UHGV virus genome: UHGV-1352914
Source of the DNA: a virus
Direction: 5' to 3' (one strand)
Length of the DNA stretch: 64,000 bases
Within the stretch, counting starts at the first letter, position 1. Every line of letters starts with the position of its first letter. The notes under the pieces were generated by a model, which saw only the letters and a list, made by a program, of their open reading frames with translations, did not search any database and was not told the DNA's origin. The position numbers and the translations under genes are program-made. This document shows, one piece after another, positions 1 through 64,000 of this stretch.

Positions 1-442
1 CCGTCTAACTTATTAGTCTGGACTAACTTTTTAAGCCTAGCCTAACATTGTAAGTTTTAAGGGATTTTAGATACCTATACCCTATGGGTATATATTAGTT
101 AAAGAATCGAAACTATTAAGGATTCTTAACAATTTGAGGGCAAGACCCTCGCCCCTTTTCTGCCTTCTCCAACCCTTCAATATCCGTTCCCTATCGGAAT
201 AGTAGGATTACCAAGGCACGATTTTGCATTATATGTATTATGCAAAGTATGGAAGCGGATTGCTTAGAGTATCAATGAGTTACGCATATCAGGGTGCCAG
301 TAGGAAACAGGTATTGCACCCCCGGATTCCCCGGAGACCAAGGCATCCCATGTTCCTTATAATCAAAGGGTTGCAATAGATTCCGGGGGTTCAATGGGGT
401 TAGAGACTGTACCATTCCCGTGGGGGGCGGGGGTGTCATCAT

Positions 443-600
443 GCGGATTCCGGTGTGGGAGATATACCGTTTCCGTTGCGGGACGGGGGCATATTGTACT
501 GATTCCGTTGCTGGTGGAGGGGTCTGGCCGTCCGAAATATACCGATTCCGGTGCGGAAAGGGGTGAAAAGGTGTACATTGTGTACCGATTCCGTGAGGGG
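443..600 (+). repeat. Iteron-like direct repeats, 5 copies of ~16 nt 'ACCGATTCCGkTGCGG' spaced 25-45 bp apart
   Basis: Copies seen at ~443, 465, 497, 539, 583 (cggattccggtgtggg / taccgtttccgttgcgg / tactgattccgttgctgg / taccgattccggtgcgg / taccgattccgtgagggg). Confidence 0.55.
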
Positions 601-766
601 GTGGGAATCATGAATCCAAAGGAATCCAGATACCACCACGGTTTCCCAGGCTCCGGGGTTGCACGCGGCCCATAGTAAATAGTCGGGTCAAATTTTTTCC
701 GTGGGGTACGGGGGAGGGGAGGGGCTTCTGGGCATGTCGCTCCAACTGACGTGCGTCGTTGTCGGT

Positions 767-880
767 TGTCAAGCAAAATCGACACGGGGCCATTCCACGG
801 GTGGGATATACTTCTGGTCTGTTTTGGCCCTGTCTGGTCTACCTTCCATTTCTGCCAAGTCAAGCAAAATCGACACGGGG
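767..880 (+). repeat. 24-nt direct repeat 'GTCAAGCAAAATCGACACGGGGCC' x2 (767-790 and 856-880)
   Basis: Exact repeat seen in sequence. Confidence 0.6.
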
Positions 881-899
881 CCGTTTCGCGGGGGACGTA

Positions 900-1470
900 T
901 CGACCTAGAAGGCGGGGATAGGCTCTGGGTGGGTAGTTGTAGCGGAGGGAAGCTTGCGGCGCGTTCTAGGGCAGGACCCTCTATTAAATTTGGGCAAATT
1001 TACGAGAGTGTGACGGGGTATGTGTGGCGAGATGGTACATTGGTCATGAAACAGGAGATAGGGCACTACCCTCGACCAAATTTGCGCACGGCGGGCATAA
1101 TGCGATGGAGTATACTCCGCGCGGATTTGGTGGTAAAGAAAAAGCCCGCAGGTAGCTTGACGAGACTACCCACGGGCGTAACTATGGAAAATGCCTGTAG
1201 AAAAGAGAGTGTTTGCCCGCTCCTGTGGCATGCGGATTCCCCGCTTAGGATAGTCAGAAGCATTAGGCTTGGCTGGCTCGGTTGCCGTTCGGAGCGAACA
1301 GGTGTAACTTACCACATCAGACGAGAAAGTCAAGAGGAAATCGGCACGGACTGCGCTTTTACGAATTTAATCCAGTGTGGCGGGGTAGAAGGCGGGGATA
1401 GGCTCTGGGTGGGTAGTTGTAGCGGAGAGGGGATTGCGGCGCGTTCTAGGGCAGGACCCTCTACTAAATT
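900..1470 (+). repeat. Pair of ~90-nt GC-rich direct repeats (~900-990 and ~1383-1470: 'GAAGGCGGGGATAGGCTCTGGGTGGGTAGTTGTAGCGGAG...GCGGCGCGTTCTAGGGCAGGACCCTCTAyTAAATT')
   Basis: Near-identical segments with a few substitutions ~480 nt apart; spanned by a 280-aa ORF that is not protein-like (G/R/S-rich). Confidence 0.6.
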
Positions 1471-1622
1471 CATGGGATTTAGGATGGGTGCATACATCCG
1501 CGCGAGCACGTGCGGGAGAAGGCATAACAAAATAACACAATAACAGAGGATTGTCTTGACTTTTCGAGGGAGGCTGATAGTATACGGCCATCATCTCCTA
1601 GGTTGATGTTCCCAAGGCGTAG

Positions 1623-1666
1623 CCCTTCGGAGGTAGGCTTGTCCTGCTTCCGAAGGGTTTTTCTTT
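1623..1666 (+). terminator. Hairpin (9-bp stem cccttcgga/tccgaaggg, 17-nt loop GGTAGGCTTGTCCTGCT) followed by T-run
   Basis: Stem-loop plus tttttcttt seen in sequence; loop identical (1 nt difference) to loop of hairpin at 1756-1795. Confidence 0.55.
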
Positions 1667-1688
1667 GGCGAGGGGGTGTACAAAGTTC

Positions 1689-1716
1689 TTGACATTGGTA
1701 TAGGATTTGGTATAGT
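1689..1716 (+). promoter_or_regulatory. sigma70-like promoter TTGACA-N16-TATAGT
   Basis: Hexamers and spacing seen in sequence; drives short unit ending at terminator 1756-1795. Confidence 0.5.
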
Positions 1717-1722
1717 GGCTGT

Positions 1723-1795
1723 GGTTATTTGATAGGTGTGATGTATTCGTCATCGCCCCGGAGGTAGGCTCGTCCTGCTTCCGGGGTTTTCTTTT
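1723..1795 (+). ncRNA. Candidate small RNA (~70 nt) between promoter at 1689 and intrinsic terminator at 1756-1795
   Basis: Promoter, short non-coding transcript, terminator hairpin (ccccgga/tccgggg stem, loop GGTAGGCTCGTCCTGCT) + TTTTCTTTT; no ORF. Confidence 0.4.
1756..1795 (+). terminator. Intrinsic terminator hairpin + U-tract (3' end of candidate sRNA)
   Basis: 7-bp GC stem, 17-nt conserved loop, T-run. Confidence 0.55.
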
Positions 1796-1879
1796 ACCCA
1801 ATAGTCTCAAAATCGAAGTAAGAGATTGAGTGTTAAAACATAGGTAGGAAGGCTTTGAGGCTGTGGTGATTGCTCTCAA

Positions 1880-2450
1880 ATAATTAAGCCTAATGGTTTT
1901 ACCAATTTTAACACAGGTTCAGTTCTTCATAAGTCATTGAGAATCAGTAAAACTGTTTTCGCTAACACAGTTTAACAGAGGCTTAACAAGGGCAAAGTTA
2001 GGGTTAAGTGATTTAGACTAAACCGATTCTGAAATCCTAACGTTTAACAGCGATAACGTCCAAATATATATACGTATAGGGAGAACCCCTAAGCCCTTTT
2101 CTATAGAAAAAATGATTATAATATATATATATTATGTTATGTTATTTTAGAAAAAAGGAAGCTACTACCGTTTCACTATCAATCACTTATGACCTAACAA
2201 TAACTTTTTGACACCTCTGTTAGGCCGAACCCCCCGGAACCCCCGGATTCCACGGATTAACAGAAGCAAGTTCCTCATAATCAACGGACTTCTCCAATCC
2301 TAACATCCCTGTCAAAAACTTATCGACCGAGCAAAAACTCTGTTAGGGACTGTGTTAAAATGAGCAACCCCAATGGGTTACGACTACCACCAAATCGCGC
2401 CCAAACCATCCATTCTGCCAATCCTAACACAATAACAGACCACTATGACA
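1880..2450. repeat. Cluster of ~14 short 'yTAACAsAG' / 'CTGTTAG' repeats in both orientations, flanking an AT-rich tract
   Basis: taacacagg, taacacagt, ttaacagagg, ttaacaaggg, ctaacgtttaacagcgataacg, cctaacaataac, ctgttaggcc, ggattaacagaag, ctaacatccctgtc, ctctgttagggactgtgttaaaatg, cctaacacaataacagacc. Confidence 0.5.
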
Positions 2451-3311
2451 CAGTTTTTCGATTTTCACTTGACAACCGCGATTCGTGGTGCTATCGTGAC
2501 GGCGATGACAACCTCAAATATAAACCAGACCGTCGAAGACCATGTGAACCAGTTTGTGCTGGAGTACATGCTCTATCTCCATAGCTTCGAAGACGAGTAC
2601 CCTGTCGTAGGAGTATCCTCCCAGAACAGCCATTGTTGCGACACCCTCTACCTCGAAAACGATTCCCTCCCATTATATATACAGGGACCGGATAGTCGCC
2701 AGCTATCATCTACGCCATTGGTGGCTTTGCTTCAATATTTGGCAGAGCGGCCCTTCATCAGATTTACGCTTCCGACATTCTATCAACTCCTGACTACCGT
2801 ATATGGTTCCCCGGTAACCGAGACGCCGTTCAACCGATTGCTCCACGCAAGCGCGGTAGCCCTTGACATCGCGGATTCCGTGGATTCCGCGGGAGCCGTA
2901 TTCACCCTCGCACCCCGTGTCATGGACTTTGTACGGAACCTTCCCAAGAGCAAGGATATGGAGACCCTTAATCTGCTGGAGGAAAACTTCTCCATTCCCT
3001 CCCCCGTACCTCAAGGTCCTGCTTCCAACTCCTACTTCATCTATTGGGAACTCGTGCGGCAACTGACCACCGACACCGCGAGGCGGTTCCTGAAGGTGCT
3101 CCACTTCTCACAGGAAGGGAGACGTAGTCCCATAGGTATTCTCGCCCTCCATCGCCATGAGTTCAATTCTCACGAGGACCTCCTGTCCACCTTGCGCGAG
3201 ATGAACGAGAGGACACTTATTCAGTGGCCTAAAGAGGGCGAGAAGGAGAGCATGGAAGCCCGTATTGAAGAATTTGAACCCGTCTTCGCAACTATCGAAC
3301 CCAAGAAGTAA
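2445..3311 (+). CDS. Hypothetical protein (first gene after control region)
   Basis: 288-aa ORF, coding-like composition; no recognisable motif. Confidence 0.5.
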   Translation: MTQFFDFHLTTAIRGAIVTAMTTSNINQTVEDHVNQFVLEYMLYLHSFEDEYPVVGVSSQNSHCCDTLYLENDSLPLYIQGPDSRQLSSTPLVALLQYLAERPFIRFTLPTFYQLLTTVYGSPVTETPFNRLLHASAVALDIADSVDSAGAVFTLAPRVMDFVRNLPKSKDMETLNLLEENFSIPSPVPQGPASNSYFIYWELVRQLTTDTARRFLKVLHFSQEGRRSPIGILALHRHEFNSHEDLLSTLREMNERTLIQWPKEGEKESMEARIEEFEPVFATIEPKK

Positions 3312-3316
3312 ACCCT

Positions 3317-6208
3317 GTGTCAATACCAGAAACCAAACTAACCGTCGTCGGATTAACTAACGGACAGCTCACCTATGATAAGGATAAATTCCCCAATGCA
3401 GGGGGATGCAACCATCCGAATCAGGTGAACCTCGCGGACGTGGAGAGCTTTTTCTCCGCGCCCGCGAGGGCTAAAATTCAGCCCCAACTACGGCGTTGGA
3501 GGTTCTTTTCCACCATGTACGACATGAAGGAAGGCAGGGAGCCGCGGGTTTCTCTCCCCTCTCTCTTCACCCGTACCTATGAGAAGTGGGAAGGCCGGGG
3601 GTGGCTACCTTTGGTGAAGCGTGCCCTCCCTGCCTTCGTCCCCTCCGTCAAGTTCTTTGGTGCGCCCAAAGAGTTGGACGGCATGTACTTCTCCAATAAG
3701 AAGCAAGTCATGACCGATTTCTATTCATGGGAACATACTGGAATATTCGGGATAGATATTGACCGAGGCCATGACGGGAATACGGAGGATGCGGATGTCC
3801 TTCTCTCCACTGCCCAGTCCATTCTTCCCACTATTCCCGGATTCCTCTTCGCATATACCAGCCCCAGCGGCGGGATTAAGGCGTTGTTCCGTATTTCTGC
3901 TTCCTATACTCAAAGGCTCAACAACCCCAGTGCATCCACGGATTCCACGGATTCCGGGGATAAAACGGCGGCCGAGGTTGCCGAGGAACTGCTGGACAAG
4001 CGTATCCTTCTCCATAGTGCCATCTACCATTATATCGCGGAGACCGTGGAATCCCGCACGGGCCTTTTTACGGACCCTCGATGCGATGACCCCGCCCGTC
4101 TCCAATACATCTACTGGGGACAGTACATTGCGCCGCTGGGGGATGAATCTCCGTACTTTACTCTGCCTTCGGACACGGAGGAACTGATTGCCAAGTATGG
4201 TAAGAAGAAAGCCCCGCGAACTCGCTCCTGCAACCGTGAACTGCGCGAAGGCGAAGCGTTGCCGCAAATATTCCGTGACTTCGCTAACTGGCTGGAGAAT
4301 AAGGGGCATGAGCAGGAGGCCACCACAGTGCGCGAGATGATTAAGACCAGACCCGACAGGAATAACCGTCTCTACAACTACTGCCCGTGTTGCAAGGACG
4401 TGTGCTCCAATGGCCGTCAGAATACGGACCTCATGTTGGAAATCAACTTGGACTTCCCTCTTCAATCTTTCTTCTTCTGCCTCCACGGCTCTTGTCAGGA
4501 CCGAAAGAAAGTGAAGCTCCCCATGCAGAAGTTGTGGAAGATATATACCACGGACCTCGAAGCCACGGAGAACTACGAAAGCGAATGCGATGATAAGAAC
4601 AGGTTGGTAGAGTATCCGTGGGCCAATTCCCTCCCGTTAATGGAGTGTGCCCAGCGAGGTCTTGACGTTAATAACCGAGGGACCGAGGGACTGCCCGAAC
4701 GTAGTGAAATTGACTACAATGGGTTGGCCTATCTCCAAGTGAAGAAGGACGGAACTCCTCGTGTTACGATTGATAACCTCCGCACCATGTTGCAGGGCCT
4801 CGGCTACCTCCCGGTGCGCAACTTGTTGCGTGATTCCAATGAGTTGCTCGACCTCAATACGGGCAAGTTCTATAACACGGACAAGGACACACTATCCACT
4901 CTCGCCACATGGTGGGAGAGACTTACAGATGGTACGCACACTCCGCTCAAGTATTTCTCCGACGCGTTCTACTCTCTATGCCCTCGTGCCTCCTATCACC
5001 CGCTGGCTACTCTCGTTTGTTGTAACGAATGGGATGGACAGGACAGGTTGTCCGAGTACTTGAGCCTTCTCCCCATGAATCAGGAGCACCCGGTTCCTCA
5101 AGCCCCGGAAGGCATGGAGCCGTTTACTCCCGACACATGGAGGAATGCAGTTCTTACTACGTGGCTCGTTACCGTATGGCGACGTCTTATCCTTCACATC
5201 ACGGGACGCGATTCCGAGATTCCGCAGAACTACATGCCCATCTTTGTTGGCCCTCCCGCTACGGGTAAGGACCAGTGGGTAGATAACCTCTTCGGGAATA
5301 TCAAGGGACTGATGACAGATATACAGGGCATGTCCTCCCAAGGCGTTGACCTCTCCATGCTTCTCTCCCAGTTGGTGGTGCTCAAGTGGTCCGAAGTGGA
5401 CCACATCCTCCAAGACCGCAAAATGAGTTCCCGTATTAAAAGGCTCATTACTTCCCATGCTTCTACGGACCGCAGGAAGTATGCGGAGAACTTGTCGGAC
5501 TTCCAACACATCGCCAGCTTCATTGGTTCCACTAACGATGACCAGCCGCTCATTGACCCCACAGGTAATCGTCGATTCATCCTCCTATACACGGGCTACC
5601 CTGAAACGCCGGAACGGGCTTTCGACGCTACGTGGGAACGAGTAGACCGTATGATGGCTATTGACAAGGTACAGCTTTGGGCACAGATTAAATACATCTC
5701 GGACCATGCCGGTCCCGGTGAATTTACGTGGAGGAAGCTTACCGACGTGTCGGAAGACTTCAACAAGGAGTATGGCGTTGACCTCGGTAGTGAAGAATAC
5801 CTCGCCAGCATGGTTCGTCCAGTCGATTACAAGGTGGATAAGACGAAAGATGGCTCGGACATTGTGAGGGCCTTCTATGAGCAGGTATCTACGCCCAAGG
5901 CTCTTCTCCGGTATATTAAGGCACAGCAACAGGACAAGGCCTTCCTCGACATCAAGGAACCCACGACATCCGAGACTAAATCGTTTACGAATGCTCTTGG
6001 AAGCGTTTACGCTAACTGCAATGTGAAAGTCAAGTTCACGGATTCGACGCAGATTGTGCGTAAGAACACCTCCTTCCGGCGCATGACCTACTTAATGGTA
6101 GATGACTGGTTGAGGGTTTTGGATGCGGAATCTAAGGAACGATGGTATGCAAGATTCCCTGACTGGGAAGAACAGGACAAACAACGCCGAGAAGTAATGG
6201 TAGGATAG
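3317..6208 (+). CDS. Primase-helicase: AEP-family PrimPol N-terminal domain fused to SF3/D5-like helicase
   Basis: AEP motifs 'IFGIDIDRGHD' and 'SPSGGIKALF'; Cys cluster CPCCKDVCSNG...CLHGSC; Walker A 'VGPPATGKDQW'; apparent GTG start. Confidence 0.75.
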   Translation: MSIPETKLTVVGLTNGQLTYDKDKFPNAGGCNHPNQVNLADVESFFSAPARAKIQPQLRRWRFFSTMYDMKEGREPRVSLPSLFTRTYEKWEGRGWLPLVKRALPAFVPSVKFFGAPKELDGMYFSNKKQVMTDFYSWEHTGIFGIDIDRGHDGNTEDADVLLSTAQSILPTIPGFLFAYTSPSGGIKALFRISASYTQRLNNPSASTDSTDSGDKTAAEVAEELLDKRILLHSAIYHYIAETVESRTGLFTDPRCDDPARLQYIYWGQYIAPLGDESPYFTLPSDTEELIAKYGKKKAPRTRSCNRELREGEALPQIFRDFANWLENKGHEQEATTVREMIKTRPDRNNRLYNYCPCCKDVCSNGRQNTDLMLEINLDFPLQSFFFCLHGSCQDRKKVKLPMQKLWKIYTTDLEATENYESECDDKNRLVEYPWANSLPLMECAQRGLDVNNRGTEGLPERSEIDYNGLAYLQVKKDGTPRVTIDNLRTMLQGLGYLPVRNLLRDSNELLDLNTGKFYNTDKDTLSTLATWWERLTDGTHTPLKYFSDAFYSLCPRASYHPLATLVCCNEWDGQDRLSEYLSLLPMNQEHPVPQAPEGMEPFTPDTWRNAVLTTWLVTVWRRLILHITGRDSEIPQNYMPIFVGPPATGKDQWVDNLFGNIKGLMTDIQGMSSQGVDLSMLLSQLVVLKWSEVDHILQDRKMSSRIKRLITSHASTDRRKYAENLSDFQHIASFIGSTNDDQPLIDPTGNRRFILLYTGYPETPERAFDATWERVDRMMAIDKVQLWAQIKYISDHAGPGEFTWRKLTDVSEDFNKEYGVDLGSEEYLASMVRPVDYKVDKTKDGSDIVRAFYEQVSTPKALLRYIKAQQQDKAFLDIKEPTTSETKSFTNALGSVYANCNVKVKFTDSTQIVRKNTSFRRMTYLMVDDWLRVLDAESKERWYARFPDWEEQDKQRREVMVG

Positions 6209-6251
6209 TAAGCGAGTTACAACTTCCTCAAAAATTTCTTCCAAAAACTTC

Positions 6252-6279
6252 TTGACAAAAATCTAATGCCTGCTATATT
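6252..6279 (+). promoter_or_regulatory. sigma70-like promoter TTGACA-N16-TATATT
   Basis: Seen in sequence (aacttcTTGACAaaaatctaatgcctgcTATATT). Confidence 0.5.
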
Positions 6280-6364
6280 GGCCCTGTCACCGGGATTCCG
6301 GGGCAGGGCCAATTCCCTTCCCGCCAATCCCTCCAGAATACAAACAAGCAAACCCGCAACAAAC

Positions 6365-6676
6365 ATGACAGCAAAAGAAGAATGGAAATCGTGGTTCACC
6401 GGCTTGGTGAAGGATGGGAAGGACAAACTAGCACTTATCACTTTGGCGACATTGCAATCTGGATTGTTTCTATATGTCCAGTACCGTGCCCTCATCTTCC
6501 TGAAAGATAATTCTCTTTTGGACAAGTTCTACGCTATGGTCATATTTATACCTGCGGTGCTCGTCCCATTCATGCTACACAAAGGCTCTTTGTTTCTCTT
6601 GCACTATATTCAACAACTTTTCCACATGGTAATCGTGCGTCCTGTGGTATGGGTAATCTATAAACTTGTTCGTTAA
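6365..6676 (+). CDS. Small membrane protein
   Basis: ORF-track start 6266 lies inside promoter 6252-6279; first ATG downstream of predicted TSS is 6365; two hydrophobic segments. Confidence 0.4.
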   Translation: MTAKEEWKSWFTGLVKDGKDKLALITLATLQSGLFLYVQYRALIFLKDNSLLDKFYAMVIFIPAVLVPFMLHKGSLFLLHYIQQLFHMVIVRPVVWVIYKLVR

Positions 6677-6677
6677 T

Positions 6678-6827
6678 ATGTTTGAAGATATTTTAGTTTT
6701 ATCTACAGTATCTGCTATAATAGGGCTTCTGCTCATCCCGATTTGCGACGGGGCTTCCATATACGCAAAAGACCTGTGGAGCTATTACAAAGAAACGGAC
6801 AATAAATCTAAACACATTGACAAGTAA
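6678..6827 (+). CDS. Small hydrophobic peptide (49 aa, below ORF-track cutoff)
   Basis: ATG 6678, in-frame stop 6825-6827, one TM-like segment; fills gap between flanking genes, next ATG at 6830. Confidence 0.25.
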   Translation: MFEDILVLSTVSAIIGLLLIPICDGASIYAKDLWSYYKETDNKSKHIDK

Positions 6828-6829
6828 CC

Positions 6830-7117
6830 ATGACCTATTCTCAAAGATTTAGGGACTACCTTGATACCACGCTGGATGCTCTTCCATCTCTCTCAATCTT
6901 CCCCATTGCCTTTACTTTCGTGTTTAAGGTGCATCTCCCTGAATATCCGATGATGGCGTGCTTCTTAGCAGTTCTCGGCATGCACGTGCTTCAGATTCTC
7001 TTTAGTGTAGCGGTGGTATCCATTCCGAAGAAGGATTCTTTATTCTTTGCGATGGTCACCTACGTAAGTTCCGTATTCGTAATCCCCGCACTTTGCTTCC
7101 ACTGGATGAAGAATTAA
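6830..7117 (+). CDS. Small membrane protein
   Basis: 95 aa, 2-3 hydrophobic helices. Confidence 0.45.
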   Translation: MTYSQRFRDYLDTTLDALPSLSIFPIAFTFVFKVHLPEYPMMACFLAVLGMHVLQILFSVAVVSIPKKDSLFFAMVTYVSSVFVIPALCFHWMKN

Positions 7118-7119
7118 GT

Positions 7120-7380
7120 ATGAAAGACCTAGCAGAGTTATCCCCTTACATGGGCGTCTATTACCTCGCCATATTCGTGGGCTTTCTGGGCATTGGCATG
7201 CCCCTGCTGAACTCCCTCATCTTCTCGCTCATTCTCGTCCTCATCGTTCTGGGGATGTGGTCCTTCCTCTACATCACCATCACACATCTATTGAAACGGA
7301 GTAGCCGAGACATGAACGTCAATATATTTGGCCTCTCCGCAACCTTGGTCACTCTCTTCTTCATAATTATATCGCACTAA
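7120..7380 (+). CDS. Small membrane protein
   Basis: Internal Met (MKDLAEL) taken as start to avoid overlap; strongly hydrophobic. Confidence 0.4.
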   Translation: MKDLAELSPYMGVYYLAIFVGFLGIGMPLLNSLIFSLILVLIVLGMWSFLYITITHLLKRSSRDMNVNIFGLSATLVTLFFIIISH

Positions 7381-7383
7381 ACC

Positions 7384-7767
7384 ATGTACACCGAAATTGC
7401 CATTGCCGCCCAAACAGTAGATTCCTACTTCTCCTATATGGGATTGGAGGAATCAGCCTCTGACCTCCAGTCCCATCTTCTGTGGGAGATTAAAGAATAT
7501 CAGGAAGCCGACGCGGAGGACCGCGTCAAGGAAGCCTTCGACATTGCCCTTCTCGCCCTGCGGCTGGTAGAGGCGACGGGACGAGACGAGGGCTTCTCCT
7601 TCGAGGACAGGGTTCACCTCGTAACCGAAAAATATCGGGAAGTCGCGGCCCGTATGAACCTCGCCGTTAAACTGTACAAGAAGGACAGAAACGCGGGAAC
7701 TTCTATGAGTACTCCCCAAGAATATTATGCGCAAGCCAAGGAACAGTTAAATACTCCCAAACACTAA
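7384..7767 (+). CDS. MazG/HisE-like nucleoside-triphosphate pyrophosphohydrolase-like protein
   Basis: Helical 127-aa protein with E-rich motif 'WEIKEYQEADAEDRVKEAFDIALLALRLVEATG' resembling MazG EExxE...D signature. Confidence 0.4.
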   Translation: MYTEIAIAAQTVDSYFSYMGLEESASDLQSHLLWEIKEYQEADAEDRVKEAFDIALLALRLVEATGRDEGFSFEDRVHLVTEKYREVAARMNLAVKLYKKDRNAGTSMSTPQEYYAQAKEQLNTPKH

Positions 7768-9686
7768 TGCACGAAGAAATAGACCACCCCCCTGTATCAT
7801 TTTCACTGCCTCACATTCCGGGGTATGAAATGGAGATTACAGACGACCAGACCAAGCTGACAGGCGATACCCTTGCCGTTGACTTTGAAACGTACTACGA
7901 GGGCAAATACTCCCTTAAGTTCATGGACCCGCATTCCTACTGTCTGGACCCACGGTTCGACGCATACATCATGTCCGTCTATGACGGGAAGTATTGCTGG
8001 GTAGGACATCCGAAGGATTTTGACTGGGAGAAAACTACGAAGGACAAAACCCTCGTCGCGTTTAACGCCAGCTTCGACTATGCCGTTTACCTCTTCGGGC
8101 TTCACGCGCCGGGGGCCAAGGGCATCCCATGCACTCCCGGTTTCCGGCCACCATTCCGGGAGTGGCTCTGTTCCCGTGCCGCTTCCAACTATCTTGCCAT
8201 CTATGGTTCTCTTGACAAGATTGTCGCAAAGCTTTGGGGAGTAGAGATTAGCAAGGAAGTCCGAGCCAAAGCCGAAGGCGTTGATTTCCGCAAGATGGAG
8301 GTCATCCCCGACGACATGAAGGAATACGTGGCGGGTGATAGTTACTACTGTCTCGCCTTGTGGGACAAGATGAAGAACTTTTGGCCGGAAGATGAACGTG
8401 AATGCTGGCTCAATACCTGCATCATGGGATGGCGTGGGGTTCCGACTTCCCGCCAGTATCTTCTTGATGGATTGGAGAAACTCCATCAAGCACAAGAAGA
8501 ATACAAGGAAGCCATTCCTCTCGAAAAGAAACTCTCCATCCCCCAGCTACGCAAGGCGTGCGAGAGATTGGATATTCCCCCGCCGGAGACAACAAGTAAG
8601 GCCAGCGAAGATTTTACGGACTGGCTGGAAGAGTACGGCCATCTCGTTCCGTGGGTAACTCTTATCGGGAAGTACCGGAGCGTGAACCGCATGATTAGCA
8701 TTACCGAGCGTATGCTTTCCCGCGTCTATACGGACCACGAAGGTGTTGAACGGCTTCCCTATACGCTGACCTATTGTGGAGCAAGTACGGGCCGTTGGTC
8801 TGCCGGAGGGGATAAGCTCAACCTGCAACAGCTTAACCGTGAAGATGTTCTGGGCTTTAACCAGCGCAATGCCATTCAAGCACCCGAAGGGTTTAAGCTT
8901 GTAGTATGTGACTGGGCCGGGATTGAAGCACGTCTGACCGCATGGCTCTGCGGGCAGGAGAAAATTCTTAACTCCCTCCGTGGGGGCGAGAAGGACATCT
9001 ATGCCGCTAACGCGAAAGGCTGGGGCCTCATTCCTGATGACGTTGAGGACTTCAAGCAGTACTGTAAGGAAACTCCGGGAAAAGCGGACCTTCGTCAGCA
9101 CGTGAAGGCTGGGGTACTTGCCTGTGGCTATAGTGCGGGCTGGTCTGCAATTCAACGCGCAAACCCCGGAATGGACAGGAACCAGTGCCAAGCGATTGTG
9201 GATATGTATCGCAGTCGTAGCCCGGAAGTAGTTGCATGGTGGAAAGAGTTGAACGCATTAGCGGCTCGTGGCTATCGTACCCCCTCCCATAGCTTCGCGC
9301 TCTCCCTCCCCTCTGGCCGGAAGCTCTATTATCGTAACTGTTACAAGAAGCTCGTTCAACCTAAAGATGGTCGTCGCCCCTATATCGCAACCTGCGTCGA
9401 TTTAGGATACAAGACCTCTATTGTCAACACCAACCTCCTTAGCAACAATAACATACAGGCAATCGCACGTGACCTCATGGTCACCACGTTCAACCGCTTG
9501 TGCAGGGAGTTAGAGGGTGCGCAACCTATCCTTCTCGTACATGACGAAGCCGTAGTGATGGTCCCGGCTGACCGTGCCGAGGAATACGCCCAGCACATTG
9601 AACAGATAATGGAAGAAACTCCGCAGTGGGCTTCCTCCCTTCCGCTCCTTGCTGAACCTGAAATCATGGACCGGTATCACAAATAA
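7767..9686 (+). CDS. Family-A DNA polymerase (Pol I-like, with 3'-5' exo motif)
   Basis: Exo I 'LAVDFETYY'; motif A 'VVCDWAGIEARLTA'; motif B 'RQHVKAGVLACGYSAG'; motif C 'LLVHDEAVV'. Confidence 0.9.
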   Translation: MHEEIDHPPVSFSLPHIPGYEMEITDDQTKLTGDTLAVDFETYYEGKYSLKFMDPHSYCLDPRFDAYIMSVYDGKYCWVGHPKDFDWEKTTKDKTLVAFNASFDYAVYLFGLHAPGAKGIPCTPGFRPPFREWLCSRAASNYLAIYGSLDKIVAKLWGVEISKEVRAKAEGVDFRKMEVIPDDMKEYVAGDSYYCLALWDKMKNFWPEDERECWLNTCIMGWRGVPTSRQYLLDGLEKLHQAQEEYKEAIPLEKKLSIPQLRKACERLDIPPPETTSKASEDFTDWLEEYGHLVPWVTLIGKYRSVNRMISITERMLSRVYTDHEGVERLPYTLTYCGASTGRWSAGGDKLNLQQLNREDVLGFNQRNAIQAPEGFKLVVCDWAGIEARLTAWLCGQEKILNSLRGGEKDIYAANAKGWGLIPDDVEDFKQYCKETPGKADLRQHVKAGVLACGYSAGWSAIQRANPGMDRNQCQAIVDMYRSRSPEVVAWWKELNALAARGYRTPSHSFALSLPSGRKLYYRNCYKKLVQPKDGRRPYIATCVDLGYKTSIVNTNLLSNNNIQAIARDLMVTTFNRLCRELEGAQPILLVHDEAVVMVPADRAEEYAQHIEQIMEETPQWASSLPLLAEPEIMDRYHK

Positions 9687-11041
9687 TGAGTGCGCTCACT
9701 CCATTCCCGCCCCAAGAAGATTGCATCCATAATATGGTGGACGCAATTACCCGGCACGGCTATGTAATAAATAAATCCTGCACGGGTACGGGGAAGACGC
9801 TGGTCACCATTGAAACCGCGAAGGCTATGGGTAAGAAACTTCTTGTTATCTGCCCGGCCATTGTTGTCACCCAATGGAAGCGAGCGATTGAACAGCAAGG
9901 AGCGGATGTGGTGGACGTCCTCTCATGGGAGAAGGTGCGCAGGGGGAGTACCCCCTACTACAAACGCCCGACAAAGATTCCCAAGTCCCGGATAGTCTTC
10001 GGGGCTTGGACCCTCCCTGACAACTCGTTGCTTGTATTCGATGAAAGCCACAAGGCCAAAACGTATGGCAGTCAGAGCAACATCATGGCATTAACCGCGG
10101 CCCATCAAGGGCTTCCGACGATTATGCTCTCTGCCACTCCGTTTATGTCTCCCCTCGACATGAGCGTTCCCGCAACGTATGCCAAGTGGATTCGAGACCC
10201 AAGGCGAGGGTTCTGGCTCTGGGCACGTATGCACGGATGCACCGATAGCTTCTGGGGAGGTATCGAGTTTAAGCTCAACCCACGCAACCTCGCCAAGATG
10301 GAGAGCCTGAAACAAAAGCTCTTCACCACCGGGGTTATGACAGAGATTGACAAGGATAGACTTGACACTTTCTTCCCGGAGAATAGAATCGAATACCTAA
10401 CCGTGGACGTGGACATGAAAGGCATGAGAGAGATTAAACAGTTGCAGAAAGCACTTGACAAGCTGGACAAATCTTGGAGCCAGTCCATCCAATGGGCTAA
10501 CGAGAAGGGAACCGAACTTTCTGCTATCGTTGAACTCCTTCGGCTTCGCCAGCAATCTGAACTGGCTAAGCTCCCCACGATGGCAGAGAAGGCAGTTGAA
10601 CTTCTGGACAGCGGATATAGCGTCGCCATCTTCGTGTCCTTCCTCGACAGTCTCGCTACACTCTCGGAACTCATTAACAATAAATCGGGAAGAACCATTC
10701 CCTACTCCGAGATTAGTGGAGCGGTGATTGGAGATAGCCGACAAGAAGAGGTGGACAAGTTCCAACGGAATGAAGTTCCGCTTGCTCTCGTGCAGATTAG
10801 CGCAGGAGGAACGGGGGTATCGCTTCACGACACCGAGGGTGGCCACCCACGCGCCGCACTCATTTCACCTGATTTTTCCCTTTGCTCGCTATTGCAAGCC
10901 CAAGGACGTATCGCCCGCCTCGGCGCAAAGTCACACACACTGCAATATATCGTGACTGCCTCCGGTACGGTGGAAGAACGAATCATACAATCACTCAACA
11001 CAAAAGAAATTTGTCTTAACGCATTAACATCAAATGGCTAA
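9686..11041 (+). CDS. SF2 helicase (DEAD/SNF2-like)
   Basis: Walker A 'SCTGTGKT', DExH 'VFDESHKAK', motif VI 'QAQGRIARLG'. Confidence 0.85.
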   Translation: MSALTPFPPQEDCIHNMVDAITRHGYVINKSCTGTGKTLVTIETAKAMGKKLLVICPAIVVTQWKRAIEQQGADVVDVLSWEKVRRGSTPYYKRPTKIPKSRIVFGAWTLPDNSLLVFDESHKAKTYGSQSNIMALTAAHQGLPTIMLSATPFMSPLDMSVPATYAKWIRDPRRGFWLWARMHGCTDSFWGGIEFKLNPRNLAKMESLKQKLFTTGVMTEIDKDRLDTFFPENRIEYLTVDVDMKGMREIKQLQKALDKLDKSWSQSIQWANEKGTELSAIVELLRLRQQSELAKLPTMAEKAVELLDSGYSVAIFVSFLDSLATLSELINNKSGRTIPYSEISGAVIGDSRQEEVDKFQRNEVPLALVQISAGGTGVSLHDTEGGHPRAALISPDFSLCSLLQAQGRIARLGAKSHTLQYIVTASGTVEERIIQSLNTKEICLNALTSNG

Positions 11042-12248
11042 TAACGAAACCAACACTCACAGCAAGTACAGTCCGAGTAAGATGGCGTTGCTCGCTACCT
11101 GTCCCGGATATGTTCCACGCCCCATGACCCAAGAGGAAGAAGAGGATGACTTCTCCCCGGCGGCCATTGGCACTCGTGTTCACGCGGCCCTCGAAACCAA
11201 GAATCCAGATTCCCTTTTGACCAAGCATGAGCACATCCTCTACACCGCGGCCTCCAACATGGTCGAACGGCTCATGTCTATCTTTATGACCGAGGTACAA
11301 ACGGACAAGGTAGAAGTTCTTCCGGAGCATAAGTTTGAGGGAATTGTCTTCAATCCCGACGACGATGCACAGACAGGAACGGCTGACGTTCTTGTCCGGC
11401 ATGGTGATACCTCCATGATTATTGACTACAAGATGGGGATGGTCCCCGTATCCGACCCTGCCGAGAATACCCAGTTCATCTACTACGGTATGCTGGAAAT
11501 GGCAGAACGCCCTGAATGTAAGCGCATTATCCTCGCGGTGGTACAGCCCAGCCAGACAGAGAGCATGAAGATGGCGGCGTTCTACCGTGATGGTAAGGGG
11601 CCGAAGTTCACCACCGACATGCCCGCAGTCCCAATGGACGAGGCTACCGCAAGGGGAAACATGAGCGCAGTCATTGCCCGCCATTGCCGTGATGCGGAGA
11701 ATCCCTATGCCTACTCCTCCTCTCCACACGTCTGCCCCTACTGTTCCCGTCTCGCCCGGTGCAAGAAGGTGACTAGCATGGCCCGTAACTTCTCACTTAA
11801 AGTATTGAAGGACAAGGACCTAGCGGAGGGAATGATTGACAATGTCGGTACGGCGATGGACAACCCGGAAACCCTTGGCTCCCTGCTTTCCTTTGCAAAC
11901 ATTATCGCGGAGGCCAACAAGGTACACAAGGACTATGCCAAGACCCTCTTCGCTTGTGGCATTGATGTTCCCGGCTGGAAGTATGCAAGGCGAGGCAATA
12001 CTGTGAAGGTGGACAACGATGCCTTCCGTGCCTACGTCGAGCAGTACATCTCCCCAGAGGAAATTCTGGACAACATCTCCCGCCTTCCTGTGTCGAAGCT
12101 TCTTGACATAGTCGTGGATAAACATAAAGTTGAAGGAGCCACACGCGCCGAGATTAAGGAAGCCAAGGAATCCTTACTCGAAGAGCTTCAAGAACTTGGA
12201 GTAGTGAAGGAAGTGACGAGCGCAATGGCATTACTCAAAATTAAATAA
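11034..12248 (+). CDS. Cas4/RecB-like PD-(D/E)XK nuclease with Fe-S cluster
   Basis: 'TADVLV...IIDYKMG' PD-(D/E)XK core; N-terminal Cys (ATCPG) plus C-terminal C-x2-C-x5-C ('CPYCSRLARC'). Confidence 0.65.
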   Translation: MANNETNTHSKYSPSKMALLATCPGYVPRPMTQEEEEDDFSPAAIGTRVHAALETKNPDSLLTKHEHILYTAASNMVERLMSIFMTEVQTDKVEVLPEHKFEGIVFNPDDDAQTGTADVLVRHGDTSMIIDYKMGMVPVSDPAENTQFIYYGMLEMAERPECKRIILAVVQPSQTESMKMAAFYRDGKGPKFTTDMPAVPMDEATARGNMSAVIARHCRDAENPYAYSSSPHVCPYCSRLARCKKVTSMARNFSLKVLKDKDLAEGMIDNVGTAMDNPETLGSLLSFANIIAEANKVHKDYAKTLFACGIDVPGWKYARRGNTVKVDNDAFRAYVEQYISPEEILDNISRLPVSKLLDIVVDKHKVEGATRAEIKEAKESLLEELQELGVVKEVTSAMALLKIK

Positions 12249-12253
12249 ACCTC

Positions 12254-12281
12254 TTGACATTTCACGAACTTGTGATATGTT
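12254..12281 (+). promoter_or_regulatory. sigma70-like promoter TTGACA-N16-TATGTT
   Basis: Seen in sequence. Confidence 0.45.
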
Positions 12282-12356
12282 CTGTTACGGAAATTGCCGC
12301 GAGTAATTCACCGAGTAAAGAAGCTCGCAAACACAAACCAAGAACAAACGAATACT

Positions 12357-13106
12357 ATGGCTACTAAGAATACTGAACCCAAAGATGACGCATTGGAACT
12401 GGGAACCCCGGAACCCAATCAACTCGCGCTTGCCACGGAATACCATTCCTTCGAGGGCGAGACCGACGCTTCGGACATCCAGATTCCTTACCTCAAACTT
12501 TGGCAAGCCTCCTGCGACGAGGCTAAACTGGAAGAACCAGTGGGTAGTTTGGGTGCGTTCCTTCTCAACGGTCTGGTCGTTGCCGAGCGCAACAATCCTC
12601 TGGAATGTATTGTATTGAAGGCTCGTAAGTTCTTCCGCGAATATATTCCGTACAACGAACGTCAGCCGGGCGTATATGCTAAAACGTGGCTTACGAAGGA
12701 ACAGTACGAAGCAGAAGGCTACGACAAGTCGCAGGTCAACCGCGCCCTCGCCATGTGGCTACTGGTTAAAAAGCCGCAGGGTATTAAGGACGCAAGCACC
12801 ACGGAGGAAGACCTTGATGCTCTCTTCACTATTGACTTCATGGGCGACCAGTGGACGCTGGCACGATACACGCCGGAAGGTAATCAGTATACGGGCGTTG
12901 GTGCTCCCTTCATTCAGTTCATGATGTTGAAGGGGAACAAGCTCGGCTCCCTGCCCTTCCGTGTCCAGATTGGAGCACAGCGAGCGGTCTCCCGTGACGG
13001 TAAGAACAGCTACGCCAAAGCGTATCTCAAGTTCAAACCGCACCCGGTGGAAGGACAGGTTGAAGCTATCCAAGAGATGGGCCTCCTTTCCGCGGTCACC
13101 AAGTAA
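12357..13106 (+). CDS. Hypothetical protein (possible ssDNA-binding/annealing partner of the nuclease)
   Basis: ORF-track start 12294 is a TTG inside the promoter/TSS region; first ATG (MATKNTEP) at 12357; function inferred from position only. Confidence 0.4.
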   Translation: MATKNTEPKDDALELGTPEPNQLALATEYHSFEGETDASDIQIPYLKLWQASCDEAKLEEPVGSLGAFLLNGLVVAERNNPLECIVLKARKFFREYIPYNERQPGVYAKTWLTKEQYEAEGYDKSQVNRALAMWLLVKKPQGIKDASTTEEDLDALFTIDFMGDQWTLARYTPEGNQYTGVGAPFIQFMMLKGNKLGSLPFRVQIGAQRAVSRDGKNSYAKAYLKFKPHPVEGQVEAIQEMGLLSAVTK

Positions 13107-13176
13107 ACCACTCCCGGCTCTGACGGGTTTATCCCGTAGCACCGCATTGCGGGTAAAAAAGGAGCACGTTCTATTC

Positions 13177-13213
13177 GGCCATCATAGTACACTATGGTGG
13201 CCGTCTTATTTTT
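13177..13213 (+). terminator. Hairpin (ggccatcatagt/actatggtggcc) + T-run
   Basis: 12-bp stem with 1 mismatch followed by gtcttattttt. Confidence 0.45.
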
Positions 13214-13218
13214 CCGAC

Positions 13219-13247
13219 TTGACTAGTAGGGGTTTATCCAGTATAGT
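13219..13247 (+). promoter_or_regulatory. sigma70-like promoter TTGACT-N17-TATAGT, -10 ends ~6 nt before the ATG (leaderless)
   Basis: Seen in sequence; ATG of next gene at 13253. Confidence 0.5.
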
Positions 13248-13252
13248 CTGTC

Positions 13253-13765
13253 ATGCAGATATTAGGTTGTGACCCCGGAACCCACGGAGCACTCGTACTC
13301 GCGGACACCCGGACTAAAAAAATCTGGATAAAACACATGCCAGAGGACGAAAGGGAATTGGAGGTAATCCTCAACAAACTGCCGAGTAGCCGTCGTATCA
13401 TGTACATTGAGAAGATGTCCTATGCCATGAGTGGCGGCGGCAAGGTGTCCAATCCGAGAAGTAGCGGCATCCTTGGCGAAGCCACCGGGAAGGTCCTCGG
13501 CTATGCCGCGGCGGCGGGGTACAATATTACACGAGTCCCCCCTGTCGTATGGATGCGGGCTATGGGTGCGTATGATACGGGACTAACCGCAAGGGACCGC
13601 ACGCGGTGGAAGAATAACTTGAAGCGCATCGCAATGGAGAACTTCCCCAATGCGAAGGTGACATTGCAGAACGCTGACGCTCTTCTCATACTACTGTATG
13701 CCTACCGGGAACTGAACAACGACCACACATTAACTCTCGATAGCTGGGACATAGAAAGACTATAA
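13253..13765 (+). CDS. RuvC-like Holliday junction resolvase
   Basis: N-terminal 'ILGCDPGTHGALVLAD' and C-terminal 'NADALLILLYAY' match RuvC catalytic signatures. Confidence 0.7.
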   Translation: MQILGCDPGTHGALVLADTRTKKIWIKHMPEDERELEVILNKLPSSRRIMYIEKMSYAMSGGGKVSNPRSSGILGEATGKVLGYAAAAGYNITRVPPVVWMRAMGAYDTGLTARDRTRWKNNLKRIAMENFPNAKVTLQNADALLILLYAYRELNNDHTLTLDSWDIERL

Positions 13766-13771
13766 CCTATT

Positions 13772-15607
13772 ATGGCACGCCATTTCACGAGATACGGACG
13801 ACAGTGGGAGTACGGGGTATCAGAGCTTGACATTGAACTCTGGTGCTTCAAATACGCATGGCCGGAAGAGAAGGGAGGGCTGGGCAGATACGGCCACGCC
13901 AAGAACGCCATCAACCTCCTGTGGAACTACAAGGGCAGTCCCACCCCCATCGTCTGGACCCCGTGGCTTGAACGCATGATAGAAACGGCGTGCAAGTATG
14001 ATGTGGTCATCATGGGAGGCGGCTCCTCGTCTGGGAAGTCCTTCTCTATGGCTATCATGGCGACGCTCTTCTATCTGGCCGACCCGGTCGATACCCTTTG
14101 CCTCGTCACGTCGACTACCATCGAGGGTGCGAAGAAACGTATCTTCAAGGACATTAAACGACTGTGGCGCAAGGAGTTCCCCGGCAAGCTCGTTGACGGT
14201 AAGGGACAGATTAAAGGCGTGAACGAGAACGGAGGCATTGACGATTCCCGCGGCATCTCTATTATCCCCTGCGCGAACGTCGGCGACCCCAGCAGTCGCT
14301 TTATCGGTATTAAGGCAAAGAACATGCACGTCTTTTACGATGAACTTTCCGAACTGCCAATGGAACTCGTCGAGGTGTGGCGCACCAACCTTATTACCAA
14401 CAGAGCGGACACCCCTCCGACCTTGATGGCCGCGTCCAACCCCAAGAGCCGTACCGATGCCTTCGGTGTGATGGCTATGCCCAAGAATGGGTGGAACAGC
14501 GTTGACATCTTTGAGGAACACGAATGGGAGACCAAGGACGGGATTTACATCCGCTTCGACAACCTCCAAAACCCTCGCATCAAATATGGTCGCGAAGACT
14601 GGAGCTTCTATACGCCGTTGGACATTGTTCAGCAAACGGTTGAACAGTACGGGGAGAATAGCCCGTTCGTGATGCGATTCCACCGGGCCACCTTTTCAGA
14701 TGATGCGGAAGAAGGTTCGCTAATGTCGGAAGCTGAAATTTACGGCAGTGGCGCAGATGCCATGCCCGTCTGGGGAGACGGCGAGTTGATTACCATCGCG
14801 GGATTGGACCCGGCCTATACCAACGGCGGCGACCAGTCATGCTTGAAGCTCGCCAAAGTTGGAAGGACTGTCGAGGGCCTCTGGGCTTGTGCAGTCTTCC
14901 GTACCTATCTGTTGAAGTCTACGTCCGACAAGGAACGGATGAAGCAAAGGAACTTCGACATCGCCCAGCAAGTCGGAGAGATTCTCCGCGCGAACAATGT
15001 CGATAGCAAGTACCTTGCGGTTGACGTAACCGGGGGTACTGGTTTCATCGACATCCTCGCCCAACATGTCGGTACGGACTTCCAGACGGTCAGCTTCGCG
15101 GGTATGGCGAGCAAAGTGCCTATCGGTCTGTTGCAGAATCAGGAGGCATGCCAGCAGTATAGCAACAAGGTCTCCGAGCTTTGGGGTTGTATGAAACTGG
15201 CCATCAACGCTCGCCAACTCTACGGCCTTGACCCGACAACTATCGTCGAGCTTAAATCCCGGCTCTACACCATGAACGGAACCCGAATTGCCGTGGAACC
15301 CAAGGTAGCCATGAAGAAACGGATTCATAAATCCCCGGACAACGCGGACGCCCTAGCTCTACTGGTTCACGTATGCCGGGGAATCATGGGACCAGAGTTC
15401 GGTAAGATTAGGCTTGACATTCAGAATCATAAGGTGGTAGAACATCAAGAGGTAATCAAATATCGCGAAGATGGAACCGCATATATTGAATCCGCGGACA
15501 TTGGCAGATACCTCGGAGGGTTTACCCATGACGGCAACGCCTCCGCTCCTGCTCGCGACACCTTTGCTTCCGATGTATCCACCGCAATGCAAACTCTTTG
15601 GAACTAA
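13772..15607 (+). CDS. Terminase large subunit
   Basis: Walker A 'GGGSSSGKSF', Walker B 'VFYDE', nuclease-domain Asp motifs 'IAGLDPAY' and 'SPDNADALAL'. Confidence 0.85.
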   Translation: MARHFTRYGRQWEYGVSELDIELWCFKYAWPEEKGGLGRYGHAKNAINLLWNYKGSPTPIVWTPWLERMIETACKYDVVIMGGGSSSGKSFSMAIMATLFYLADPVDTLCLVTSTTIEGAKKRIFKDIKRLWRKEFPGKLVDGKGQIKGVNENGGIDDSRGISIIPCANVGDPSSRFIGIKAKNMHVFYDELSELPMELVEVWRTNLITNRADTPPTLMAASNPKSRTDAFGVMAMPKNGWNSVDIFEEHEWETKDGIYIRFDNLQNPRIKYGREDWSFYTPLDIVQQTVEQYGENSPFVMRFHRATFSDDAEEGSLMSEAEIYGSGADAMPVWGDGELITIAGLDPAYTNGGDQSCLKLAKVGRTVEGLWACAVFRTYLLKSTSDKERMKQRNFDIAQQVGEILRANNVDSKYLAVDVTGGTGFIDILAQHVGTDFQTVSFAGMASKVPIGLLQNQEACQQYSNKVSELWGCMKLAINARQLYGLDPTTIVELKSRLYTMNGTRIAVEPKVAMKKRIHKSPDNADALALLVHVCRGIMGPEFGKIRLDIQNHKVVEHQEVIKYREDGTAYIESADIGRYLGGFTHDGNASAPARDTFASDVSTAMQTLWN

Positions 15608-16260
15608 TGCAATTACGAGCCGCCGCAAAGATAGCCGCCCCCAAACCAGTCACGAATGAAAACACTGTCATTAGGAAGGCCATTGAGATGTATAAGGCAG
15701 GGACACCCGTGCCTGTCATCTCCGAGGTAACTGGCCTCCCCCGTGAACGGGTTGATAAGATTGTCGATAGCGTCCAACTCTCGAAGGAGGAACTGGCTAT
15801 CCGCAATGAACTTCTCAATACGTACACGCAGAACACACAGGCCCGCATCCTCCAACGCCAAGAGGCGAGGACGAAGATAGAGCTTGACATTGTCGAATCC
15901 ATGAGCAATCAGTACAAAGAACTGATGAACAAAGGGTTCTCCCGTGTCGCTTCCTTTATGGCTGATGCAGAGATACAATCGATAAAGGATGTCCCTCTCT
16001 TCCTCTCTATCATGGAGCGAAGCCACGGCCTGTGGGAGAGGTTTAACGAAGCGATTGCGAAGCGTGACATGGACCTCTTGTCACAGGTTATCCAGCAGTT
16101 CGAATTGGAACAAACCGAGCTAGTGACGCAGATGGGATTGCAGGGAGGTCCTATTACGCTGAATAAGGATGGCACTCGCCCCGAACTGGAAGAGGGAAGT
16201 GCGGCCAGAACCATCACCTTGAAGCTCAAGAAGAAGGGCGAAAAGCCTGAAGCTGACTAA
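15598..16260 (+). CDS. HTH-domain protein (possible terminase small subunit or regulator)
   Basis: N-terminal helix-turn-helix 'VISEVTGLPRERVDKIV', rest coiled-coil; overlaps TerL stop by 10 nt. Confidence 0.4.
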   Translation: MELMQLRAAAKIAAPKPVTNENTVIRKAIEMYKAGTPVPVISEVTGLPRERVDKIVDSVQLSKEELAIRNELLNTYTQNTQARILQRQEARTKIELDIVESMSNQYKELMNKGFSRVASFMADAEIQSIKDVPLFLSIMERSHGLWERFNEAIAKRDMDLLSQVIQQFELEQTELVTQMGLQGGPITLNKDGTRPELEEGSAARTITLKLKKKGEKPEAD

Positions 16261-16268
16261 AAATAACA

Positions 16269-16296
16269 TTGACAACGTCGTCCATTTGCGTATATT
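16269..16296 (+). promoter_or_regulatory. sigma70-like promoter TTGACA-N16-TATATT, leaderless geometry (ATG at 16303)
   Basis: Seen in sequence. Confidence 0.5.
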
Positions 16297-16302
16297 GAGG
16301 GC

Positions 16303-17061
16303 ATGGCTCAACCCGAATCAATCCAAGAGATATTCCGTCGTTGGACCCCGATAGCTCTCATGAATCTGCCGGAGGAAGTGAAGACCCCCGACACGTTCCC
16401 GGACTATATGGGGACGGACGATGACCCGCTACCTATTGGCTATAGTCGGGGGATTCTGACAGTCATTGGGTACTCTCATGATGTCCGATACCCCTATGTC
16501 GCACAATGCGCCTGTGGAAATGTGGTCACGATGAACTACAACCATTTAACGTGCAAGCAATACCATTGCGGATGCCTGACCCAAATCATGCGTTCGGCTT
16601 ATCTCATTCGCTTGCGCGTCGAGGCTATGCGCTCATGGTGGCAACAGGTTCCTATGTGGCTCGACGACCTTGACAAGCTTCGTGAACATGCGAAGAAGTA
16701 TAGGAAGAGACTCAAGAAAACGAGTAAGTACGACGCCAAACTCACACATGTCGAATACGCGGATGACCCGCTGACGTTTGACCGGGAGGTAGAGGCTTCG
16801 GTCCTTCCCGATAATCCGGACGTTTTCCTCTCCCTCGTGGCACCGTCAGAAGAATATAGCCAATTCCTGCGCGACATTGCCGAGAAGCTGACCAATGTGC
16901 ATAAACCGTGGTCCGCAATTCCTATGGCAAATGCGAGCGCGTATGCCAGTTACAAAAACGAACTGCCCGAATTTGACGCGGCTACCTTCATTAACTTCGT
17001 CAACTACCTTGCGGACGCGCAGGAGGACAAAAACCTGAAACCTACGGACTATGGCAATTAG
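16303..17061 (+). CDS. Hypothetical protein with Cys/His cluster
   Basis: 252 aa; 'CACGN...CKQYHCGC'. Confidence 0.5.
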   Translation: MAQPESIQEIFRRWTPIALMNLPEEVKTPDTFPDYMGTDDDPLPIGYSRGILTVIGYSHDVRYPYVAQCACGNVVTMNYNHLTCKQYHCGCLTQIMRSAYLIRLRVEAMRSWWQQVPMWLDDLDKLREHAKKYRKRLKKTSKYDAKLTHVEYADDPLTFDREVEASVLPDNPDVFLSLVAPSEEYSQFLRDIAEKLTNVHKPWSAIPMANASAYASYKNELPEFDAATFINFVNYLADAQEDKNLKPTDYGN

Positions 17062-17545
17062 CGAAAATGCTACCATCTTCCACGAGGCCGCACGGGATAA
17101 GGAGGTGTGGGGAAAAGCGTGGAGATACCGTGCCTACTACCTTGCATGGGTAAATGGAAGTTCCGCAAGGCTCGCGCCCACAAGGAATGAGGTCATGCAC
17201 CCCTACCCAGACAGAGCGAATCCAACCCATGTGATGACGTTCAAAGATGTCGACCCCGTACATGGGGTGCGTCCTAAATACTTTCGGACAAAGATATTCT
17301 CGAATAGTTCGGAAGCCCCATGCACCGAGCCTTACAGATTAAATCTGGGCAGTCCTCGAAAGTACCCCTTCTTCTCCTACTTGATGTATGAGCCTCTCGT
17401 TGAATCCCAATTTTACTTCCGCTGGTATCTCTTCCAGCAGTTGGTAACTGAAGGGTCATTCAATATCCTGCCGCCTCAAGCGGACACAACCTTGGGCATA
17501 AGGGCTGAACGCCGTGCCCTCAAAGCAACCAAAACAAACAAATAA
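17051..17545 (+). CDS. Hypothetical protein
   Basis: 164-aa ORF, 11-nt overlap with upstream gene. Confidence 0.45.
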   Translation: MAISENATIFHEAARDKEVWGKAWRYRAYYLAWVNGSSARLAPTRNEVMHPYPDRANPTHVMTFKDVDPVHGVRPKYFRTKIFSNSSEAPCTEPYRLNLGSPRKYPFFSYLMYEPLVESQFYFRWYLFQQLVTEGSFNILPPQADTTLGIRAERRALKATKTNK

Positions 17546-17550
17546 ATAAC

Positions 17551-18636
17551 ATGGCCACCATTGCTATTCCTTGTGAACCTCGCGTCCTTATCAACGGCGC
17601 GAACATTGCACAGAACCTCCTTGACAGCGTTGCGGCTTCCAGCCGTGACGACCATGATGTTTGGCTCCTTCTCCCTTACCGGGCCAAGGCCGCCGCGGAA
17701 CCCATGATTAAAATCTTGAAGAATCAGTTCAGGGACCTTCGCACGATAGAACTACTTACCCCTGTCGCGGATAATTACGCACTCGTTACCCATCTTTTTG
17801 CTCGTCTGCAACAGGCTCTGGCTTGTGAGAACGCTCCGGATGAACGAGCTATCATTTGGGTTTCCGAACGTGGTAATGAAAAGTTTAAGCCCGGCGCGAT
17901 TGATACGATGGATGCAACGTTCTATCGTAAGAAAGCTCCGGTCATTGCAGGCAAGTATTTTACCATCCCTGCCACCGAGACCTCTTATGAATCTCATACC
18001 GTGGATGGAACTTTCGTCATGTCCAGTCAGCTGGCGAAACTCTATCCCCAGCGAGTTCCCTACGTCACCATCTCCCAGCATTTCCGTCTCTTCCTCGATA
18101 AGGTGCTGACCGAGAAGTGTTTCAACGTGGAGAACTGGGACGACCTCATTACTGTTGGTGAAATCCCCGACGCGGACAACTTTAAGCTTCCCCAAGTTCT
18201 CGGCGAGGCGGCGGTAACTACTCCTGCGGAAGTTTCTATCGCCAGCTTCCAAGCTAAGCCCGTTGACATGATGGGATGCTCTGAACAAGTCGGTGGAGCT
18301 ACGAAGGCTCGTGAAGACTTGAAGGATGCCGAGGACTTGAAACCGAGCGTGAAAGTTGTTACACCTTCTCCTATGGCTACCGACCCCGAAGAATCCGTGA
18401 AGATGGGCTTGACACCGAGCGTGACCGAGGATGAAATTGAGGGTGAGGACCGGGCACCGGGTGCGGAAGTTGTTTCACCTCTTTTCGCGAATTCCGAAAC
18501 CGAGGAAACTCCGAAGCCTGACATGGATGTTAAGGACTTGACACCAAGCGCGAAAGTTGTTACACCTTCTCCAGTGAAGCCCAAGACCAAGAGAGCCATG
18601 AAGGCTGACGCGGTCAAGGATGAAATTGACAAATAA
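17551..18636 (+). CDS. Hypothetical protein with C-terminal repeats ('DLKPSVKVVTPSP' x2)
   Basis: 361 aa; globular N-terminal part, acidic repeat-containing tail. Confidence 0.5.
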   Translation: MATIAIPCEPRVLINGANIAQNLLDSVAASSRDDHDVWLLLPYRAKAAAEPMIKILKNQFRDLRTIELLTPVADNYALVTHLFARLQQALACENAPDERAIIWVSERGNEKFKPGAIDTMDATFYRKKAPVIAGKYFTIPATETSYESHTVDGTFVMSSQLAKLYPQRVPYVTISQHFRLFLDKVLTEKCFNVENWDDLITVGEIPDADNFKLPQVLGEAAVTTPAEVSIASFQAKPVDMMGCSEQVGGATKAREDLKDAEDLKPSVKVVTPSPMATDPEESVKMGLTPSVTEDEIEGEDRAPGAEVVSPLFANSETEETPKPDMDVKDLTPSAKVVTPSPVKPKTKRAMKADAVKDEIDK

Positions 18637-18641
18637 GCCCT

Positions 18642-20912
18642 ATGCCGAAACCAGACGCAAATGCTCCTGTAGGTCCGGGGGTTATTGGCGTGGTTGACGA
18701 GAACGGAACTCTTCTCAAGCGAAGGGTTCCGACCGCCGACCAAGCCCGCGCTTTGCTCTACTTCTGCCTCACCGCTGACCAGCTATCCATGCAAGCGAGG
18801 ACCGAGGCACAGGCAGAGCTGGACGGACAACGCCCGTATGACCCGATGGCCCTTTCCGCAGTTGGTCAGAATTATCGAACCAACTACAATTTCCGCACAA
18901 TGCGGATTGTTCGTGAAAAAGTAGCGGCGAGCCTCCGCGAAGTGTGGGACAACCCTGAACTTGTTTCGGTGCAAACCACCTTTGGCGATAATGCTCGTCG
19001 CCCCATCTATTCTGACATTCTTTCCTCCGAAGTAACGAAGATGGTTAAGTCCATGCCGGGATTCACTTCCATCATGACAGACCTTCTTCACAACTTCTCT
19101 TTCCACGGATTTGGTCTTGCCTACTTCGAGGACCCCGACACTTGGTACTTTAAGGCAGGTAGCCTGAACGAGTTCGCGTTCGAGCGCAAGGTCAAACCGG
19201 ACAGCAGTACTCTTGAAGTAGTATTCGCTACCCGTACCCTTCGTGCCCATGAACTCTATGACTTCATTCGAGACCCGCAGACTGCTAGGGAAGCTGGCTG
19301 GGATGTGGAAGAGGTCATGAAAGTATTGAAGACCTGTAGCTACAATCAGACGGTACAGCCCCAGCGTATCTCTTGGGAGACCGAGAAGATGCTTAAAAAC
19401 GGGGACTACACTTTGACCGACGTAATCGGTACTAGCATTCCGATTGCCCACATGTGGATTCGAGAATTCAACGGCACTGTTACTCATTCCATTTTCTTCG
19501 TCAACGGAAGTGGCGGCAATGGTCAGGATGTTAAGCGGGAACAAAACCGTGATGTAGACGACACCAAGTTCCTCTACACGAAGGAAGGAGCCTACAACTC
19601 TATGGAAGAAGCGTTTGTCCTCTTCCCTCTGGGTAGTAGCACCAATGGAGACATTCATGCCCTTCGTGGATATGGGAATGACCTTCTGCCTCACACCCGT
19701 GTTATTGACAAGTTGATGAACCAAGCGACGGACGCGGCGTTCCTCGGCATGGCGTTAAACGTCTCTGCCACCAATGAAACCTCCCGTCTCTCCGCAATGG
19801 TGAACCCGATGGGTGCCTATACCATTTTGGACCCGTCAACGCAAGTGGTTCCTAATCCGGTGCCGAACCTGCAACAGGTCGCTGGAACTCCCCTTGCATT
19901 CCTCCAAAACCAAATCCGGGAACGTTTGGGTGAGATTGACGTGAATGCTGATGGCGGCATGGGCCGTACCCAGCTGGAAGCTGAAATCCGTATGGGCAAT
20001 GCGAGCAAGGTCAGCAATAACATCATGGACATGCTCTTGGAGCACATGACCATCCTTCTCCGTGAAATCGTTCGCCGTGTCATCCGCAAGGACTACGATG
20101 AAGGGATTGCCGGGTTTAAGGAACGCGAACGCATGCTCCAACGTTTGGACGAAGCCGGAGTACCAAGGGAAGCCTTCTTCGCTATCGACCTTGACAGCGT
20201 TACCGCTCTTCCTCCCATTGGGGCAGGTAGTAAGGTTCGCCGCACAATGGCTCTCCGTCAGTGTCTCAACTACATGCAGTTCATGCCCCGCGCTGGGCAG
20301 GAACGTCTTATCCGTATGGCCATTGCCAACGAAACGAATGGACGCACCGCGCAGTTGTTCATGCCGTTGAAGGATGACCCCAACCCGTCCGAAACCGTGG
20401 CCGCTTCTATCGCATCCATCCAGAACAACCAGCTCATGGCAGGACAGGAAGTTCCGGTTATGCCGAACGAGGACCACAGGACGCACGCGGAAGTGCATGC
20501 CAACTTCATCATGTCCATGCTTCCTGACACCCAGCTGGAACCCGAAGAGATGGCCCAGCTTGCCCAGCCGCTACAGCTTCTGGTCGCCCAGTTGGCCGGA
20601 CACATGGATTATTTGCAGGCCGCCAAGGAAAACGTACCTGAATTTGAACAGTACGAGAAACTGGTTAAGAGGTGCAACGAGGTGATTACCAACGGTATGC
20701 GAGCCTTGGAAGCCATGCAACAGAAGGAAGAAGAGGCTCCCCAAGAAGGACCTACGCCGGAACAAATGAAAGCAGAAGCCGAAATTGAATTGAAGCGTAT
20801 GAAGACGGAAGCTGAAATCCAACTGGCTAAGGAAAAACAAGATGCCGAGATTACTCGCAACGCCGTAGAAGCTAACGCCAAAGCGGTGCAATCGCTAGGA
20901 GGTGGACGATGA
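18642..20912 (+). CDS. Portal protein (putative)
   Basis: 756 aa; position portal-(small ORF)-scaffold-MCP; acidic coiled C-terminus; no motif check possible by eye. Confidence 0.55.
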   Translation: MPKPDANAPVGPGVIGVVDENGTLLKRRVPTADQARALLYFCLTADQLSMQARTEAQAELDGQRPYDPMALSAVGQNYRTNYNFRTMRIVREKVAASLREVWDNPELVSVQTTFGDNARRPIYSDILSSEVTKMVKSMPGFTSIMTDLLHNFSFHGFGLAYFEDPDTWYFKAGSLNEFAFERKVKPDSSTLEVVFATRTLRAHELYDFIRDPQTAREAGWDVEEVMKVLKTCSYNQTVQPQRISWETEKMLKNGDYTLTDVIGTSIPIAHMWIREFNGTVTHSIFFVNGSGGNGQDVKREQNRDVDDTKFLYTKEGAYNSMEEAFVLFPLGSSTNGDIHALRGYGNDLLPHTRVIDKLMNQATDAAFLGMALNVSATNETSRLSAMVNPMGAYTILDPSTQVVPNPVPNLQQVAGTPLAFLQNQIRERLGEIDVNADGGMGRTQLEAEIRMGNASKVSNNIMDMLLEHMTILLREIVRRVIRKDYDEGIAGFKERERMLQRLDEAGVPREAFFAIDLDSVTALPPIGAGSKVRRTMALRQCLNYMQFMPRAGQERLIRMAIANETNGRTAQLFMPLKDDPNPSETVAASIASIQNNQLMAGQEVPVMPNEDHRTHAEVHANFIMSMLPDTQLEPEEMAQLAQPLQLLVAQLAGHMDYLQAAKENVPEFEQYEKLVKRCNEVITNGMRALEAMQQKEEEAPQEGPTPEQMKAEAEIELKRMKTEAEIQLAKEKQDAEITRNAVEANAKAVQSLGGGR

Positions 20913-21226
20913 AACCCGTTCCAACGTACACCGTCGAAGGGTTCAAATCTAACAAGGCGGCGACTGGCCGCCTTGCTGAACTCCTTCATGACCCGGTAAT
21001 GGAAGAAGCTCTCTGCATTGTTCAGTCAAAACTTAATGCGACGTTACAGCCTACACTGGAAGCCGCCGCATTGAATGGAGCTTTCGCGGCTGGAGCCAAA
21101 TCCGTCATTGCCGCTCTCTTCAATCTGGCCGAAGAAAATGAAGAAACCGAATCCCCGGTAACTATGATGAATCACCCCATGACCGAGCGTAATGCTTGGA
21201 TTAACTCACTTTCACCCAACAAGTAA
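20909..21226 (+). CDS. Hypothetical small protein
   Basis: 105 aa, start overlaps portal stop. Confidence 0.4.
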   Translation: MKPVPTYTVEGFKSNKAATGRLAELLHDPVMEEALCIVQSKLNATLQPTLEAAALNGAFAAGAKSVIAALFNLAEENEETESPVTMMNHPMTERNAWINSLSPNK

Positions 21227-21238
21227 TACATAATTCTA

Positions 21239-22468
21239 ATGGACAATGTAACTATTCCCGCAGTAGCGGAGGGCATCGTTAGCGGTGCTATTCACAACGA
21301 CGTGCACAACATTTTCGAACAGACCCTGTTTGCCCCGGACCCCGCGGATTCCGCTAATCCCACGCAACCCAATGCTCCCATCGAATCCCCGGATGGTACG
21401 GTAGTCATGCCCAGTGCTGGTCCCCGCATCGCTGACGATGAAGTAGTCAATACCACGGGAACCGTCGTTGACGATACCCAGAACAATGATGACGATGATA
21501 CCCAGGTATCCGGGGATGACGAAACCCAGAACGACGACGAAAACCAGAACGACGACGAAAACCAGAACGACGAGGAAGAACAGAAGAAGGAGAAGAAAAA
21601 ACAGGACGAGGGTCCTGCGGAACAGAAGGCGAGCAAAGCCGCGAGCAAGGCATTCGCCGAGATGCGTGTCCAGTTGAGGGGCGCGAAGAAAGAAATCGAG
21701 GAACTGAAAGCCCAGCTGAAAGAAGCGGGCAACTCTTCCCCTGACCATGAAGAGCTTGAATCCCTGCGGGAAATTGTACGCGGCTACGCCTTCACCGCTA
21801 CCGACGAGTACAAAGCCCATGTAACTGACCCGTACAATAAGGCTAACGCCAAACTCGCGGAGATTGCCCGTGCCGCCGGGGCCTCTCTCGATATGGACAA
21901 GCTGAACGAAGTTGCCCTTAACCCCAGCCTCGACGAGTACGACCGGGAAGAAGCCTACGAAGCAATCGGGAAGGAGTTGGGCATCAGTGATTCTGCCGTG
22001 TTCAAGTTTGTCCGCATGGCCAAGGTTCGTGACGCGGCCATCGTTGCCCACGGAAATTATCAGGCAGAAGCCGACAAGTATGTAGAAGAGTTGAAGGCCA
22101 GTCGCGGTGCCAAGTCGGATTCCGGGACCTACACCGTCAACCTCGACAACTACACCTTGGAAGCGATGAAGGAACGTGCCAAGGAACTGGGCATGACGAC
22201 GGAAATCACCGAAGAGAATGTGAAGCACGCCCGCCATCTCGCTCATAAAATAAATAATGGTTCCTTCATGGACGGCGCACTTGCGGAACTCATGGTTAAA
22301 GAACTGGCAGACGCGCGCGCGACTATCGAGGCTCTCAACGTGAAGGTGGCCAAACTTCGCAAGGCTCGCCCCTCCGCTAATGGTGGTAGCCCCGAAGCTC
22401 CAGAGACCCAGACGCCCGCCGGACCCACTTCTGTGGGTGATATTATTGGCAGTGCTTTTGAATTATAA
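21239..22468 (+). CDS. Scaffolding-like protein (acidic, coiled-coil)
   Basis: Runs of DDENQNDDENQNDEEEQKKEKKKQ, helical, immediately upstream of MCP. Confidence 0.5.
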   Translation: MDNVTIPAVAEGIVSGAIHNDVHNIFEQTLFAPDPADSANPTQPNAPIESPDGTVVMPSAGPRIADDEVVNTTGTVVDDTQNNDDDDTQVSGDDETQNDDENQNDDENQNDEEEQKKEKKKQDEGPAEQKASKAASKAFAEMRVQLRGAKKEIEELKAQLKEAGNSSPDHEELESLREIVRGYAFTATDEYKAHVTDPYNKANAKLAEIARAAGASLDMDKLNEVALNPSLDEYDREEAYEAIGKELGISDSAVFKFVRMAKVRDAAIVAHGNYQAEADKYVEELKASRGAKSDSGTYTVNLDNYTLEAMKERAKELGMTTEITEENVKHARHLAHKINNGSFMDGALAELMVKELADARATIEALNVKVAKLRKARPSANGGSPEAPETQTPAGPTSVGDIIGSAFEL

Positions 22469-22478
22469 TAAATAATTC

Positions 22479-22507
22479 TTGACATACACGTAATTATATG
22501 ACAATAA
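22479..22507 (+). promoter_or_regulatory. TTCTTGACA -35-like element upstream of MCP (weak -10)
   Basis: -35 matches family consensus; -10 poorly matched; long (~170 nt) leader to MCP ATG. Confidence 0.3.
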
Positions 22508-22680
22508 TGAGGCATCCGAAGCGGTGCTCCATTATTGCTTTCCCGCGAGCAAACCAAAACAAACCTTTATGCAGGCGTGAAAATTCTTGGTCCTGACCCT
22601 GCCATGACCGCGTAAGACCCCAAAACAAATTCGTCCAAAGAGTACTAGGCGTTGCAAATTAAACCAAATTTAATTTACAA

Positions 22681-23937
22681 ATGGCTACTACTCCTAACGA
22701 AATTCAGGCCCAAGAATTGAAGCTGGTCACGATGACCAACCTTCTTAACGCCAACATGTACAGCACCTTTGCTCGTACTTCTCCGTGGAACTCCCAGATG
22801 ATTATGACTGGTGAATGGACCGACGGCGTTGGTGATTCCGGGCGTATCGCAACCTTCGGTGCTACGGACCCCCGTCCCGAATGGATGAACATTAACCTTG
22901 ATTCCACCTCTGACCAGATTCCGATTACGGTCAATGATACTGGTGCGACGGAATACTCCTACAGCCGCTTCATCACGAGGCTTGCCTCCCAGAAGCTGGA
23001 CGTACTCCGCATGCGTCAGTCTTGGCAGGCTAAGCAACAGGCCGAGAATGTGGTGAAGCAGTTGGTCCGTGCCGTCGGTAATACTTGGTCCCGCTTCTAT
23101 CGTCAGAGCTACATCAACATTGCCAGCTACAAACTTATCCCCACGAAGGCGGGTGTTGTCGGTCTTGATGTCGTGAACAACGATATTAACTCCATGCCGG
23201 AAGTTAAGCCCGAAGCCGCGCTGAACGACGACCTGATGAACCAAGCTTGGCAGTTGCTCATTAACGAGGGTGCTGGCGAATCTGCCGCTCTGATGGACCA
23301 AGGTTCTCCTGTCTTCTTGGCTTACACCTCGAAGGACACCGTGGACTTCATCCTGCGTCACAACGAAGTTATCCGCAAGGACTGGAACTTCGCGGAGGCC
23401 GCGGAAGGTAAGGATGCTACCCTCCTGCGTCAGCTGGGCGTGAAGTGGACTTACAAGGGCTTTACCTACATCGTGGACAACATGAACCCCCGCTACACCT
23501 TCGACGACAGCAAGCCGACTGGCCAGAAGTGGGTGGAAGTTCCCCAGTACATCAAGGTGGAAACGACTGTTGGTTCCCGCTATGTGCCGAACCCCGCGTA
23601 CATGAATGCCCCGTATGAAGATACGATTATCTTTGTGAAGGACGTGTACAAGTCCCTCGTTCCCCGTCCGGTGTCTGCCTATGGTCAGGCCAAGTGGGAC
23701 CCCGTGACCTACGCTGGTGAGCTGACTTGGGTGAACAACAAGGATAACGGTGGTAACTATATGGGCCAGCAGGGTCTGTTCATCGCGACGCTTTCTGCCG
23801 CTCCGATGCCTGTCTTCCCGCGTCACGGTGTGGTCATCCGTCACATCCGCACGACCGCTGGCCGTGAACTCGTCGGTGCTGACGGCAAGCCCGTTGGCTC
23901 TCTGGTAAGCACCCCCGCAGTAGTGTCTGGCCTCTAA
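22681..23937 (+). CDS. Major capsid protein (putative, HK97-fold size class)
   Basis: 418 aa, after scaffold, followed by strongest terminator in window. Confidence 0.65.
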   Translation: MATTPNEIQAQELKLVTMTNLLNANMYSTFARTSPWNSQMIMTGEWTDGVGDSGRIATFGATDPRPEWMNINLDSTSDQIPITVNDTGATEYSYSRFITRLASQKLDVLRMRQSWQAKQQAENVVKQLVRAVGNTWSRFYRQSYINIASYKLIPTKAGVVGLDVVNNDINSMPEVKPEAALNDDLMNQAWQLLINEGAGESAALMDQGSPVFLAYTSKDTVDFILRHNEVIRKDWNFAEAAEGKDATLLRQLGVKWTYKGFTYIVDNMNPRYTFDDSKPTGQKWVEVPQYIKVETTVGSRYVPNPAYMNAPYEDTIIFVKDVYKSLVPRPVSAYGQAKWDPVTYAGELTWVNNKDNGGNYMGQQGLFIATLSAAPMPVFPRHGVVIRHIRTTAGRELVGADGKPVGSLVSTPAVVSGL

Positions 23938-23961
23938 GCCTAAACCTCTAACTCTTAAACC

Positions 23962-23997
23962 GAGGCGGGCGGGATGAACCCGCTCGCCTCAATTTTT
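23962..23997 (+). terminator. Intrinsic terminator after MCP
   Basis: 11-bp GC-rich stem (gaggcgggcgg/ccgctcgcctc) + AATTTTT. Confidence 0.7.
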
Positions 23998-24003
23998 ACC
24001 TGC

Positions 24004-24276
24004 ATGAAGATTACGTATGACCCTGAAAAATTTGGAGACCTTAAACCGGGGGATGATGTTCAGCTCATGGGAGTTGGCGTTGTTTCAGATGACGGCAAGT
24101 CTATTGAGATTGTTTCTATCGAGGACCAAGAAATAGGTGACGATGATAGCGACGACGAGGACGAGACCGAAGGAGAAACTGAATCCCCTAAACAGGAAAC
24201 CGAAACCGAAGAAGCCGAAGAACTGGCAGAAGGAGCCGACATTGGTGCCATTATCGCCTCTGGCTTTGGAGCATAA
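24004..24276 (+). CDS. Small acidic protein (possible head/decoration)
   Basis: ORF-track start 23974 lies in terminator stem; ATG 24004 (MKITYDPEKF) preferred; C-terminus D/E-rich. Confidence 0.4.
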   Translation: MKITYDPEKFGDLKPGDDVQLMGVGVVSDDGKSIEIVSIEDQEIGDDDSDDEDETEGETESPKQETETEEAEELAEGADIGAIIASGFGA

Positions 24277-24290
24277 CCTTTTTAACTAGT

Positions 24291-24806
24291 ATGGAAATCG
24301 ACGTTCCCACTACAGAACCAGTTGTCCTCGAATCAGGAGTTGAGAATACGCTCATTCCCAGCGAGGAAGGAGACTTTCTTATTACTATCACCAGTGATAG
24401 GGGAGTTCCTGTCGTCAAACTGACGGAGGACGAGAAGACCCTTGCCGAAGGTTCTTCCCTCGTAAACCGGGAGTTCAAAGCACATCTCAAAGCCGCCGGG
24501 GATTTAACTGTTACGGAATCTCTTTCGGGGACCGTATTAACCCTAGAAGTCTGTGCCGCAACACCTCTGGCGGTGCAGGAAGTACCCGTAGCTATGGGGG
24601 TTAAGCACTTGGTGTCTATTCCCACTAACCAACCCGAAGTTTTTTACTTCGGCATTGATGTTGAAAATAGTGTTCAAAGTGTATTAGTGAATGATGGAGA
24701 TATTATTATCCCTGCGGCTGATACTGCGCACGTCCCCCTGAATAGGGCAATCACTCTAACCCCTGTTATTCAGCAAACTAAAACAGTAGCAACTCTTAAC
24801 GAATAA
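24291..24806 (+). CDS. Putative virion structural protein
   Basis: 171 aa, beta-rich composition, in structural block. Confidence 0.4.
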   Translation: MEIDVPTTEPVVLESGVENTLIPSEEGDFLITITSDRGVPVVKLTEDEKTLAEGSSLVNREFKAHLKAAGDLTVTESLSGTVLTLEVCAATPLAVQEVPVAMGVKHLVSIPTNQPEVFYFGIDVENSVQSVLVNDGDIIIPAADTAHVPLNRAITLTPVIQQTKTVATLNE

Positions 24807-24811
24807 TAATT

Positions 24812-25783
24812 ATGGCAGTAGTAAATCTTCCAGTTCCCGCAGAGAATGCAACCATCGCTCGCGGGCAAATCTATCAGCTTACCGGACTGACCGAGGCTAC
24901 TCGGTATAAGTTTATTGTCACGTCTACCAAGTGCCCGCATGTGGTCATCGCGAAAGATGAGGCGTTGGAGCAGTTGGAAGCCGAAGGGTATCTTTCTGGT
25001 CGTGCTTTCTACTTCGCGACGGAAGGTGGTCAGACTAACGCTTACCTCCGCATTGATGCCCTTGAGGGCGCGGAGATTACCTTGACTATGGTGGCTGACC
25101 AAATTCCGGCCCCCGAAGAAGCAACTCTTCCCGCAGACTTATCACCTGACAAGTGGTATAGTATCGGTGATTTAGTCGCAGATACGGGGTATGAATTGAA
25201 AGTAAGTGCGGAAGTCCCTGTAACCGTATTTGTCAAGACAGGAGATACCATTGCAGACGCAATAGAAGAACCTCCGTTTGTAACTGCCGCAGGGACCACT
25301 CGTTTCACTTCCACTGGCACGAAAGCGTGGGTATACGTAGATGGAGCAGTAAAGGCTAACGTTGACATCGTAGCCGCGCAGGGGATTGAGGGTTTTACCG
25401 CTCCCCAGCTTACGACCCTTTCGGACACCGTTTCCGACGTAGCTCTTGTAGGTCCTACCCCTGCCGGATATTACCGCGTGGACTTCGTGACCGAAGCCGC
25501 CGCACCTGAATTCCAATACGATGGCAACATCACTATCCAGAACCAGAACGTAGTCCTTACCAACGTAGTTGGGGAAGCAGGGGCGCAAGGTCTTCTTCCT
25601 CTCACGGCCGCGCAGGGTATTGTGACTGGTAAGAACCTTCGAGGAACTCTTATCTTTTCACAGGGGACTGCTCTTGGTAAGGGACAGCGAGCCGCCGTTG
25701 CCTCGTTCCAGATTCCTACGGGTGGTGATGCCGGGACCTTTAAAGGGACTGCGGTGATTACCTTCGTTGGAAATATTGCATAA
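24812..25783 (+). CDS. Putative virion structural protein
   Basis: 323 aa, beta-rich; followed by terminator. Confidence 0.45.
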   Translation: MAVVNLPVPAENATIARGQIYQLTGLTEATRYKFIVTSTKCPHVVIAKDEALEQLEAEGYLSGRAFYFATEGGQTNAYLRIDALEGAEITLTMVADQIPAPEEATLPADLSPDKWYSIGDLVADTGYELKVSAEVPVTVFVKTGDTIADAIEEPPFVTAAGTTRFTSTGTKAWVYVDGAVKANVDIVAAQGIEGFTAPQLTTLSDTVSDVALVGPTPAGYYRVDFVTEAAAPEFQYDGNITIQNQNVVLTNVVGEAGAQGLLPLTAAQGIVTGKNLRGTLIFSQGTALGKGQRAAVASFQIPTGGDAGTFKGTAVITFVGNIA

Positions 25784-25802
25784 CCAATAATTAAACCTTG
25801 AC

Positions 25803-25851
25803 GGGGCTGAACTCATGAGCTAAACTTCTATGGGTTCAGCCCCAAATTTTT
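25803..25851 (+). terminator. Hairpin (ggggctgaac/gttcagcccc) + AAATTTTT
   Basis: Seen in sequence. Confidence 0.55.
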
Positions 25852-25857
25852 ACCATT

Positions 25858-27990
25858 ATGGCACCTCAACGTTCTTCTGAAATCCAAATTGAAAATTACG
25901 TCAATGGCTCTCCTATTACGCCGGGCGTAACCTATAAGCTGGGCGATGCCTCTGCGAATACCGCGTGGCTTCTTGCTTCCAGTTCTCCCTGTCTCTTTAA
26001 ACTTTCCGCTACCGCTCCTACCGACGAACAGTGGTCCAACGTTACGCCGGAAGAGTTCATCATCAATGGTTCGGTCGCGGGGCAGGTGATTGAGATTGAA
26101 TCCCCCAATGGTAAGTACTTCGTCGTCCCCACTAACGCGCAAGATAAGAATGCTTCGGTGGAGAGCGCACACGCGACGATTGCACTTCACCCGCTGGGGT
26201 TTGACTACGACCAAGAGTATGAGGCTCTCCCGCTGGAAGGTGACGGTCCTGTCTCCGAAGGTTTCTACAAAATCTCCAACCTCGAAAGCGGTAAGCTCTA
26301 CTCCATCAATGTACACCCCGACTTGGGTGGCTTGATGGAAACGAAGCCTAATCCGGAATTCAGCTATGCGCTCTTTAGCGTAGGAGCCGATGACAATCCT
26401 AAGGCTTTCCTCGCTGGTGGCAAGACTACTGCCCAGCTGGTCTTTGTGGCGACTGAAACTTCCGCGATTCTTTCTATCGGCAGTACGATTGAAGAAGCGG
26501 TCTACTTCGTCTCCATCAGAAATTTTAGTTTAGGCTCCGGTGAGGGCGCGGGGTTTGACCCCTCCCTAGACCAGAATATCACCGGGGCTTGGAATTTCAC
26601 CAACACGGCAGGAGTAGTTCTCGGTAACGAAGTTCCTTTAGTTCTTGGACAGGGAGCGGACGCGGTGAAACTCCACGGGGACGGTAATGGAGCCGCAGTC
26701 ATTGAAGGGACGAACGCTTCCCACATTGATGTTGCGATTCCTGCCAAGTTCCAAAACACTGCCACTTTTGATGACAGTGTTAGCTTCGTTGCCACCTCTG
26801 GCGAGAAGATGAAGTGCATCCTTTTTGGTAAGGAAAGCGGACCTACGCGTGCCATACTTTATGAGGAAGCCAATGGGTTCCTCTCCGTTGTTGACCCCAA
26901 TAACGTCAACAGTAAGTCAATGACCTTCGATGGTGCTGGGGACTTGTGGATTTACCGAAATGAACAGCATAACGGGGTGGTTTCACTCAATAGCGAAACC
27001 CGCATGTACGGCACTATTACCGTGGGCGGGGTTCTGACAGTCAGCAAAACCCTCAATGCCAACAGCGGCATCAACATCCCGCTGGCCGTGGGTGCACCGA
27101 CGGATACGGGCGCGGTTAATCGCTTGTACGCCGCAGGTTTGGCTGGCGAGACGAACATCCTGACCACTAATGCTTTCCTCAATACGGCGACCATTACCAA
27201 GACAGGGACTTCGACGGTGACCCAGACAGTTCCCTACCATGTGGCTACGATTAAGATTCCACCGAGTACTCATTCGACCATTCAGGCGAGCTTTGTGGAG
27301 GTTAAGGCCTGCTGGAATTATTCCAGTTTCTCCGGGTTCTCTTTCGTTTGGCGTGCTACTGGTGCCGCAAAGCTGACCTTTGGTATCGGTCGTGGCGGGA
27401 AGACGGTTCGTTCCGACCTTTCCATAGATTCTTACAGTATTATCCCGGCAAACGATTTAGCCTACAATCACGGTGAAATTCTGGATATTACTTTTGATGC
27501 TGTCAGAGATACCCAGCGCAACGGTTATACGGTGCGGGTGCGTGAGATTTACGCACTCGATTCCACGGCGGGCTGGCAGGTGAAAACCACCACCAGCTTC
27601 ATCCCCGCCAGTCAAAACGAACCCGTCCCTCGGACGATTGCCAAGGTTATTTACCAGCAGAAATCTCCGGCCAATATTGCCCAGTATGAGAATCTAGGTG
27701 CACTCTGGCTCATGCTCACTGGAGGCCAGGCGAATAATCTGTATAAAATTGCCACATGCCGGGGCGTCTCCAATTTTGAGACAAACTCCGGCATTGTCAG
27801 CTGGGTAACTGATGTGGTGAATAATTCGACTGGCGACACTTACATCAAAGCAGGTGACGGAGAGCACACCTATTACCAGCCGGGAGGCACGAACCCGGTC
27901 TTTTACGGACTGGAAGCAATGGCCGTCAGTGCCATTGAATCCGAGGAAACCACGGATTTTGTGGATATTAACAACCCCATTGAAGCATGA
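25858..27990 (+). CDS. Tail fibre / receptor-binding protein (putative)
   Basis: 710 aa; 'DQNITGAWNFTNTAGV' resembles tail-fibre repeat motif; beta-rich, G/T/N/S-rich. Confidence 0.5.
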   Translation: MAPQRSSEIQIENYVNGSPITPGVTYKLGDASANTAWLLASSSPCLFKLSATAPTDEQWSNVTPEEFIINGSVAGQVIEIESPNGKYFVVPTNAQDKNASVESAHATIALHPLGFDYDQEYEALPLEGDGPVSEGFYKISNLESGKLYSINVHPDLGGLMETKPNPEFSYALFSVGADDNPKAFLAGGKTTAQLVFVATETSAILSIGSTIEEAVYFVSIRNFSLGSGEGAGFDPSLDQNITGAWNFTNTAGVVLGNEVPLVLGQGADAVKLHGDGNGAAVIEGTNASHIDVAIPAKFQNTATFDDSVSFVATSGEKMKCILFGKESGPTRAILYEEANGFLSVVDPNNVNSKSMTFDGAGDLWIYRNEQHNGVVSLNSETRMYGTITVGGVLTVSKTLNANSGINIPLAVGAPTDTGAVNRLYAAGLAGETNILTTNAFLNTATITKTGTSTVTQTVPYHVATIKIPPSTHSTIQASFVEVKACWNYSSFSGFSFVWRATGAAKLTFGIGRGGKTVRSDLSIDSYSIIPANDLAYNHGEILDITFDAVRDTQRNGYTVRVREIYALDSTAGWQVKTTTSFIPASQNEPVPRTIAKVIYQQKSPANIAQYENLGALWLMLTGGQANNLYKIATCRGVSNFETNSGIVSWVTDVVNNSTGDTYIKAGDGEHTYYQPGGTNPVFYGLEAMAVSAIESEETTDFVDINNPIEA

Positions 27991-28379
27991 ACAACGCAGA
28001 AATACAAATCCTATTCCCTACACCCGGCGACTGGACCAAGCTCATTATGAGCGTAATCTACGTAGACACACTGGGCTTTACGCACATCGACCAATACGAT
28101 GAGACCACGATGCCGAAGGAGCAGATACCCGCAATGGTCAAGGCTATCGAGGCCATTGCCGCTCTCGATGAACAGTGGCAAGCATGCCAAGTCTGGGCAC
28201 GAATGGGATGGGTTCCTTCCCCTTCCGACCCTGCTGACAAGGCCCCCGCAATCCTTCTGACTGTCGAGGCTACCGGGGATTCCGGGGGTACAAAAATATT
28301 TACTCCTGACCAATATCCCCAGTTCGTACTGACCGATAGCGGCACGCTATCCTTCTTCAACTTCTTCACCAAAGGATGA
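27987..28379 (+). CDS. Hypothetical protein
   Basis: 130 aa, overlaps upstream stop (ATGA). Confidence 0.4.
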   Translation: MNNAEIQILFPTPGDWTKLIMSVIYVDTLGFTHIDQYDETTMPKEQIPAMVKAIEAIAALDEQWQACQVWARMGWVPSPSDPADKAPAILLTVEATGDSGGTKIFTPDQYPQFVLTDSGTLSFFNFFTKG

Positions 28380-28439
28380 TAATCATGAGTTTACTCGAAC
28401 TTCTCGACCTACTTGGCTGGAAGCGCAAGTAGCACATTT

Positions 28440-28472
28440 CCCCGGAGGGGTTATCCTCCGGGGATTTTTATT
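28440..28472 (+). terminator. Intrinsic terminator (ccccggagg/cctccgggg + ATTTTTATT)
   Basis: Seen in sequence. Confidence 0.6.
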
Positions 28473-28483
28473 AAAATAATTTC

Positions 28484-28511
28484 TTGACAAGTAATAAAAT
28501 TCTGATAAGGT
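28484..28511 (+). promoter_or_regulatory. sigma70-like promoter TTGACA-N16-(TG)n-TAAGGT
   Basis: Seen in sequence. Confidence 0.4.
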
Positions 28512-28517
28512 GGTGGC

Positions 28518-29144
28518 ATGTCAGAGACATCAAACACCAAACAGAAGGACGGCCATAATGTTATTATGGTCGATAAGCAGAATGGATTAACCCTCGTTCT
28601 GGCCAGCCATAGGGTTCGCATTCCCAACGAGGAAATTAAAGGAAGGGTTGAAGACCTTGCGGTTATCGAGAACCCGTGCACCGTTACGACGAACCTTCCG
28701 GCTAAGAACGAATTCAGTTTTCGTGATGAATCCGTAGAAACATCGGAAGCAGTTGAGAAGGCATTCGACGACGCATGCCTAGAAGAAAACCAACTGTTCT
28801 GCCCTATCTGTGGAGGCCTACTAAGAGAAGAACATCGCGGCAACTACGTGTTCGTAGAGTGCATGAGTTGCTCGCTGGCCGTGCAGGGGAGTGATGACGA
28901 TGACCCGGAGACAGCCTGTGAAGAGGCATGGAGAGAGGCTCGATTCTTCCTCGACAGTTGTCCTCCGGTTCTGCGTCTTCAACCCGGCGATAAGTTGCAT
29001 TTTATCGACAGGCCTCTTAAATATCAGTATTACGCCGTAGTTACGGACGTTGATGTGAAGGATAGCTGGATAAGGACCGACAAGGGTTCATGTCGCCCTG
29101 ACGACGTGCTTAAATGGCCGTGGGAAATTAAACAAGCAGAATAA
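28518..29144 (+). CDS. Zinc-ribbon protein with Lar-like (restriction-alleviation family) domain
   Basis: 'CPICGGLLREEHRGNYVFVECMSCSLAV...DDDDPETACEEAWREAR' matches Lar-family pattern CPxCGG...y.VxC..C...eA..W..R. Confidence 0.5.
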   Translation: MSETSNTKQKDGHNVIMVDKQNGLTLVLASHRVRIPNEEIKGRVEDLAVIENPCTVTTNLPAKNEFSFRDESVETSEAVEKAFDDACLEENQLFCPICGGLLREEHRGNYVFVECMSCSLAVQGSDDDDPETACEEAWREARFFLDSCPPVLRLQPGDKLHFIDRPLKYQYYAVVTDVDVKDSWIRTDKGSCRPDDVLKWPWEIKQAE

Positions 29145-29146
29145 CC

Positions 29147-29608
29147 ATGAACACGTTGCATCTATCTATCGCGCAATACTTCGCGCTTGCGGCTCTTTTC
29201 GTGCTTGCGGGCGTAGCTTTCCGCGCCTTGGGAGGGAGTGCCTCCACCGCAATGGCCAACAGGCTGAAAGCTCACTGGAAGCTCATTAGCATTGAGACCA
29301 ATAGCTACCGGACAAGAGGAAGCGAGTACACTCTATATGAGCGCAATGAAATGAATGATATGTACAACCGCCTCTTTGATGCCGCTACCCTGTGGATTAT
29401 TGTTGGACTAGTCGGACTGACGGTAAGTATTATTGTTGAGTGCCTCTTCACGCTTCCCGCGCCTCCGCTCTATGTCCTCTCCCTCCTCACTGCATGGATT
29501 GCCGCATGGTATCTCTTTGTGGTCATAGCTTACTACATAAGCATGGCGGTGATTATGCAGATGACCCAATATAACCTCTATCGTCAATACCCAAAAATTA
29601 AATTCTAA
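29147..29608 (+). CDS. Membrane protein (3 TM helices)
   Basis: Hydrophobic segments at residues ~10-30, 70-95, 100-130. Confidence 0.5.
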   Translation: MNTLHLSIAQYFALAALFVLAGVAFRALGGSASTAMANRLKAHWKLISIETNSYRTRGSEYTLYERNEMNDMYNRLFDAATLWIIVGLVGLTVSIIVECLFTLPAPPLYVLSLLTAWIAAWYLFVVIAYYISMAVIMQMTQYNLYRQYPKIKF

Positions 29609-30018
29609 TGAAGAAGTACGAAGTAAAACTTGGAATGATTGTCCGCGTCAATCATGGTCCCTGTGGCCGCGTCGTGGAAATCGACAACGAACGGGCTACC
29701 TACCCGTACAAGGTACGCTATTCGGGAGAATTAGTGGAGTGGGCCTCCGCTGACCAGATGGAAGAAGTGTTAGATGCACCGGAGGAATCTGTCCGTGCCG
29801 TTTGCAATAACACCACTAAACCTCGGCAACCATTCAAGAGAGGCGATAGGGTACAATACGTTCCTCGTGGCTGGGTAAGCTACGAAGAAGAACCTATCCC
29901 CTTTCAGGAGTACGCGGTTTACAACGATGAAGACAACGACGGCTGGGTATGTATTGACGGAGTGACCACCAGCTACTTCAACAGTGTTAAGTACTTTGAC
30001 CTTAAACTAATCGACTAG
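29608..30018 (+). CDS. Hypothetical protein (two small beta-barrel-like repeats)
   Basis: 136 aa; repeated 'G..V.....G.G.V.EID' pattern. Confidence 0.45.
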   Translation: MKKYEVKLGMIVRVNHGPCGRVVEIDNERATYPYKVRYSGELVEWASADQMEEVLDAPEESVRAVCNNTTKPRQPFKRGDRVQYVPRGWVSYEEEPIPFQEYAVYNDEDNDGWVCIDGVTTSYFNSVKYFDLKLID

Positions 30019-30020
30019 CC

Positions 30021-30137
30021 ATGAGCACAACTCTATTTATTAGTATCTCGGACATCATCGCATGGGCGGCTATTGTTCTGTGCGTACTCGTCCTTCTCGC
30101 CCTGTGGGCCGTTGAAACCATCAATAAAAAAAATTAA
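30021..30137 (+). CDS. Small hydrophobic peptide (38 aa)
   Basis: ATG 30021 to TAA 30135-30137; single TM; below ORF-track cutoff. Confidence 0.25.
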   Translation: MSTTLFISISDIIAWAAIVLCVLVLLALWAVETINKKN

Positions 30138-30141
30138 AAAA

Positions 30142-31191
30142 ATGAAAGCCGAAGATTTAGGTTGTCCTTTCTGCAAACACCATAACCTCCCGGAATCCAC
30201 GGAACCCTGTGCATCCTGTGACATGTATTTCAGTAACTATGAACCAATGGATACCGTGGATACCGTGGATACCGTGGATACCGTGGATACCGGGTTTCAC
30301 CGGAGTTGCTCCCACTGCATCTACCGTAAAACCCCGCTGACGCAATTCCCCTGCATGAAATGTGCCGTCACTCCCGGACTTCCCTGCTACGCCACGGATT
30401 ACCCGTGGGTAGAAGAGGAAAAGGAAGGTGAGCAGTTGCCGGAATCCATGACCCCTTGTACGAGTTGCAAGCACGCGAAAGAGGCCAAGGAAGGAGAGCA
30501 GTTGCCGGAATCCGTGGATGAACCCGTAAGCTATGTTCTCCCCTCCTGTGATGATTGCAGGTATTTGACGAGACGGCTGGAAGAGGAACCCTGCCTCTCC
30601 TGCTACAAAGCTTCGAACTTCACTATCATCAAGGAACCCGTGGATGGCACGGATGAGAATGATGATGTCATTGAACCTTGCAATAGTTGTGTCCATAGGG
30701 ATAACCTCCGTTGCAATCCTCCATGCTCTCATTGCCGACAGGAGCGGGGAATTGAGTACCCGGAATATGAAGAGGATGAGCAGGGAATAGATTGCCCGGA
30801 ATATGAAGAGGCTGAACCGGGAATAGATTGCCCAGAATATGAAGAGGATGAACCGGGAATAGATTGCCCGGAATATGAGGACAAGGCTTCTGGGTACAAA
30901 GGAATCGTGCCAAAGCATATTACCGATATGTTTATTGAACGAATGAGGGAAAATGTACTACGGCTCGCCGACGAATATAACTCCTGCCCCCGCCCCCGTT
31001 ACTGCCCGTATTGTGGAGAAGTGCCGGAGGTCGTAGAGGAAACCATCTACCCCGGAGAAAAGCATTGCTACGTTGTCTGCAATGGAGCCAATCTCCTTCC
31101 TCATAGCATCAGCGTTCATGGCAGGAGCCGGGAAGAAGCGGTCGCCAACTGGAATAGCTTCGCCTTATCTCTGGCCAATAAAGGAAAATGA
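30142..31191 (+). CDS. Cys-rich multi-zinc-ribbon protein with C-terminal Lar-like domain and internal tandem repeats
   Basis: ORF-track start 30073 is non-ATG; ATG 30142 (MKAEDLGCPFC). >=7 CxxC pairs; (DTV)4; 3x 'IDCPEYEE[DA]EPG'; C-terminus 'CPYCGEVPEV...HCYVVCNGANL...SREEAVANWNSFA' Lar-like. Confidence 0.5.
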   Translation: MKAEDLGCPFCKHHNLPESTEPCASCDMYFSNYEPMDTVDTVDTVDTVDTGFHRSCSHCIYRKTPLTQFPCMKCAVTPGLPCYATDYPWVEEEKEGEQLPESMTPCTSCKHAKEAKEGEQLPESVDEPVSYVLPSCDDCRYLTRRLEEEPCLSCYKASNFTIIKEPVDGTDENDDVIEPCNSCVHRDNLRCNPPCSHCRQERGIEYPEYEEDEQGIDCPEYEEAEPGIDCPEYEEDEPGIDCPEYEDKASGYKGIVPKHITDMFIERMRENVLRLADEYNSCPRPRYCPYCGEVPEVVEETIYPGEKHCYVVCNGANLLPHSISVHGRSREEAVANWNSFALSLANKGK

Positions 31192-31292
31192 GCAACCACT
31201 GGATAACCATTAGCGGGGGAGGATTCGTCCTCCCCATTAACTCCATTCTAGTCATGGATGAAGAACTCGCCGCATAACTTACAATCAAAGAC

Positions 31293-31382
31293 ATGTACAC
31301 ATTAACTGGATTCCTTCTCGGCCTTTTATTCTACTACCTCGTCGAGAACAACGATAACGACAACGACCCTATCCCTGCATGA
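31293..31382 (+). CDS. Small hydrophobic peptide (29 aa), stop overlaps next ATG (ATGA)
   Basis: MYTLTGFLLGLLFYYLVENNDNDNDPIPA; coupling geometry supports reality. Confidence 0.3.
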   Translation: MYTLTGFLLGLLFYYLVENNDNDNDPIPA

Positions 31383-31855
31383 AAATAAATAGAAGAGGAC
31401 TAATCGTTCATCCCGGCCTGAAGCATCCGAGACGGCCTCGGCATAGTACTCCCCCGGTAAAGAACATCCCGAAGGGCTACATTGCCACCGGGGAGATTGC
31501 CAATAAAATCGGACGCAGTTCCGTATGGGTAATCCACGCCCTGAACCGATTGAAGGTTGAACACGTGCGTTGCGGGCATACCATCTATTGGGAAGGGAAA
31601 GGAGCCGAGGAATATATCGGCACACAAGTGCGGGGATTATATGACAGTATCCCGGAGGGGTATGTTGATGTAGCCACCGCATTGGAGACTACGGGCTTGA
31701 AGTCGCCGGGATACCTAACTACCCTGTTTAAGCGGGGCAAAGTTCAGCGTGTGCGGTATCGTGATGAAAGCGACCCCCGTGGCCGTAGGACACGATTCGC
31801 GTACAAACTGGTTGACTTGTTGTCCCATTTAGGATTAAATGGGGAAGTCCTATGA
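31379..31855 (+). CDS. DNA-binding protein with two HTH (MerR/excisionase-like) repeats
   Basis: 'YIATGEIANKIGRSSVWVIHAL' and 'YVDVATALETTGLKSPGYLTTLFKRGKV'. Confidence 0.45.
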   Translation: MKINRRGLIVHPGLKHPRRPRHSTPPVKNIPKGYIATGEIANKIGRSSVWVIHALNRLKVEHVRCGHTIYWEGKGAEEYIGTQVRGLYDSIPEGYVDVATALETTGLKSPGYLTTLFKRGKVQRVRYRDESDPRGRRTRFAYKLVDLLSHLGLNGEVL

Positions 31856-32205
31856 GAACCACGTATTCTACAACTAGAACCGTACAGAAGGGCCAGAGCA
31901 ATCAACAGGCATTGCTCGGTCTCCTTCTGAACATTGACCTCCTTGACTCCTCCCTTACCGCGGATGGCGTCCGTGTCCTTCTGTACATGCACGCCAACGG
32001 ATTTGAGAAGGAGTACGACAGTCCCTCAATTAGCGAGGGAACTCGCATCCATATATCTTCTCTTTACTACGTCCTGCGCAAGCTGGAAGAGAAAGAATAT
32101 ATCACGTATTCCGGGGTTAGGGGTTCGAGGAAACAAAGCAAGAGCCAATTAACCTCGAAGGGTATCACCTTCTGCCGGGACGTCTTCCGGCCACAAACAA
32201 TCTAA
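31852..32205 (+). CDS. Winged-helix (MarR/PadR-like) transcription regulator
   Basis: 'LLGLLLN...LTADGVRVLLYMHANG...ISSLYYVLRKLEEKEYI'. Confidence 0.45.
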   Translation: MRTTYSTTRTVQKGQSNQQALLGLLLNIDLLDSSLTADGVRVLLYMHANGFEKEYDSPSISEGTRIHISSLYYVLRKLEEKEYITYSGVRGSRKQSKSQLTSKGITFCRDVFRPQTI

Positions 32206-32213
32206 TCAACAGC

Positions 32214-32648
32214 ATGGAAACAAATAATCTCAATGAACAGACGGAAGTCGCGGTCAAGCTCTACAACATGGCCGAACTTTCCACCCCGTGGGACCAGCTC
32301 ACGGCTGACAAGAAGAAGCCCTACATGAATATGGCGGGCAAACTAATCAAGGGAGAGGCTGACATTTTTGCCCAGCTGACGGCGAAGTACTGTGTCCAGC
32401 TTGGCGTACCTAGCAAGTACAAGACCATCATCTCCGGGATTATCAGTGCCGCCCTTGGTGCTTTAGCTATGTTTGGAGCGTTGGGGCAGAGCAGTTGTAC
32501 CTACGCGGATGTGAGTAAGGACCGCGCAGTTATCTGCAATGGCGATGGTTGTGTAATCGTTAGCCCCGGAAGGTTGACGTTTACGCAGGAACAACCTAAG
32601 AGCGAAGTTGCTCCCGTCGTTATCCCCAGCAAGGAATTCTGCAAATAG
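32214..32648 (+). CDS. Hypothetical protein with one TM segment
   Basis: 'IISGIISAALGALAMFGALG'. Confidence 0.45.
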   Translation: METNNLNEQTEVAVKLYNMAELSTPWDQLTADKKKPYMNMAGKLIKGEADIFAQLTAKYCVQLGVPSKYKTIISGIISAALGALAMFGALGQSSCTYADVSKDRAVICNGDGCVIVSPGRLTFTQEQPKSEVAPVVIPSKEFCK

Positions 32649-32650
32649 CT

Positions 32651-33211
32651 ATGGCTCAAGAGTACAGTGAGATTCCACAAGCTCCTGACCTCTTTAATCA
32701 TCCCGTACCCTCGGTTCCCGTGGGTACGGAGATGCTTAATGAGGCCCCGCCGTTTGATTCAATGCCGGACCCGATTGCCCCGGTTTATGGAGAGAGCGAC
32801 ATCGGGGTGTTCCATACCCCTGTGTATAATGACGACCCCCTCATGCGCAACCGGGAAGAGAGCATGTTCTCCGTCGTGTATGACCCCACGGATTCCGGAC
32901 CTAACGCGGCGGTCATGTTTGTGGCTGGGGTTATTGTATCTGGAAGCGCAGTTTTTAACATAGGTGGTGCTCCCGGAAATTTACACCCCGTAGCCAGCGG
33001 AGAAAGGGCACCCCTTGATGATGATATTATATGGTATCTTAACGTCAATAGAGATGATTATGGTCTGTCTATGGTAAGTAGTGTGCCATCGCCGGATGCC
33101 TTCTTTTCTCTTCCCGTAGCTCGAACTCGAAAAGGAACCAACGGGTACATTCAGCAATTACACAGAGGGGCCGTATTCATTGGTTCTGAATTTGTCTTTG
33201 GTCCTGCTTAA
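32651..33211 (+). CDS. Hypothetical protein
   Basis: 186-aa ORF. Confidence 0.45.
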   Translation: MAQEYSEIPQAPDLFNHPVPSVPVGTEMLNEAPPFDSMPDPIAPVYGESDIGVFHTPVYNDDPLMRNREESMFSVVYDPTDSGPNAAVMFVAGVIVSGSAVFNIGGAPGNLHPVASGERAPLDDDIIWYLNVNRDDYGLSMVSSVPSPDAFFSLPVARTRKGTNGYIQQLHRGAVFIGSEFVFGPA

Positions 33212-33223
33212 CCTCCCAAACCC

Positions 33224-33976
33224 ATGACCTACATCTATATATTCACTTACAGAAGAGACCAGCCAGATGCGCTGGAATGTGTACGTTGCACGAGAAAAAC
33301 TCTCCCCCATGCAGTTATTACTGTAGTCGACGATGGAAATTCCCCATGTACGGAAGGCGCAGAAACCCAGTTCCTACAGGCTGGAGCCACACATTATGAG
33401 CAAAGCCAATTTAATCGAAGGGGAAATCTTAACGGTCCCGAATGTGTGCGAGGCATCCTCTCCTACCTAGCACAAAAGGCCGAAGACGAAGACATTGTGA
33501 TAAAGCTAGATTCCGATACTTGTCTCCTTTCTACTGACTGGATTGAAGACATGCTAGCGCAGGGGAAGAGCATGGCTGGATGTAGCTCACGCTATACTAC
33601 ATGGAAGAACATTTACTATATACACGGAACATGTTATGCCATGACGGGGAAGCTGGCAAAGCAAGCATTTCAGAAATCTTTGTCTTGGACAGATTGGTCA
33701 GAAACGGCTCCGGAAGATTTAGAGATATATCGACTGGCTTCCACTATCGTGGGAGAGGAAAACATTCTTAAAGAGTTCCCTTGGACGCCATCGACCCCTT
33801 CGGCAAGATGGACGGCATGGAACTGGGTGAGCTTCACCGTAACTCCGGAAAAGTATAAACACTTTTCGGTGGTCACCTTCGGTATGTTTATGCCCTCCTA
33901 CAAGCCGAGAAGCCTTAGGGCATTAGCCATGAAGGAGTTACGTGAATGTGTCTATCCTTCTGACAATTCAATGTAG
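33224..33976 (+). CDS. Glycosyltransferase family 2-like protein
   Basis: N-terminal 'IYIFTYRR...L..C...VITVVDDGNS' and DxD 'IKLDSDT'. Confidence 0.55.
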   Translation: MTYIYIFTYRRDQPDALECVRCTRKTLPHAVITVVDDGNSPCTEGAETQFLQAGATHYEQSQFNRRGNLNGPECVRGILSYLAQKAEDEDIVIKLDSDTCLLSTDWIEDMLAQGKSMAGCSSRYTTWKNIYYIHGTCYAMTGKLAKQAFQKSLSWTDWSETAPEDLEIYRLASTIVGEENILKEFPWTPSTPSARWTAWNWVSFTVTPEKYKHFSVVTFGMFMPSYKPRSLRALAMKELRECVYPSDNSM

Positions 33977-34026
33977 CAGGACAACTGGCTTATCGATTCC
34001 GTACATCGAAATGTCAGGACGTTAAA

Positions 34027-34083
34027 TCCCACGGAACCCACGGAACCCACGGCCAAATGGCCACAATGGGTTCCGTGGGTTCC
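34027..34083. repeat. Intergenic palindromic array: (CCCACGGAAC)x2.5 ... 17-nt spacer ... GGGTTCCGTGGGTTCCC
   Basis: Seen in sequence; ~50 nt upstream of promoter at 34137. Confidence 0.65.
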
Positions 34084-34136
34084 CTTGTGTCTCGCCCACA
34101 GGCGTGTGCGGCTGTGTCATACCAGTTAAAAATTTC

Positions 34137-34164
34137 TTGACCAGAAGCTTTTCCTGTGTATGAT
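34137..34164 (+). promoter_or_regulatory. sigma70-like promoter TTGACC-N16-TATGAT, leaderless geometry (ATG at 34172)
   Basis: Seen in sequence; ORF-track start 34160 lies inside the -10 hexamer. Confidence 0.55.
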
Positions 34165-34171
34165 AGCGGGC

Positions 34172-34837
34172 ATGGACAACAACTTCCATTATATTATTAG
34201 CGCGTATAACCCTTCCCTCCATTGGCCGGAGAGGGAATCAAACCTAATCCACTACACGGTCAATTATCTTAAATCCCTGAACATTTCCGGCGAGAACGTT
34301 ACCGTCATGTCCGAGGACCTCGGCGTTCTCTCATGGGCCAGAGCGGAGGGGCTGAACGTGGCCCGTGTCCCTGACGCGCCTGACGAGGCTATCCTCTCCA
34401 TCGCCGCAGAGCATGCGGGAAAGAATATCATGGTGCTCGACACCCAATGCCCGGTACGCGAAGCGGACCTCCTTGACGTTATGGCCAGCCAAATTGTCAC
34501 CGAGAAGGATGTCATCTTCATCTCTGCCTACATGGGATTGAAGCGGACGAACGTCGAAGACTACCCAGAATGGACTGGCATCGTTGATGGTAGCGTGTGG
34601 GGGTTCCGGCACGATAGCGACCTTAAGGTCATTAAGAGGATGTGCAATACCTACCTCGTCTATCATGACGCGTTCGCTGGTCACTTCGGGGTGAGCCTCG
34701 ATTACCAGTACGATAAAGATGTACTGGACGTCGCCGTGAAACGCGGCTGGGAAAAGAACGCGAGCACCGCCCCCTGTTCTGCGGATTATCCCCGGCGCGT
34801 ACAAGTTATGGTTGACAAACCTAAACAAAATGTCTAA
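34172..34837 (+). CDS. Hypothetical protein (possibly nucleotidyl-/glycosyl-transferase-like)
   Basis: Start moved to ATG 34172 (MDNNFHY); alpha/beta composition; adjacent to GT2 gene. Confidence 0.4.
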   Translation: MDNNFHYIISAYNPSLHWPERESNLIHYTVNYLKSLNISGENVTVMSEDLGVLSWARAEGLNVARVPDAPDEAILSIAAEHAGKNIMVLDTQCPVREADLLDVMASQIVTEKDVIFISAYMGLKRTNVEDYPEWTGIVDGSVWGFRHDSDLKVIKRMCNTYLVYHDAFAGHFGVSLDYQYDKDVLDVAVKRGWEKNASTAPCSADYPRRVQVMVDKPKQNV

Positions 34838-34851
34838 GCTTTATTCACCAC

Positions 34852-35304
34852 ATGAACACAAATCAATTGTATTTTGACGGGAGCCTTGGTCAGTTCATTC
34901 GCAAGGCTCGATATGAACAGGTAAGCGTAGATGCCTCATTGGAAGTCCAGCATGGAATATCCTCACTTGTCCTCCAGTTTGGCGCAGGATTTAAGGGAGA
35001 CCTCCGATTTAATATCTCCCATGCCTCTGCCCTTCTTGGCAACGTCTCCACGTCAAGCCCCTTTACATGGAAGTTTCAGTTAGCCCAGCTCAATGCCGGG
35101 GGAATACCTGTATGGAAGACGGTCGCGTCTGGCATGACGGCCCCGGAGAAACCCGGAGGCACTGCCGATACCGTTATCCTCCCCACCGACTTCTTTGAAT
35201 TAGACCCTGCCGAATATCCTGCCGGGACCTACTGGATGACTGTTGAGTTCTCTGATACAGTTGACTGGACCCGCACCTTCCCCCTCACACTTCAAATTAT
35301 CTAG
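34852..35304 (+). CDS. Hypothetical beta-rich protein
   Basis: 150 aa. Confidence 0.45.
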   Translation: MNTNQLYFDGSLGQFIRKARYEQVSVDASLEVQHGISSLVLQFGAGFKGDLRFNISHASALLGNVSTSSPFTWKFQLAQLNAGGIPVWKTVASGMTAPEKPGGTADTVILPTDFFELDPAEYPAGTYWMTVEFSDTVDWTRTFPLTLQII

Positions 35305-35306
35305 CC

Positions 35307-35681
35307 ATGAAATTGGATTTATCCCACATCCTGCAACTCTACCCCGTCCTGAAAATCCTTCATTACCAGACAAGGGAGGGATTCCACCATGAACGGTATG
35401 ACGACGCAGTAGAAGAATTGGGCGGCATTGCCGACAGTTTCATTGAAACCTATCTCGGACTACATGGCCGCGACTGGACGGCGAAGCCCGTGTTGGTGCG
35501 CCCCGTAATGCCAGATACTACTGCCGCGTGCATTGGCTTGTACGAAACCGTCATCCTGCGGGACCTCGTTCCCTACCTCTACACCGTTGCCGGGAATGAA
35601 CCCACGCTAAGGAAACTGGCAGAAGACTTTGAGCAGAGTGCTCGAAAGATTTACGGACTACTGAACAATTACAGCAACTAG
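35307..35681 (+). CDS. Hypothetical protein
   Basis: 124 aa. Confidence 0.45.
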   Translation: MKLDLSHILQLYPVLKILHYQTREGFHHERYDDAVEELGGIADSFIETYLGLHGRDWTAKPVLVRPVMPDTTAACIGLYETVILRDLVPYLYTVAGNEPTLRKLAEDFEQSARKIYGLLNNYSN

Positions 35682-35686
35682 AACCC

Positions 35687-36196
35687 ATGCCCACAACAAC
35701 TCGCGTCCGAGAATTTTTTCTTTGTTCCGACGGCCCGGAGAGCAACCCCGAAGTAATAGCCACGGTACTTCCTCGGCTTGACGGGGTTTGCTCCCGCGCC
35801 CGGTCCTTGACGTGGGGCGTTATTGCCTATTCCCTCTCTCACTTCAACCTGCCCTTCGGGGTTGCCTTGGAGAACATGAGGAACGGTTATTGTGCCCGCG
35901 TCGTAGGAACGCCCATTGGGGAGGAAACCGAGGATGGGGATGAAGTCGCCGACGTTACCCCTTGGTTCATCCTGCAATCCTTTAAGACGGAAAACAACGA
36001 ATGGGACTACCGTTTCATGGCGTTGGAACCGATAGAGGCAGGAGCCGCCATTGATATGAAGAGAGATTATCTACTTCCCGATGGGTGGTATAAAGTCGGA
36101 GAAGAGGTAACTCTTCGCAACGATTTCATCGTCTCCTTCTGTTGGGAGATTGCCATTCCTGGGGACCCCACGAAAACAGAAACCGCCTCCGTTTAA
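35687..36196 (+). CDS. Hypothetical protein
   Basis: 169 aa. Confidence 0.45.
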   Translation: MPTTTRVREFFLCSDGPESNPEVIATVLPRLDGVCSRARSLTWGVIAYSLSHFNLPFGVALENMRNGYCARVVGTPIGEETEDGDEVADVTPWFILQSFKTENNEWDYRFMALEPIEAGAAIDMKRDYLLPDGWYKVGEEVTLRNDFIVSFCWEIAIPGDPTKTETASV

Positions 36197-36217
36197 CCCA
36201 AACAATCCAAACCACTT

Positions 36218-36457
36218 ATGTATAAGCTAGTCGTAAGAGACTACATTGATGTAGGAATTATTCAGGTGAAGTATGAGGGAATCATCTTTGCGGAAGTCTT
36301 CTACCGCAATGATGAAGAAGATACCCAATACCTTACCAAGGACAGTGCTCTGAAAATGGCTAAAGAATTTGCTCGTAGCCTTTTTGCCTATGAGGCCTTC
36401 CCAACCACGAAGGGCATTAGCCTACTTCCTAAACACATTGCAATCCACGAGGAATAA
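36218..36457 (+). CDS. Paralog 1 of 7-member small-protein tandem family
   Basis: 79 aa; shares beta-strand + 'T.K.A.K.A...AR' helix pattern with the next six genes. Confidence 0.55.
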   Translation: MYKLVVRDYIDVGIIQVKYEGIIFAEVFYRNDEEDTQYLTKDSALKMAKEFARSLFAYEAFPTTKGISLLPKHIAIHEE

Positions 36458-36460
36458 ACC

Positions 36461-36709
36461 ATGACTAACGAAATTAGCATTATTGAGAATAAGAGAGTGG
36501 GAATCCTCAAGGTGAAACACAAGGGTAATCTCATTGCTAGCCTTAACTATTGTCGGGAAGGGCATGAAGATGAAAGATGTTATCCCACGCGCGAACAGGC
36601 CATAGAGTTGGCAAGGACAATTACCCGCCGTCTCGTCGCCTCGAATCCTGTTATGACAGACAGGGGCATTGACTTTTGCCCAAAGGACTGTATCTTCCAA
36701 GACGAATAA
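36461..36709 (+). CDS. Paralog 2 of tandem family
   Basis: 82 aa; 'LNYCREGHEDERCYPTREQAIELARTITRRL'. Confidence 0.55.
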   Translation: MTNEISIIENKRVGILKVKHKGNLIASLNYCREGHEDERCYPTREQAIELARTITRRLVASNPVMTDRGIDFCPKDCIFQDE

Positions 36710-36718
36710 ACCAAATCC

Positions 36719-36958
36719 ATGAACGACAAAGTAAGAATTTTCGAGGATGTAGTGGGTGGCAGATTCGAAGTAGTCCATGACGGAGCTGGTGTTGCCAGTT
36801 TCTACTACTGCACCAATGAGAACGAACAGTGCTACCTAAGCAGGAAAGCGGCAAAGAAACTGGCCACGAAAGTTGCCCGCTACATGGTTAGCAGGGGGAC
36901 CTCCCCCACAACTAAGGGAATAGGACTAAACCAAATCTATTTTAACATCGATGTCTGA
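36719..36958 (+). CDS. Paralog 3 of tandem family
   Basis: 79 aa; 'FYYCTNENEQCYLSRKAAKKLATKVARYM'. Confidence 0.55.
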   Translation: MNDKVRIFEDVVGGRFEVVHDGAGVASFYYCTNENEQCYLSRKAAKKLATKVARYMVSRGTSPTTKGIGLNQIYFNIDV

Positions 36959-37199
36959 TACTCTAAATATTACCGTCGTAGATGACCCCATTATCGGATA
37001 TTTCTGGGTCCTGCTTGAAAACCGTTGCGTTGCCACTTTTTACTATTGCACGAGAGGTGAGGAAGGACTTTTCACTAAGAAGCAAGCAAAGAAGCTGACC
37101 GAGAAGCTTGTCCGCAAAATTGAGAAGAGTACGACTATCAAAACCAAAAAAGGATTTAAGCTCGTCAAACAGGAAAGGGACAACACCAATGAACAATAA
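36951..37199 (+). CDS. Paralog 4 of tandem family
   Basis: 82 aa; 'FYYCTRGEEGLFTKKQAKKLTEKLVRKIEKST'. Confidence 0.55.
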   Translation: MSDTLNITVVDDPIIGYFWVLLENRCVATFYYCTRGEEGLFTKKQAKKLTEKLVRKIEKSTTIKTKKGFKLVKQERDNTNEQ

Positions 37200-37425
37200 T
37201 TCAGATACCTGTATTTGTGACGACACCTCTGCCGGATTTTTCCGTGTTATGCACGGAAAACGTTGTGTTGCCATTTTCAACTATTGCACGGAAAATGAGA
37301 GAGGCTTCTTCACCAAGAAGCAAGCCGAGAAACTGGCAAACAAGCTCGCCCGTAAAATGGAGAAGAGCACGGTCGTAGAAACAATAACTGGCCTTGAGCT
37401 GAAAAGGAACAACATCAATGACTAA
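37189..37425 (+). CDS. Paralog 5 of tandem family
   Basis: Internal Met of ORF 37108 taken as start (MNNNSDTCICDD); 'FNYCTENERGFFTKKQAEKLANKLARKMEKST'. Confidence 0.5.
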   Translation: MNNNSDTCICDDTSAGFFRVMHGKRCVAIFNYCTENERGFFTKKQAEKLANKLARKMEKSTVVETITGLELKRNNIND

Positions 37426-37675
37426 CGAAAAATATTTACTGGAAACCTTCTTAATGGAATATCCGCGAGCAGGAATCCTTGCGGTGATTCATCGAAACTA
37501 CCGTATCGCCCTGTTCCCCTATTGCAAGAATGTGGACGAGAAGGGAGTTCCGACAAGAGACTGCGCCCTCAAAATGGCAATCGAACTTCGTGACAAGATT
37601 AAGAAGTTAACGACGGAAGAATCTGACACGGGAATTACCTTCGTCGAAAGGAACAACACCAATGACCAACGATAA
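37418..37675 (+). CDS. Paralog 6 of tandem family
   Basis: 85 aa; 'FPYCKNVDEKGVPTRDCALKMAIELRDKIKKLT'; start overlaps previous stop. Confidence 0.55.
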   Translation: MTNEKYLLETFLMEYPRAGILAVIHRNYRIALFPYCKNVDEKGVPTRDCALKMAIELRDKIKKLTTEESDTGITFVERNNTNDQR

Positions 37676-37898
37676 AGTCTTCGTCCGATACACGCGGGAT
37701 GAGGCTATCATCCTCTTCAACTATCAGCCCGTTCTCCGCATACCTACCAAGTACCAGCTGGGCGACCAAGAGGTCGATATGTGTGAGGAATTAGTGGACT
37801 GGGCTAATCAAATCGTTGAGGACCTTAACGAGCATGTCATATTACCAGATATAAACAAAACCAAAAACGAAAATGAAAGTAGGACCCGGAAAAGTTAA
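37662..37898 (+). CDS. Paralog 7 (most divergent) of tandem family
   Basis: 78 aa; same length/N-terminal 'MTNDK'; overlapping start. Confidence 0.45.
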   Translation: MTNDKVFVRYTRDEAIILFNYQPVLRIPTKYQLGDQEVDMCEELVDWANQIVEDLNEHVILPDINKTKNENESRTRKS

Positions 37899-38319
37899 GA
37901 CCAGATTTAAGTGCGGCGACGTTGTTCTTCGGATAGATACGGGGAGATGTGGCATGTGTGGGGATAGCATCCCAACAGGGTCTATCCTTCGGGTAGTGTC
38001 CGACGAGGATGTTGCTGGTGTCGTTCGTGTCCAATATCCCCAAGCGGATGATGAAGACGAAGAGATACAGGATGTTATGTGGTACGAAATCGACCACTTA
38101 CCCGCGAAAGCCAAGGTAGAAGAATTCTCGGATGCCGTGAGGGTGTCCATGAATGGGGACGCTATTGCCACCATTCTCACGGACATTGCCACCCCATTGG
38201 GCACTCTTCACTTCGAAAGCTGGGCCAGAGAAATTGCCCAGTCGATGGCGAACATTATTAACCTTCAAATCTCATTGGGGAAGCTAACCTCGGACGGAAT
38301 CAAAGTAGAAAAAAACTAA
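37873..38319 (+). CDS. Hypothetical protein
   Basis: 148 aa; 'G..VV.RID.GRCGMCG'. Confidence 0.45.
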   Translation: MKVGPGKVKTRFKCGDVVLRIDTGRCGMCGDSIPTGSILRVVSDEDVAGVVRVQYPQADDEDEEIQDVMWYEIDHLPAKAKVEEFSDAVRVSMNGDAIATILTDIATPLGTLHFESWAREIAQSMANIINLQISLGKLTSDGIKVEKN

Positions 38320-39083
38320 TGACAAGCAAAAACAAAATTAAGGAAATACAGAAGTGGGCGGGAACTACGCCCGACGGTATCCTTGGTGATAAGACCATTG
38401 ATGCTATATGGAAGAAGATACAACCGGAACCCACGGTTTCCGTGGGACCTATGGACGTCCCGGAAACCACGGGTTCCGTGGGTCCCGTGGAATCCCCGGC
38501 AGAGATTATCCGCAAAGGAATGGCCAAGAAGATTCTCAACATGGAGGACTACAAGATTACAGGTCCCGATTCTCTGCGCGTAACTCGCCTCCCCTCTGGT
38601 GACGGCGGTGGCAAGTGGGAGATTGCAGGTATCTGTGATGGGATTGAACCCAAGGAATTCAATCTAATCAAATCCATGATGGACCGGGGCGACAGGGATG
38701 CGGCATGGGAGGAATGCCTCCGCTATGTTCTCGCCAATACGGAACCGTTGGTTGCCAAGGGAGTTGCAGGATGCTACGCCATTGAGTTCATGCTTCGCGA
38801 CATGACCTTCAACATGGGTGTGGCGGGAACGACTAAGGTTGTCCAGCGCATGCTCGACATTGATATTGACGGCAAGTGGGGGAAAAATACCCAAGCCAAA
38901 TGGACGGACGCCATTCAATCATGGGAGGAAAGCGAAGTCCTCGATATGCTGGACCGCGCTTGTCGTGCCCGCTATTGCTCCATTGTAAGAGCCAATCCGG
39001 TGAAGGCGAAGTTTCTCTCCGGCTGGTCCAACCGATGCAATGCGCGACATGCTTACGCTCTTACTCTGTTGTCAAGGAAATAA
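38319..39083 (+). CDS. Endolysin-like protein with peptidoglycan-binding repeats
   Basis: 'WAGTTPDGILGDKTIDAIWK' and 'IDGKWGKNTQAKW' PG_binding-like repeats; linker 38420-38500 carries CCACGG palindromes. Confidence 0.5.
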   Translation: MTSKNKIKEIQKWAGTTPDGILGDKTIDAIWKKIQPEPTVSVGPMDVPETTGSVGPVESPAEIIRKGMAKKILNMEDYKITGPDSLRVTRLPSGDGGGKWEIAGICDGIEPKEFNLIKSMMDRGDRDAAWEECLRYVLANTEPLVAKGVAGCYAIEFMLRDMTFNMGVAGTTKVVQRMLDIDIDGKWGKNTQAKWTDAIQSWEESEVLDMLDRACRARYCSIVRANPVKAKFLSGWSNRCNARHAYALTLLSRK

Positions 39084-39096
39084 ACAGGGAATTTTC

Positions 39097-39125
39097 TTGA
39101 CCCGTTAAACCCCAAATGATAACAT
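39097..39125 (+). promoter_or_regulatory. sigma70-like promoter TTGACC-N17-TAACAT followed by 14-bp palindrome that includes the ATG
   Basis: Seen in sequence; palindrome aacatggcggcaagg/ccctgccgccatgtt 39121-39155. Confidence 0.5.
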
Positions 39126-39150
39126 GGCGGCAAGGTAATTCCCTGCCGCC

Positions 39151-39573
39151 ATGTTTAGATTCGTCGCACAGCTAAACACCATTGACGGTAACGTATGGAC
39201 TTTGTTTCTCACCCGTATCGTCGAGGAAATGTCTCCCGCATATCTCGTATTTGTGGGAGTTATTTACGTGGCAGTAAAGCTGGCGTATAAGTATCTCTCA
39301 AAAAAGATAGAGTTTAGTCTTGACAAGGAGAAGTCATTTCTCATACTATTGCAAGAGGCTCTAAGAGTTATATCCGAGTTGGATGAATCTCTAGACCAAT
39401 TACATGGAAAAATAGACAACCTACGAAGCGACCATGAAGAGATAATCGACCGCGCCTTCTGCGCTATCTCGCAACAAGATACACACCCCTCCGACAGAAA
39501 TGAAAATATTCAATCTGTTCCGAAAAAGCCACGAGCAGGAACAACTCGAAAACGAGTTGACCCAGAATCTTAA
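39151..39573 (+). CDS. TM + coiled-coil protein (holin/spanin-like)
   Basis: TM segment 'AYLVFVGVIYVAVKLAYKYL' then helical charged region; downstream of endolysin. Confidence 0.4.
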   Translation: MFRFVAQLNTIDGNVWTLFLTRIVEEMSPAYLVFVGVIYVAVKLAYKYLSKKIEFSLDKEKSFLILLQEALRVISELDESLDQLHGKIDNLRSDHEEIIDRAFCAISQQDTHPSDRNENIQSVPKKPRAGTTRKRVDPES

Positions 39574-40012
39574 TCAATTACAGGAAAGCATCCGTGCGTG
39601 TACTGAAAAAATCCGCTCAAGGAATCGGTTCTATGCCTCCCTTCCTCTTGGTCGCGAGGGTGAGCTGAAACTGCCCAGAAACCAATGGGCCTATTTTTTA
39701 CGGGGGAAAGTAGGAATTCGTTATGACGGAGAAACCCTTACCTCTTCGGTCACACAGGTTAAAACTCGTGAAGAAGTTCAACTGCCAAGAATTATTGATG
39801 CGGAGAGAAGCCATAAATTACTTGTCATACAAGGATATGTTATTGACAGGCGAACGAACCGAACATATTATCGGGGCGAGACAGTAAGTTTTCCGCGGGG
39901 AGAACCAATGCAATTAACGTTGAACGGGCATATTAGCATGATGTGGACACCCCCGCTCCCCGGTGCAATTATGCCGTTCTTTCAATCCAATATACATGGC
40001 TCTGATTCCTAA
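39500..40012 (+). CDS. Hypothetical protein (74-nt overlap with previous ORF)
   Basis: 170-aa ORF; overlap unusual, start uncertain. Confidence 0.35.
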   Translation: MKIFNLFRKSHEQEQLENELTQNLNQLQESIRACTEKIRSRNRFYASLPLGREGELKLPRNQWAYFLRGKVGIRYDGETLTSSVTQVKTREEVQLPRIIDAERSHKLLVIQGYVIDRRTNRTYYRGETVSFPRGEPMQLTLNGHISMMWTPPLPGAIMPFFQSNIHGSDS

Positions 40013-42887
40013 TACCACGGCCTCCACTCCACAGCCTCCGACAATACCCATTGGAACCACGGATTCCTCGTGGCGCAATGGGTTCAGTCCTGACAGGCCA
40101 ATGGGTGAGCCGATAATTAACTTTCCCACTCCGGTGGTAAAAAACGTGATGTTCTTCGTTGAGAGGATTGCCAAGAATCCCAGCGAGATTACCACTGAAT
40201 TGGGAACACCGTTCGTACCTACTGCGGGTACGACCTTCCTCCCGTTCATGCGGGATGCAGTTCTCGTGCATGTCGAACCCGTCAATGAGGCGGCGAGACA
40301 GCACGTTTATCGTTTCTACTACATGGTCCCGCCGGAACAGCAGTTCCGATATAACATTCAGGACATGAAGAAAATCCGTGACGGCTATACCTTAAAGGAC
40401 ACCGTCGCTACGGGTAAGTTCATGGGGCCGGATGCAGACACGGAAGAGTTGAAGGACTTCTACGAGATTACACGGGAATGGGTGGAACCCTTGGATTCCG
40501 CGTATGCCCCGCTTCCCCTTGGCTCGTTTGACCCCAGCAACGAAAAGCTGGACCCTGACTTCTATGACCAGCACTTCTACACGGCCTACGATGCCCAGCT
40601 GGTATTTGAAGAAGTAGTCCAGTTTGAAGAAGAACACCTACGCAAGTATTTTCGTAAGGTGGTACGCGTGTACAAGACCCTGCCCGGCCCGGTGGTTAAA
40701 GAGTTCGTCCCTTATAACATTTGGCAGAAGGGAGATACGGTGTGGGATGAAGGTGGTCCGGGAACGAACCAGCCCGAATCTGAATGGGTGGCACAGACTG
40801 CAATTAAGTTATCGAGAGAGGTCTGGGCCGCGCCGCTTTGGCCCGTCGATGGTGGAGGGAAGGAACCGGGTCAGGCCCGCATTCCTCACATGCCCCTCCT
40901 TGAACTGGACAATAAGCCCGTTAGTGCTGGCTGGGACAAGGGCAGTTATCCGAGTACGCAGATGTACACCCTTGTATCTATGTACAAACGGAACAGTAAC
41001 ATTGCGGAGAAAGAGGAACAGAACAGCCTCTCCGGTAATTGTTGTAACCCGGATTCCCGTTTTGTCCGGTGCATCAATACAACCGTGACGACTAGCCAGT
41101 CCGTCGACTGGACAGCGAACGGCGATGTCCCTGCGATTGACCCTCCTGACCCCGGCGAGAACTGTAGCCAATGGCGTGTAGATTCCTCTGTGGTAGTACA
41201 TGAAGGATATAGCCACAAGGAAACGCGAAAGAGTTGCACCACCTACGACCAGATTGATGAATTCTGGGAATCCTCATTCGATAGGATAACCAATCAGGTC
41301 TATCCTGTACTGCGGAAGATTGTACATAATCCGAGCACTGACTTCGACACCGATTGGCAGAAGGAAGGATTCACCAAATACACGGACGCAGTTGGCAATA
41401 CCTACTATGGCCGGAAGTTGGAGAAGCCTGTTACGCTGGTTCCCGTCACCGTCCCTGACATGAGGTGGACCACTATTGAAAATGTGGAATCTTGGGACCT
41501 GACGGTTCAAGAAGATTCCGTAACTCCTACCGAGATACTGGGCATTCCCTATTTGAACTACGGAATAAGTGACCCTAACTACCCAGAGTACCAAGGTTTT
41601 ATGGGCGTTAGCGGGATTCTTAGTGCTCAACCCAACGGTTCTAACTCTGACAGGGGAGGAAACTTCGGCATCTATTTCCGTGATAAACGATTGTGGAACC
41701 TGTATATTCAGAACAGCTATCCTACAACTTATTCGCCGGGGACCTTCTGGCTTGACTACGCATACTTCTCCGTCAATCCGCAAGGCCCGTGGTACACCGA
41801 AGACGGACAGGTTAAGATAGATATGGAGATGGTTATTCAGTCCACCCTGTATGCCAAAATTGTTACGAACGAAACTTGGACCTTCCCCGTAGGAAACGCC
41901 CAAGGGATTAGCTTCGTTCAACGAGATGCTTCGTATACTTCTGAAATGATGTTCTCCGTAGGGTCGCTTCCTTCCGGGATACAGGGGGCATATCTGGACA
42001 TCCAATATGGGCGGCTTAACCTAGTAGTCATAGCTAATCCCAGAGGGTCTGCAATCAATGGCACTATTCCCATTCTGATTAACGGTGAGAAGGCGTTCGA
42101 CATTGACGTAGAAACCGTGGACCTAGATACGCAAAAGGTTCTTACGGTTCAGAACACCACTGCCGCTAAGCAGGAATACCATGCTGGGGATTATGTTCTC
42201 AATGCGGAGGTAGTCAATAAACTGACGCTATCCTACAGTGGGCAAAAGTTTCCCTATTTCCAATTTAATCTTACCCTGTGCGCACTTACGGGGTCTACCT
42301 TTAAGAAGGTCGCGACAAGTGATAAGATTCAACGCGTCGTCCTGCGCCAATGGGTGAACCCCTGTTACGCCGTAGATAGTTACATGCAGATTCCGGGAAT
42401 CGGGTACTACAAAAAATATACCACGACGATGAACTACAGTTTCCCTGCCGTGTTCGGTTCGGTTAGTTGGGTTCCGTGGGATACGAGGCCCGACCTCTCT
42501 GGCAGACAGGAAGGCAAGTACTTCCCGCAGACCAAGATGATGCGGGACAGTTACTCCGGCCCCTGCACCGCCGTGGTAGAGGAAGCCTTCTCCCCCGATG
42601 GCACATGGCCTAAAGGCTGGGGCCTTGGGACGTCGGTACAGTTCACGACGAACAGCGGGTATTTCTCTTCGCCGCTTTGCGATTACCGTCTGCCCGCATG
42701 CCTCCACGGCCCGCTGACTATATCCGTAACCATTGGCAGTCAGGACGCCAAGTGGCTTCCCGGCGGGTTTAATACAAACTTTCCGGGAACTACCCACACA
42801 GATTGGAAACCCGTGACCTCCTATTACGCATCCCCGTGGAACGGAGGCATGATGTGCAAGAAAGTAACCATTTATCCACCCAGTTAA
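39963..42887 (+). CDS. Large tail protein (nozzle/spike/fibre class, putative)
   Basis: 974 aa, W/Y/G/N-rich beta composition. Confidence 0.5.
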   Translation: MQLCRSFNPIYMALIPNTTASTPQPPTIPIGTTDSSWRNGFSPDRPMGEPIINFPTPVVKNVMFFVERIAKNPSEITTELGTPFVPTAGTTFLPFMRDAVLVHVEPVNEAARQHVYRFYYMVPPEQQFRYNIQDMKKIRDGYTLKDTVATGKFMGPDADTEELKDFYEITREWVEPLDSAYAPLPLGSFDPSNEKLDPDFYDQHFYTAYDAQLVFEEVVQFEEEHLRKYFRKVVRVYKTLPGPVVKEFVPYNIWQKGDTVWDEGGPGTNQPESEWVAQTAIKLSREVWAAPLWPVDGGGKEPGQARIPHMPLLELDNKPVSAGWDKGSYPSTQMYTLVSMYKRNSNIAEKEEQNSLSGNCCNPDSRFVRCINTTVTTSQSVDWTANGDVPAIDPPDPGENCSQWRVDSSVVVHEGYSHKETRKSCTTYDQIDEFWESSFDRITNQVYPVLRKIVHNPSTDFDTDWQKEGFTKYTDAVGNTYYGRKLEKPVTLVPVTVPDMRWTTIENVESWDLTVQEDSVTPTEILGIPYLNYGISDPNYPEYQGFMGVSGILSAQPNGSNSDRGGNFGIYFRDKRLWNLYIQNSYPTTYSPGTFWLDYAYFSVNPQGPWYTEDGQVKIDMEMVIQSTLYAKIVTNETWTFPVGNAQGISFVQRDASYTSEMMFSVGSLPSGIQGAYLDIQYGRLNLVVIANPRGSAINGTIPILINGEKAFDIDVETVDLDTQKVLTVQNTTAAKQEYHAGDYVLNAEVVNKLTLSYSGQKFPYFQFNLTLCALTGSTFKKVATSDKIQRVVLRQWVNPCYAVDSYMQIPGIGYYKKYTTTMNYSFPAVFGSVSWVPWDTRPDLSGRQEGKYFPQTKMMRDSYSGPCTAVVEEAFSPDGTWPKGWGLGTSVQFTTNSGYFSSPLCDYRLPACLHGPLTISVTIGSQDAKWLPGGFNTNFPGTTHTDWKPVTSYYASPWNGGMMCKKVTIYPPS

Positions 42888-42891
42888 TCTC

Positions 42892-43635
42892 ATGGCATTC
42901 ATTACCAAATCCTATTTAACCTATCGCAATGTTTGTGACGAGCTTTGCATGCTCATTACAAACCAGCCGCCGTCCAAGTCCAACGTTGACTTCCGTCGCA
43001 TATTGAAGGAAGCGCAGAACCTCCTGCTGAATGAGGCCACGGTATCCCCGGATTCCGTGGAAACCTTGGACTTTGAAGGAATCCCTCACGGGGGTTCTAT
43101 CTCCCTGCCCGAAGAATATGACAGTATCGTTGAGGCATGGTCGCCCAGCGGCAAGAAATACCACATCATTGACCGGGCCATGTTCGAAAGCAACACGTGG
43201 TTCCGTTCCGAATACCCGAAGCATGACAGTGGCTATCACGCCATCATGCTGGACATGGGACTGAACGAGCAGAACCTCCGCACCTATTCCGTCCTGTCTG
43301 GCAGTAGCGGCATCAACGACAACCCCGCGAGCAACGTCATGACGGTTTCGGCACGGTGCGCATTGCGCGGCCTATCCCTCAACATTTATGATGACGCGGC
43401 ATGGGAAGACAAGGAGGTTCGTATCTACCCCGGATGTCTTCCCGCATTGAAGGCAATGATGCTGGCCGTGGTCTATAATGAGCAGGGCAACACTCAAATG
43501 GGGACGGACAGCTATGGTCTTGCCGTCAAATACCTGAACGACCACCTGCGCAAATATCGTCAGGGTACGTATCAGGCTCCGAATATTATTCAGAACGGCG
43601 GCATCATGCAGTGCCCCGGACTTAACCTCATGTAA
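42892..43635 (+). CDS. Putative virion protein
   Basis: 247 aa. Confidence 0.45.
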   Translation: MAFITKSYLTYRNVCDELCMLITNQPPSKSNVDFRRILKEAQNLLLNEATVSPDSVETLDFEGIPHGGSISLPEEYDSIVEAWSPSGKKYHIIDRAMFESNTWFRSEYPKHDSGYHAIMLDMGLNEQNLRTYSVLSGSSGINDNPASNVMTVSARCALRGLSLNIYDDAAWEDKEVRIYPGCLPALKAMMLAVVYNEQGNTQMGTDSYGLAVKYLNDHLRKYRQGTYQAPNIIQNGGIMQCPGLNLM

Positions 43636-43637
43636 TT

Positions 43638-44765
43638 ATGCCGACCAAAAAGACTGACATATCGAGTGAGACGAGCGCGAGCGGGGGTATCCCCGCCGCC
43701 AAGTCTCTCAAACAGAAGACGATGGACGAGGTGCTTCCGAAGTCGAATCCCAACATCCCTCTCCGTCCCATGAATAACAACGACCCGAACAAGCCTGTCG
43801 ACGCGAAGGAGATGAACACCATCGCCGCGGCCAATAGCAACCACGGGATTAAGAATCCTCCCGCCAGTCCCTACGGGCGGGGGATTACGGAACCAGCAGT
43901 GCCGGGCGCAGTTGACCCTAATAGCGCAAGCTACGCCGCGCGGCAACAAGCGGCATACCAAGCTGGCATGCAACAAGCCGCGGCGGGGAAACTCTCTGCC
44001 GAGGATAGGCTCATGCTTCGGGGAGTTGACCAGAATGTGAGCAGGGGAATGATGCCCACCATTTCTCCTGCGGCATCCACGGTTCCCATGGCAACCGGAC
44101 GTCCCACGGCATCCACGGGAACGACGGCATCCACGGGAACGACGGCATCCACGGGAACGACGGAAGCGGCTCAAAAATATCTGCAAGATAAACTTGGTCC
44201 GGAAGGGTACAAGGTATTCCAGTCTATGCCGAAGGAACAGCAGGAAGCCATATATAGCAAGTACGCCGAGATGGTGACCAAGAATGCGCCAGCCGCTACC
44301 ACGGCGGCATTACCGAAAGGTTCTGCTCCGTCTCCCTCCGCAAACGCACTGCCCTCTGGCAATACTCCCATTCCCACGAGAAGTTCAACCACAAGTGCGC
44401 CCGCCGTGGATACTTCCAACAGTTCCGGTGGCGGGACTGCCGAGTACATGCTTCGAACCCTACAAGATAACACGGCCAGCCCGGAAGCTAGAGCACAGGC
44501 AGGAACATACCTCAAGGTCCGAACCATGTACGCCCAGCCGGAAAAGTATAGCAAGGAAATTAAACTCCTTGAAAAGCTGGAACGGGCTAAAAAAGAGGAA
44601 CTGCGCAACATGTTCAGGAATCGGCTCAACATCCGAGACCCCCGCTTTGCGCGGCAGTACGCGCAGTATCAAGCCCTACAGAAGAAAGACCCGCAAGCAA
44701 GGCTCGCGCTATATTCCGAACTGATGCAAGGTCCGGAGTTCGCCCATTTGGAATTCCGAAAATAA
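43638..44765 (+). CDS. Low-complexity A/Q/P-rich protein with (ASTGTT)3 repeat
   Basis: 375 aa; likely internal/ejection or assembly protein. Confidence 0.45.
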   Translation: MPTKKTDISSETSASGGIPAAKSLKQKTMDEVLPKSNPNIPLRPMNNNDPNKPVDAKEMNTIAAANSNHGIKNPPASPYGRGITEPAVPGAVDPNSASYAARQQAAYQAGMQQAAAGKLSAEDRLMLRGVDQNVSRGMMPTISPAASTVPMATGRPTASTGTTASTGTTASTGTTEAAQKYLQDKLGPEGYKVFQSMPKEQQEAIYSKYAEMVTKNAPAATTAALPKGSAPSPSANALPSGNTPIPTRSSTTSAPAVDTSNSSGGGTAEYMLRTLQDNTASPEARAQAGTYLKVRTMYAQPEKYSKEIKLLEKLERAKKEELRNMFRNRLNIRDPRFARQYAQYQALQKKDPQARLALYSELMQGPEFAHLEFRK

Positions 44766-44788
44766 ATTTGTCATAGTTGATATTTCAC

Positions 44789-44816
44789 TTGACCCTCGCC
44801 CCACTCATGATAGGAT
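44789..44816 (+). promoter_or_regulatory. sigma70-like promoter TTGACC-N16-TAGGAT nested in inverted repeat CCCCACTCATG...CATGAGTGGGG (44798-44842)
   Basis: Seen in sequence. Confidence 0.45.
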
Positions 44817-44868
44817 GTTGAAGACCCACATGAGTGGGGCAAACTTATTAGACTAACACTCAACAAAC

Positions 44869-47800
44869 ATGGCTATCGACTTTAGTACCGCCAATATGTC
44901 CGACTTCGCTCCGACGTCGGCAAGCAGTATCGCGCGTGAACAGCGAGCCGCAGAACGGCACGCCACGTGGCAAGAGACGCAAAAACAGAAACAGGAAGAC
45001 AGAGCACAGAAAGCACTGGACCGCGAGCAAAGGTTAGCGGAAAAGAAACAGACCCGCGCGGAGAAAGCCGCAGGAGCTACCGCGGAGTTTGATGACTATG
45101 TCTTTAAGTCCATTGATGACTTTCAGAAGAAACAGACTGAACAGGCAGACCGCGCACGTAACGTAGAATGGGAAACAAAAAGCCGCGCCCATACGGAACA
45201 AGGATGGAAAACCACCGCGGAAAAGGCTGACATTGATGTCTTGAACAAAGGAAACCGTGGGTTCACCTTTGAGGGAATCGACTACATGAAGGACTATGTA
45301 GACCGCGGAGAAGATGCGCTGGTTGATTTGAAGGCCGCCGCTCGTGGTGATAGTGACGCCATTAAAAAGCTTACGAATAACACGGGCATCGTCGCAGTCT
45401 CTTCCTCCGAACTTTCTCCCCAGCATCCCGCATTCTTATCCCGCTTTGGCTTCGGCATGGGAGAGGACGGGAACCCCGTCGTAACGGAAAAGTTCCTCGC
45501 CATTGCCGCAGACAGAAACCGTAACGCAAAGGCGGTGGCCAAATCCATCGCCAACACAATGGAGAAGGCCCGGAAGGATTACCTCAACTCGCATCTAGAT
45601 GTTGGTACAGGTAAACCTAAAGCAGAAGCCATCGAGACTGCACCCATTGCTTACACTGCGGAGGAAATAGAAAGCATCATCAATACGATTAGGCGCGAAG
45701 ACATTGACAACTATCGTGCCGCTAAGTCTCTCTATACTAAGCACCGAGCCGCTTCGACGGAGAACGTGCAGAAGAAAACCCCCAGCCAGACGAACGTGGG
45801 GGAGCTTGGCGTTGGCGAATTCTCTGATTCAGCACCTTCATTTACTGGGAATGTTTTTGCTGAACTCGCCAACCTCTCTAAGTCTCCCAGCAAAATGTTC
45901 CGGCTTGTCCGCGACTACGGGGATTACCTTTCCCGGAACGGTGATATCTATATCCCCGGGCATCAAACTTCAAAGAAAGAAAAACCTGTTGAGGATAGGA
46001 TTCGTGAACAGATAGAGGCGGCAGACAAAATCGTAAGACGGCTCGAAGAAGACTACACTGGCCTTCCCTACCTCGAACTTCGCGACGCGATTCTCAATCC
46101 GGAAGCCGCGGCCTCTACCCTTCTGTCTTTAGTCCCCAATGCTGACATGGACGCAATACGTGCAAGGGCCGAAGTTCTTGCCAAGGACCTTCGTCGCAAG
46201 AAGGACCGCCCCCTGACCTTCGAGACCGATGAACAGATTGGCATGAGTGAGGCTATACTGGAAGCCGTGGCTACAAGGTTTCCGGGGGTTCCCAAATCCA
46301 CCCTGTACCAAGCGGGAGTAACCAATCTGATTCAGGGTTATGTCGCCAAGGCTACGCCGAGAGGCACTCTCATGGATGCGGTCAATGGTGCAATGGCTAA
46401 CTACCGAAGCACGGCGGGACAAATTGCGGATGTGCTTACCTTCCAACCGGGAGATAGTGTGGGCAAGACCTCTGACCCATTGAGTACGATGGAATGGAGA
46501 AAGGGAACGAGGCGTGGCACATGGGAGTATGGCGTACCGGGGGGTCCCTCTTTTGATGTAGGTCCCGAACGGTTGAAGGAATACATGGCCCAGTACCATA
46601 TCGAAAGTACCCGCGACGCTCTCAACTCCCTCTCCCATGCCGCACGTATGGGTGACTTGGGCGTAGGCCGTGGCAGTCTCTTTGCGTACAATCCGCACAC
46701 CAAGGAAGTAGATACGAATGCCACTCTCGAACTGAACCCCAATGCTCTCTACGACAATAAGCTGATGGACAAGAGCATTGAGGCTCTCCGTGCTAGTGGC
46801 GCGGACGAAGGTCTCATCAATCGCACCATTGAGAAGTTCCAGAACCTCCGCACGAAATCCGCACAGGAACTTGTGAAGGACAACATTGCATTGGATGAAA
46901 CGCTGGGAACGCTCCGTGATACGTGGCTTGGTTCCGGTATGCGGTTCAACCCTGTCTGGACCGAAACCATGAAGCATCTGGACAAGTACCTTTCCTTCAA
47001 GAATTTTTACAACGAACAGAAGGAAGCGGGCAAGAGCGACGAGGACATTCTCTCCGCATGGCAGGAGAAAGGACAGGCTCACATCAATCCTATTCTCCGT
47101 GGGTTCCAGATAGGCACGCACAAGGCCATTGACCTTGGGACAGGGGCCGCCTATGGTGCTCTTCTCTTTGCGCAGAATGCAGTCGGCAGTCGTGCGGCGA
47201 TGGAACATACCCGCACCCTCTGGGACCAGCTGAACAAAAAACAGGAAGCGGAAGCTGAACTTGTTCGAGGCAATATCATTGCAGACTATACTGCGGAAAT
47301 CGCTAACCTCGGCTACCAAATGGTAGCAACCGCGGGGGCTGGTAAAATCGGTGGCCTTGCTGGCCGTGCATTGGAACGTACCGCTCTGACCAAGTTCGCG
47401 AGGGCAATGGCTAACGTCGCGGCGAGGCGGGCAGAAGCTCTTGTCCCTGCCGCCCGTCCGGGATTGGCGGGACGTTTGAGTGGAACTATTCAGCGCAACC
47501 TCAACAACCTTGCGGCGTTGAGCCTCGAACGGGCAGGAGCTGGTGCTGGGGTAAACCTTACCATCATCTCGCAGGTTGCACCGAATGCTTACTCCGACAT
47601 CTTCTATACCATTTATGACAGGGAGATGGAAGGGAAGGAAGCGACTGCCGAGAACACGAACCGGGCACAGAGCATTGCCAGCAGGCATGCCCTCTTTGGT
47701 GCGGCTCTGGTCTCCACTGGCAGTACGCTTATCAACAACCGCGCAGGTATGGATTCCTTCATGCGTAAGGTTGTTGGGGCTAAAAACCTTCGCGGCCAAT

Positions 47801-50800
47801 CTCCAGTCCAAACTCTTGAACAGAAGATGGCCAGATGGAGAAGCAAGCCGTGGGCTGAAATGAATACCAAGGAGAAGACGTTTGCCGTTGCTTCCTATTT
47901 GTACAGCACGAGCATGGCCGCAGTGGAAGGAGCCACCGAAGAACTGGCAGACGAATTCCAAGAGTGGGCATTTACTGAACTGGTGAAGAACGGAGAAATC
48001 TCCGAATCCTCTATTGCCACTACTGACCAAGTGATTAGCGGTGCTATAAAGACTGCTTTCCTTGGGGGTATCGGCGGCTACGTTGGTAGCCAGTTAGCTG
48101 GTGAAGGGAACATACGTTTCCAAACCGAAGCCGCTCCCACCCTTGATGTAAAGGATGCTACTTCCATACTACCGGATATTACGAAAGATGCGAGCAACAT
48201 CATCGAGGAAACGGGCAAAGCCATTACCAAGGATAATGTACCGGAAAGCTTGGTAGAAACCGGAAAGAGGGTTATCGAGATTGCCGGGGAGAAGGGGGAT
48301 GCCGCGGAAGTTGCCCGCGAATGGGTGGACAAATCCATTGCCCATGAAAGTCTGGCAGTCTCCGATGAAACCCGCAAGGCATGGGTGGAAGGCGCAACCC
48401 GTATGGGCATCAGCAATTTCACCCAGTTCCGCAACCTAGTTGAACGGGCCTCCGAAATATATACCTACGAGGGTAGTGCCGCGGCAAGCTCATTCATGGC
48501 AGAAGCCATTAACGACCTGCCCAATACCCTGTCATTCCCAAATAAGGAAAACCTCGACACCATGCGCACCATGCTTTCGGAGGCCCTTGATGCTATGGGA
48601 GACAGGGTTCAGGTTATCGAAGTAGACGACGACCTGTCCATCATTACTACAGGGGACGAGGACCTCGATGCCGCTCTTCACGTCATTAACGGATTGACGG
48701 AACCCACGGCTACCACGGAACCCAAGGAATCCCCGACTACCGCGGAACCCACGGCTACCGCGGAACCCACGGCTACCGCGGAACTCACGGCGCGGAAGGA
48801 GAGGGACCAAGCCATTGCCCCCGTCACTAACATGGTAGATACGGGAGTAGTTACCCCCGAAGCCGTGGAAACCGTGGATACCTTGGATGCCGCCATTACT
48901 TCGTTCGACCCCAACACTGGGGCATGGCTTTCATCCGGTTCACCTCTTGACCGCGGAACCAAGCTCGTCTCCTTGAACGAGATGACCGGGATTAACGCCC
49001 CGCTGGTTACGAGCAACACGGGAGAAACCATTGTCGTCTCTCCGCACGCAAGCATGTACAACATGGGTGAGGGAGGGACACCCAGCACCAAGTGGGGGGA
49101 TAGGGTCTCCGCTCTCAATCTCCCCTCTGACGGGACGGGCGTAAATGCCTACGGCATCCTTTCGGACCTTCGCGTCAAGGCATCTCCTGCACAGGCCGCG
49201 GCCATTGACGGAGTGCTCCGCGCATTGCATGCCGCTGGTTTGGACGTGGCTATCCGAGCCACCAATGCTCCTGCCAATATAGCCTCCCCCGCCAGTATCA
49301 CGTATAAGAACGGAACAGACGGGAAGCTCGTCGGCGGCGTCATTGACCTGTACATGGACCGGGACAATGTGATTGAGAGCGTAACGGGAACAGTACTGCA
49401 TGAGGCCATCCACCTCATTGACCGTCATCTTCGTGCCACTAACGCGGACTACTCCCAGCGGATGGACAAGATTAGAAGCGCAGTTGCGGAGAACTATAAT
49501 CAAATCATTGATAGCCTCACTGCTATGTATGAAGCTAGCGTGGACATCAATGAGATGAATGCCATCGCCGCGCTTGCCTCCGACCTCAACTATGGTCTCC
49601 GTGGCCCGGACGAATTTGCCAGTGTTGCGTTCTCCAATCCTGTCATGAACTTCATGATTGCGGAGGTGAGCGGAGACAATGTAACCCTCACGGATTTGGC
49701 TCGCTATGCCGAAGCGGCTGGGGGCAGGAGACCCGTTCATGTGCGCCTCATTGAATGGCTTAAGGATTTGATTAGGGATGTGCGGCAAACTGCGGACGAC
49801 ATGGATGGAACCACCGCCGCCAAGAATGCGGCTGAATGGGATTCCTATGTGGACCGCGTCGCGGACATAACCCCCGGCAAGTGGTTCGACATGCCTCGCA
49901 CTCCGTCATGGAAAGTAGACGATACGGACTACACCATGAGCCGTGAGGTAGATTATTTTAACCCGTTGGCCTATGAGACCGACATGACCCAAAGACTGTC
50001 CTTCGGTCTGGGCGCAGAGATTATCGGTACGAATGCCGGGAACTGGGTAACCAGTGTTAAGAACGTATGGCAAGGCGTGTCTAAGGGCTGGGACAAAGCT
50101 GGCATCAATGTTAAGTCCGAGGAACAGAAGCTGATTGTGCTGGAACAAATGACCAACGTGAATGCGGCGTATGAACGCAGTATTAAACGCATTGGCAAAA
50201 TCGGCGATATGCTTCAACGCCGTGCGGATAGTCTGGGCTGGGATGCCACGACGCGAAAGAAATGGAGCAAATCCATTCTCGATATGTCGGGGAATATGGA
50301 CAACGATATTGACCCTGAAACTGTTGCACGCATTAACGCAGAGGCCCAAGCAGAAGTTCGCCAGCACGAACAGACCCGCGACTTCCGTATCGCGTTGGCT
50401 AAGAAGACCGTTACCGATGCCGTCAATAGGCACGCGGAAGCGGTGCGTCTGGCCAACTCCCTTGCGCTTAATAGTGAAGGGCGATTGGAAATCAATGAGA
50501 TGATGCGCCGGATTAAAGACATGAGCGTCAAGGGATATGGTGCTATGCTGGACAAGACGGTGGCTCTCCCCATGCTCTCCCAGCAGATTCACAATGTGCT
50601 CTCTGACCTTGGCTCTCGTATCTCCGCGACGGGGGATGCCAATCTGGAAACCACCTACTTTGGCCTCGCCCGTGATACGCAGAACTACCTTGCGGATATG
50701 ATTAACGAGGTGGACAGTCCCTTCTCTATGGATGAACTTCTGGACAGGTGGTCCAACCTTCGCAACGACTACCTCTATGCGGAGAGTACAAACCACCCCG

Positions 50801-53800
50801 CCATCGCTCCTATGATTCAGGACATCTCTAGGGCACGGGCCGAAGCTAAACAAATCATCCGGGAAGCCAACGATGATTTCCATGCCGCAACAAAGAGGGC
50901 AGGTGTAACTCGTGCTGGCGTAACTACCCCTGCTGGTTCCGTGTGGCTGAAACGGGACAACGCTATCCTCGATGCACGCCGTCAGAAACAGGCAGAGTAT
51001 ATGGCTAAGCGGGATGCCGCGGAACAATGGCTTCTGTCACAGGGAGTTGTAGGCCAGCTGGTCCACAATGTCATCGCCGATTCCCGTAAAGAAATTGCCG
51101 CAACGCAAATCTCTATTGCCAAGCTCATTGGAGATAGCCGTATGGCTAACAACGCCGCGGAGATGAATTATCTTCATCGCACCTACATGGCCGTAGGTCG
51201 TCATGCCGGAGACTTCACCCGGACGATGAAGGACATCATTGCACACCCCAACGGAGAACTGGCGCAGAAATACGATGGCCTGACGAAGTTGTTGCAGGAA
51301 GCCGCAATCGCTCATGCCGAAGCGCACCAGACAGAGTTGTCCGAAAACATAAGCCAAGTGCTGGACAACATGCAGGCATTGGCCGCGCTCCATGACGAGT
51401 TGAAACTTCCGCTGGTGTCAGCTCCCACGGGAGCCTCTTCGAATTATAAACTCCTGTTCGAAGGTGTAGCCAAGAACTACAGGACCAGAGAAATTCTTGA
51501 CTTCATTCAGAACAACTTCGGCAGGGTTCAAATGCTTGCGGACCTGCGGGATGGCCACAACATCAGTGCCATGTATAATAAGGCCATGAGCATGATAGCA
51601 CAGGCTGACTATCGCACGAAGTCAAAGATGGCAGAGATGAAAGAAACTCTGGACATGAAAGCCAGAGATAGTTTCCTCGCCGATGTCTTCTCCAGCCTTC
51701 CGGGAAACACGATTGCCGACAAAATCGGCGGCCTTGAATCCCCGGCATCCGTGGCTTCCGAAGTGAACAAGGCCATCCCCACTATCCCGACTTCGGCCAT
51801 TGACCAGATATGGAACGCTCCGAATATGAATGCCGCAGAACGACTGGACAAGACGCTCAATCTTCTCCGTGGTCAGGCGGGCATTCTCATGGGGGCGAAC
51901 AATATGGGCAACGTCATCTCCGCTACCGACTTGAAAGTGTTGCAATATCCGGAACTCTCCCGTCTTGCGGTGAACGATGCCATGAAGGCCATTGACGAAG
52001 TGCTGACCAAGAAGAGGACGAATGAAGATGCGCTGGCCCAGCGGAAACGCTTGCCCGAATGGCAGAGGAAAGCTATGTATGAACTTAGTGACCTCACCAT
52101 TGGGGATGCCATTGGGACATTGCAGAATACCATATCCATGCAGTCGAAGATTGCCGTGAACCAGTTGCTTGCTGACGAGTACGCCACCGTGCTCAAGGCA
52201 CAGGGTGTAGTCGTACCCCCGGATTCCGCGAGCCGTACCCCTGATATGGTGGAAATCTCCTTGAAGAATACGAAGAATGCGTTGAACGGATTGTATGCCG
52301 ACAAGGATGTAGCCGATGCACTCTATCACATCTACAGGCCAAGCGACGACATCATGAACAGTCGGACGGACGACTATAAGAAGGTGCGCAAGTACTGGCA
52401 GAAGTCCGGCAAGGGTCAAGAATGGTGGAGTAAGGCGGGTGGCTTGGCTAACCTTTCTGTCTTAATAGCTAGTCCTAATTCCACGTTACGTAACTTATAT
52501 GGTACAGTAGCTCAAATGACCCATGCGGGTGCACTTCCATTCACGGGGAGTAAAGACATCGCAAACCTTGTCGGGGACTGGGTCCAGTTGCGTAAGTTGT
52601 GGTGGCTATCACAGGGCAAGGACCTTGGTTCACAGGCTTCCGCAGATAGACTGCTGGCCGCGGAAGACAGGTACAACGAGAAGATTCGCTACTGGCAAGA
52701 GCTTGGTCTGCTGGACGCAGGTCAAGGGGAGTTCCTGCGCAACGTCTGGAAGTCTGACGAGTTCAGTAAGATGGCAGGAGAATTTGAAGAAGTGAATGAA
52801 GATTCCTTCTTCAAACTCGCCGAAGCTCTGAACGAGAAACAGGAACGGACGAAGGGCGAGGTGGCTAAGGATGCCGCCAAGATGGCGGGCAAAGTCGTAG
52901 CATGGCCCGTCAAAACGATGGCCTTCGCCTATGGCTTGCCGGACGCGGCGGCCAAGATTGTTCTCTTCACTAACCAGAGAGCGATTGCCGATACCCAATT
53001 AAAGGTACAACTGGCACGGGCGAAAGGCAAGGCCAACCCCAATGCGCGGGACCAGATACTCCTTGACGCGAGCCAGACTGACCAGAGTTGGAATGCGTAT
53101 GTGGATAGGTATACTGCCCACATGGTGAAGAGCTTGCTCCCCACGGGTTCGCGTACTCCTTCGTGGGTGAAAACCCTGAATATAGTTGCGGCTCCGTTCT
53201 TCATGTTCCAGTACCATACCGCCCAGTCCGTAGTCTACAACCTTGGCCACGCCATAGGCGAAGGGGTAGACGGTGTGTGGGCTATCAATAACGGCATGAA
53301 GAAGGAGGGGGCTTACCTCTTGGGACGCGCTTTCGTTCGCATCGCTGGTTCCGTAGGAACTATTTCTGCAACCTCTGCGGTCTCTTCCTGGGTTGCCCGA
53401 CAGATTATCACCAGTGTCTTGGGAGATGACGATGACCGTAAAATCATTGACGACGCGGAAGTCATGAGGAAGCTGGCAGACAGTGGGCTAATTCCCGACT
53501 ATGATAAGTTCGGGGACTTGATTGGCATCATAGATATGAAGCGGCATGAGTTCGAGTATTTGAACCTTGAATACATGAACCCGTTCAAGACCATCAAGGT
53601 GTTAGCCAAAACCCTGCCCAGCCTCTTCATGGATATGGATGTGGACAAGTGGGGGATGAACAAGGTCGCCGAACTGAAAAACCTGCTGGAAAATACGGTG
53701 CTCGAAGAATCCCTCCTTCTGAACGCCGCTTCTGAATTGTTTAATGAGGAAGACTTCAATTACAAGCATAGCCTCTCAGGTGATGAAAGTGTCAACGTTC

Positions 53801-54534
53801 TCCCGGCAGTAGGCAACGCAATCCTGTTGGCCGCAGGACTGAACCCCTCGTTCGGCAGTGGACATACATGGCAAGTCCTTGAACGATTCGCGACGGTTGC
53901 CAATAAAAAGATTCCCTTCTACGGCTGGGCAGTCAAGTCAGGTAAACAAGCGTTTAGCGATACACCTGACATGAGTGGCGCGGCATACGGGTTACAGTCC
54001 TTGGGTGCGGGCCTCCGTCGTCCGAAGGATTTGACCGAAGCCCTTGCCGCCGGGTTAAAGAATGCCAACGCGGCGGTCACTAAGTCGAAGCGAATGAGCA
54101 TTCTGCGTCCGGACTTCTACAAGAGAATGGAATCCGGGATGGATGTGGAACTCATGGAAGCCGTGGAAACCGCGGATGCCGTGAAGAATTTCACCAAGCT
54201 AGTCAATAGTGTCCGGTTCGTTACGGAAATTACAAACATGCTTGACCCGTCCATCCGTTCGGAAGTTCTGGCCTCCGTGATTGAGAGTTCCGGTATGAGT
54301 GCCAAGACCTACGGCGCGGCCATGCAGGGCATCATGCCCTACGTCATTAGCCCGCAAGCAGGACGTGAAGCTATCGCGAAGCTCAACCGTGAATTGCAGA
54401 AGTCTAATACCACGGACGAGGGCAAACGCCTAATCGAAGAGCAGAAGCAACTCATTATCAACCTCATGCGGAAGGGTAGCATTCCGATTGATGGGGCATT
54501 GAGTACAGAGGAAATTCATAATCGGATGAAGTAG
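44869..54534 (+). CDS. Giant virion/ejection ('polyvalent'-type) protein, 3221 aa, with zincin-like HExxH motif
   Basis: Single uninterrupted ORF; mostly helical/low-complexity; 'GTVLHEAIHLIDRH' HExxH; linker repeats 'EPTATAEPTATAE'; no DxDGD RNAP motif seen. Confidence 0.75.
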   Translation: MAIDFSTANMSDFAPTSASSIAREQRAAERHATWQETQKQKQEDRAQKALDREQRLAEKKQTRAEKAAGATAEFDDYVFKSIDDFQKKQTEQADRARNVEWETKSRAHTEQGWKTTAEKADIDVLNKGNRGFTFEGIDYMKDYVDRGEDALVDLKAAARGDSDAIKKLTNNTGIVAVSSSELSPQHPAFLSRFGFGMGEDGNPVVTEKFLAIAADRNRNAKAVAKSIANTMEKARKDYLNSHLDVGTGKPKAEAIETAPIAYTAEEIESIINTIRREDIDNYRAAKSLYTKHRAASTENVQKKTPSQTNVGELGVGEFSDSAPSFTGNVFAELANLSKSPSKMFRLVRDYGDYLSRNGDIYIPGHQTSKKEKPVEDRIREQIEAADKIVRRLEEDYTGLPYLELRDAILNPEAAASTLLSLVPNADMDAIRARAEVLAKDLRRKKDRPLTFETDEQIGMSEAILEAVATRFPGVPKSTLYQAGVTNLIQGYVAKATPRGTLMDAVNGAMANYRSTAGQIADVLTFQPGDSVGKTSDPLSTMEWRKGTRRGTWEYGVPGGPSFDVGPERLKEYMAQYHIESTRDALNSLSHAARMGDLGVGRGSLFAYNPHTKEVDTNATLELNPNALYDNKLMDKSIEALRASGADEGLINRTIEKFQNLRTKSAQELVKDNIALDETLGTLRDTWLGSGMRFNPVWTETMKHLDKYLSFKNFYNEQKEAGKSDEDILSAWQEKGQAHINPILRGFQIGTHKAIDLGTGAAYGALLFAQNAVGSRAAMEHTRTLWDQLNKKQEAEAELVRGNIIADYTAEIANLGYQMVATAGAGKIGGLAGRALERTALTKFARAMANVAARRAEALVPAARPGLAGRLSGTIQRNLNNLAALSLERAGAGAGVNLTIISQVAPNAYSDIFYTIYDREMEGKEATAENTNRAQSIASRHALFGAALVSTGSTLINNRAGMDSFMRKVVGAKNLRGQSPVQTLEQKMARWRSKPWAEMNTKEKTFAVASYLYSTSMAAVEGATEELADEFQEWAFTELVKNGEISESSIATTDQVISGAIKTAFLGGIGGYVGSQLAGEGNIRFQTEAAPTLDVKDATSILPDITKDASNIIEETGKAITKDNVPESLVETGKRVIEIAGEKGDAAEVAREWVDKSIAHESLAVSDETRKAWVEGATRMGISNFTQFRNLVERASEIYTYEGSAAASSFMAEAINDLPNTLSFPNKENLDTMRTMLSEALDAMGDRVQVIEVDDDLSIITTGDEDLDAALHVINGLTEPTATTEPKESPTTAEPTATAEPTATAELTARKERDQAIAPVTNMVDTGVVTPEAVETVDTLDAAITSFDPNTGAWLSSGSPLDRGTKLVSLNEMTGINAPLVTSNTGETIVVSPHASMYNMGEGGTPSTKWGDRVSALNLPSDGTGVNAYGILSDLRVKASPAQAAAIDGVLRALHAAGLDVAIRATNAPANIASPASITYKNGTDGKLVGGVIDLYMDRDNVIESVTGTVLHEAIHLIDRHLRATNADYSQRMDKIRSAVAENYNQIIDSLTAMYEASVDINEMNAIAALASDLNYGLRGPDEFASVAFSNPVMNFMIAEVSGDNVTLTDLARYAEAAGGRRPVHVRLIEWLKDLIRDVRQTADDMDGTTAAKNAAEWDSYVDRVADITPGKWFDMPRTPSWKVDDTDYTMSREVDYFNPLAYETDMTQRLSFGLGAEIIGTNAGNWVTSVKNVWQGVSKGWDKAGINVKSEEQKLIVLEQMTNVNAAYERSIKRIGKIGDMLQRRADSLGWDATTRKKWSKSILDMSGNMDNDIDPETVARINAEAQAEVRQHEQTRDFRIALAKKTVTDAVNRHAEAVRLANSLALNSEGRLEINEMMRRIKDMSVKGYGAMLDKTVALPMLSQQIHNVLSDLGSRISATGDANLETTYFGLARDTQNYLADMINEVDSPFSMDELLDRWSNLRNDYLYAESTNHPAIAPMIQDISRARAEAKQIIREANDDFHAATKRAGVTRAGVTTPAGSVWLKRDNAILDARRQKQAEYMAKRDAAEQWLLSQGVVGQLVHNVIADSRKEIAATQISIAKLIGDSRMANNAAEMNYLHRTYMAVGRHAGDFTRTMKDIIAHPNGELAQKYDGLTKLLQEAAIAHAEAHQTELSENISQVLDNMQALAALHDELKLPLVSAPTGASSNYKLLFEGVAKNYRTREILDFIQNNFGRVQMLADLRDGHNISAMYNKAMSMIAQADYRTKSKMAEMKETLDMKARDSFLADVFSSLPGNTIADKIGGLESPASVASEVNKAIPTIPTSAIDQIWNAPNMNAAERLDKTLNLLRGQAGILMGANNMGNVISATDLKVLQYPELSRLAVNDAMKAIDEVLTKKRTNEDALAQRKRLPEWQRKAMYELSDLTIGDAIGTLQNTISMQSKIAVNQLLADEYATVLKAQGVVVPPDSASRTPDMVEISLKNTKNALNGLYADKDVADALYHIYRPSDDIMNSRTDDYKKVRKYWQKSGKGQEWWSKAGGLANLSVLIASPNSTLRNLYGTVAQMTHAGALPFTGSKDIANLVGDWVQLRKLWWLSQGKDLGSQASADRLLAAEDRYNEKIRYWQELGLLDAGQGEFLRNVWKSDEFSKMAGEFEEVNEDSFFKLAEALNEKQERTKGEVAKDAAKMAGKVVAWPVKTMAFAYGLPDAAAKIVLFTNQRAIADTQLKVQLARAKGKANPNARDQILLDASQTDQSWNAYVDRYTAHMVKSLLPTGSRTPSWVKTLNIVAAPFFMFQYHTAQSVVYNLGHAIGEGVDGVWAINNGMKKEGAYLLGRAFVRIAGSVGTISATSAVSSWVARQIITSVLGDDDDRKIIDDAEVMRKLADSGLIPDYDKFGDLIGIIDMKRHEFEYLNLEYMNPFKTIKVLAKTLPSLFMDMDVDKWGMNKVAELKNLLENTVLEESLLLNAASELFNEEDFNYKHSLSGDESVNVLPAVGNAILLAAGLNPSFGSGHTWQVLERFATVANKKIPFYGWAVKSGKQAFSDTPDMSGAAYGLQSLGAGLRRPKDLTEALAAGLKNANAAVTKSKRMSILRPDFYKRMESGMDVELMEAVETADAVKNFTKLVNSVRFVTEITNMLDPSIRSEVLASVIESSGMSAKTYGAAMQGIMPYVISPQAGREAIAKLNRELQKSNTTDEGKRLIEEQKQLIINLMRKGSIPIDGALSTEEIHNRMK

Positions 54535-54549
54535 CAAGGATTTATATCC

Positions 54550-54578
54550 TTGACCTTCGGGGGCATGGGAGATATACT
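54550..54578 (+). promoter_or_regulatory. sigma70-like promoter TTGACC-N17-TATACT flanked by inverted repeat gggcatgggaga/tctcctatgccc; leaderless geometry (ATG 54585)
   Basis: Seen in sequence. Confidence 0.5.
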
Positions 54579-54584
54579 TCTCCT

Positions 54585-55190
54585 ATGCCCTCTTTTCGTA
54601 TAGTCCCCAATCATGTTATGGTCACCCCTCCGGGTGGCTGGAAGTTTGTTGTCCCTGAATCCATGAGTGTCAGGCTCAAGGGAACCAAGGTTTCCGCGGG
54701 TTCACTGGAACAACTTCGCAAATCCGTTGCCCGTCTCTTCATGAATAATGGAGAACCCTTTCAGGTTGCGCTCTTTGAATCAGAACTCTGTTCCTCTCTT
54801 CCTCCCCAATACTGTACTACCTGCGGGGATAAGGGGATTGAATGGAGGGAGTATGAACCCATGAGTGCCAAGAAGATACTGGCCTTCTTTAGTACTATGG
54901 TTCTCTGGTATCGACGGGGGCACAGATTTGTAGACGAGGCAGAAGCCCGCCGCCGCTATGCTATCTGTTCCTCCTGTCCTTATGCTACCTCTACGCCCCC
55001 CCCGGATTTAGAGAAGCAAGGGTGCGCCACATGTGGAGCCGAAGGAGCTGGCCGCAAATTCCTCAAGGAAAAAATTTCCGGGCAAGCTGACCTGACCAAC
55101 GGGGAGGCTCCTCTCTATTGTACCTTATGCGGTTGCGACCTATCAGTAAAGGCTCACTTCGATATTGAATCTGACTGCTGGCTAAAATAG
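54585..55190 (+). CDS. Cys-rich putative zinc-binding protein
   Basis: 'CTTCGD...CSSC...CATCG...CTLCGC'. Confidence 0.5.
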   Translation: MPSFRIVPNHVMVTPPGGWKFVVPESMSVRLKGTKVSAGSLEQLRKSVARLFMNNGEPFQVALFESELCSSLPPQYCTTCGDKGIEWREYEPMSAKKILAFFSTMVLWYRRGHRFVDEAEARRRYAICSSCPYATSTPPPDLEKQGCATCGAEGAGRKFLKEKISGQADLTNGEAPLYCTLCGCDLSVKAHFDIESDCWLK

Positions 55191-55194
55191 CTCT

Positions 55195-55223
55195 TGACAT
55201 TATTTCAAGTTGGTACATACTTC
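55195..55223 (+). promoter_or_regulatory. sigma70-like promoter TTGACA-N17-ATACTT, ATG ~8 nt downstream
   Basis: Seen in sequence; my nt count is off by 1 relative to the ORF track here. Confidence 0.45.
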
Positions 55224-55230
55224 CCTCCGT

Positions 55231-55593
55231 ATGAAGAACCAAACCTTCACCGCAGAAGAAGCCAACAAGCTCCCCCTCCACCGGGGTTGCTCCGCATATA
55301 TTATCATACACAGTGGCGGCATGCCGACTGTCAGGTGCGTTGAGGTAAACAATGTCATCTACGAGGTCTTTACCCAGACTGTGCGGGTGGAATATATAAA
55401 CCACCATTTCCGTATCATGGATTCCGGTCTCCTTAATTTTGAGGTCTTCCTCACCTACAAGGATGCGGCCAAGCGTGCATGCAGGGATTACGAGCGGGCT
55501 ATTGAAGAAGCCGAAAGGGAACTCGCTAAGCGCAAGAAAAAGTTGGAAGAGCTACGCGCTGGTTTCAATACTGATGTTATCCCTGTCAAATAA
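55231..55593 (+). CDS. Hypothetical protein
   Basis: ORF-track start 55210 is non-ATG within promoter; internal Met (MKNQTF) preferred. Confidence 0.4.
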   Translation: MKNQTFTAEEANKLPLHRGCSAYIIIHSGGMPTVRCVEVNNVIYEVFTQTVRVEYINHHFRIMDSGLLNFEVFLTYKDAAKRACRDYERAIEEAERELAKRKKKLEELRAGFNTDVIPVK

Positions 55594-55596
55594 GTA

Positions 55597-55626
55597 TTGA
55601 CAAGGGTACTGGTCTCATGGTATAAA
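55597..55626 (+). promoter_or_regulatory. TTGACA-N18-TATAAA promoter-like element ahead of bidirectional terminator
   Basis: Seen in sequence; could drive ~80-nt non-coding transcript. Confidence 0.3.
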
Positions 55627-55682
55627 GAACCCGCAACGACATCATTCTGTTTGGACTGTAAGTTGTTTGGGTTCTAAGCGAA

Positions 55683-55715
55683 AACCCCGGAAGAGAATTC
55701 CTTCCGGGGTTTTTG
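55683..55715. terminator. Bidirectional intrinsic terminator at strand-switch point
   Basis: aaaaccccggaag-agaatt-cttccggggttttt; U/A tracts on both sides; convergent gene blocks meet here. Confidence 0.7.
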
Positions 55716-55717
55716 TA

Positions 55718-56224
55718 TTACTTCTGTTTCGCTTCAAGAGATTCTATTAGCAGGGTAATCTCGCCGATACATCGTTGCAATTCCGATGCCGGGTTTACCT
55801 CCACCAGCTTATCATGTGCCCAGATATAGAAGAGCCGTACCAGAATGGAATCTTCGGGGCTACGTTGGTAGCTATGGCTCATGACTGTACGCCTGAACTG
55901 TTCAAGGATAAGGTAAAGGTCAAACGTTTCGAACACCTTGGACCAGTGTTTGGCGTGGTATTCGAGATACCACCTCGCCTTCTTGAGGTCTTCAATACGG
56001 TTCTTCTTGTACTGTGACCGCATCAAATACTTGACGGCGTTCCCTAACGCGAAGGGAAGCTTGCCAGTAATTTCTATGGTCTCGATTCCGCTGGGGTGGG
56101 AGGTGTAATGCTTCGGGTGGTTGACGGCATCGTTCATGGATTCCTTTCCTTCCGGCAGGTCGGGGAAAGCCTGTGAGTTTACCTTGGTTGAAACGATTGC
56201 GTTGATTGCTTCGTGAGCGTGCAT
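55718..56224 (-). CDS. DUF3310-like phage protein (nucleotide-metabolism associated)
   Basis: 'HPKHYTSHPSGIETIEI...LGNAVKYLMRSQYKKNRIEDLKKARWYL' resembles DUF3310 signature. Confidence 0.45.
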   Translation of the reverse strand: MHAHEAINAIVSTKVNSQAFPDLPEGKESMNDAVNHPKHYTSHPSGIETIEITGKLPFALGNAVKYLMRSQYKKNRIEDLKKARWYLEYHAKHWSKVFETFDLYLILEQFRRTVMSHSYQRSPEDSILVRLFYIWAHDKLVEVNPASELQRCIGEITLLIESLEAKQK

Positions 56225-56225
56225 G

Positions 56226-56831
56226 TTATTTGGTGAGGTGCTTGTAAATTTGTTTGTTGATATATTTGCGAATAGACATCTTGGCTATGACGAAGAGGTG
56301 GGGAGAGGGTAGAGTTAAACATCCTTCTTTGACTGTCCACTTCCTTGTAATTCTCCGTGCGAACTTGTACGCCTTCCTGCATATTTCCAGAGCCGCAGAG
56401 GAACTTCCAACAAGAGCCACAGGAACTCTACTGTTGATGAAATAGCCATGAAATTTGAACTGGAAGAAAAAGGAGTTGTCCCCCTTAATCCAGCTAGGGG
56501 TTTCATTTGGGGTAGTTTCTCCAACTGAACGTGTGGATATTTTACTGGACGCAAGGATGCGACCATAGGTTAGTTGTTCCTCGGTCAGTTGTTTATTCGA
56601 CCGGAGAGAGGCATGGATAAGTTGCTTATGTTCAGGCATGAAGCGAGACCGAAACTTGTTAGCTCTTACCTCCATCAAGAACTTCCTTTGCTTCGCGGGG
56701 CTATCTCGATACCAGTAAAATTTGTCTCCGTATTTCTTGCACTTGAACTTTCCTCTTCGACGCTTCCCATGAGGGTGTTTCATGTTGGCCGCCATCTGTT
56801 CCCGATACTTCTTGAGACTTATTTTTCCCAT
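56226..56831 (-). CDS. Basic Lys/Arg-rich protein (possible DNA-binding / endonuclease-like)
   Basis: 201 aa, pI clearly high; inserted between nucleotide-metabolism genes. Confidence 0.4.
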   Translation of the reverse strand: MGKISLKKYREQMAANMKHPHGKRRRGKFKCKKYGDKFYWYRDSPAKQRKFLMEVRANKFRSRFMPEHKQLIHASLRSNKQLTEEQLTYGRILASSKISTRSVGETTPNETPSWIKGDNSFFFQFKFHGYFINSRVPVALVGSSSAALEICRKAYKFARRITRKWTVKEGCLTLPSPHLFVIAKMSIRKYINKQIYKHLTK

Positions 56832-57490
56832 AGTTCTGGAACGAAATGGATTCGGTTAGTATCAACTGGGATGTCCTTGAATGCCCATGCGAGGCCATAC
56901 TTCAATTCCATCCTCTGGCGCAGGGCCAGAAGGAGCGCACGGATTTGCGGCTGGGCCGCGCCGTCCAATCGCATACGGAAGATGTGCCTCCACTCGCGGA
57001 GGTTAGCAGTCACTCCAATGCATGTGGCCGTGCAGTTCGGAAGCAACCCCCGCGCCTCTTCGGGAGGCAGTCCTCCTTGGATAAGTTCCACGTACTTCTC
57101 CGCAAGGTTCTGGCAGGTATCCTTATACTCTTCAATGGTCTTCGGGTCAACCTTCTCGTCGCTAAAGAACTGCGGACGGATGAAGCAAATGGTTCCCTTC
57201 CGGGAGTAGTTGACGTACCGCTGGCTCTCCATGCTGACGCTCATGTGTCTGTGTCGGACAAGCTGATGCGTCACCGCTCTATCCGTCGAGAAGACTGCTG
57301 GGATGTTGATGTGCTCGATGACACTCTCATGCCCGCGATTAATGATACGGGAGAGAAACGCAATGGGGTCACCCTTCGGTTCGCTTTTATAGCAGATACG
57401 ACCCATTATCTCTGCGGCCTCCACCTGCTTATCTATTTCCGATTTAGTTAGCGGAAGAATGACTTCTTGATTTGTCCAAAGAACGTTCAT
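56819..57490 (-). CDS. thyX: Flavin-dependent thymidylate synthase ThyX
   Basis: 'HESVIEHI', 'RHRHMSVSMESQRY' (RHRx7S), 'ARGLLPN'. Confidence 0.9.
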   Translation of the reverse strand: MNVLWTNQEVILPLTKSEIDKQVEAAEIMGRICYKSEPKGDPIAFLSRIINRGHESVIEHINIPAVFSTDRAVTHQLVRHRHMSVSMESQRYVNYSRKGTICFIRPQFFSDEKVDPKTIEEYKDTCQNLAEKYVELIQGGLPPEEARGLLPNCTATCIGVTANLREWRHIFRMRLDGAAQPQIRALLLALRQRMELKYGLAWAFKDIPVDTNRIHFVPELWEK

Positions 57491-57764
57491 GAATTAAATG
57501 TTTGGCTTCGTAGTTTGCAAGTTCAAGAGTGGGGAAGGTCCATCCATACTGGCCCCACTCACTGGTGCTGGGGAGGTATTCGTCTCCGGCTTTTACTTTG
57601 ATAAAATCATTGTCCGCTTTGTGCTGACGGATGATGACGACCTCATAATTGTTTACCTTCCCGCTTCCTTTGTGGGTTAGTTCGTATATGGCTACTCCCG
57701 CTTCACGGAAAATGAGCCTACATAAGAAGGGGTTGCGAGTAAATTCAGTCGGAATCTTTTTCAT
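57444..57764 (-). CDS. Hypothetical protein
   Basis: 106 aa. Confidence 0.4.
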   Translation of the reverse strand: MKKIPTEFTRNPFLCRLIFREAGVAIYELTHKGSGKVNNYEVVIIRQHKADNDFIKVKAGDEYLPSTSEWGQYGWTFPTLELANYEAKHLIHERSLDKSRSHSSAN

Positions 57765-59742
57765 TTGTGATTGATGGATTAAGCATTTGCATGAATTCTT
57801 CTTCTGTGATTGAAGGAATCTTGTGGAGCTTCGCTATCTTTTGCTTATGTTCTCCGGGTTCCTTACCGACAACTAGATAGTTGGTCTTCCTTGACACGTT
57901 CTCCTTGACCGTGCCTCCCATGTCCTGAACGAGCAGGTTATATACATGGCGAGGCTGGGACAGGATTCCCGTGATGACGAAGTTCACACCCTTTAAGGCC
58001 GTGCTCTTTGGTACATTGCCTTCGACATTAGGGATGTCTCCCGTCATAACCATTGTCGTCATCTCATTCCACGTAGGCACGGTCTCCATGTAGTTCAGAA
58101 TTGCCTCGGTCATCAGGGGGCCGAACTCCGCATGACGCTTGCTCCTTAAATCTTCGGGGAAGAGAGTAAGGAACGTGTAGAGATTGGGGTACATGCGGGA
58201 GAGATTTTCCGCACGGGTACTACCGACATGAGGAATCTCCATTGCAGTAATCCATTGAGCAAGAGACGCATGGTGCTTCCGTTCCTCCACGATTTCAAGG
58301 AATCCCCGGTATCCTTGGGTTCCGGGGATTCCGTTAATGAGATTGTCCATCATGCCGGACATGAGAAGCAGGAACGGGTGATGGAGGTAAGCAGTCTGCG
58401 CCGTCGGCGGTTCCACATCAGCCTCTCCCTTGATTAGTTTGTCCGCAATCATGCGAGAGAATACGAGGCCCATGCCGTCAATATCCAGTGCGTTCTTTCC
58501 GCATGCGTATTCCAGCTTGGCCGCTACCTTATCCCTGCACAACGGATTGATGCAGAAGGTGTCGAGGCCACAAGAGTATAGAGTGGAGCCGCAACATGGA
58601 CAGGTCAGAGGGACAACGGAATCCGTATTGCCACAGCCGCGAACCTTGCGGACATAGGGGATAATCTCTCCTGCCTTAACCACCTCCACGGTATCCCCGA
58701 TATGGAAGGACGCCGCATTGGATGCGTTGGAGAGGGAGGCACGGGATACATTGGTTCCACCAATCTTCACCGTATCAAATACCGCAACCGGGGTAAGAAC
58801 TCCGGTTCTGCCTACTTGCCAAATGACATCCCGGAGGGTAGTCTCTACGCCCTGCGGGTTGAACTTAAAGGCTACCGCGTCCTTCGGGTGATGGGCAGTA
58901 GCCTCCCCTGCCGCGGCAATGGCGTTCTTCTGGTTCAACTTAAACACAATACCATCAGTAGGATAGGCGATGTCGTCACGCAGGTACTTGGCCATGTCCC
59001 GGATGCATTCATCCGTCAGGGCTTCGCCTTCTGGCCATTCATTGGGAAGGGTTACGAGGTCAAACATTTCCATCAGCCATCCATGCAGTTCCATGCGGGA
59101 TTCAATCCCATCCGGCATGGGGCTTGCATCAAACGGGATGAAGGTAATGAGCCAGTCAGACCACTTGAGATTATTATTTCGGAGTTGACCAACGGCACAG
59201 GCGCGGAGGTTGGAGTACCCCATGCTTTCCACCCGCCCCTCTTCACTCTTAGCTACAACCACTTCCCCACGGATAGCTCCCGTATAGTTCCCATAACTTG
59301 GTGGGACCATATAGAGAACCTTATCAAGGGGAATGACCTCCCCCTCGGTTCCGTTGCCACGAGTAACGGCACGAACGAGCCGCCCATTTTCGATGTACAG
59401 AACGAGGGTAAGGCCATCATACTTCGGTTCAACCACGACATCCCTCCCCGCAACCCAGCCTCGAAGCTGGTCCATGCCAATCCCATCCTTGCCCTCATGA
59501 ATCTTGGCGAGAGACAGGACGGGATTGGGATGCCGGAAGGTCTTGGCTCCGCATTGTACGTCGTCCCCTAGGCTATCGAGTTCCTTGGATTCCGGGGAAC
59601 GGGAACGCAGTTCTTCAACCAGCGTATCGTAAACCGTGTCGGGGAGAAGGGTTTTCCCTTCGTGGTAGTAGGAGCTATTGAAGATAGCAATCACTTCTTC
59701 CAACTCCATCACGCTCGTGTTTTTAGGATTGCCTATTTCCAT
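57745..59742 (-). CDS. ligA: NAD-dependent DNA ligase
   Basis: 'EPKYDGLTLVL...RGNGTEGE' adenylation site, Zn finger 'CPCCGSTLYSCG...CINPLC', C-terminal BRCT-like 'YLVVGKEPG'. Confidence 0.9.
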   Translation of the reverse strand: MEIGNPKNTSVMELEEVIAIFNSSYYHEGKTLLPDTVYDTLVEELRSRSPESKELDSLGDDVQCGAKTFRHPNPVLSLAKIHEGKDGIGMDQLRGWVAGRDVVVEPKYDGLTLVLYIENGRLVRAVTRGNGTEGEVIPLDKVLYMVPPSYGNYTGAIRGEVVVAKSEEGRVESMGYSNLRACAVGQLRNNNLKWSDWLITFIPFDASPMPDGIESRMELHGWLMEMFDLVTLPNEWPEGEALTDECIRDMAKYLRDDIAYPTDGIVFKLNQKNAIAAAGEATAHHPKDAVAFKFNPQGVETTLRDVIWQVGRTGVLTPVAVFDTVKIGGTNVSRASLSNASNAASFHIGDTVEVVKAGEIIPYVRKVRGCGNTDSVVPLTCPCCGSTLYSCGLDTFCINPLCRDKVAAKLEYACGKNALDIDGMGLVFSRMIADKLIKGEADVEPPTAQTAYLHHPFLLLMSGMMDNLINGIPGTQGYRGFLEIVEERKHHASLAQWITAMEIPHVGSTRAENLSRMYPNLYTFLTLFPEDLRSKRHAEFGPLMTEAILNYMETVPTWNEMTTMVMTGDIPNVEGNVPKSTALKGVNFVITGILSQPRHVYNLLVQDMGGTVKENVSRKTNYLVVGKEPGEHKQKIAKLHKIPSITEEEFMQMLNPSITNEKDSD

Positions 59743-59980
59743 TGTCGTCTTCCTTTCTTACTGGAAGAATACCTTCGCTAATCAAATTGTCAAGTTCTTT
59801 CTCTACTATCTTGTGACATTCCGAAGGGGGCCTCAGTACAAATTCCAATATGGTAACATACTCCATCCTTAAGGGAACCGTGTTATGCTCCTGTGCTTTC
59901 TTCACTAGGTTCTTACTGATTGTCCGAATAATTTTCTGTACAAGTTTACGATATGTTTCCAGTTCGCTAGTCGTTTCCAT
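59723..59980 (-). CDS. Hypothetical protein
   Basis: 85 aa. Confidence 0.4.
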   Translation of the reverse strand: METTSELETYRKLVQKIIRTISKNLVKKAQEHNTVPLRMEYVTILEFVLRPPSECHKIVEKELDNLISEGILPVRKEDDNGNRQS

Positions 59981-59994
59981 AATTCAAATGTGGT

Positions 59995-60594
59995 TTATGC
60001 TTCGTGGGGCAGGATAATTTTACGGGTGTTGGCTTCCTTTTCTGCGAGTTCGGATTTGTCCACGAAGGTGAGGGTGGAATGTTCCATTAGGCTCATGGAT
60101 ATTACGTTACTTGCCACGGAGAAGAGACGGAATGCGGAGATGCCTCCCTTCTCTTCATCGAGGCGGTCCGGGTCATTCTTACTGGCATACGCTACCAAGA
60201 TGTGAATGGCCATGAAGAGGACGAGGGCCTTAATCATGACATGGGAATCGGTAAAGATATTGCATGCCTTGCCGGGGTTCTCAAGCTCCTGCATAAAGGC
60301 AATGTATTCCTTTACAGTGACGAGGTTCTTGGCGACTTCTCCCATGATGAACTGAACACCAGCCAGCGGCGGGGGTTCAATATCAAAGATGTTGGAGGCG
60401 TAGTCTCCTAGTTCAATAGCCTTCTCGGCAACCGCGTCCGCGGACGCATCAATGGGCAGGTTGAAGGCAGGGACTGCATCCCACTCCCGTTGCAGTCTTT
60501 CCTTCAACATGACAGACTTCGGTTCGGCGAGAATGCGGGCTACCTCTTCCTGAATAGAATCGAGGCTCAATTTGTTTGGTTCTGTAGTGTCCAT
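59995..60594 (-). CDS. Hypothetical protein
   Basis: 199 aa. Confidence 0.45.
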   Translation of the reverse strand: MDTTEPNKLSLDSIQEEVARILAEPKSVMLKERLQREWDAVPAFNLPIDASADAVAEKAIELGDYASNIFDIEPPPLAGVQFIMGEVAKNLVTVKEYIAFMQELENPGKACNIFTDSHVMIKALVLFMAIHILVAYASKNDPDRLDEEKGGISAFRLFSVASNVISMSLMEHSTLTFVDKSELAEKEANTRKIILPHEA

Positions 60595-60616
60595 GTGCGT
60601 ATAATAGTATTTGGGT

Positions 60617-60841
60617 TTAATTATTTGTCCACGAAGATTGTTGCGAAAATTGTGACAGCAGAGAAAGGAGTTCGTCCTTTGCGTCCTCTTCGCTATATTG
60701 GGGAGAGGTGGCGAGGTGACAGCTTATGCATTCCCAATAAGGGGCGGGTCTCCATTCCCGTTCATAGTCGTCATAGTAATAGACGTCATTGCTTAGCCTC
60801 ATGAGGCTTCCGCACAGAGGGCATTCATATTCTGGGTCCAT
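60617..60841 (-). CDS. Small zinc-ribbon protein
   Basis: 'CPLCGS...CISCH'. Confidence 0.45.
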   Translation of the reverse strand: MDPEYECPLCGSLMRLSNDVYYYDDYEREWRPAPYWECISCHLATSPQYSEEDAKDELLSLLSQFSQQSSWTNN

Positions 60842-60858
60842 ACTTCTTTCTGGATTTA

Positions 60859-61395
60859 TTACTTGTCAAGCTCTGTTTCTTCGTCTCTGTCTATCTCGTT
60901 CAGGAGATTGCAGAGGCGTCCCATTTTGATTGTTCCCTCCCATGAAGGAACGATGTGTAGGGGCTGGTTCTCCTTGAAGTCCCAAAGAACTCCGTCGATA
61001 ACTTTGAACCGATGATGCAGGTCTATCGGCCTAATGAGAAGGAGGGAGGAAGTGTTGACTACTTTCGATGCTCCTGTTCTTTCATCCTTAACGCTGATAA
61101 GACTGGAATCTGTCTCGTCTTCCGTTACAATCCATGTACCTTTTCGGTCTTTACAAATCACCACGTCCCCCGTCTTAAACTCCCGAAGAGGTGCGGGGTA
61201 ACATTTGATTGCCTCTTCATGACGGACAACTCCCTCACCCGGAGGGAAAGAATTTATGACCTTGTATCTGTAGTGGTGCGGGGAAAGTTCGATTACCTGC
61301 CCCACGTAATACTGTTTGTCCAGTTCTCTGACAATGTAGTCACCGGGGTCGATAGCCTCGTCGATAAATTTTTGCAAGTCTTTGGGTTCTAACAT
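60859..61395 (-). CDS. Hypothetical protein
   Basis: 178 aa. Confidence 0.45.
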   Translation of the reverse strand: MLEPKDLQKFIDEAIDPGDYIVRELDKQYYVGQVIELSPHHYRYKVINSFPPGEGVVRHEEAIKCYPAPLREFKTGDVVICKDRKGTWIVTEDETDSSLISVKDERTGASKVVNTSSLLLIRPIDLHHRFKVIDGVLWDFKENQPLHIVPSWEGTIKMGRLCNLLNEIDRDEETELDK

Positions 61396-61438
61396 ATTCT
61401 TGATAGAAGTGGTTATAACTTTTAGGATTTCGTTTGGG

Positions 61439-62011
61439 TTAAACTCTCAAATTGCATTGGAAGGAACCTTTGTGGAGCGAGAGGATTTCCTCATTGGACA
61501 GGGTCCCCATGTTCAGCCGCATGGCGTCGGGAGCCATCGTCAAAATGGGAGTGCCTTCAATGGACCGGGGGAAGGACATCTTGGTGGCGAGAGCTAGCGA
61601 GGGGCGGGCCTTAAACATAGCGTCGTAAAGTGTTTCGCTATACCTGACGGCAGAATGTCCTCCGAGATAAATTTCGGTAGCATACATGCAATCCTTGCCG
61701 CGCTTCTCTTTAGGGTAGTCGAGCCGGAGGATGCGCACCGAGTGTTCCACGTATGCCTTCAGGTCATAAAGTGTGCGGATGATGAAGTGGGTGTCGGTCA
61801 TAGTTACCTTCCCGATTCCAAAGGCTTCAATCAGGGACTTGGTCCGGGCAGACTGGAGACTATTATCCTCCGGATTCCGTGGAATATAGAGTTCAGCGGG
61901 TGTCTTGGAGGGAAGGATAATAGTATCCCAAAGTTCCCCGGTGCTTCCTCCGTTATTTCTGGTCCAAGAATGAAGGAGCATGAGTTGTTGAGCGAGTGCG
62001 AGGGGTTTCAT
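61439..62011 (-). CDS. Hypothetical protein
   Basis: 190 aa; preceded by conserved upstream element. Confidence 0.45.
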   Translation of the reverse strand: MKPLALAQQLMLLHSWTRNNGGSTGELWDTIILPSKTPAELYIPRNPEDNSLQSARTKSLIEAFGIGKVTMTDTHFIIRTLYDLKAYVEHSVRILRLDYPKEKRGKDCMYATEIYLGGHSAVRYSETLYDAMFKARPSLALATKMSFPRSIEGTPILTMAPDAMRLNMGTLSNEEILSLHKGSFQCNLRV

Positions 62012-62045
62012 AATCGTTTGGTTTTTGTAGGGCTAGGTGTGGATT

Positions 62046-62396
62046 CTAGATGTTAAGTTTCCAGCGGAGAGTTTGATACCCGGCTTCCGTGGGTTCCGTG
62101 GGTGGCTCAAGGTATAAGAAGATTCCTTTACGATTGACGACAACGGTTGCGCTATCCGGACTAAAGGCAAGTAGATAGACATGAAGGTATCGGAGGACAT
62201 CCTCATGGGGGAGCCTATAGGTACGAAGCGGATAGTTCTGTTCAATCATCCTTCTAAGCTTAGTAAGCTTCTTTAGTGCCGACTTCCTAAGGACCGCAGT
62301 CACCGCAAGGCCTCCAGCACTTCCAGCAAGTTTTGACAGAGCAAAGTCCGAATCATTATCGGTATCAATTTGTGAGGTGAATAGAGTAATTTCCAT
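62046..62396 (-). CDS. Small protein, paralog A (C-terminus ...LRWKLNI)
   Basis: Shares 'RTYRLP...GIFLYLE...L(H/R)WKLNI*' with 62425-62763. Confidence 0.5.
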   Translation of the reverse strand: MEITLFTSQIDTDNDSDFALSKLAGSAGGLAVTAVLRKSALKKLTKLRRMIEQNYPLRTYRLPHEDVLRYLHVYLLAFSPDSATVVVNRKGIFLYLEPPTEPTEAGYQTLRWKLNI

Positions 62397-62424
62397 AATA
62401 ATTTTGTAGGGCTATGTGAGGTTT

Positions 62425-62763
62425 CTAGATGTTAAGTTTCCAATGGAGAGTTGGGTACCCGTCCTCACTGGATTCAAGGTAAAGGAAGATGCCATCACGA
62501 GAGATTACAAAGGTCACGTTATCTGGGTCATACCTGCACAGATAAATGTATATATCCTTGACAACCGTAAAATAGGGCAACCTATAGGTTCGTACTGGGA
62601 AGATGTTTTCTATTGTTTGTTGAAGACAGAGTAGCATCCGCTTTTTCCGACTGGATATTTTGAAGCTGATTGCAAGGGGGTCCTGCTCTTTTGGCTTATC
62701 AGGGTACGGCTTCCCTCCAGTATTGGTTTCTGCTTGGCTAAGTATTAGGTCAAAATTCTCCAT
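62425..62763 (-). CDS. Small protein, paralog B (C-terminus ...LHWKLNI)
   Basis: See paralog A. Confidence 0.5.
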   Translation of the reverse strand: MENFDLILSQAETNTGGKPYPDKPKEQDPLAISFKISSRKKRMLLCLQQTIENIFPVRTYRLPYFTVVKDIYIYLCRYDPDNVTFVISRDGIFLYLESSEDGYPTLHWKLNI

Positions 62764-62795
62764 AATAATTTTGTAGGGCTATGTGTGGATTCTAA

Positions 62796-63149
62796 TTAGA
62801 AGAGGGGGCGATTGAATCCCATGTCTTCAAGGCAACGGGCGAGGCGATTTGCTTCCAGCTGATGCCGCTTCAAGCGGCGGCGTATGATATCAATACCCCA
62901 CTCTACCAGCAACTGGAAGACAAACCAGCCCACGATAATGACACACCATGTAAGGTAAGATATGAGGAACTCTCCAGTGGTAAGGAGGTAGCCGAGACAT
63001 ACGAGTGCACTCACGAGGGCGACAATGTCCACTACCGAATGAAGATGTTCCACGAGGCTCCACAGGGTGTGAAGCCTATCGGCTCGTCCGATGTGGTGGA
63101 GACATTGCTTGCGGAAGATGACGACGTTGGATTCTTTTTCGGAGGTCAT
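62796..63149 (-). CDS. Small membrane protein
   Basis: Two hydrophobic helices; preferred over antisense 319-aa ORF. Confidence 0.45.
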   Translation of the reverse strand: MTSEKESNVVIFRKQCLHHIGRADRLHTLWSLVEHLHSVVDIVALVSALVCLGYLLTTGEFLISYLTWCVIIVGWFVFQLLVEWGIDIIRRRLKRHQLEANRLARCLEDMGFNRPLF

Positions 63150-63179
63150 ACTATAGAGCTATGTGAGAGTTCTAGGGGT

Positions 63180-63785
63180 TCAACGGAGTACGAGCTTCAC
63201 GGTTTCCAGATTCAAATCCTCCTGCCATTTGTTGCTAGTGAACTTCACCATGCAGGGAAGGAAGAAACGTTCTGCCAGCTTGCGAATCTTTATGGAATTG
63301 AGATTGTTCATGGCTTCCTTATTAGGTGTGAGGAATCGGAAGCGCATATAGGTGAGGCTACCGTCAACCATGAAGTCCACCGCCCCCGCTTCTTGTGCGA
63401 TACGAAGACCTACTTCCTGCCAGTTCTGATTAACCACCGCCGTAAAGTGCTTTGCCAGTTCTATGGCATCACCTACAGTCAGAGCCGCCATTTCCGCAAG
63501 GTGCCACACCGAACCGTTCCACTTCAACTTGTGGAGCCGGACAATGCACGCACCATTGTGTGTGCGTTCCAATTCGATTGCGTAGGGCCGCATGTACGGC
63601 TTAACATACACCGTTCCTTCTCCGTCCCACTCGGAGGGCTTATCTATCCTGTGGGATACTTCCCCCTCCCTAAAGGAAAAGATTGCAGGCTGAAGTTTGT
63701 TGATTCGGTTTGTGAGTTTGAGCCATTCCGTGCGGGAAAGTTCATCACGTTTCTTGCCAGTAATATCGATGTCAAATGCGGTCAT
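63180..63785 (-). CDS. Hypothetical protein
   Basis: 201 aa; conserved upstream element at 63786-63825. Confidence 0.45.
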   Translation of the reverse strand: MTAFDIDITGKKRDELSRTEWLKLTNRINKLQPAIFSFREGEVSHRIDKPSEWDGEGTVYVKPYMRPYAIELERTHNGACIVRLHKLKWNGSVWHLAEMAALTVGDAIELAKHFTAVVNQNWQEVGLRIAQEAGAVDFMVDGSLTYMRFRFLTPNKEAMNNLNSIKIRKLAERFFLPCMVKFTSNKWQEDLNLETVKLVLR

Positions 63786-64000
63786 AATTTTGTAGTGTTC
63801 TTTGAGTGTTCTAATGGGTAGGGTAGCTGGGGCCGGGGGTTAGGCCCTGTAGCTGGGGAGGGTGGAAACGGTTGTGTGGTTATAGTCGAAGCGAGGGTAT
63901 TGTACACCAGTCAGGGCTTTAAGGTCTTGCTTCAATGTCTTCACTTGCTCTTCCACTTTAATGGCATGTGCAAAATAGCAACGCATATAATAGGAATCGC

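Follow-up and report, generated by a model that had tools for sequence, protein, structure and literature searches.

The DNA analysed here, a stretch of 64,000 nucleotides referred to as the window, represents most of the genome of a ~70-kb phage whose relatives derive from human-gut metagenomes. The element under study is intergenic, lying between an upstream ORFan and a downstream ORF that are encoded on the same strand. The features of the locus, all on the plus strand, are:

33224-33976, upstream ORFan of 250 aa in a variable gene slot, with its TAG stop codon at 33974-33976 (from the ORF list)
34028-34052, left array with a 9-nt period, two full units of CCCACGGAA (34028-34045) plus a partial CCCACGG; 2 or 3 copies in relatives
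34033-34049, 5' arm of a perfect 17-bp stem, GGAACCCACGGAACCCA (repeat search and fold)
34051-34062, inner mini stem-loop GGCC-AAAT-GGCC within the 17-nt loop (predicted in both the MFE and centroid structures)
34067-34083, 3' arm of the stem, TGGGTTCCGTGGGTTCC, with inverted units; 1 or 2 units in relatives, one in contig L108
34084-34096, U/G-rich and A-free tail past the stem, CTTGTGTCTCGCC, without a U-run
34097-34123, a 27-nt unit, CACAGGCGTGTGCGGCTGTGTCATACC, here in one degenerate copy; relatives have from none to three or more in tandem
34124-34136, A/T-rich stretch immediately 5' of the -35 hexamer, AGTTAAAAATTTC, kept in relatives
34137-34164, sigma-70-like promoter TTGACC-16-TATGAT, kept in all relatives
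34172-34837, downstream ORF of 221 aa from the ATG at 34172, which lies 7 nt past the -10 hexamer

Elsewhere in the window, the following genes were located:

3317-6208, primase-helicase
7767-9686, DNA polymerase
13772-15607, large terminase (TerL)
38319-39083, peptidoglycan-binding, endolysin-like gene (PG_binding_1/PG_binding_3) with a linker at 38425-38490
44869-54534, ORF of 3221 aa with no PHROG or Pfam match
57745-59742, minus strand, NAD-dependent ligase

The locus had been described by a sequence-only reading as a palindromic array at 34027-34083. The two strings quoted there are indeed present on the plus strand, CCCACGGAACCCACGGAACCCACGG at 34028-34052 and GGGTTCCGTGGGTTCCC at 34068-34084, and the actual element occupies 34028-34084, one base further to the right. 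The start-to-start spacing of the units is exactly 9 bp and not the 10 bp assumed, so that successive units do not lie on one helical face. A spacer of 17 nt is found between the maximal complementary arms, whereas the segmentation of the sequence-only reading itself leaves 15 nt. A repeat search revealed a perfect inverted repeat of 17/17 between 34033-34049 and 34067-34083, which makes the palindrome at 34033-34083 the longest perfect inverted repeat of the 64-kb window; by our own estimate, about 1e-4 such repeats would be expected by chance. The existence of the palindrome is confirmed; it is conserved and highly non-random. The 17-mer of the hairpin arm occurs within the window at this locus only. 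An exact 17-mer scan of the genomes of 185,579 species yielded more than 120 scattered matches, mostly in high-G+C bacteria, and no plus/minus pair with the geometry of the element. In addition, no nucleotide match was found among the 50,697 phage records of INPHARED, using megablast for 33000-35500 and blastn for the intergenic region.

The upstream ORF 33224-33976 had been called GT2-like. We found no Pfam, PHROG or PDB-sequence match to support this assignment, and homologues were confined to hypothetical proteins from Akkermansia phages, with tblastn matches of 40-46%. Based on these matches, Akkermansia is probably the host of the phage. A literature search on Akkermansia N4-like or Schitoviridae phages returned nothing relevant. 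The downstream ORF 34172-34837 gave no tblastn match to known phage DNA, and it likewise has no match in Pfam, PHROG or PDB sequences. The upstream slot is occupied by non-homologous ORFs of 270/273 aa in other close relatives and by an ORF of 171 aa in a distant clade. The joints of these hybrid arrangements map to the vicinity of the stop codon and to the left border of the hairpin. Hairpin and promoter are retained while the gene in the slot differs and is non-homologous.

The promoter noted at 34137 was confirmed as a promoter-like site, TTGACC-16-TATGAT at 34137-34164. It belongs to a family with the pattern CTTGAC-N16-18-TANNNT, which has 16 sites in the window compared to 1.2 expected, mostly intergenic and on the coding strand, and A/T-rich stretches similar to 34124-34136 also precede other promoters of the family. 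The extended pattern TTGAC-N16-18-TANNNT-N4-8-ATG occurs six times compared to 0.35 expected, including 34137-34174. From this excess, the downstream gene most likely starts at the ATG at 34172 on a leaderless mRNA. The homology of the downstream protein to its 44% identical relative starts at residue 3, and the alternative ATG listed at 34160 falls inside the -10 hexamer. The order of hairpin then promoter is also found elsewhere in the genome, at 13176-13205, with a T-run, before the promoter at 13219 and at 28439-28464, with a T-run, before the promoter at 28484; in addition, a hairpin at 25803-25843 overlaps the promoter at 25797. A minus-strand ORF of 66 aa (34022-34222) spans the element and was considered as a coding alternative. 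It was rejected, since the tails of the relatives differ by 1-nt indels (15 versus 16 nt) and the unit numbers also differ, leaving no conserved frame.

The secondary suggestion of the sequence-only reading, a possible RNA hairpin, is supported by folding. The RNA of 34020-34100 is predicted to fold with -43.2 kcal/mol (z = -6.1; 0 of 200 shuffles as good) into a 17-bp stem with an inner stem-loop, and the corresponding DNA fold has -24.1 kcal/mol (z = -5.7). When all 15 plus-strand intergenic gaps of at least 45 nt were folded, 34033-34083 gave the most stable hairpin. As expected for a Rho-independent terminator, it is a stable, G+C-rich hairpin on the transcribed strand, located 51 nt past the TAG at 33974-33976. 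However, an uninterrupted U-tract of ~4-8 U is absent 3' of the stem: the tail is CTTGTGTCTC in the window (also given as CUUGUGUCUC) and UUCGUUGUGU in most relatives, with 50-60% U and a longest T run of 2-3 throughout. The clear terminators of the same genome, at 28439-28470, 13176-13216, 55681-55718 and 1620-1675, have runs of 4-5 T, and its other terminators have 11-13-bp stems with 4-7-nt loops. The 17-bp stem with a 17-nt loop is outside the usual terminator range, and a simple terminator scan makes no call here. Because the tail has no U-run, we do not file the element as a canonical intrinsic terminator, but propose that it only works like one. In Rfam, no match was found at the gathering threshold in the whole window, and at E <= 1 the matches were generic miRNA-precursor or hairpin families far below the threshold.

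Conservation in related phages had been named as a check on the element, and this check turned out in its favour. In a close-relative set of ~50 human-gut phage contigs, the hairpin is present in all complete relatives with the promoter: 31 of 31 promoter-carrying IMG/VR contigs, 24 of the 24 complete metagenome contigs (26 found) and further ENA/Logan contigs. All variants are predicted to fold, with energies of -21 to -43 kcal/mol, even though their sequences differ. The left arm has 2 or 3 units and the right arm 1 or 2, the stem of L108 being shortened to 8 bp. The loop carries GGCC, GGTC or GGAC and AAAT, AAAC or TAAT. The inner stem is GGCC/GGTC (with a G.U pair) in most relatives, weakened to GGCC/GGAC in the L083 clade and rebuilt as GCCA-CCTA-TGGC in L082. 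The latter contig, with 79% protein identity, has C-to-T changes in its left arm that keep the pairing as G.U on the plus strand. One uncompensated stem mismatch each (A.C or C.U) was found in the L083 clade, L112 and L103. The tail also varies, being TTCGTTGTGT, TCTTTGTGT or TCTCCGTTGTGT, and L093 and L094 have a tandem of three CCTTCGTTGTG copies (an 11-nt unit). The close clade consists of 12 distinct variants at 90% identity, and MAFFT misaligns L082; individual folds were compared in place of covariation counts.

The distance between hairpin and promoter is not constant among these contigs. Between the two lies a 27-nt unit, CACTAGCGTGTGCGGTTGTGTCATACC, whose copy number ranges from 0 to at least 3, and the gap to the -35 hexamer is 28-30, 53, 56, 83 nt or more as a result of this 27-nt VNTR and of 1-nt indels. 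The placement of the hairpin 50 bp from the promoter, as originally described, is close to the value in the window, where 53 nt separate it from the -35 hexamer, but does not hold for the close relatives, where the distance ranges from 29 to >83 nt. A step of 27 nt corresponds to ~2.6 helical turns, and the 1-nt indels also occur among near-identical relatives, so a fixed promoter distance that preserves the helical phase is not observed.

A profile search revealed eight more distant contigs, in which the downstream protein is 44-45% identical. In three of them (L273, L279 and L280), the 5' flank GGATTTCGTACATTGAAATGTCAGAGCGTTTA is homologous to window positions 33995-34026, and the exact position of the array is taken by GATTGCGAGAATATAC-loop-GTATATTCTCGCAATC followed by ATTTTATGG. 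The hairpin of this clade has a stem of 16-17 bp, GATTGCG(A/G)GAATATAC...GTATATTC(T/C)CGCAATC, followed by (A/G)TTTTATG; its sequence is unrelated to the CCACGG array of the window. Downstream of it, the order is TTGACA-17-TATGAT, 6 nt and ATG, which matches the promoter and the leaderless start of the window. Three other contigs (L274, L277 and L278) share this hairpin except for one compensatory pair (G-C versus A-T), followed by GTTTTATG, next to a different upstream gene. The loop was found in both orientations, indicating recombination between the arms. In the remaining two contigs, L275 and L276, the hairpin is precisely deleted, which indicates that its function is dispensable. Judged by its stem, its TTTT and its position, the orthologous hairpin of this clade has the features of a textbook intrinsic terminator. 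At the orthologous site the structure is thus conserved and the sequence is not. Such conservation of position and structure with replacement of the sequence is what would be predicted for a structural RNA signal, and not for a sequence-specific binding array.

Based on the folding and the two sets of relatives, we propose, with a probability of about 0.6, that the element is the terminator or attenuator stem-loop of a composite terminator-promoter junction, built from 9-nt repeats at the edge of a variable gene slot. In the proposed mechanism, the host RNA polymerase would transcribe the upstream unit from the promoter at 28484 to the end of the ORFan at 33976 and go on to copy the inverted 9-nt units. 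In the RNA, these units would fold into a very stable structure with a 17-bp stem and an inner 4-bp stem, and the hairpin together with the U/G-rich tail would terminate or strongly attenuate transcription and protect the 3' end. The sigma-70-like promoter, a separate element located 29-83 nt further downstream in the different relatives, would then start a new transcript at or beside the next ATG, and this transcription unit from 34137 would reach the endolysin-like gene 38319-39083. We infer that the hairpin terminates despite having no clean U-run, and that blocking read-through matters, since a leaderless ATG buried in a read-through transcript would not be translated. The variable distance between hairpin and promoter fits two independent modules. 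The strongest point for the terminator reading is the comparative one, namely the unrelated hairpin at the orthologous site. Similar to intrinsic terminators, the element has a G+C-rich hairpin past the stop codon on the coding strand and a U-rich tail, but it differs from them in having no uninterrupted U-run and in the 17-bp stem and the 17-nt loop with a second small stem.

A comparable arrangement is known from T4-like phages, in which composite terminator/promoter cassettes termed PeSLs (promoter-early stem-loops) flank ORFans (Arbiol et al. 2010, PMC2839356; Comeau et al. 2014, PMC4122927). The stem-loop of these cassettes was shown experimentally to terminate or attenuate transcription (PMC2839356, PMC4122927), and their parts are ordered as stem-loop, A/T-rich stretch, sigma-70-like promoter and start codon (PMC2839356). 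The same order is found here in the intergenic region, with the stop codon, the stem-loop 34033-34083, the A/T-rich stretch 34124-34136, the promoter 34137-34164 and the ATG at 34172. Similar to PeSLs, the element is located between ORFans in a variable region, at the joints of non-homologous gene swaps. However, PeSLs are conserved over ~100 bp and repeated many times, providing homology for recombination, whereas here recurrence is limited to the promoter (16 sites), and other junctions have unrelated stem-loops. In addition, the start codon here is probably a leaderless ATG instead of one with a Shine-Dalgarno sequence, and the stem is made from a 9-nt repeat. PeSLs belong to T4-like myoviruses, whereas the present phage is an unrelated ~70-kb gut phage whose host is probably Akkermansia. 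We regard the element, by analogy, as a PeSL analogue and not as a member of that family.

The 9-nt repeat itself is not confined to the hairpin. No hexamer is more over-represented in the window than CCACGG/CCGTGG (104 compared to ~35 expected), and its same-orientation copies are spaced by 9, 18, 27, 36 nt and so on. All relatives, those of the distant clade included, show a 3-5 fold enrichment, compared to only 1.7 fold, without periodicity, in Chantilly, a temperate Akkermansia phage. Non-coding arrays of related units that form poor hairpins are present in the distant clade (L025 1657-1768, L015 2842-2991 and L037 1026-1067). Coding linkers contain the 9-nt units as well; there they are in frame, and several frames as well as both orientations occur. 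In the linker at 38425-38490, the number of units, the spacer and the orientation differ between near-identical genomes. These comparisons point to a lineage-wide, hypervariable 9-nt CCRYGG+N3 repeat family as the material from which the hairpin arms are built. Since the arms are made of this abundant repeat, the array-like look of the element is explained without a binding protein.

The repeats could nevertheless be a DNA-level array for a phage or host protein that binds the CCACGG/CCGTGG core every 9 bp in both arms and acts as an operator, a roadblock or an iteron- or centromere-like site. The phased activator or operator array favoured by the sequence-only reading is not supported, because the period is 9 bp, the distance shifts by 27-nt steps and 1-nt indels, the unit number is variable and an unrelated hairpin stands at the site in the 44-45% clade. 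A DNA-level array would account for the hexamer excess, its spacing in multiples of 9 nt, its 3-5 fold enrichment in all relatives compared to 1.7 fold in the temperate Akkermansia phage, and the non-coding arrays without good hairpins in L025, L015 and L037. The substitution pattern also speaks for it: the 3-4 independent substitutions inside full units are all located in the 3-nt spacers, leaving the CCACGG cores invariant. The chance probability of this pattern is ~0.02-0.04, estimated post hoc from 3-4 events, and the pattern may indicate that the sequence is constrained instead of the pairing. However, no cognate protein was identified, the ORFs near the element having weak wHTH or DUF matches. 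The variation of unit number (2-3 left, 1-2 right) and of promoter distance loses the helical phase, and the 9-bp period is itself off one helical face. Furthermore, the orthologous site of the 44-45% clade has a canonical terminator without such units, and the units within coding linkers, in several frames and both orientations, are more like a mutational or recombinational repeat family. We consider a binding array unlikely on balance, and it keeps what probability it has because of the 9-nt repeat family.

Known arrays of this kind are bound by ribbon-helix-helix proteins, as in the 7-bp heptads of the omega repressor of pSM19035, the 8-bp metboxes of MetJ and the iterons of ParR. Like these, the element consists of short head-to-tail units without spacers, both direct and inverted, upstream of a promoter. 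It differs from them in that the unit number and the promoter distance are not conserved and there is no known binding protein; in addition, the array is missing at the distant orthologous site and the units also occur inside coding regions.

Another reading takes the repeat family as the primary object. The hairpin may be one site of a lineage-specific, DNA-level cassette system with a 9-nt unit (a CCRYGG core plus 3 nt), in which units multiply, invert and swap in place, driven by a phage protein that recognises or nicks the core or by template switching during replication. The conservation of the core alone would then reflect this system, instead of or besides termination. We regard this, too, as rather doubtful. 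The proposed cassette sites are found in regulatory DNA and in the in-frame linkers of ORF 38319-39083, ORF 30073-31191 and the 3221-aa ORF. Among better known repeats, REP/BIME elements of enterobacteria have units of ~35 nt and are restricted to the extragenic DNA of bacterial chromosomes. Similar to them, the present units are short, palindromic and genome-wide, are often found past stop codons and can form hairpins at mRNA 3' ends. The unit here is instead of 9 nt, arranged in tandem arrays in a phage and often in frame within genes.

Since both flanking genes are on the same strand, the hairpin might act after transcription, as an RNA processing or stability element: its ~22-bp interrupted helix would be an RNase III-type site, or a protective 3' hairpin, in a read-through polycistron. 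The length of the helix (17 bp and 4 bp with an internal loop), which exceeds that of the other terminators of the genome, and the tail without a U-run agree with this. Yet the distant orthologous hairpin has the U-tract of an intrinsic terminator, the variant with the 8-bp stem in L108 would not be an RNase III substrate, and the downstream gene, with its own promoter and apparently leaderless, does not need the processing of a read-through RNA. The probability that processing is the function of the element is small.

It is also quite improbable that the element has no dedicated function, being a by-product of unstable 9-nt repeats or a recombination joint that intramolecular conversion keeps in place at the edge of a swappable slot. 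The copy-number variation around the element (9-nt units, the 27-nt unit with 0 to at least 3 copies and the 11-nt unit repeated three times) would be expected in this case, as would the exchange of the upstream gene for non-homologous ones, the joints being at the hairpin or close to it. The two orientations of the distant-clade loop and the precise deletion in two contigs are further signs of recombination at the DNA level. On the other hand, all complete contigs of the close clade keep a stable hairpin while the flanks, the loop and the tail vary, and an independent hairpin is found at the same spot in the distant clade, both of which are difficult to account for unless a hairpin is selected at this position.

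A replication origin or cruciform, with inverted initiator-binding iterons beside an A/T-rich stretch, is very improbable: direct and inverted short repeats do lie near the A/T-rich stretch 34124-34136 and the phage encodes a primase-helicase (3317-6208), but this stretch has only ~13 nt and forms the upstream part of a promoter family, its distance to the repeats is variable, and a better candidate is found at 2095-2258, where an A/T-rich palindrome is followed by a degenerate 9-mer array. Cruciform extrusion is disfavoured for inverted repeats with a 17-nt spacer, so it would be unlikely here. As for DnaA boxes, the units of some arrays, GTTTCCACG, loosely resemble TTWTNCACA, but canonical boxes are not enriched (4 compared to 3.8 expected). 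Two other candidates were rejected. A hairpin promoter for an N4-type virion RNA polymerase has a 5-7-bp stem with a 3-nt loop, compared to 17 bp and 17 nt here, and the promoters of this phage are sigma-70-like; the 3221-aa ORF (44869-54534) was considered as such a polymerase and has no PHROG or Pfam match. The target of a protelomerase, or of another enzyme acting on a perfect palindrome, does not fit the 17-nt non-palindromic centre.

Taken as a terminator-promoter junction, the element would mark the boundary between two transcription units, 28484-33976 and the one from 34137, in the annotation of an uncultured ~70-kb human-gut phage. An unrelated lineage of gut phages would then possess an analogue of the composite terminator-promoter cassettes that border swappable ORFans in T4-like phages. 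The more unusual finding, compared to the modest interest of the hairpin element, is the repeat family: the same 9-nt repeat builds both the hairpin and in-frame protein linkers, and is hypervariable between near-identical genomes. If a dedicated mechanism lies behind it, the 9-nt family would provide phages with a new route to rapid diversification.

The site of the palindromic hairpin at 34033-34083 varies among relatives. In the distant clade, whose downstream protein is 44-45% identical, the loop of the unrelated terminator hairpin at the orthologous site was found in both orientations (ATTTTCT/AGAAAAT and ATTTTCC/GGAAAAT; contigs L273-L280, 5' of position 1501 in every contig). Two of these contigs, L275 and L276, have lost the hairpin precisely, between short AATGA direct repeats. 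Judging from these sequences, loop inversion and AATGA-bounded deletion show recombination at the DNA level at the palindrome of this clade. The stretch from the hairpin to the promoter holds a 27-nt unit, CACTAGCGTGTGCGGTTGTGTCATACC, whose tandem copy number ranges across relatives from 0 to at least 3, and an 11-nt unit, CCTTCGTTGTG, is present three times in the same interval of L093 and L094. This variation was noted from the window copy at 34097-34123 and from L004, L058, L065, L093, L094 and L100. The hairpin-promoter intergenic region is a tandem-duplication hotspot.

The repeat unit common to the whole lineage is 9 nt long, consisting of a CCRYGG core and 3 further nucleotides. CCACGG/CCGTGG is the top over-represented hexamer window-wide, with 104 occurrences versus about 35 expected and a spacing periodic at 9 nt. 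Arrays of these units were found both in non-coding DNA and in frame within coding linkers, the latter in various reading frames and in both orientations.

9-nt CCRYGG repeat arrays in the window and in relatives' contigs
Window 2226-2258
Window 30254-30286
Window 38425-38490, linker joining PG_binding_1 and PG_binding_3 domains
Window 44113-44160
Window 48699-48790
Window 62084-62101
L015 2842-2991
L025 1657-1768 and 4135-4167
L037 1026-1067

Near-identical genomes have different unit numbers and orientations in the arrays at 38425-38490 and 30254-30286. At 48699-48790, in-frame TAEPTA-type 18-nt repeats lie inside a 3221-aa ORF (44869-54534) that gave zero Pfam or PHROG matches. CCATGG is nearly missing from the window (1 site in 64 kb versus about 16 expected), and is also depleted about 5-fold in the temperate Akkermansia phage Chantilly (L095). 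The scarcity suggests that CCATGG is avoided because a host restriction system targets it, which fits an Akkermansia host.

The left end of the window carries about 2.4 kb of non-coding DNA. At 300-720 and 760-1470 this region contains about 10 copies of an ATTCCG[GT][GT]G-type motif, spaced about 25-60 nt apart and many preceded by ATACCG, together with a direct repeat of about 90 nt (~905-1000 and ~1385-1470) and two copies of GTCAAGCAAAATCGACACGGGGCC (768-791 and 859-882). The region could serve packaging, origin or early-control functions. Two mini transcription units lie back to back at 1555-1675 and 1688-1800, each with a strong sigma-70-like promoter (TTGACT-17-TAGTAT and TTGACA-17-TATAGT) and, about 40-50 nt past it, a nearly identical terminator hairpin, CC..GGAGGTAGGCTYGTCCTGCTTCCGG plus a T-run. 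As neither contains an obvious ORF, we consider them small-RNA candidates; Rfam returned no match for either. Just before the replication genes lie an imperfect palindrome of extreme A/T richness (2095-2158) and, after it, a degenerate array of 9-mers, CCGAACCCC CCGGAACCC CCGGATTCC ACGGATTAA (2226-2258); L013 and L045 have cleaner arrays at the equivalent position. The segment 2095-2258 is a better replication-origin candidate than the 34-kb element.

Several promoters are enclosed by inverted repeats, with the left arm in the -35/-10 spacer, the right arm over the transcript start and the -10 in the loop, except at 39096-39155, where the -10 sits in the left arm.

Promoters within inverted repeats, window
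25797-25843, stem 25803-25843 followed by AAATTTTT
39096-39155
44788-44840
54549-54592

In this arrangement an upstream terminator and the promoter that follows it may overlap compactly. In the CTTGAC-N16-18-TANNNT promoter family of the window, ATG follows the -10 by only 4-8 nt at six sites versus 0.35 expected. Such sites include the following.

Promoters with a near ATG, window
13219-13255
16269-16305
28484-28520
34137-34174
54550-54587

A promoter with ATG shortly after the -10 is also kept in the distant clade. The recurrence of this spacing at several promoters implies that a subset of this phage's genes would have leaderless mRNAs.

Follow-up and report, generated by a model that had tools for sequence, protein, structure and literature searches.

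Promoter-embedded hairpins at four gene junctions of an abundant, uncultured human-gut phage: candidate RNA terminators or insulators nested in the next promoter

Why would a phage place strong palindromes directly over the -10 and start regions of its own promoters? The question is raised by a virus-derived DNA of 64,000 nucleotides, which was analyzed as a whole and is referred to as the window in the following. It covers most of a phage genome of about 70 kb, has a G+C content of 51%, and carries its genes on the + strand as far as 55.6 kb and on the - strand beyond. Its recognizable replication genes code for a VapE-like primase/helicase, a helicase, a family A DNA polymerase and an NAD-dependent ligase, and an endolysin gene is also encoded; neither tRNA genes nor Rfam families were found in the window. 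A first-pass annotation had described three inverted repeats, said to be built around CATG, and had read them as operators of a dimeric repressor or, on the RNA level, as structures that sequester the start codon. All three are present where it had placed them, with arms of 15 nt at the first and with the start of the third (54557) set 4 nt too early. As it had proposed, they straddle the -10/start region of promoter-like sites. We refer to them as S1, S2 and S3, and add a fourth, S4.

The phage is an abundant, uncultured human-gut phage. Its relatives are very common in human-gut metagenomes, in which one structural protein has more than 3000 homologues on contigs of 68-72 kb. In the phage collection, neither 8 kb of its DNA nor the N-terminus of its giant 3221-aa ORF (44869-54534) matched a cultured relative, and its DNA polymerase shares only about 26% identity with that of any isolate. 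Likewise, PHROG, Pfam and PDB sequence searches with the genes flanking the sites came back almost empty, and the giant ORF had no match in any of the three. Two proteins were also used as queries for clues to the host: a 710-aa protein retrieved no relative, and the TnpB of a relative gave at most 41% identity. Our comparative set consists of about 100 loci of related gut phages from IMG/VR and ENA. These form two clades, a close one and a divergent one, and the flanking proteins of the latter share 50-77% identity with their counterparts in the window.

The elements of the four sites are the following:

39097-39125, + strand: S1 promoter, with -35 TTGACC (39097-39102), a 17-nt spacer and TG-extended -10 TAACAT (39120-39125)
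39121-39155, + strand: S1 hairpin, with arms 39121-39135 and 39141-39155, loop TAATT and a T-rich tail
44789-44816, + strand: S2 promoter, with -35 TTGACC (44789-44794), a 16-nt spacer and TG-extended -10 TAGGAT (44811-44816)
44798-44840, + strand: S2 hairpin, with perfect 12-nt arms 44798-44809 and 44829-44840
44825-44838, + strand: alternative small 5' hairpin CCCAC-AUGA-GUGGG, predicted only in RNA begun at the S2 promoter
54550-54578, + strand: S3 promoter, with -35 TTGACC (54550-54555), a 17-nt spacer and -10 TATACT (54573-54578)
54559-54598, + strand: S3 hairpin, with core arms 54561-54572 and 54579-54590 and U-tract TCTTTTCG (54591-54598)
25798-25826, + strand: S4 promoter, with -35 TTGACG (25798-25803), a 17-nt spacer and -10 TAAACT (25821-25826)
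25803-25853, + strand: S4 hairpin, with arms 25803-25816 and 25830-25843, a 13-nt loop holding the -10, and tail AAATTTTTAC

These sites share a common anatomy. Each is a gene junction with a strong hairpin around the -10 or start region of the next promoter, and this hairpin is the only one in its intergenic region of 50-103 nt. The hairpin starts 20-38 nt past the co-directional stop codon of the upstream gene, and the palindrome begins 0-18 nt past the TTGAC -35 hexamer. At S2, S3 and S4 it encloses the -10 hexamer, and at S1 it begins within the -10 and extends downstream. The S3 hairpin follows the stop of the 3221-aa ORF by about 25 nt, and S4 lies 20 nt past the stop of ORF 24812-25783 and upstream of the ORF at 25858; the S2 promoter is predicted to drive the 3221-aa ORF itself. 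The loops measure 5, 19, 6 and 13 nt at S1-S4. At S1, 14 of the 15 arm positions are complementary and the right arm contains the start codon (ATG 39151-39153). The 12-nt core arms of S3 include one G·U pair and the ATG at 54585, again in the right arm, and its loop is exactly the hexamer TATACT. At S2, the loop holds both the -10 and the predicted start site.

As RNA, S1-S4 fold with -24.7 to -27.4 kcal/mol and z-scores of -4.4 to -6.4 (S1, -24.7 and z -4.5; S3, -27.3 and z -4.6; S4, -27.4 and z -6.4), and only 0-2 of 200 shuffles fold as well; the corresponding hairpins of the relatives range from -22 to -33 kcal/mol. Five times in the window, a -10 is surrounded by a hairpin with 9 or more pairs, compared to 0.19 times in shuffled sequences.

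The promoters look real and of the sigma-70 type. At all four sites, TTGAC(C/G) is followed by TAnnnT 16-17 nt downstream, and in the relatives the -10 always keeps its T1, A2 and T6, while its other positions and the spacers vary. In the window, the + strand has 21 matches to the promoter pattern and the - strand has 3, with 2.7 matches per strand in shuffles, and the matches stand in front of operons; promoters of this genome that have no hairpin show the same -35 and -10 consensus as the hairpin sites. That they use the sigma-70 factor of the host is our assumption.

Where would transcription start? No Shine-Dalgarno sequence was found before any gene of the window, and at five operon-first genes (13253, 16303, 28518, 34172 and 54585) the ATG lies just 6-8 nt past the -10. 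Such a short distance is the signature of leaderless mRNAs. Taken together, these two features lead us to place the start sites about 7 nt past the -10, and thus inside the hairpins. By this rule, transcription from S3 is predicted to start with the A of ATG 54585, midway along the right arm; this A is the seventh nucleotide past the -10, which implies a leaderless mRNA. The predicted starts of S2 and S4 fall at the end of the loop, immediately ahead of the right arm, and that of S1 within the left arm. An RNA begun at these promoters would consequently lack the left arm, so that the full hairpin could form only in RNA arriving from the upstream gene. S3 has a second ATG in frame that the relatives do not conserve, which marks the ATG in the arm as the true start. 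For RNA begun at S2, we infer from folding predictions the alternative small 5' hairpin listed above; an equivalent 5' hairpin of 5-6 bp is predicted in two relatives (L118 and L130) from different sequence, with weak energies and z-scores of -0.7 to -2.3.

Conservation in related phages, which the first-pass annotation had named as the test that its own proposal might fail, is indeed found: the palindromes are retained. Among the roughly 100 related loci, however, the hairpins are kept by pairing and not by sequence. Within the close clade, the arms of S2 do not vary; their counterparts in the divergent clade are GCCCCTGCTTTGA/TCGAAGCAGGGGC or GCCCCCGCTTTG/CAAAGCGGGGGC, and a further right arm reads CAAGGCGGGGGC. 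Here, 5 of 13 pairs have changed on both sides, and pairing amounts to 94.4%, versus 34-52% in slid controls. The -10 of S2 varies among TAGGAT, TAGGGT and TAGACT, and the divergent clade has an additional inner 4-bp stem. At S1, 94.4% of cells are likewise paired across 13 haplotypes, and 17 cells are G·U; the variation proceeds almost wholly via G·U pairs, including a change of the start codon from ATG to GTG. The S1 hexamers of the divergent clade are positioned alike (TTTACA-17-TACCAT or TATCAT) around an entirely different spacer.

At S3, the -10 reads TATAAT in most relatives, 3 pairs have changed on both sides and 10 cells are G·U, the compensated changes affecting the three loop-proximal pairs (GGGAGA/TCTCCC, GGGGGG/CCTCCC and GGGGA/TCCCC). 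A seeming further S3 variant in two loci (L021 and L027) was not counted as independent covariation, as in these loci an inserted TnpB gene has taken the place of S3, and the apparent variant is the upstream end of the insertion. S4 is nearly invariant in the close clade and has a TTGACA-18-TATAGT promoter in the divergent clade, of which two members (L141 and L142) carry unrelated arms, GGACCCATTGAC and GTCAATGGGTCC, that still enclose the TATAGT, with a T-rich tail after the stem.

This mode of conservation bears directly on the proposal that a dimeric phage repressor binds both arms and thereby blocks the -10/start region. Inverted repeats that straddle this region are what one would look for in an operator, and the invariance of the S2 arms in the close clade as well as the motif ACTCATGA, which S2 and S4 have in common there, are in line with it. 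This resemblance is restricted to the close clade, where it extends over 8 of 11 positions and is reached by 9 of 2000 shuffles. In the other five of the six pairwise comparisons among S1-S4, the arms are no more similar than shuffles, so the half-site common to the sites that a shared repressor would lead one to expect did not emerge. The spacing of 5, 19, 6 and 13 nt is equally irregular, and in the relatives the arms co-vary or are replaced altogether with the pairing retained. Moreover, one-sided changes that break the symmetry but keep a G·U pair have become fixed in clades.

CATG does not provide a common core either. In the left arms, the distance of CAT from the loop end is 10, 1, 6 and 0 nt at S1-S4, CATG is in excess throughout the genome (406 observed versus 249 expected), and in the divergent clade it is gone from S2 and S4 and kept only at S1 and S3, where the ATG is the start codon. 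We have accordingly dropped it as the core of the sites. As for the helix-turn-helix proteins suggested as repressors (31379-32205 and 15598-16260), a single sub-threshold winged-helix match to HTH_34 in ORF 31852-32205 (17.8 bits versus a cut-off of 27) is all that speaks for them; ORFs 31379-31855 and 15598-16260 yielded no domain match, and among these three candidates we found no convincing repressor for S1-S4. With unrelated arms, unequal loops, compensatory changes and a strand bias described next, we regard operators as a very improbable explanation.

If pairing is what selection maintains, in which molecule does it take place? Across the three alignments, the non-Watson-Crick cells comprise 29 G·U versus 7 A·C when read on the + strand (binomial p = 3e-4), although these cells are not phylogenetically independent and amount to just 12 versus 6 when counted by column. 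The A·C cases occur in 1-2 haplotypes each, while G·U variants are common to up to six, and helix pairing is 95.1% on the + strand compared to 89.7% on the - strand. G·T is the least destabilizing mismatch in single-stranded DNA, too. Hence, the bias favors a structure of the + strand, most simply of its RNA, and is supportive of this view rather than proof of it.

A DNA structure would be the alternative. Negative supercoiling could extrude a cruciform or a strand hairpin that displays the -10 in a single-stranded loop, and the strength of the promoter would then vary with supercoiling or with an upstream polymerase passing by. This idea would explain why the loops of S2, S3 and S4 hold the -10 in either clade despite full turnover of the arms, and it would give the nesting a purpose, as the DNA saved by it is too small for compaction alone. 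Yet every G·U pair of the + strand corresponds to an A·C mismatch on the other strand, which weakens a cruciform, and S1 has its -10 outside the loop, either within the stem or upstream of the stem. In addition, stems of 10-14 bp with loops of 13-19 nt extrude poorly. We thus consider control on the DNA level to be quite unlikely.

The hairpins might also be promoters in their own right, similar to those that N4-like phages provide for a phage-encoded or virion RNA polymerase. The 3221-aa protein is about as large as the N4 virion polymerase, and the hairpin is centered about 10 nt upstream of where transcription is predicted to start. The N4-type promoter hairpin is said to be recognized by the phage polymerase on the template strand, whereas the G·U bias observed here sits on the non-template strand. 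Furthermore, the giant ORF lacks any Pfam, PHROG or PDB sequence match, and the sites have canonical hexamers with the consensus of the hairpin-free promoters. In N4-like LUZ7, the hairpins are positioned 13-15 nt upstream of the starts, and those of N4 and LUZ7 have loops of 3-4 nt and stems of at least 4-6 bp (PMC9163698), in contrast to the 10-15-bp stems and 5-19-nt loops described here. In our view, this makes an N4-type function the most improbable of the explanations discussed.

What, then, would an RNA hairpin do just past a stop codon? The sequences 3' of the stems suit transcription termination to a degree that differs from site to site. S3 has a canonical U-tract directly 3' of its stem, and its tail, TCTTTTCGT, is invariant in the relatives; a terminator scan describes it as terminator-like, with 14 pairs, a 6-nt loop and a TTTTCG tail. 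S1 and S4 have partial U-tracts. That of S1 is weak in the window, while in the divergent clade ATGTTTTTG, also written ATGTTTTT, stands directly 3' of the stem and includes a canonical T-run, TTTTT. In the S4 tail, AAATTTTT, three A precede the T-run. The same tail is found at a plain hairpin (23962-23990) 3' of the 418-aa gene. An ATG at 23974 within that plain hairpin was considered as a start codon and rejected, since a downstream ATG is called in one of the relatives (L058) and is conserved across them. S2 has no clear U-tract, with 4-5 U in the 10 nt past its stem. When judged by the short loops of about 3-8 nt, S1 (5 nt) and S3 (6 nt) lie within this range, S4 (13 nt) does so only in L141 (5 nt), and S2 (17-19 nt) lies outside. 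By their loops and tails, S2 and S4 are therefore not canonical intrinsic terminators, which counts against a uniform reading of the four sites as terminators.

Some or all of the hairpins could instead act after transcription, as RNase III-type processing sites or as stabilizers of 3' ends that would divide the long + strand transcripts into units. This applies especially to S2, with its long stem of 12-13 bp and the inner 4-bp stem of the divergent clade, its large loop and its missing U-tract; covariation and a G·U bias on the + strand would suit any RNA hairpin. On the other hand, a stem of 10-14 bp is short for an RNase III substrate, and S3 as well as S1 of the divergent clade have canonical U-tracts immediately after the stem. 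As a general explanation, we judge this rather unlikely. S2 is nevertheless the weak member of the set: in view of its 17-19-nt loop and poor U-tract, it may be a poor terminator, or else a hairpin for processing or stability.

On balance, we think it moderately probable that the palindromes are intrinsic-terminator-like or insulator hairpins of the + strand RNA, which lie at the 3' ends of upstream transcription units and are nested in the sigma-70-type promoter that serves the following unit. Given the hairpins, their positions relative to stop codons and hexamers, their covariation and their strand bias, we infer termination at the sites, which would proceed as follows. A polymerase coming from the upstream gene copies both arms; the hairpin would then fold and, with the U-rich stretch that comes next at S3, S4 and S1, the transcript would end. 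In a transcript that escapes, the next start region would be locked in the stem, including the AUG at S1 and S3. A polymerase recruited by the embedded promoter would begin inside the hairpin, at S3 with the A of the ATG, and its RNA, devoid of the left arm, could not form the hairpin and would be neither terminated nor masked. The earlier suggestion that the start codon is sequestered in RNA thus holds in part: a + strand RNA hairpin is favored, and the AUG lies in the stem at S1 and S3, but this masking would concern only read-through RNA and not the mRNA made from the promoter itself.

Both parts of this arrangement exist independently in the same genome, as terminator and promoter stand in tandem at 13170/13220 and 28439/28484. 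In the nested sites these two parts are interleaved, which makes them a new arrangement of known elements; our literature search on nested terminators and promoters or on cruciform promoters brought up no directly comparable case. With about 30 nt per site, the DNA saved is trivial, and compaction alone does not account for a nesting that is kept across clades. Conceivably, the nesting is a device in itself, in which the polymerase that releases the upstream RNA re-initiates on the next promoter, or in which the promoter opens depending on supercoiling or upstream transcription; we consider this unlikely. In the re-initiation variant, a long transcript would be reset into a new leaderless mRNA with a 5'-AUG, in a host that does not use Shine-Dalgarno sequences. 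Sliding and re-initiation of the polymerase after termination have been described in single-molecule work (PMC6978380, PMC10372574), and the nesting would gain interest if termination proved to be coupled to re-initiation.

If our preferred reading of nested terminators or insulators is correct, a single element of 40-50 nt serves both as the end of the upstream RNA and as the beginning of the RNA after it, and thereby separates the late transcription units of this very common phage family. Two RNA populations could then be told apart by the presence of the left arm, and the sites would provide a rule for annotating transcription units and leaderless starts in these phages, as well as a small insulated promoter-terminator part for synthetic biology. 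More generally, they caution against calling every promoter-overlapping palindrome an operator.

Among known systems, intrinsic terminators resemble the sites in their G+C-rich stem just past a stop codon, in their tolerance of G·U pairs and compensatory changes and, at S3, at S1 of the divergent clade and partly at S4, in the U-rich tail. The hairpins described here differ in that they contain the -10/start region of the following promoter, whereas a terminator would lie ahead of that promoter, in the loops of S2 and S4 (13-19 nt versus the usual 3-8 nt) and in the missing U-tract of S2. The operators of lambda cI/Cro, LexA and P22 Arc/Mnt share the inverted repeat over the -10/start region, but not the variable spacing, the lack of a shared half-site and the conservation of pairing. 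The hairpin promoters of N4 and LUZ7 likewise have a hairpin some 10-15 nt upstream of the start, yet with loops of 3-4 nt and without -35/-10 hexamers (PMC9163698). With the RNase III sites of T7, the sites have in common that intergenic hairpins divide long polycistronic transcripts, which is possible for S2; their stems are shorter, however, and S1, S3 and S4 have U-rich tails. Lastly, the left-end hairpin of IS200 has been reported to terminate transcription impinging from outside, and a second stem to mask the ribosome site. There, as in our proposal, transcription from outside is stopped by a hairpin where the unit begins, and any RNA that reads through has its start masked, whereas the hairpins of this phage are interleaved with the promoter hexamers and belong to a late-gene array.

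Two of the plus-strand hairpins nested in promoters, S2 (44798-44840) and S4 (25803-25853), have ACTCATGA in common (44802-44811 and 25810-25819, respectively), immediately upstream of their -10 hexamers, and their arms match at 8 of 11 positions, a match equalled by 9 of 2000 shuffles. This sharing of ACTCATGA is limited to the window's close clade of relatives and could reflect either gene conversion or coincidence. For the 3221-aa ORF downstream of the S2 promoter (44869-54534), no sequence homologue was detectable in Pfam, PHROGs or PDB.

In several related phages, a TnpB (IS605 OrfB-like) gene sits precisely at a promoter or start site.

TnpB insertions in related loci
L058, 5640-6960
L019, about 11150-12540
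L080, L082 and L083, about 2500-4000
L021 and L027, about 20850

In these relatives, the inserted gene captures the promoter at the insertion site. In L082 and L083, the insertion replaces S3, the hairpin whose loop is exactly the -10 hexamer, and carries its own hairpin around TATAAT, AAGGTGTGGGAGG-TATAAT-CCTCTCACACCTT, directly 3' of TTGACA. The gene displaced by the insertion in L058 now begins with GTG.

The motif GGAAYCCACGG is found 83 times versus 21.8 expected, often with a 9-nt period. Within ORFs, it would encode collagen-like Gly-X-Y repeats, and it also builds a perfect intergenic 17-nt inverted repeat closely upstream of the promoter at 34137. Terminators are also found within 70-120 nt past strong promoters, with no intervening ORF, at three sites, and a motif of the CACATAGCCCTACAAAA type lies close upstream of the ATG in each of four small genes (61396-63180, minus strand).

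Further features in the window
2236-2255, GGAAYCCACGG
30254-30291, GGAAYCCACGG
34033-34083, GGAAYCCACGG
38425-38478, GGAAYCCACGG
44072-44154, GGAAYCCACGG
48699-48790, GGAAYCCACGG
1553-1670, promoter-terminator unit
1687-1795, promoter-terminator unit
55597-55716, promoter-terminator unit
62011, 62396, 62763 and 63149, minus strand, starts of small genes with the CACATAGCCCTACAAAA-type motif

The three promoter-terminator units, which match no Rfam family, are candidate small RNAs; the hairpin CGGAGGTAGGCT(T/C)GTCCTGCTTCCG is common to the units at 1553-1670 and 1687-1795. As a candidate promoter, the CACATAGCCCTACAAAA-type motif would be read by a different polymerase, possibly one that the phage encodes. 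A palindromic A+T-rich stretch with the core TATATATA (2095-2160), within a 900-nt non-coding region upstream of replication genes, represents a possible replication origin.

Downstream of the 418-aa gene, which probably encodes the major capsid protein, a 12-bp G+C-rich hairpin followed by AATTTTT (23962-23990) looks like a plain terminator. The following gene probably does not truly start at the ATG contained in the hairpin loop (23974).

Throughout the window, regions upstream of genes are A/C-rich, and all of the roughly 68 genes lack a Shine-Dalgarno sequence. In operon-first genes, the ATG (13253, 16303, 28518, 34172 and 54585) lies 6-8 nt downstream of the -10 hexamer, a spacing from which these genes are predicted to be leaderless. 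The lack of Shine-Dalgarno sequences and such starts, beside canonical TTGACA/TATAAT promoters, would form an unusual combination.

Follow-up and report, generated by a model that had tools for sequence, protein, structure and literature searches.

An uncultivated, human-associated phage of ~69 kb carries a conserved 27-nt element that stands, in constant orientation, just before each of five successive small early genes. Judging from its sequence and distribution, we see about an even chance that this element is a phage-lineage-specific class of promoter, read by a putative polymerase or specificity factor; its copies also act as recombination breakpoints for early-gene cassettes. The window, i.e. 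the whole 64,000-nt stretch of DNA that was analysed, contains four strong copies and one diverged copy, all on the minus strand and one per gap 5′ of a gene (Table 1). Their alignment yields the conserved core yTAGAAyCnnCAcATAGCyCTAyAAAA, which is not palindromic. With up to three mismatches allowed, the pattern TAGAAYNNNCACNTAGCYCTA gives four matches against 0.25 expected, and copy 3 reaches 38.3 bits under the matrix built for the window type of element (class A). The diverged copy 1 scores 18.9 bits under a matrix trained on the four strong copies only and ranks fifth among 127,948 positions, the next-best position scoring 12.6 bits and the shuffle maximum being 17.0 bits. The five copies reported in the first-pass annotation are thus borne out, and the search for further ones that it had proposed, run as a matrix scan over the rest of the 64-kb window, returned no sixth copy.

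Table 1. Copies of the element and neighbouring early genes in the window
Feature	Coordinates	Strand	Remarks
Copy 1 (diverged)	63788..63814	−	TTAGAACACTCAAAGAACACTACAAAA + tt + ATG of 201-aa gene
Copy 2	63149..63175	−	CTAGAACTCTCACATAGCTCTATAGT, followed at once by ATG of 117-aa gene
Copy 3	62769..62795	−	TTAGAATCCACACATAGCCCTACAAAA + ttatt + ATG of 112-aa gene
Copy 4	62402..62428	−	CTAGAAACCTCACATAGCCCTACAAAA + ttatt + ATG of 116-aa gene
Copy 5	62023..62049	−	CTAGAATCCACACCTAGCCCTACAAAA + accaaacgatt + ATG of 190-aa gene
249-aa early gene	63840..64000	−	3′ end only, cut by window end
201-aa early gene	63180..63785	−	downstream of copy 1; conserved in three lineages, 48–50% identity
117-aa early gene	62796..63149	−	downstream of copy 2; weak MscS_TM match
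112-aa early gene	62425..62763	−	downstream of copy 3; variable cassette, absent from most close relatives
116-aa early gene	62046..62396	−	downstream of copy 4; variable cassette, paralogue of the 112-aa gene
190-aa early gene	61439..62011	−	downstream of copy 5; L026 orthologue 34% identical

The same annotation had described a ~30-nt consensus with a fixed spacing of 0 to the ATG. The conserved core stands, whereas the AAAATTATT tail does not: only copies 3 and 4, which precede the 112-aa and 116-aa paralogues, have it in full, and it is partial in copy 1 and not conserved at the relatives' orthologous junction, which reads CTACAAAAACAAAAC... The spacing is not fixed either, since the distance from the core end to the ATG is 2, −1, 5, 5 and 11 nt for copies 1 to 5, respectively, and ranges from −5 (ATG within the core) to more than 100 nt over all genomes. 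Core base 27 of copy 2 is the A of the 117-aa gene's ATG, a start codon that is fixed because the N-terminus is conserved in orthologues. In copies 4 and 5, the element's TAG doubles as the stop codon of the preceding gene (112 aa and 116 aa, respectively). The 117-aa product is probably a membrane protein; the 201-aa protein has no match in Pfam or PHROG. To go by the relatives, the early block runs on past base 64000 with four to six more copies. About 4.6 kb lies outside the window, because base 64000 corresponds to position 9397 and base 3 to position 4786 of the relative L010.

The element is kept in close and distant relatives. Close relatives contain 7–10 matches of at least 16 bits per genome, no opposite-strand match was found in 25 relatives and the window, and every match of at least 25 bits lies in the gap directly 5′ of a gene, on the gene strand. 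Altogether, 67 distinct 27-mers share the invariant positions and their flanks carry no information. The positions that vary between orthologues are those that vary between paralogous copies; across 26 genomes, copy 2 differs only at core positions 1, 7, 8 and 25. A second subclass, class B (cTGAAAAGTTACACCGCCCTAyAAAA), to which the four to six additional copies belong, sits in the ~4.6 kb past the window end. In the lineage that we label 54%, a version reading CTAGAAnCyTCATAkAACsCTA occupies the same gene junctions (four per genome, none antisense), and the orthologous element there, CTAGAACCCTCATAGAACGCTATAAAG, aligns with copy 1 without gaps, 21 of the 27 positions being identical. The 36% lineage carries TTAGAAyCTCAAyrTAAAnC and L026 a degenerate version; in the lineages with such related versions, the flanking proteins are only 34–50% identical. 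The 29% lineage has the giant 3221-aa protein of this phage but at most one element-like site. Note that copy 1 and the 54%-lineage version resemble two tandem 11-nt units, AGAACnCTnA. As a general feature, such a repeat was rejected: internal periodicity across the element class is not significant (z ~1 at offsets 11 and 13).

Scanning IMG/VR with a degenerate core yielded multi-copy contigs in this phage group only, which points to a signal specific to these phages and not one in general use by the host; searched for as an exact match, the 25-mer shared by copies 3 and 4 was not found there. Deposited phages gave no megablast match, the terminase matches are only 27% identical and none of 185,579 species genomes contains the giant protein. 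No tRNA genes were found.

We compared the element with known types of promoter. A σ70 reading was rejected. The best pair of boxes, T[T/A]GAAn and TAyAAA, is only 13–14 bp apart instead of 16–18 bp, and transcription would start inside ORFs, the ATG adjoining TATAGT in copy 2 and overlapping CTA in the 54% lineage. A consensus σ70 scan flags copy 3 alone, via non-conserved bases (TCCACA-16-TATTAT). The Bacteroidota promoter (−7 box TAnnTTTG, −33 TTTG) was discarded as well, being absent on the gene strand; TAATTTTG occurs on the opposite strand only, in copies 1, 3 and 4, through an AAAATTA tail that, for copies 3 and 4, is not conserved at the relatives' orthologous junction. Nor does a hairpin promoter of the N4 type, with its 5–7 bp stem and 3-nt loop, fit, as the single-stranded DNA folds at 0 to −0.5 kcal/mol, no better than shuffles. 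At the RNA level, the element is unstructured (fold z-scores of −0.9 to +1.7), A/C-rich and poor in G and U. A structured RNA element (RNase III site, riboswitch or Rfam family) was rejected, with no Rfam match in the window, and so was base-pairing with an antisense phage RNA, for which the rest of the window offers chance 9-mer matches only. Two points of the first-pass annotation hold up here: the element is unlike the plus-strand promoter motif, TTCTTGACA-N16/17-TAnnnT, and it is a gene-proximal signal of a second, separate type, conserved among relatives. It is strictly strand-specific, and its geometry does not match the σ70-like promoters found elsewhere in the genome.

Almost all genes in the upstream half of the early block, which runs leftward, have one copy placed before them. 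Should these copies be promoters, the recognition unit would be a contiguous ~24-bp block, in which G4 A5 A6, A12(C13), (G17)C18 and C20 T21 A22 are invariant, followed by an A-run. The predicted transcription start coincides with the A of the invariant CTA or lies very close to it, at core position 22–25, a position that we infer from the closest ATGs and the information profile and with which a T7-type geometry, a conserved contiguous block from about −17 to +6 that encloses the start near its 3′ end, would be consistent. More specifically, the ATG of a conserved 113-aa gene of the 54% lineage occupies core positions 22–24 in all five genomes carrying the gene, so that any transcription start must fall within the core and the mRNAs would have a short leader or none, which makes plausible the leaderless arrangement suggested in the first-pass annotation. 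Leaders would measure ~0–17 nt for the class A copies of the window and 30–45 nt for the class B copies past its end. The conserved shape, from about −18 to +5, would resemble that of promoters for single-subunit (T7-type) polymerases or for a host polymerase that a phage factor redirects, and not a −35/−10 architecture.

The search for the protein that would read such a promoter covered most window ORFs of at least ~95 aa, about ten short ORFs (53–144 aa) being left out of the scan, and nine early ORFs of L010 that lie past the window end. In neither set did Pfam reveal an RNA polymerase, a sigma factor, a MotA/AsiA-like protein or a T7-like single-subunit RNA polymerase, although a very divergent enzyme of the latter kind may be encoded. 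The 3221-aa protein, for which only about four homologue lineages exist, has no match in Pfam, in PHROG or in the PDB, whether by phmmer or by profile. Aligned with the N4 vRNAP by hhalign (four-sequence profile), it gave no significant match, just one of 11 residues (HExxH) with a probability of 1.5%. Its DNDID motif (residues 1811–1815) is not conserved, only N1812 and P1816 being invariant among four homologues, and an AlphaFold model of residues 2350–3050 (pLDDT 47) was too poor for a fold search. We therefore rejected this protein as a virion polymerase on account of the lack of homology, the unconserved DNDID and the negative hhalign result. The 249-aa immediate-early protein is modelled as a helical bundle (pLDDT 79); Foldseek found no PDB match at E ≤ 0.001, only coiled-coil-like ones, and a role as sigma or transcription factor was set aside for want of a significant structural match. 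A bolder proposal, that the lineage encodes a transcription enzyme or specificity factor of a novel type, reading a contiguous −18 to +5 promoter and producing leaderless early mRNAs, strikes us as very unlikely; the reader might then be the HExxH-containing, virion-size 3221-aa protein or some early protein.

The copies bear traces of duplication and recombination. The 112-aa and 116-aa proteins are paralogues (38% identical), and the elements upstream of their genes, copies 3 and 4, are 93% identical over 41 nt; relatives without these two cassettes have a single element at the copy 5 junction (L010 position 10991). Copies 3 to 5 are in part a tandem duplication. The flanks of copies 1 and 2 are unrelated on both sides, as are the upstream flank of copy 3 and the downstream flank of copy 5, so that the element is not a simple duplication remnant, as the first-pass annotation had argued. 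The alignments to L010 positions 9397–9608 and 9965–11017 overlap at window positions 63821–63793, and copy 1 has the look of a recombinant, combining two elements that L010 carries separately. Between near-identical genomes, the breakpoints of cassette gain and loss fall within elements. Being near-identical direct repeats, the copies also serve as sites of homologous recombination at which early-gene cassettes are added, deleted or swapped.

Such traces raise the question of whether the element is a repeat without function, spread and homogenised by duplication and gene conversion, that marks the boundaries of mobile early-gene cassettes. The breakpoints within elements, the chimeric look of copy 1 and the tandem duplication of copies 3 to 5 all agree with this reading. 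We nevertheless hold it to be the least likely of those considered, because 67 variants from two subclasses agree in their invariant positions, orientation and gap placement are strict, and the element persists at orthologous junctions despite the low identity of the flanking proteins; moreover, any functional site that occurs in many copies can be expected to recombine as a by-product. The long, precise consensus and its strand specificity would suit a DNA site for a protein other than a polymerase, such as a roadblock regulator, an upstream activator or a strand-specific nicking enzyme as in T5 or phiKMV-like phages. At two sites per relative genome, the element stands in tandem with a σ70-like promoter, abutting its −35 box from just upstream, and the tandem 11-nt units of copy 1 and the 54% lineage could accommodate a head-to-tail dimer. 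But this periodicity does not extend to the class, the element lacks a palindrome, few copies lie close to another promoter that could be regulated, and the occupation of essentially every gap 5′ of an ATG points to gene expression and not to nicking or replication. Overall, a site of this kind seems to us quite unlikely.

An RNA-level signal within polycistronic RNA made from a few σ70-like promoters, either a cleavage site that would set free short-leader monocistronic mRNAs or a translation enhancer for a host without Shine–Dalgarno pairing, is also unlikely, if somewhat less so. It would account for an element confined to the sense strand, adjoining start codons on their 5′ side, devoid of secondary structure and low in G and U, in a genome in which no Shine–Dalgarno sequences were found. 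No terminators were found between the early-block genes, so that internal promoters might be dispensable, the block being expressed by read-through from promoters upstream, and relatives do have σ70-like promoters upstream. This alternative, proposed in the first-pass annotation as a processing or translation element, is nonetheless weakened by several observations. The variable distance to the ATG is unlike that of a translation-initiation element, and in class B, a motif of its own that resembles a ribosome-binding site, ATAGAAAGAAAT, lies between element and ATG. As to promoter context, the class B elements of relatives stand where the 54% lineage has TTGACA-N16/17-TAAAAT promoters, with the same kind of leader downstream. 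At the tandem sites, transcripts from the downstream σ70-like promoter would lack the element, which is therefore not needed there in the RNA for translation. Finally, more than 40 plus-strand genes do without the element, and the window offers no antisense partner for it.

If the element is indeed a promoter, the genes behind it make up the early or delayed-early regulon of a common, uncharacterised group of ~69-kb human-associated phages. The 27-mer is also a precise bait with which to find its reader, a protein that could be new because we detected none of the known polymerases or sigma factors in the genome. If it is not, it is still a well-defined, strongly constrained cis-element preceding the majority of the early genes in the upstream half of their block. 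The element also shows how repeated regulatory sites can make nearly identical genomes exchange their small early genes rapidly; anti-defence and host-takeover functions are often found among genes of this kind.

A close parallel to the proposed promoter class is provided by the T7-type promoters (T7, T3, SP6 and K11), which consist of a contiguous conserved block of ~23 bp reaching the start site, as the element would if transcription starts where predicted, and which, like it, occur as many near-identical copies before successive genes on one strand, with lineage-specific variants. T7 and SP6 promoters have CTATA at −5 to −1, which the CTAyA before the predicted start recalls, as a resemblance only. 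Unlike in these phages, Pfam detects no single-subunit polymerase gene among the ORFs scanned here, and the start, as placed above, would fall in an A-run and not on a G. The middle promoters of T4 combine a MotA box at −30 with a −10 element, in an 11–13 bp MotA geometry; here, a phage-specific upstream box (T[T/A]GAA) lies 13–14 bp from a TAnnnA/T box, and as in T4, tandem arrangements with host-type promoters occur and repeated (here putative) promoter regions recombine small early genes (cf. the stem-loop repeats of T4 early promoters). However, with TAyAAA as the −10 element, the start of transcription would lie within the ORF itself, both for copies 1 and 2 and for the 113-aa gene of the 54% lineage, and no MotA or AsiA homologue was found among the scanned ORFs. 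With N4 and crAss-like phages, to which the first-pass annotation had likened the element, the phage shares a ~70-kb genome, a ~3200-aa protein ending the structural block and small early genes on the opposite strand. The analogy found no support: the element forms no hairpin, the giant protein lacks both homology to the N4 vRNAP and the conserved DxDxD (DFDxD) motif of its crAss-like counterparts, and the paper on the crAss-like vRNAP reports no common motif upstream of early transcripts. In the halovirus HF2, intergenic repeats of 29 and 58 bp that are conserved among related viruses were shown by reporter assay to be promoters (PMC8707807). These repeats are AT-rich and read by the host machinery of an archaeon, with TATA/BRE-type promoters, unlike the element described here; but here too the repeats are short, intergenic and conserved in sequence and position among related viruses, the promoter activity known for HF2 being in our case predicted from sequence. 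Where a phage encodes its own sigma factor or polymerase, the corresponding promoters typically show strong conservation (PMC4331800), and in P23-45, motif classes have been linked to phage polymerases.

Five consecutive ATGs on the minus strand are each preceded by one copy of a 27-nt element, which is a real, strongly constrained, oriented and gene-proximal cis-element. Four copies deviate from TAGAAYNNNCACNTAGCYCTA at no more than one position, and they are the only hits when three mismatches are tolerated, versus 0.25 expected. The diverged copy 1 scored 18.9 bits with a matrix trained on the other four copies only, ranking fifth among 127,948 positions (runner-up, 12.6; shuffle maximum, 17.0). 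The search of the rest of the genome suggested by the first-pass annotation, carried out with a matrix on either strand of the whole 64 kb, revealed no further site at the level of the five copies. The consensus in that annotation was roughly right for the core, but its AAAATTATT tail is complete only in copies 3 and 4, those preceding the 112-aa and 116-aa paralogues, which are only 38% identical, as against 93% between their elements over 41 nt; likewise, the spacing to the ATG, said to be fixed at 0, ranges from -1 to 11 nt.

Coordinates of the element copies and other features (window positions unless a genome is named; distances run from the 27-mer to the ATG)
Feature	Position	Strand	Remarks
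Element copy 1 (diverged)	63814->63788	-	2 nt
Element copy 2	63175->63149	-	-1 nt; last base is the A of the ATG
Element copy 3	62795->62769	-	5 nt
Element copy 4	62428->62402	-	5 nt
Element copy 5	62049->62023	-	11 nt
Plus-strand block	2445-55190	+	VapE-type primase/helicase, family A DNA polymerase, helicase, exonuclease, large terminase subunit, structural proteins, 3221-aa protein
Minus-strand block, convergent with plus-strand block	55718-64000	-	NAD-dependent ligase, Thy1-family (ThyX) homologue, many small function-unassigned genes
Non-coding region	1-2444		
Five iteron-like direct repeats	410-607		TACCGnTTCCG..., 32-55 nt spacing
85-nt direct repeat	906-990, 1386-1470		94% identical
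Promoter-terminator units	1556-1659, 1689-1787, about 1330-1144	+, +, -	compact, ORF-free
Hairpin between convergent blocks	55678-55716		strong, 16 bp, T-runs on either side
Primase/helicase (VapE-like)	3317-6208		weak N-terminal match to BT4734-like domain
3221-aa protein ORF	44869-54534		
Plus-strand promoters (examples)	6245-6265, 12252-12280, 13217-13252, 16269-16302, 28482-28517	+	aTTCTTGACA-N16/17-TAnnnT
Leader motif (A)ATAGAAAGA(A/C)A(T/A)A	L010 5805-5829, 6313-6335, 7484-7505, 8786-8807		also in relatives L200, L026/L201

Scanned with the same matrix, 25 close relatives (about 90% identity) carry 7-10 copies per genome, always on the gene strand and never on the opposite one, and every match scoring 25 bits or more sits in a gap immediately 5' of a gene. 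The class found in the window (class A) reads yTAGAAyCnnCAcATAGCyCTAyAAAA, and a second one located beyond the window end (class B) reads cTGAAAAGTTACACCGCCCTAyAAAA or TGAATAACTACGCCGCCCTAyAAAA. Over 67 distinct 27-mers, information peaks at G4 A5 A6, A12(C13), (G17)C18, C20 T21 A22 and A24-26, and is zero in the flanks. At the site orthologous to copy 2, the core varies among 26 genomes at positions 1, 7, 8 and 25 only, which also differ among paralogous copies. When IMG/VR was scanned with GAANNNNNACNNNGCYCTAYAAAA, multi-copy contigs were restricted to this phage group, all remaining matches being single copies at about chance level.

Using a profile of the giant 3221-aa protein, we found deeper lineages at 52-54%, 36% and 29-30% identity, and an additional ENA contig at 49%. 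The 54% lineage contains CTAGAAnCyTCATAkAACsCTA, four per genome and in sense orientation only, at the same junctions, namely before orthologues of the 201-aa, 117-aa and 190-aa genes; the element before its 202-aa gene is identical to window copy 1 at 21 of 27 positions, gap-free, the proteins encoded downstream being 50% identical. The 36% lineage has TTAGAAyCTCAAyrTAAAnC, and the relative L026 keeps degenerate versions, e.g. GTAGAGCCTTACATTACGCT-ATG. In the 29% lineage, genes overlap tightly, promoters are of the TTCTTGACA type and no more than one element-like site is present. Thus, a loss of conservation in related genomes, which the first-pass annotation would have held against its proposal, is not observed.

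The most likely reading, to which we give about an even chance, is that the element is a lineage-specific promoter class with a predicted start inside its 3' end. If it drives transcription of the gene next to it, transcripts would have to start at or before positions 22-27, because a 113-aa gene of the 54% lineage has its ATG on core positions 22-24 (CTAGAACCCTCATAGAACGCT-ATG) in each of the five genomes that carry it, this ATG opening an N-terminus conserved among orthologues, and because copy 2 ends on the A of its ATG. This would put the predicted start on the invariant CTA and the A-run; the conserved block would then cover about -18 to +5, and class A and class B copies would give leaders of 0-17 nt and 30-45 nt, respectively. 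In the 54% lineage, the early genes lying upstream carry canonical TTGACA-N16/17-TAAAAT promoters whose upstream regions are AT-rich; a leader hairpin comes next, then AATAGAAAGAnAAT 8-12 nt ahead of the ATG. In the window's lineage, a class B element takes the place of that promoter before the same kind of leader, and twice per genome such an element lies directly upstream of the -35 box of a TTGACA-type promoter. A second promoter class would be expected to behave in this way, replacing known promoter types or standing in tandem with them, and the pattern argues against any role requiring the element in the mRNA.

Among the rival readings, an RNA processing or translation signal is unlikely, and another DNA-binding site or a nick site slightly more so. 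Folding predicted neither RNA nor single-strand DNA structure for the element, which has no Rfam match, and no complement of it occurs elsewhere in the window. As for known promoter types, an N4-type hairpin promoter was rejected, the element not being such a hairpin. Nor does the element fit sigma-70 geometry: T[T/A]GAAn and TAyAAA, the sole pair that could plausibly serve as boxes, are separated by 13-14 bp, and with a start 7 nt past TAyAAA transcription would begin within the coding sequence at copies 1 and 2. A TAnnTTTG box is absent from the gene strand of the element.

A functionless recombination repeat, finally, appears improbable. Gene content between elements does vary among near-identical genomes (at least nine arrangements in 20 scorable genomes, counted between the 201-aa and 178-aa genes), with alignment breakpoints inside elements. 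Positions 10992-11017 of the relative L010 match the window twice (62794-62769 and 62048-62023), and window copy 1 is a chimera of two elements, since the alignments of L010 9397-9608 and 9965-11017 overlap at window 63821-63793. The 178-aa gene has an element upstream in the relative L013 and none in the window, and the 112-aa/116-aa paralogues occur in this genome only among the 20. Compared with L010, L013, L015 and L022, window 62046-62763 shows small early genes gained or lost at about 90% identity. We regard this recombination as a by-product of the many direct repeats rather than as their primary function.

The window represents most of a ~69-kb genome, with relatives in IMG/VR being 60-72-kb contigs from human-associated samples; its bases 64000 and 3 align with L010 9397 and 4786, so that ~4.6 kb of the early block lie outside it. 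The two divergent gene blocks are separated by 2.4 kb of non-coding DNA, where the iteron-like repeats may be a replication origin. Of the three promoter-terminator units there, none of which matches Rfam, two are paralogues of each other, their promoters (TTGACT-16-TAGTAT in one, TTGACA-16-TATAGT in the other) sharing an extended -10 TG; each is closed by a 14-17-bp terminator hairpin and would yield an RNA of roughly 70 nt, the opposite-strand unit one of roughly 170 nt. The hairpin between the convergent blocks is probably a bidirectional terminator. Several plus-strand promoters have a start predicted at or beside the ATG and would give leaderless mRNAs. Early-gene leaders of three lineages share the leader motif at 8-12 nt from the ATG, and this motif would pair with a 16S rRNA 3' tail ending CUUUCU. 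Elsewhere the genome lacks Shine-Dalgarno sequences, its start contexts resembling aaaccATG. This absence and the weak BT4734-like match hint at a Bacteroidota host, which the TTGACA-type promoters do not fit.

Regarding the reader of the element, Pfam searches covering most window ORFs of about 95 aa or more, together with nine L010 early ORFs beyond the window end, detected neither an RNA polymerase nor a sigma factor, and the 249-aa immediate-early protein, despite a good predicted model, has no significant fold match. For the 3221-aa protein, Pfam, PHROG and PDB yielded no match, and about 1.8 billion representative proteins contain homologues from only about four lineages. It displays an invariant HExxH motif (H1511, E1512, H1515, D1518, H1520), and the predicted model of its most conserved part is too poor to use; it might be a virion protein of several domains, one of them a metallopeptidase module, that is injected. 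The analogy with N4 and crAss-like polymerases drawn in the first-pass annotation found no support: the DNDID string of this protein is not conserved among homologues, its sole hhalign match to the N4 vRNAP spans 11 residues at HExxH (probability 1.5%), and the crAss-like case is unhelpful because early transcripts had no common upstream motif in the crAss-like vRNAP study. The kind of feature is already known, from phage-specific promoters and promoter-bearing intergenic repeats; what is new is the sequence of the element, together with its putative reader.
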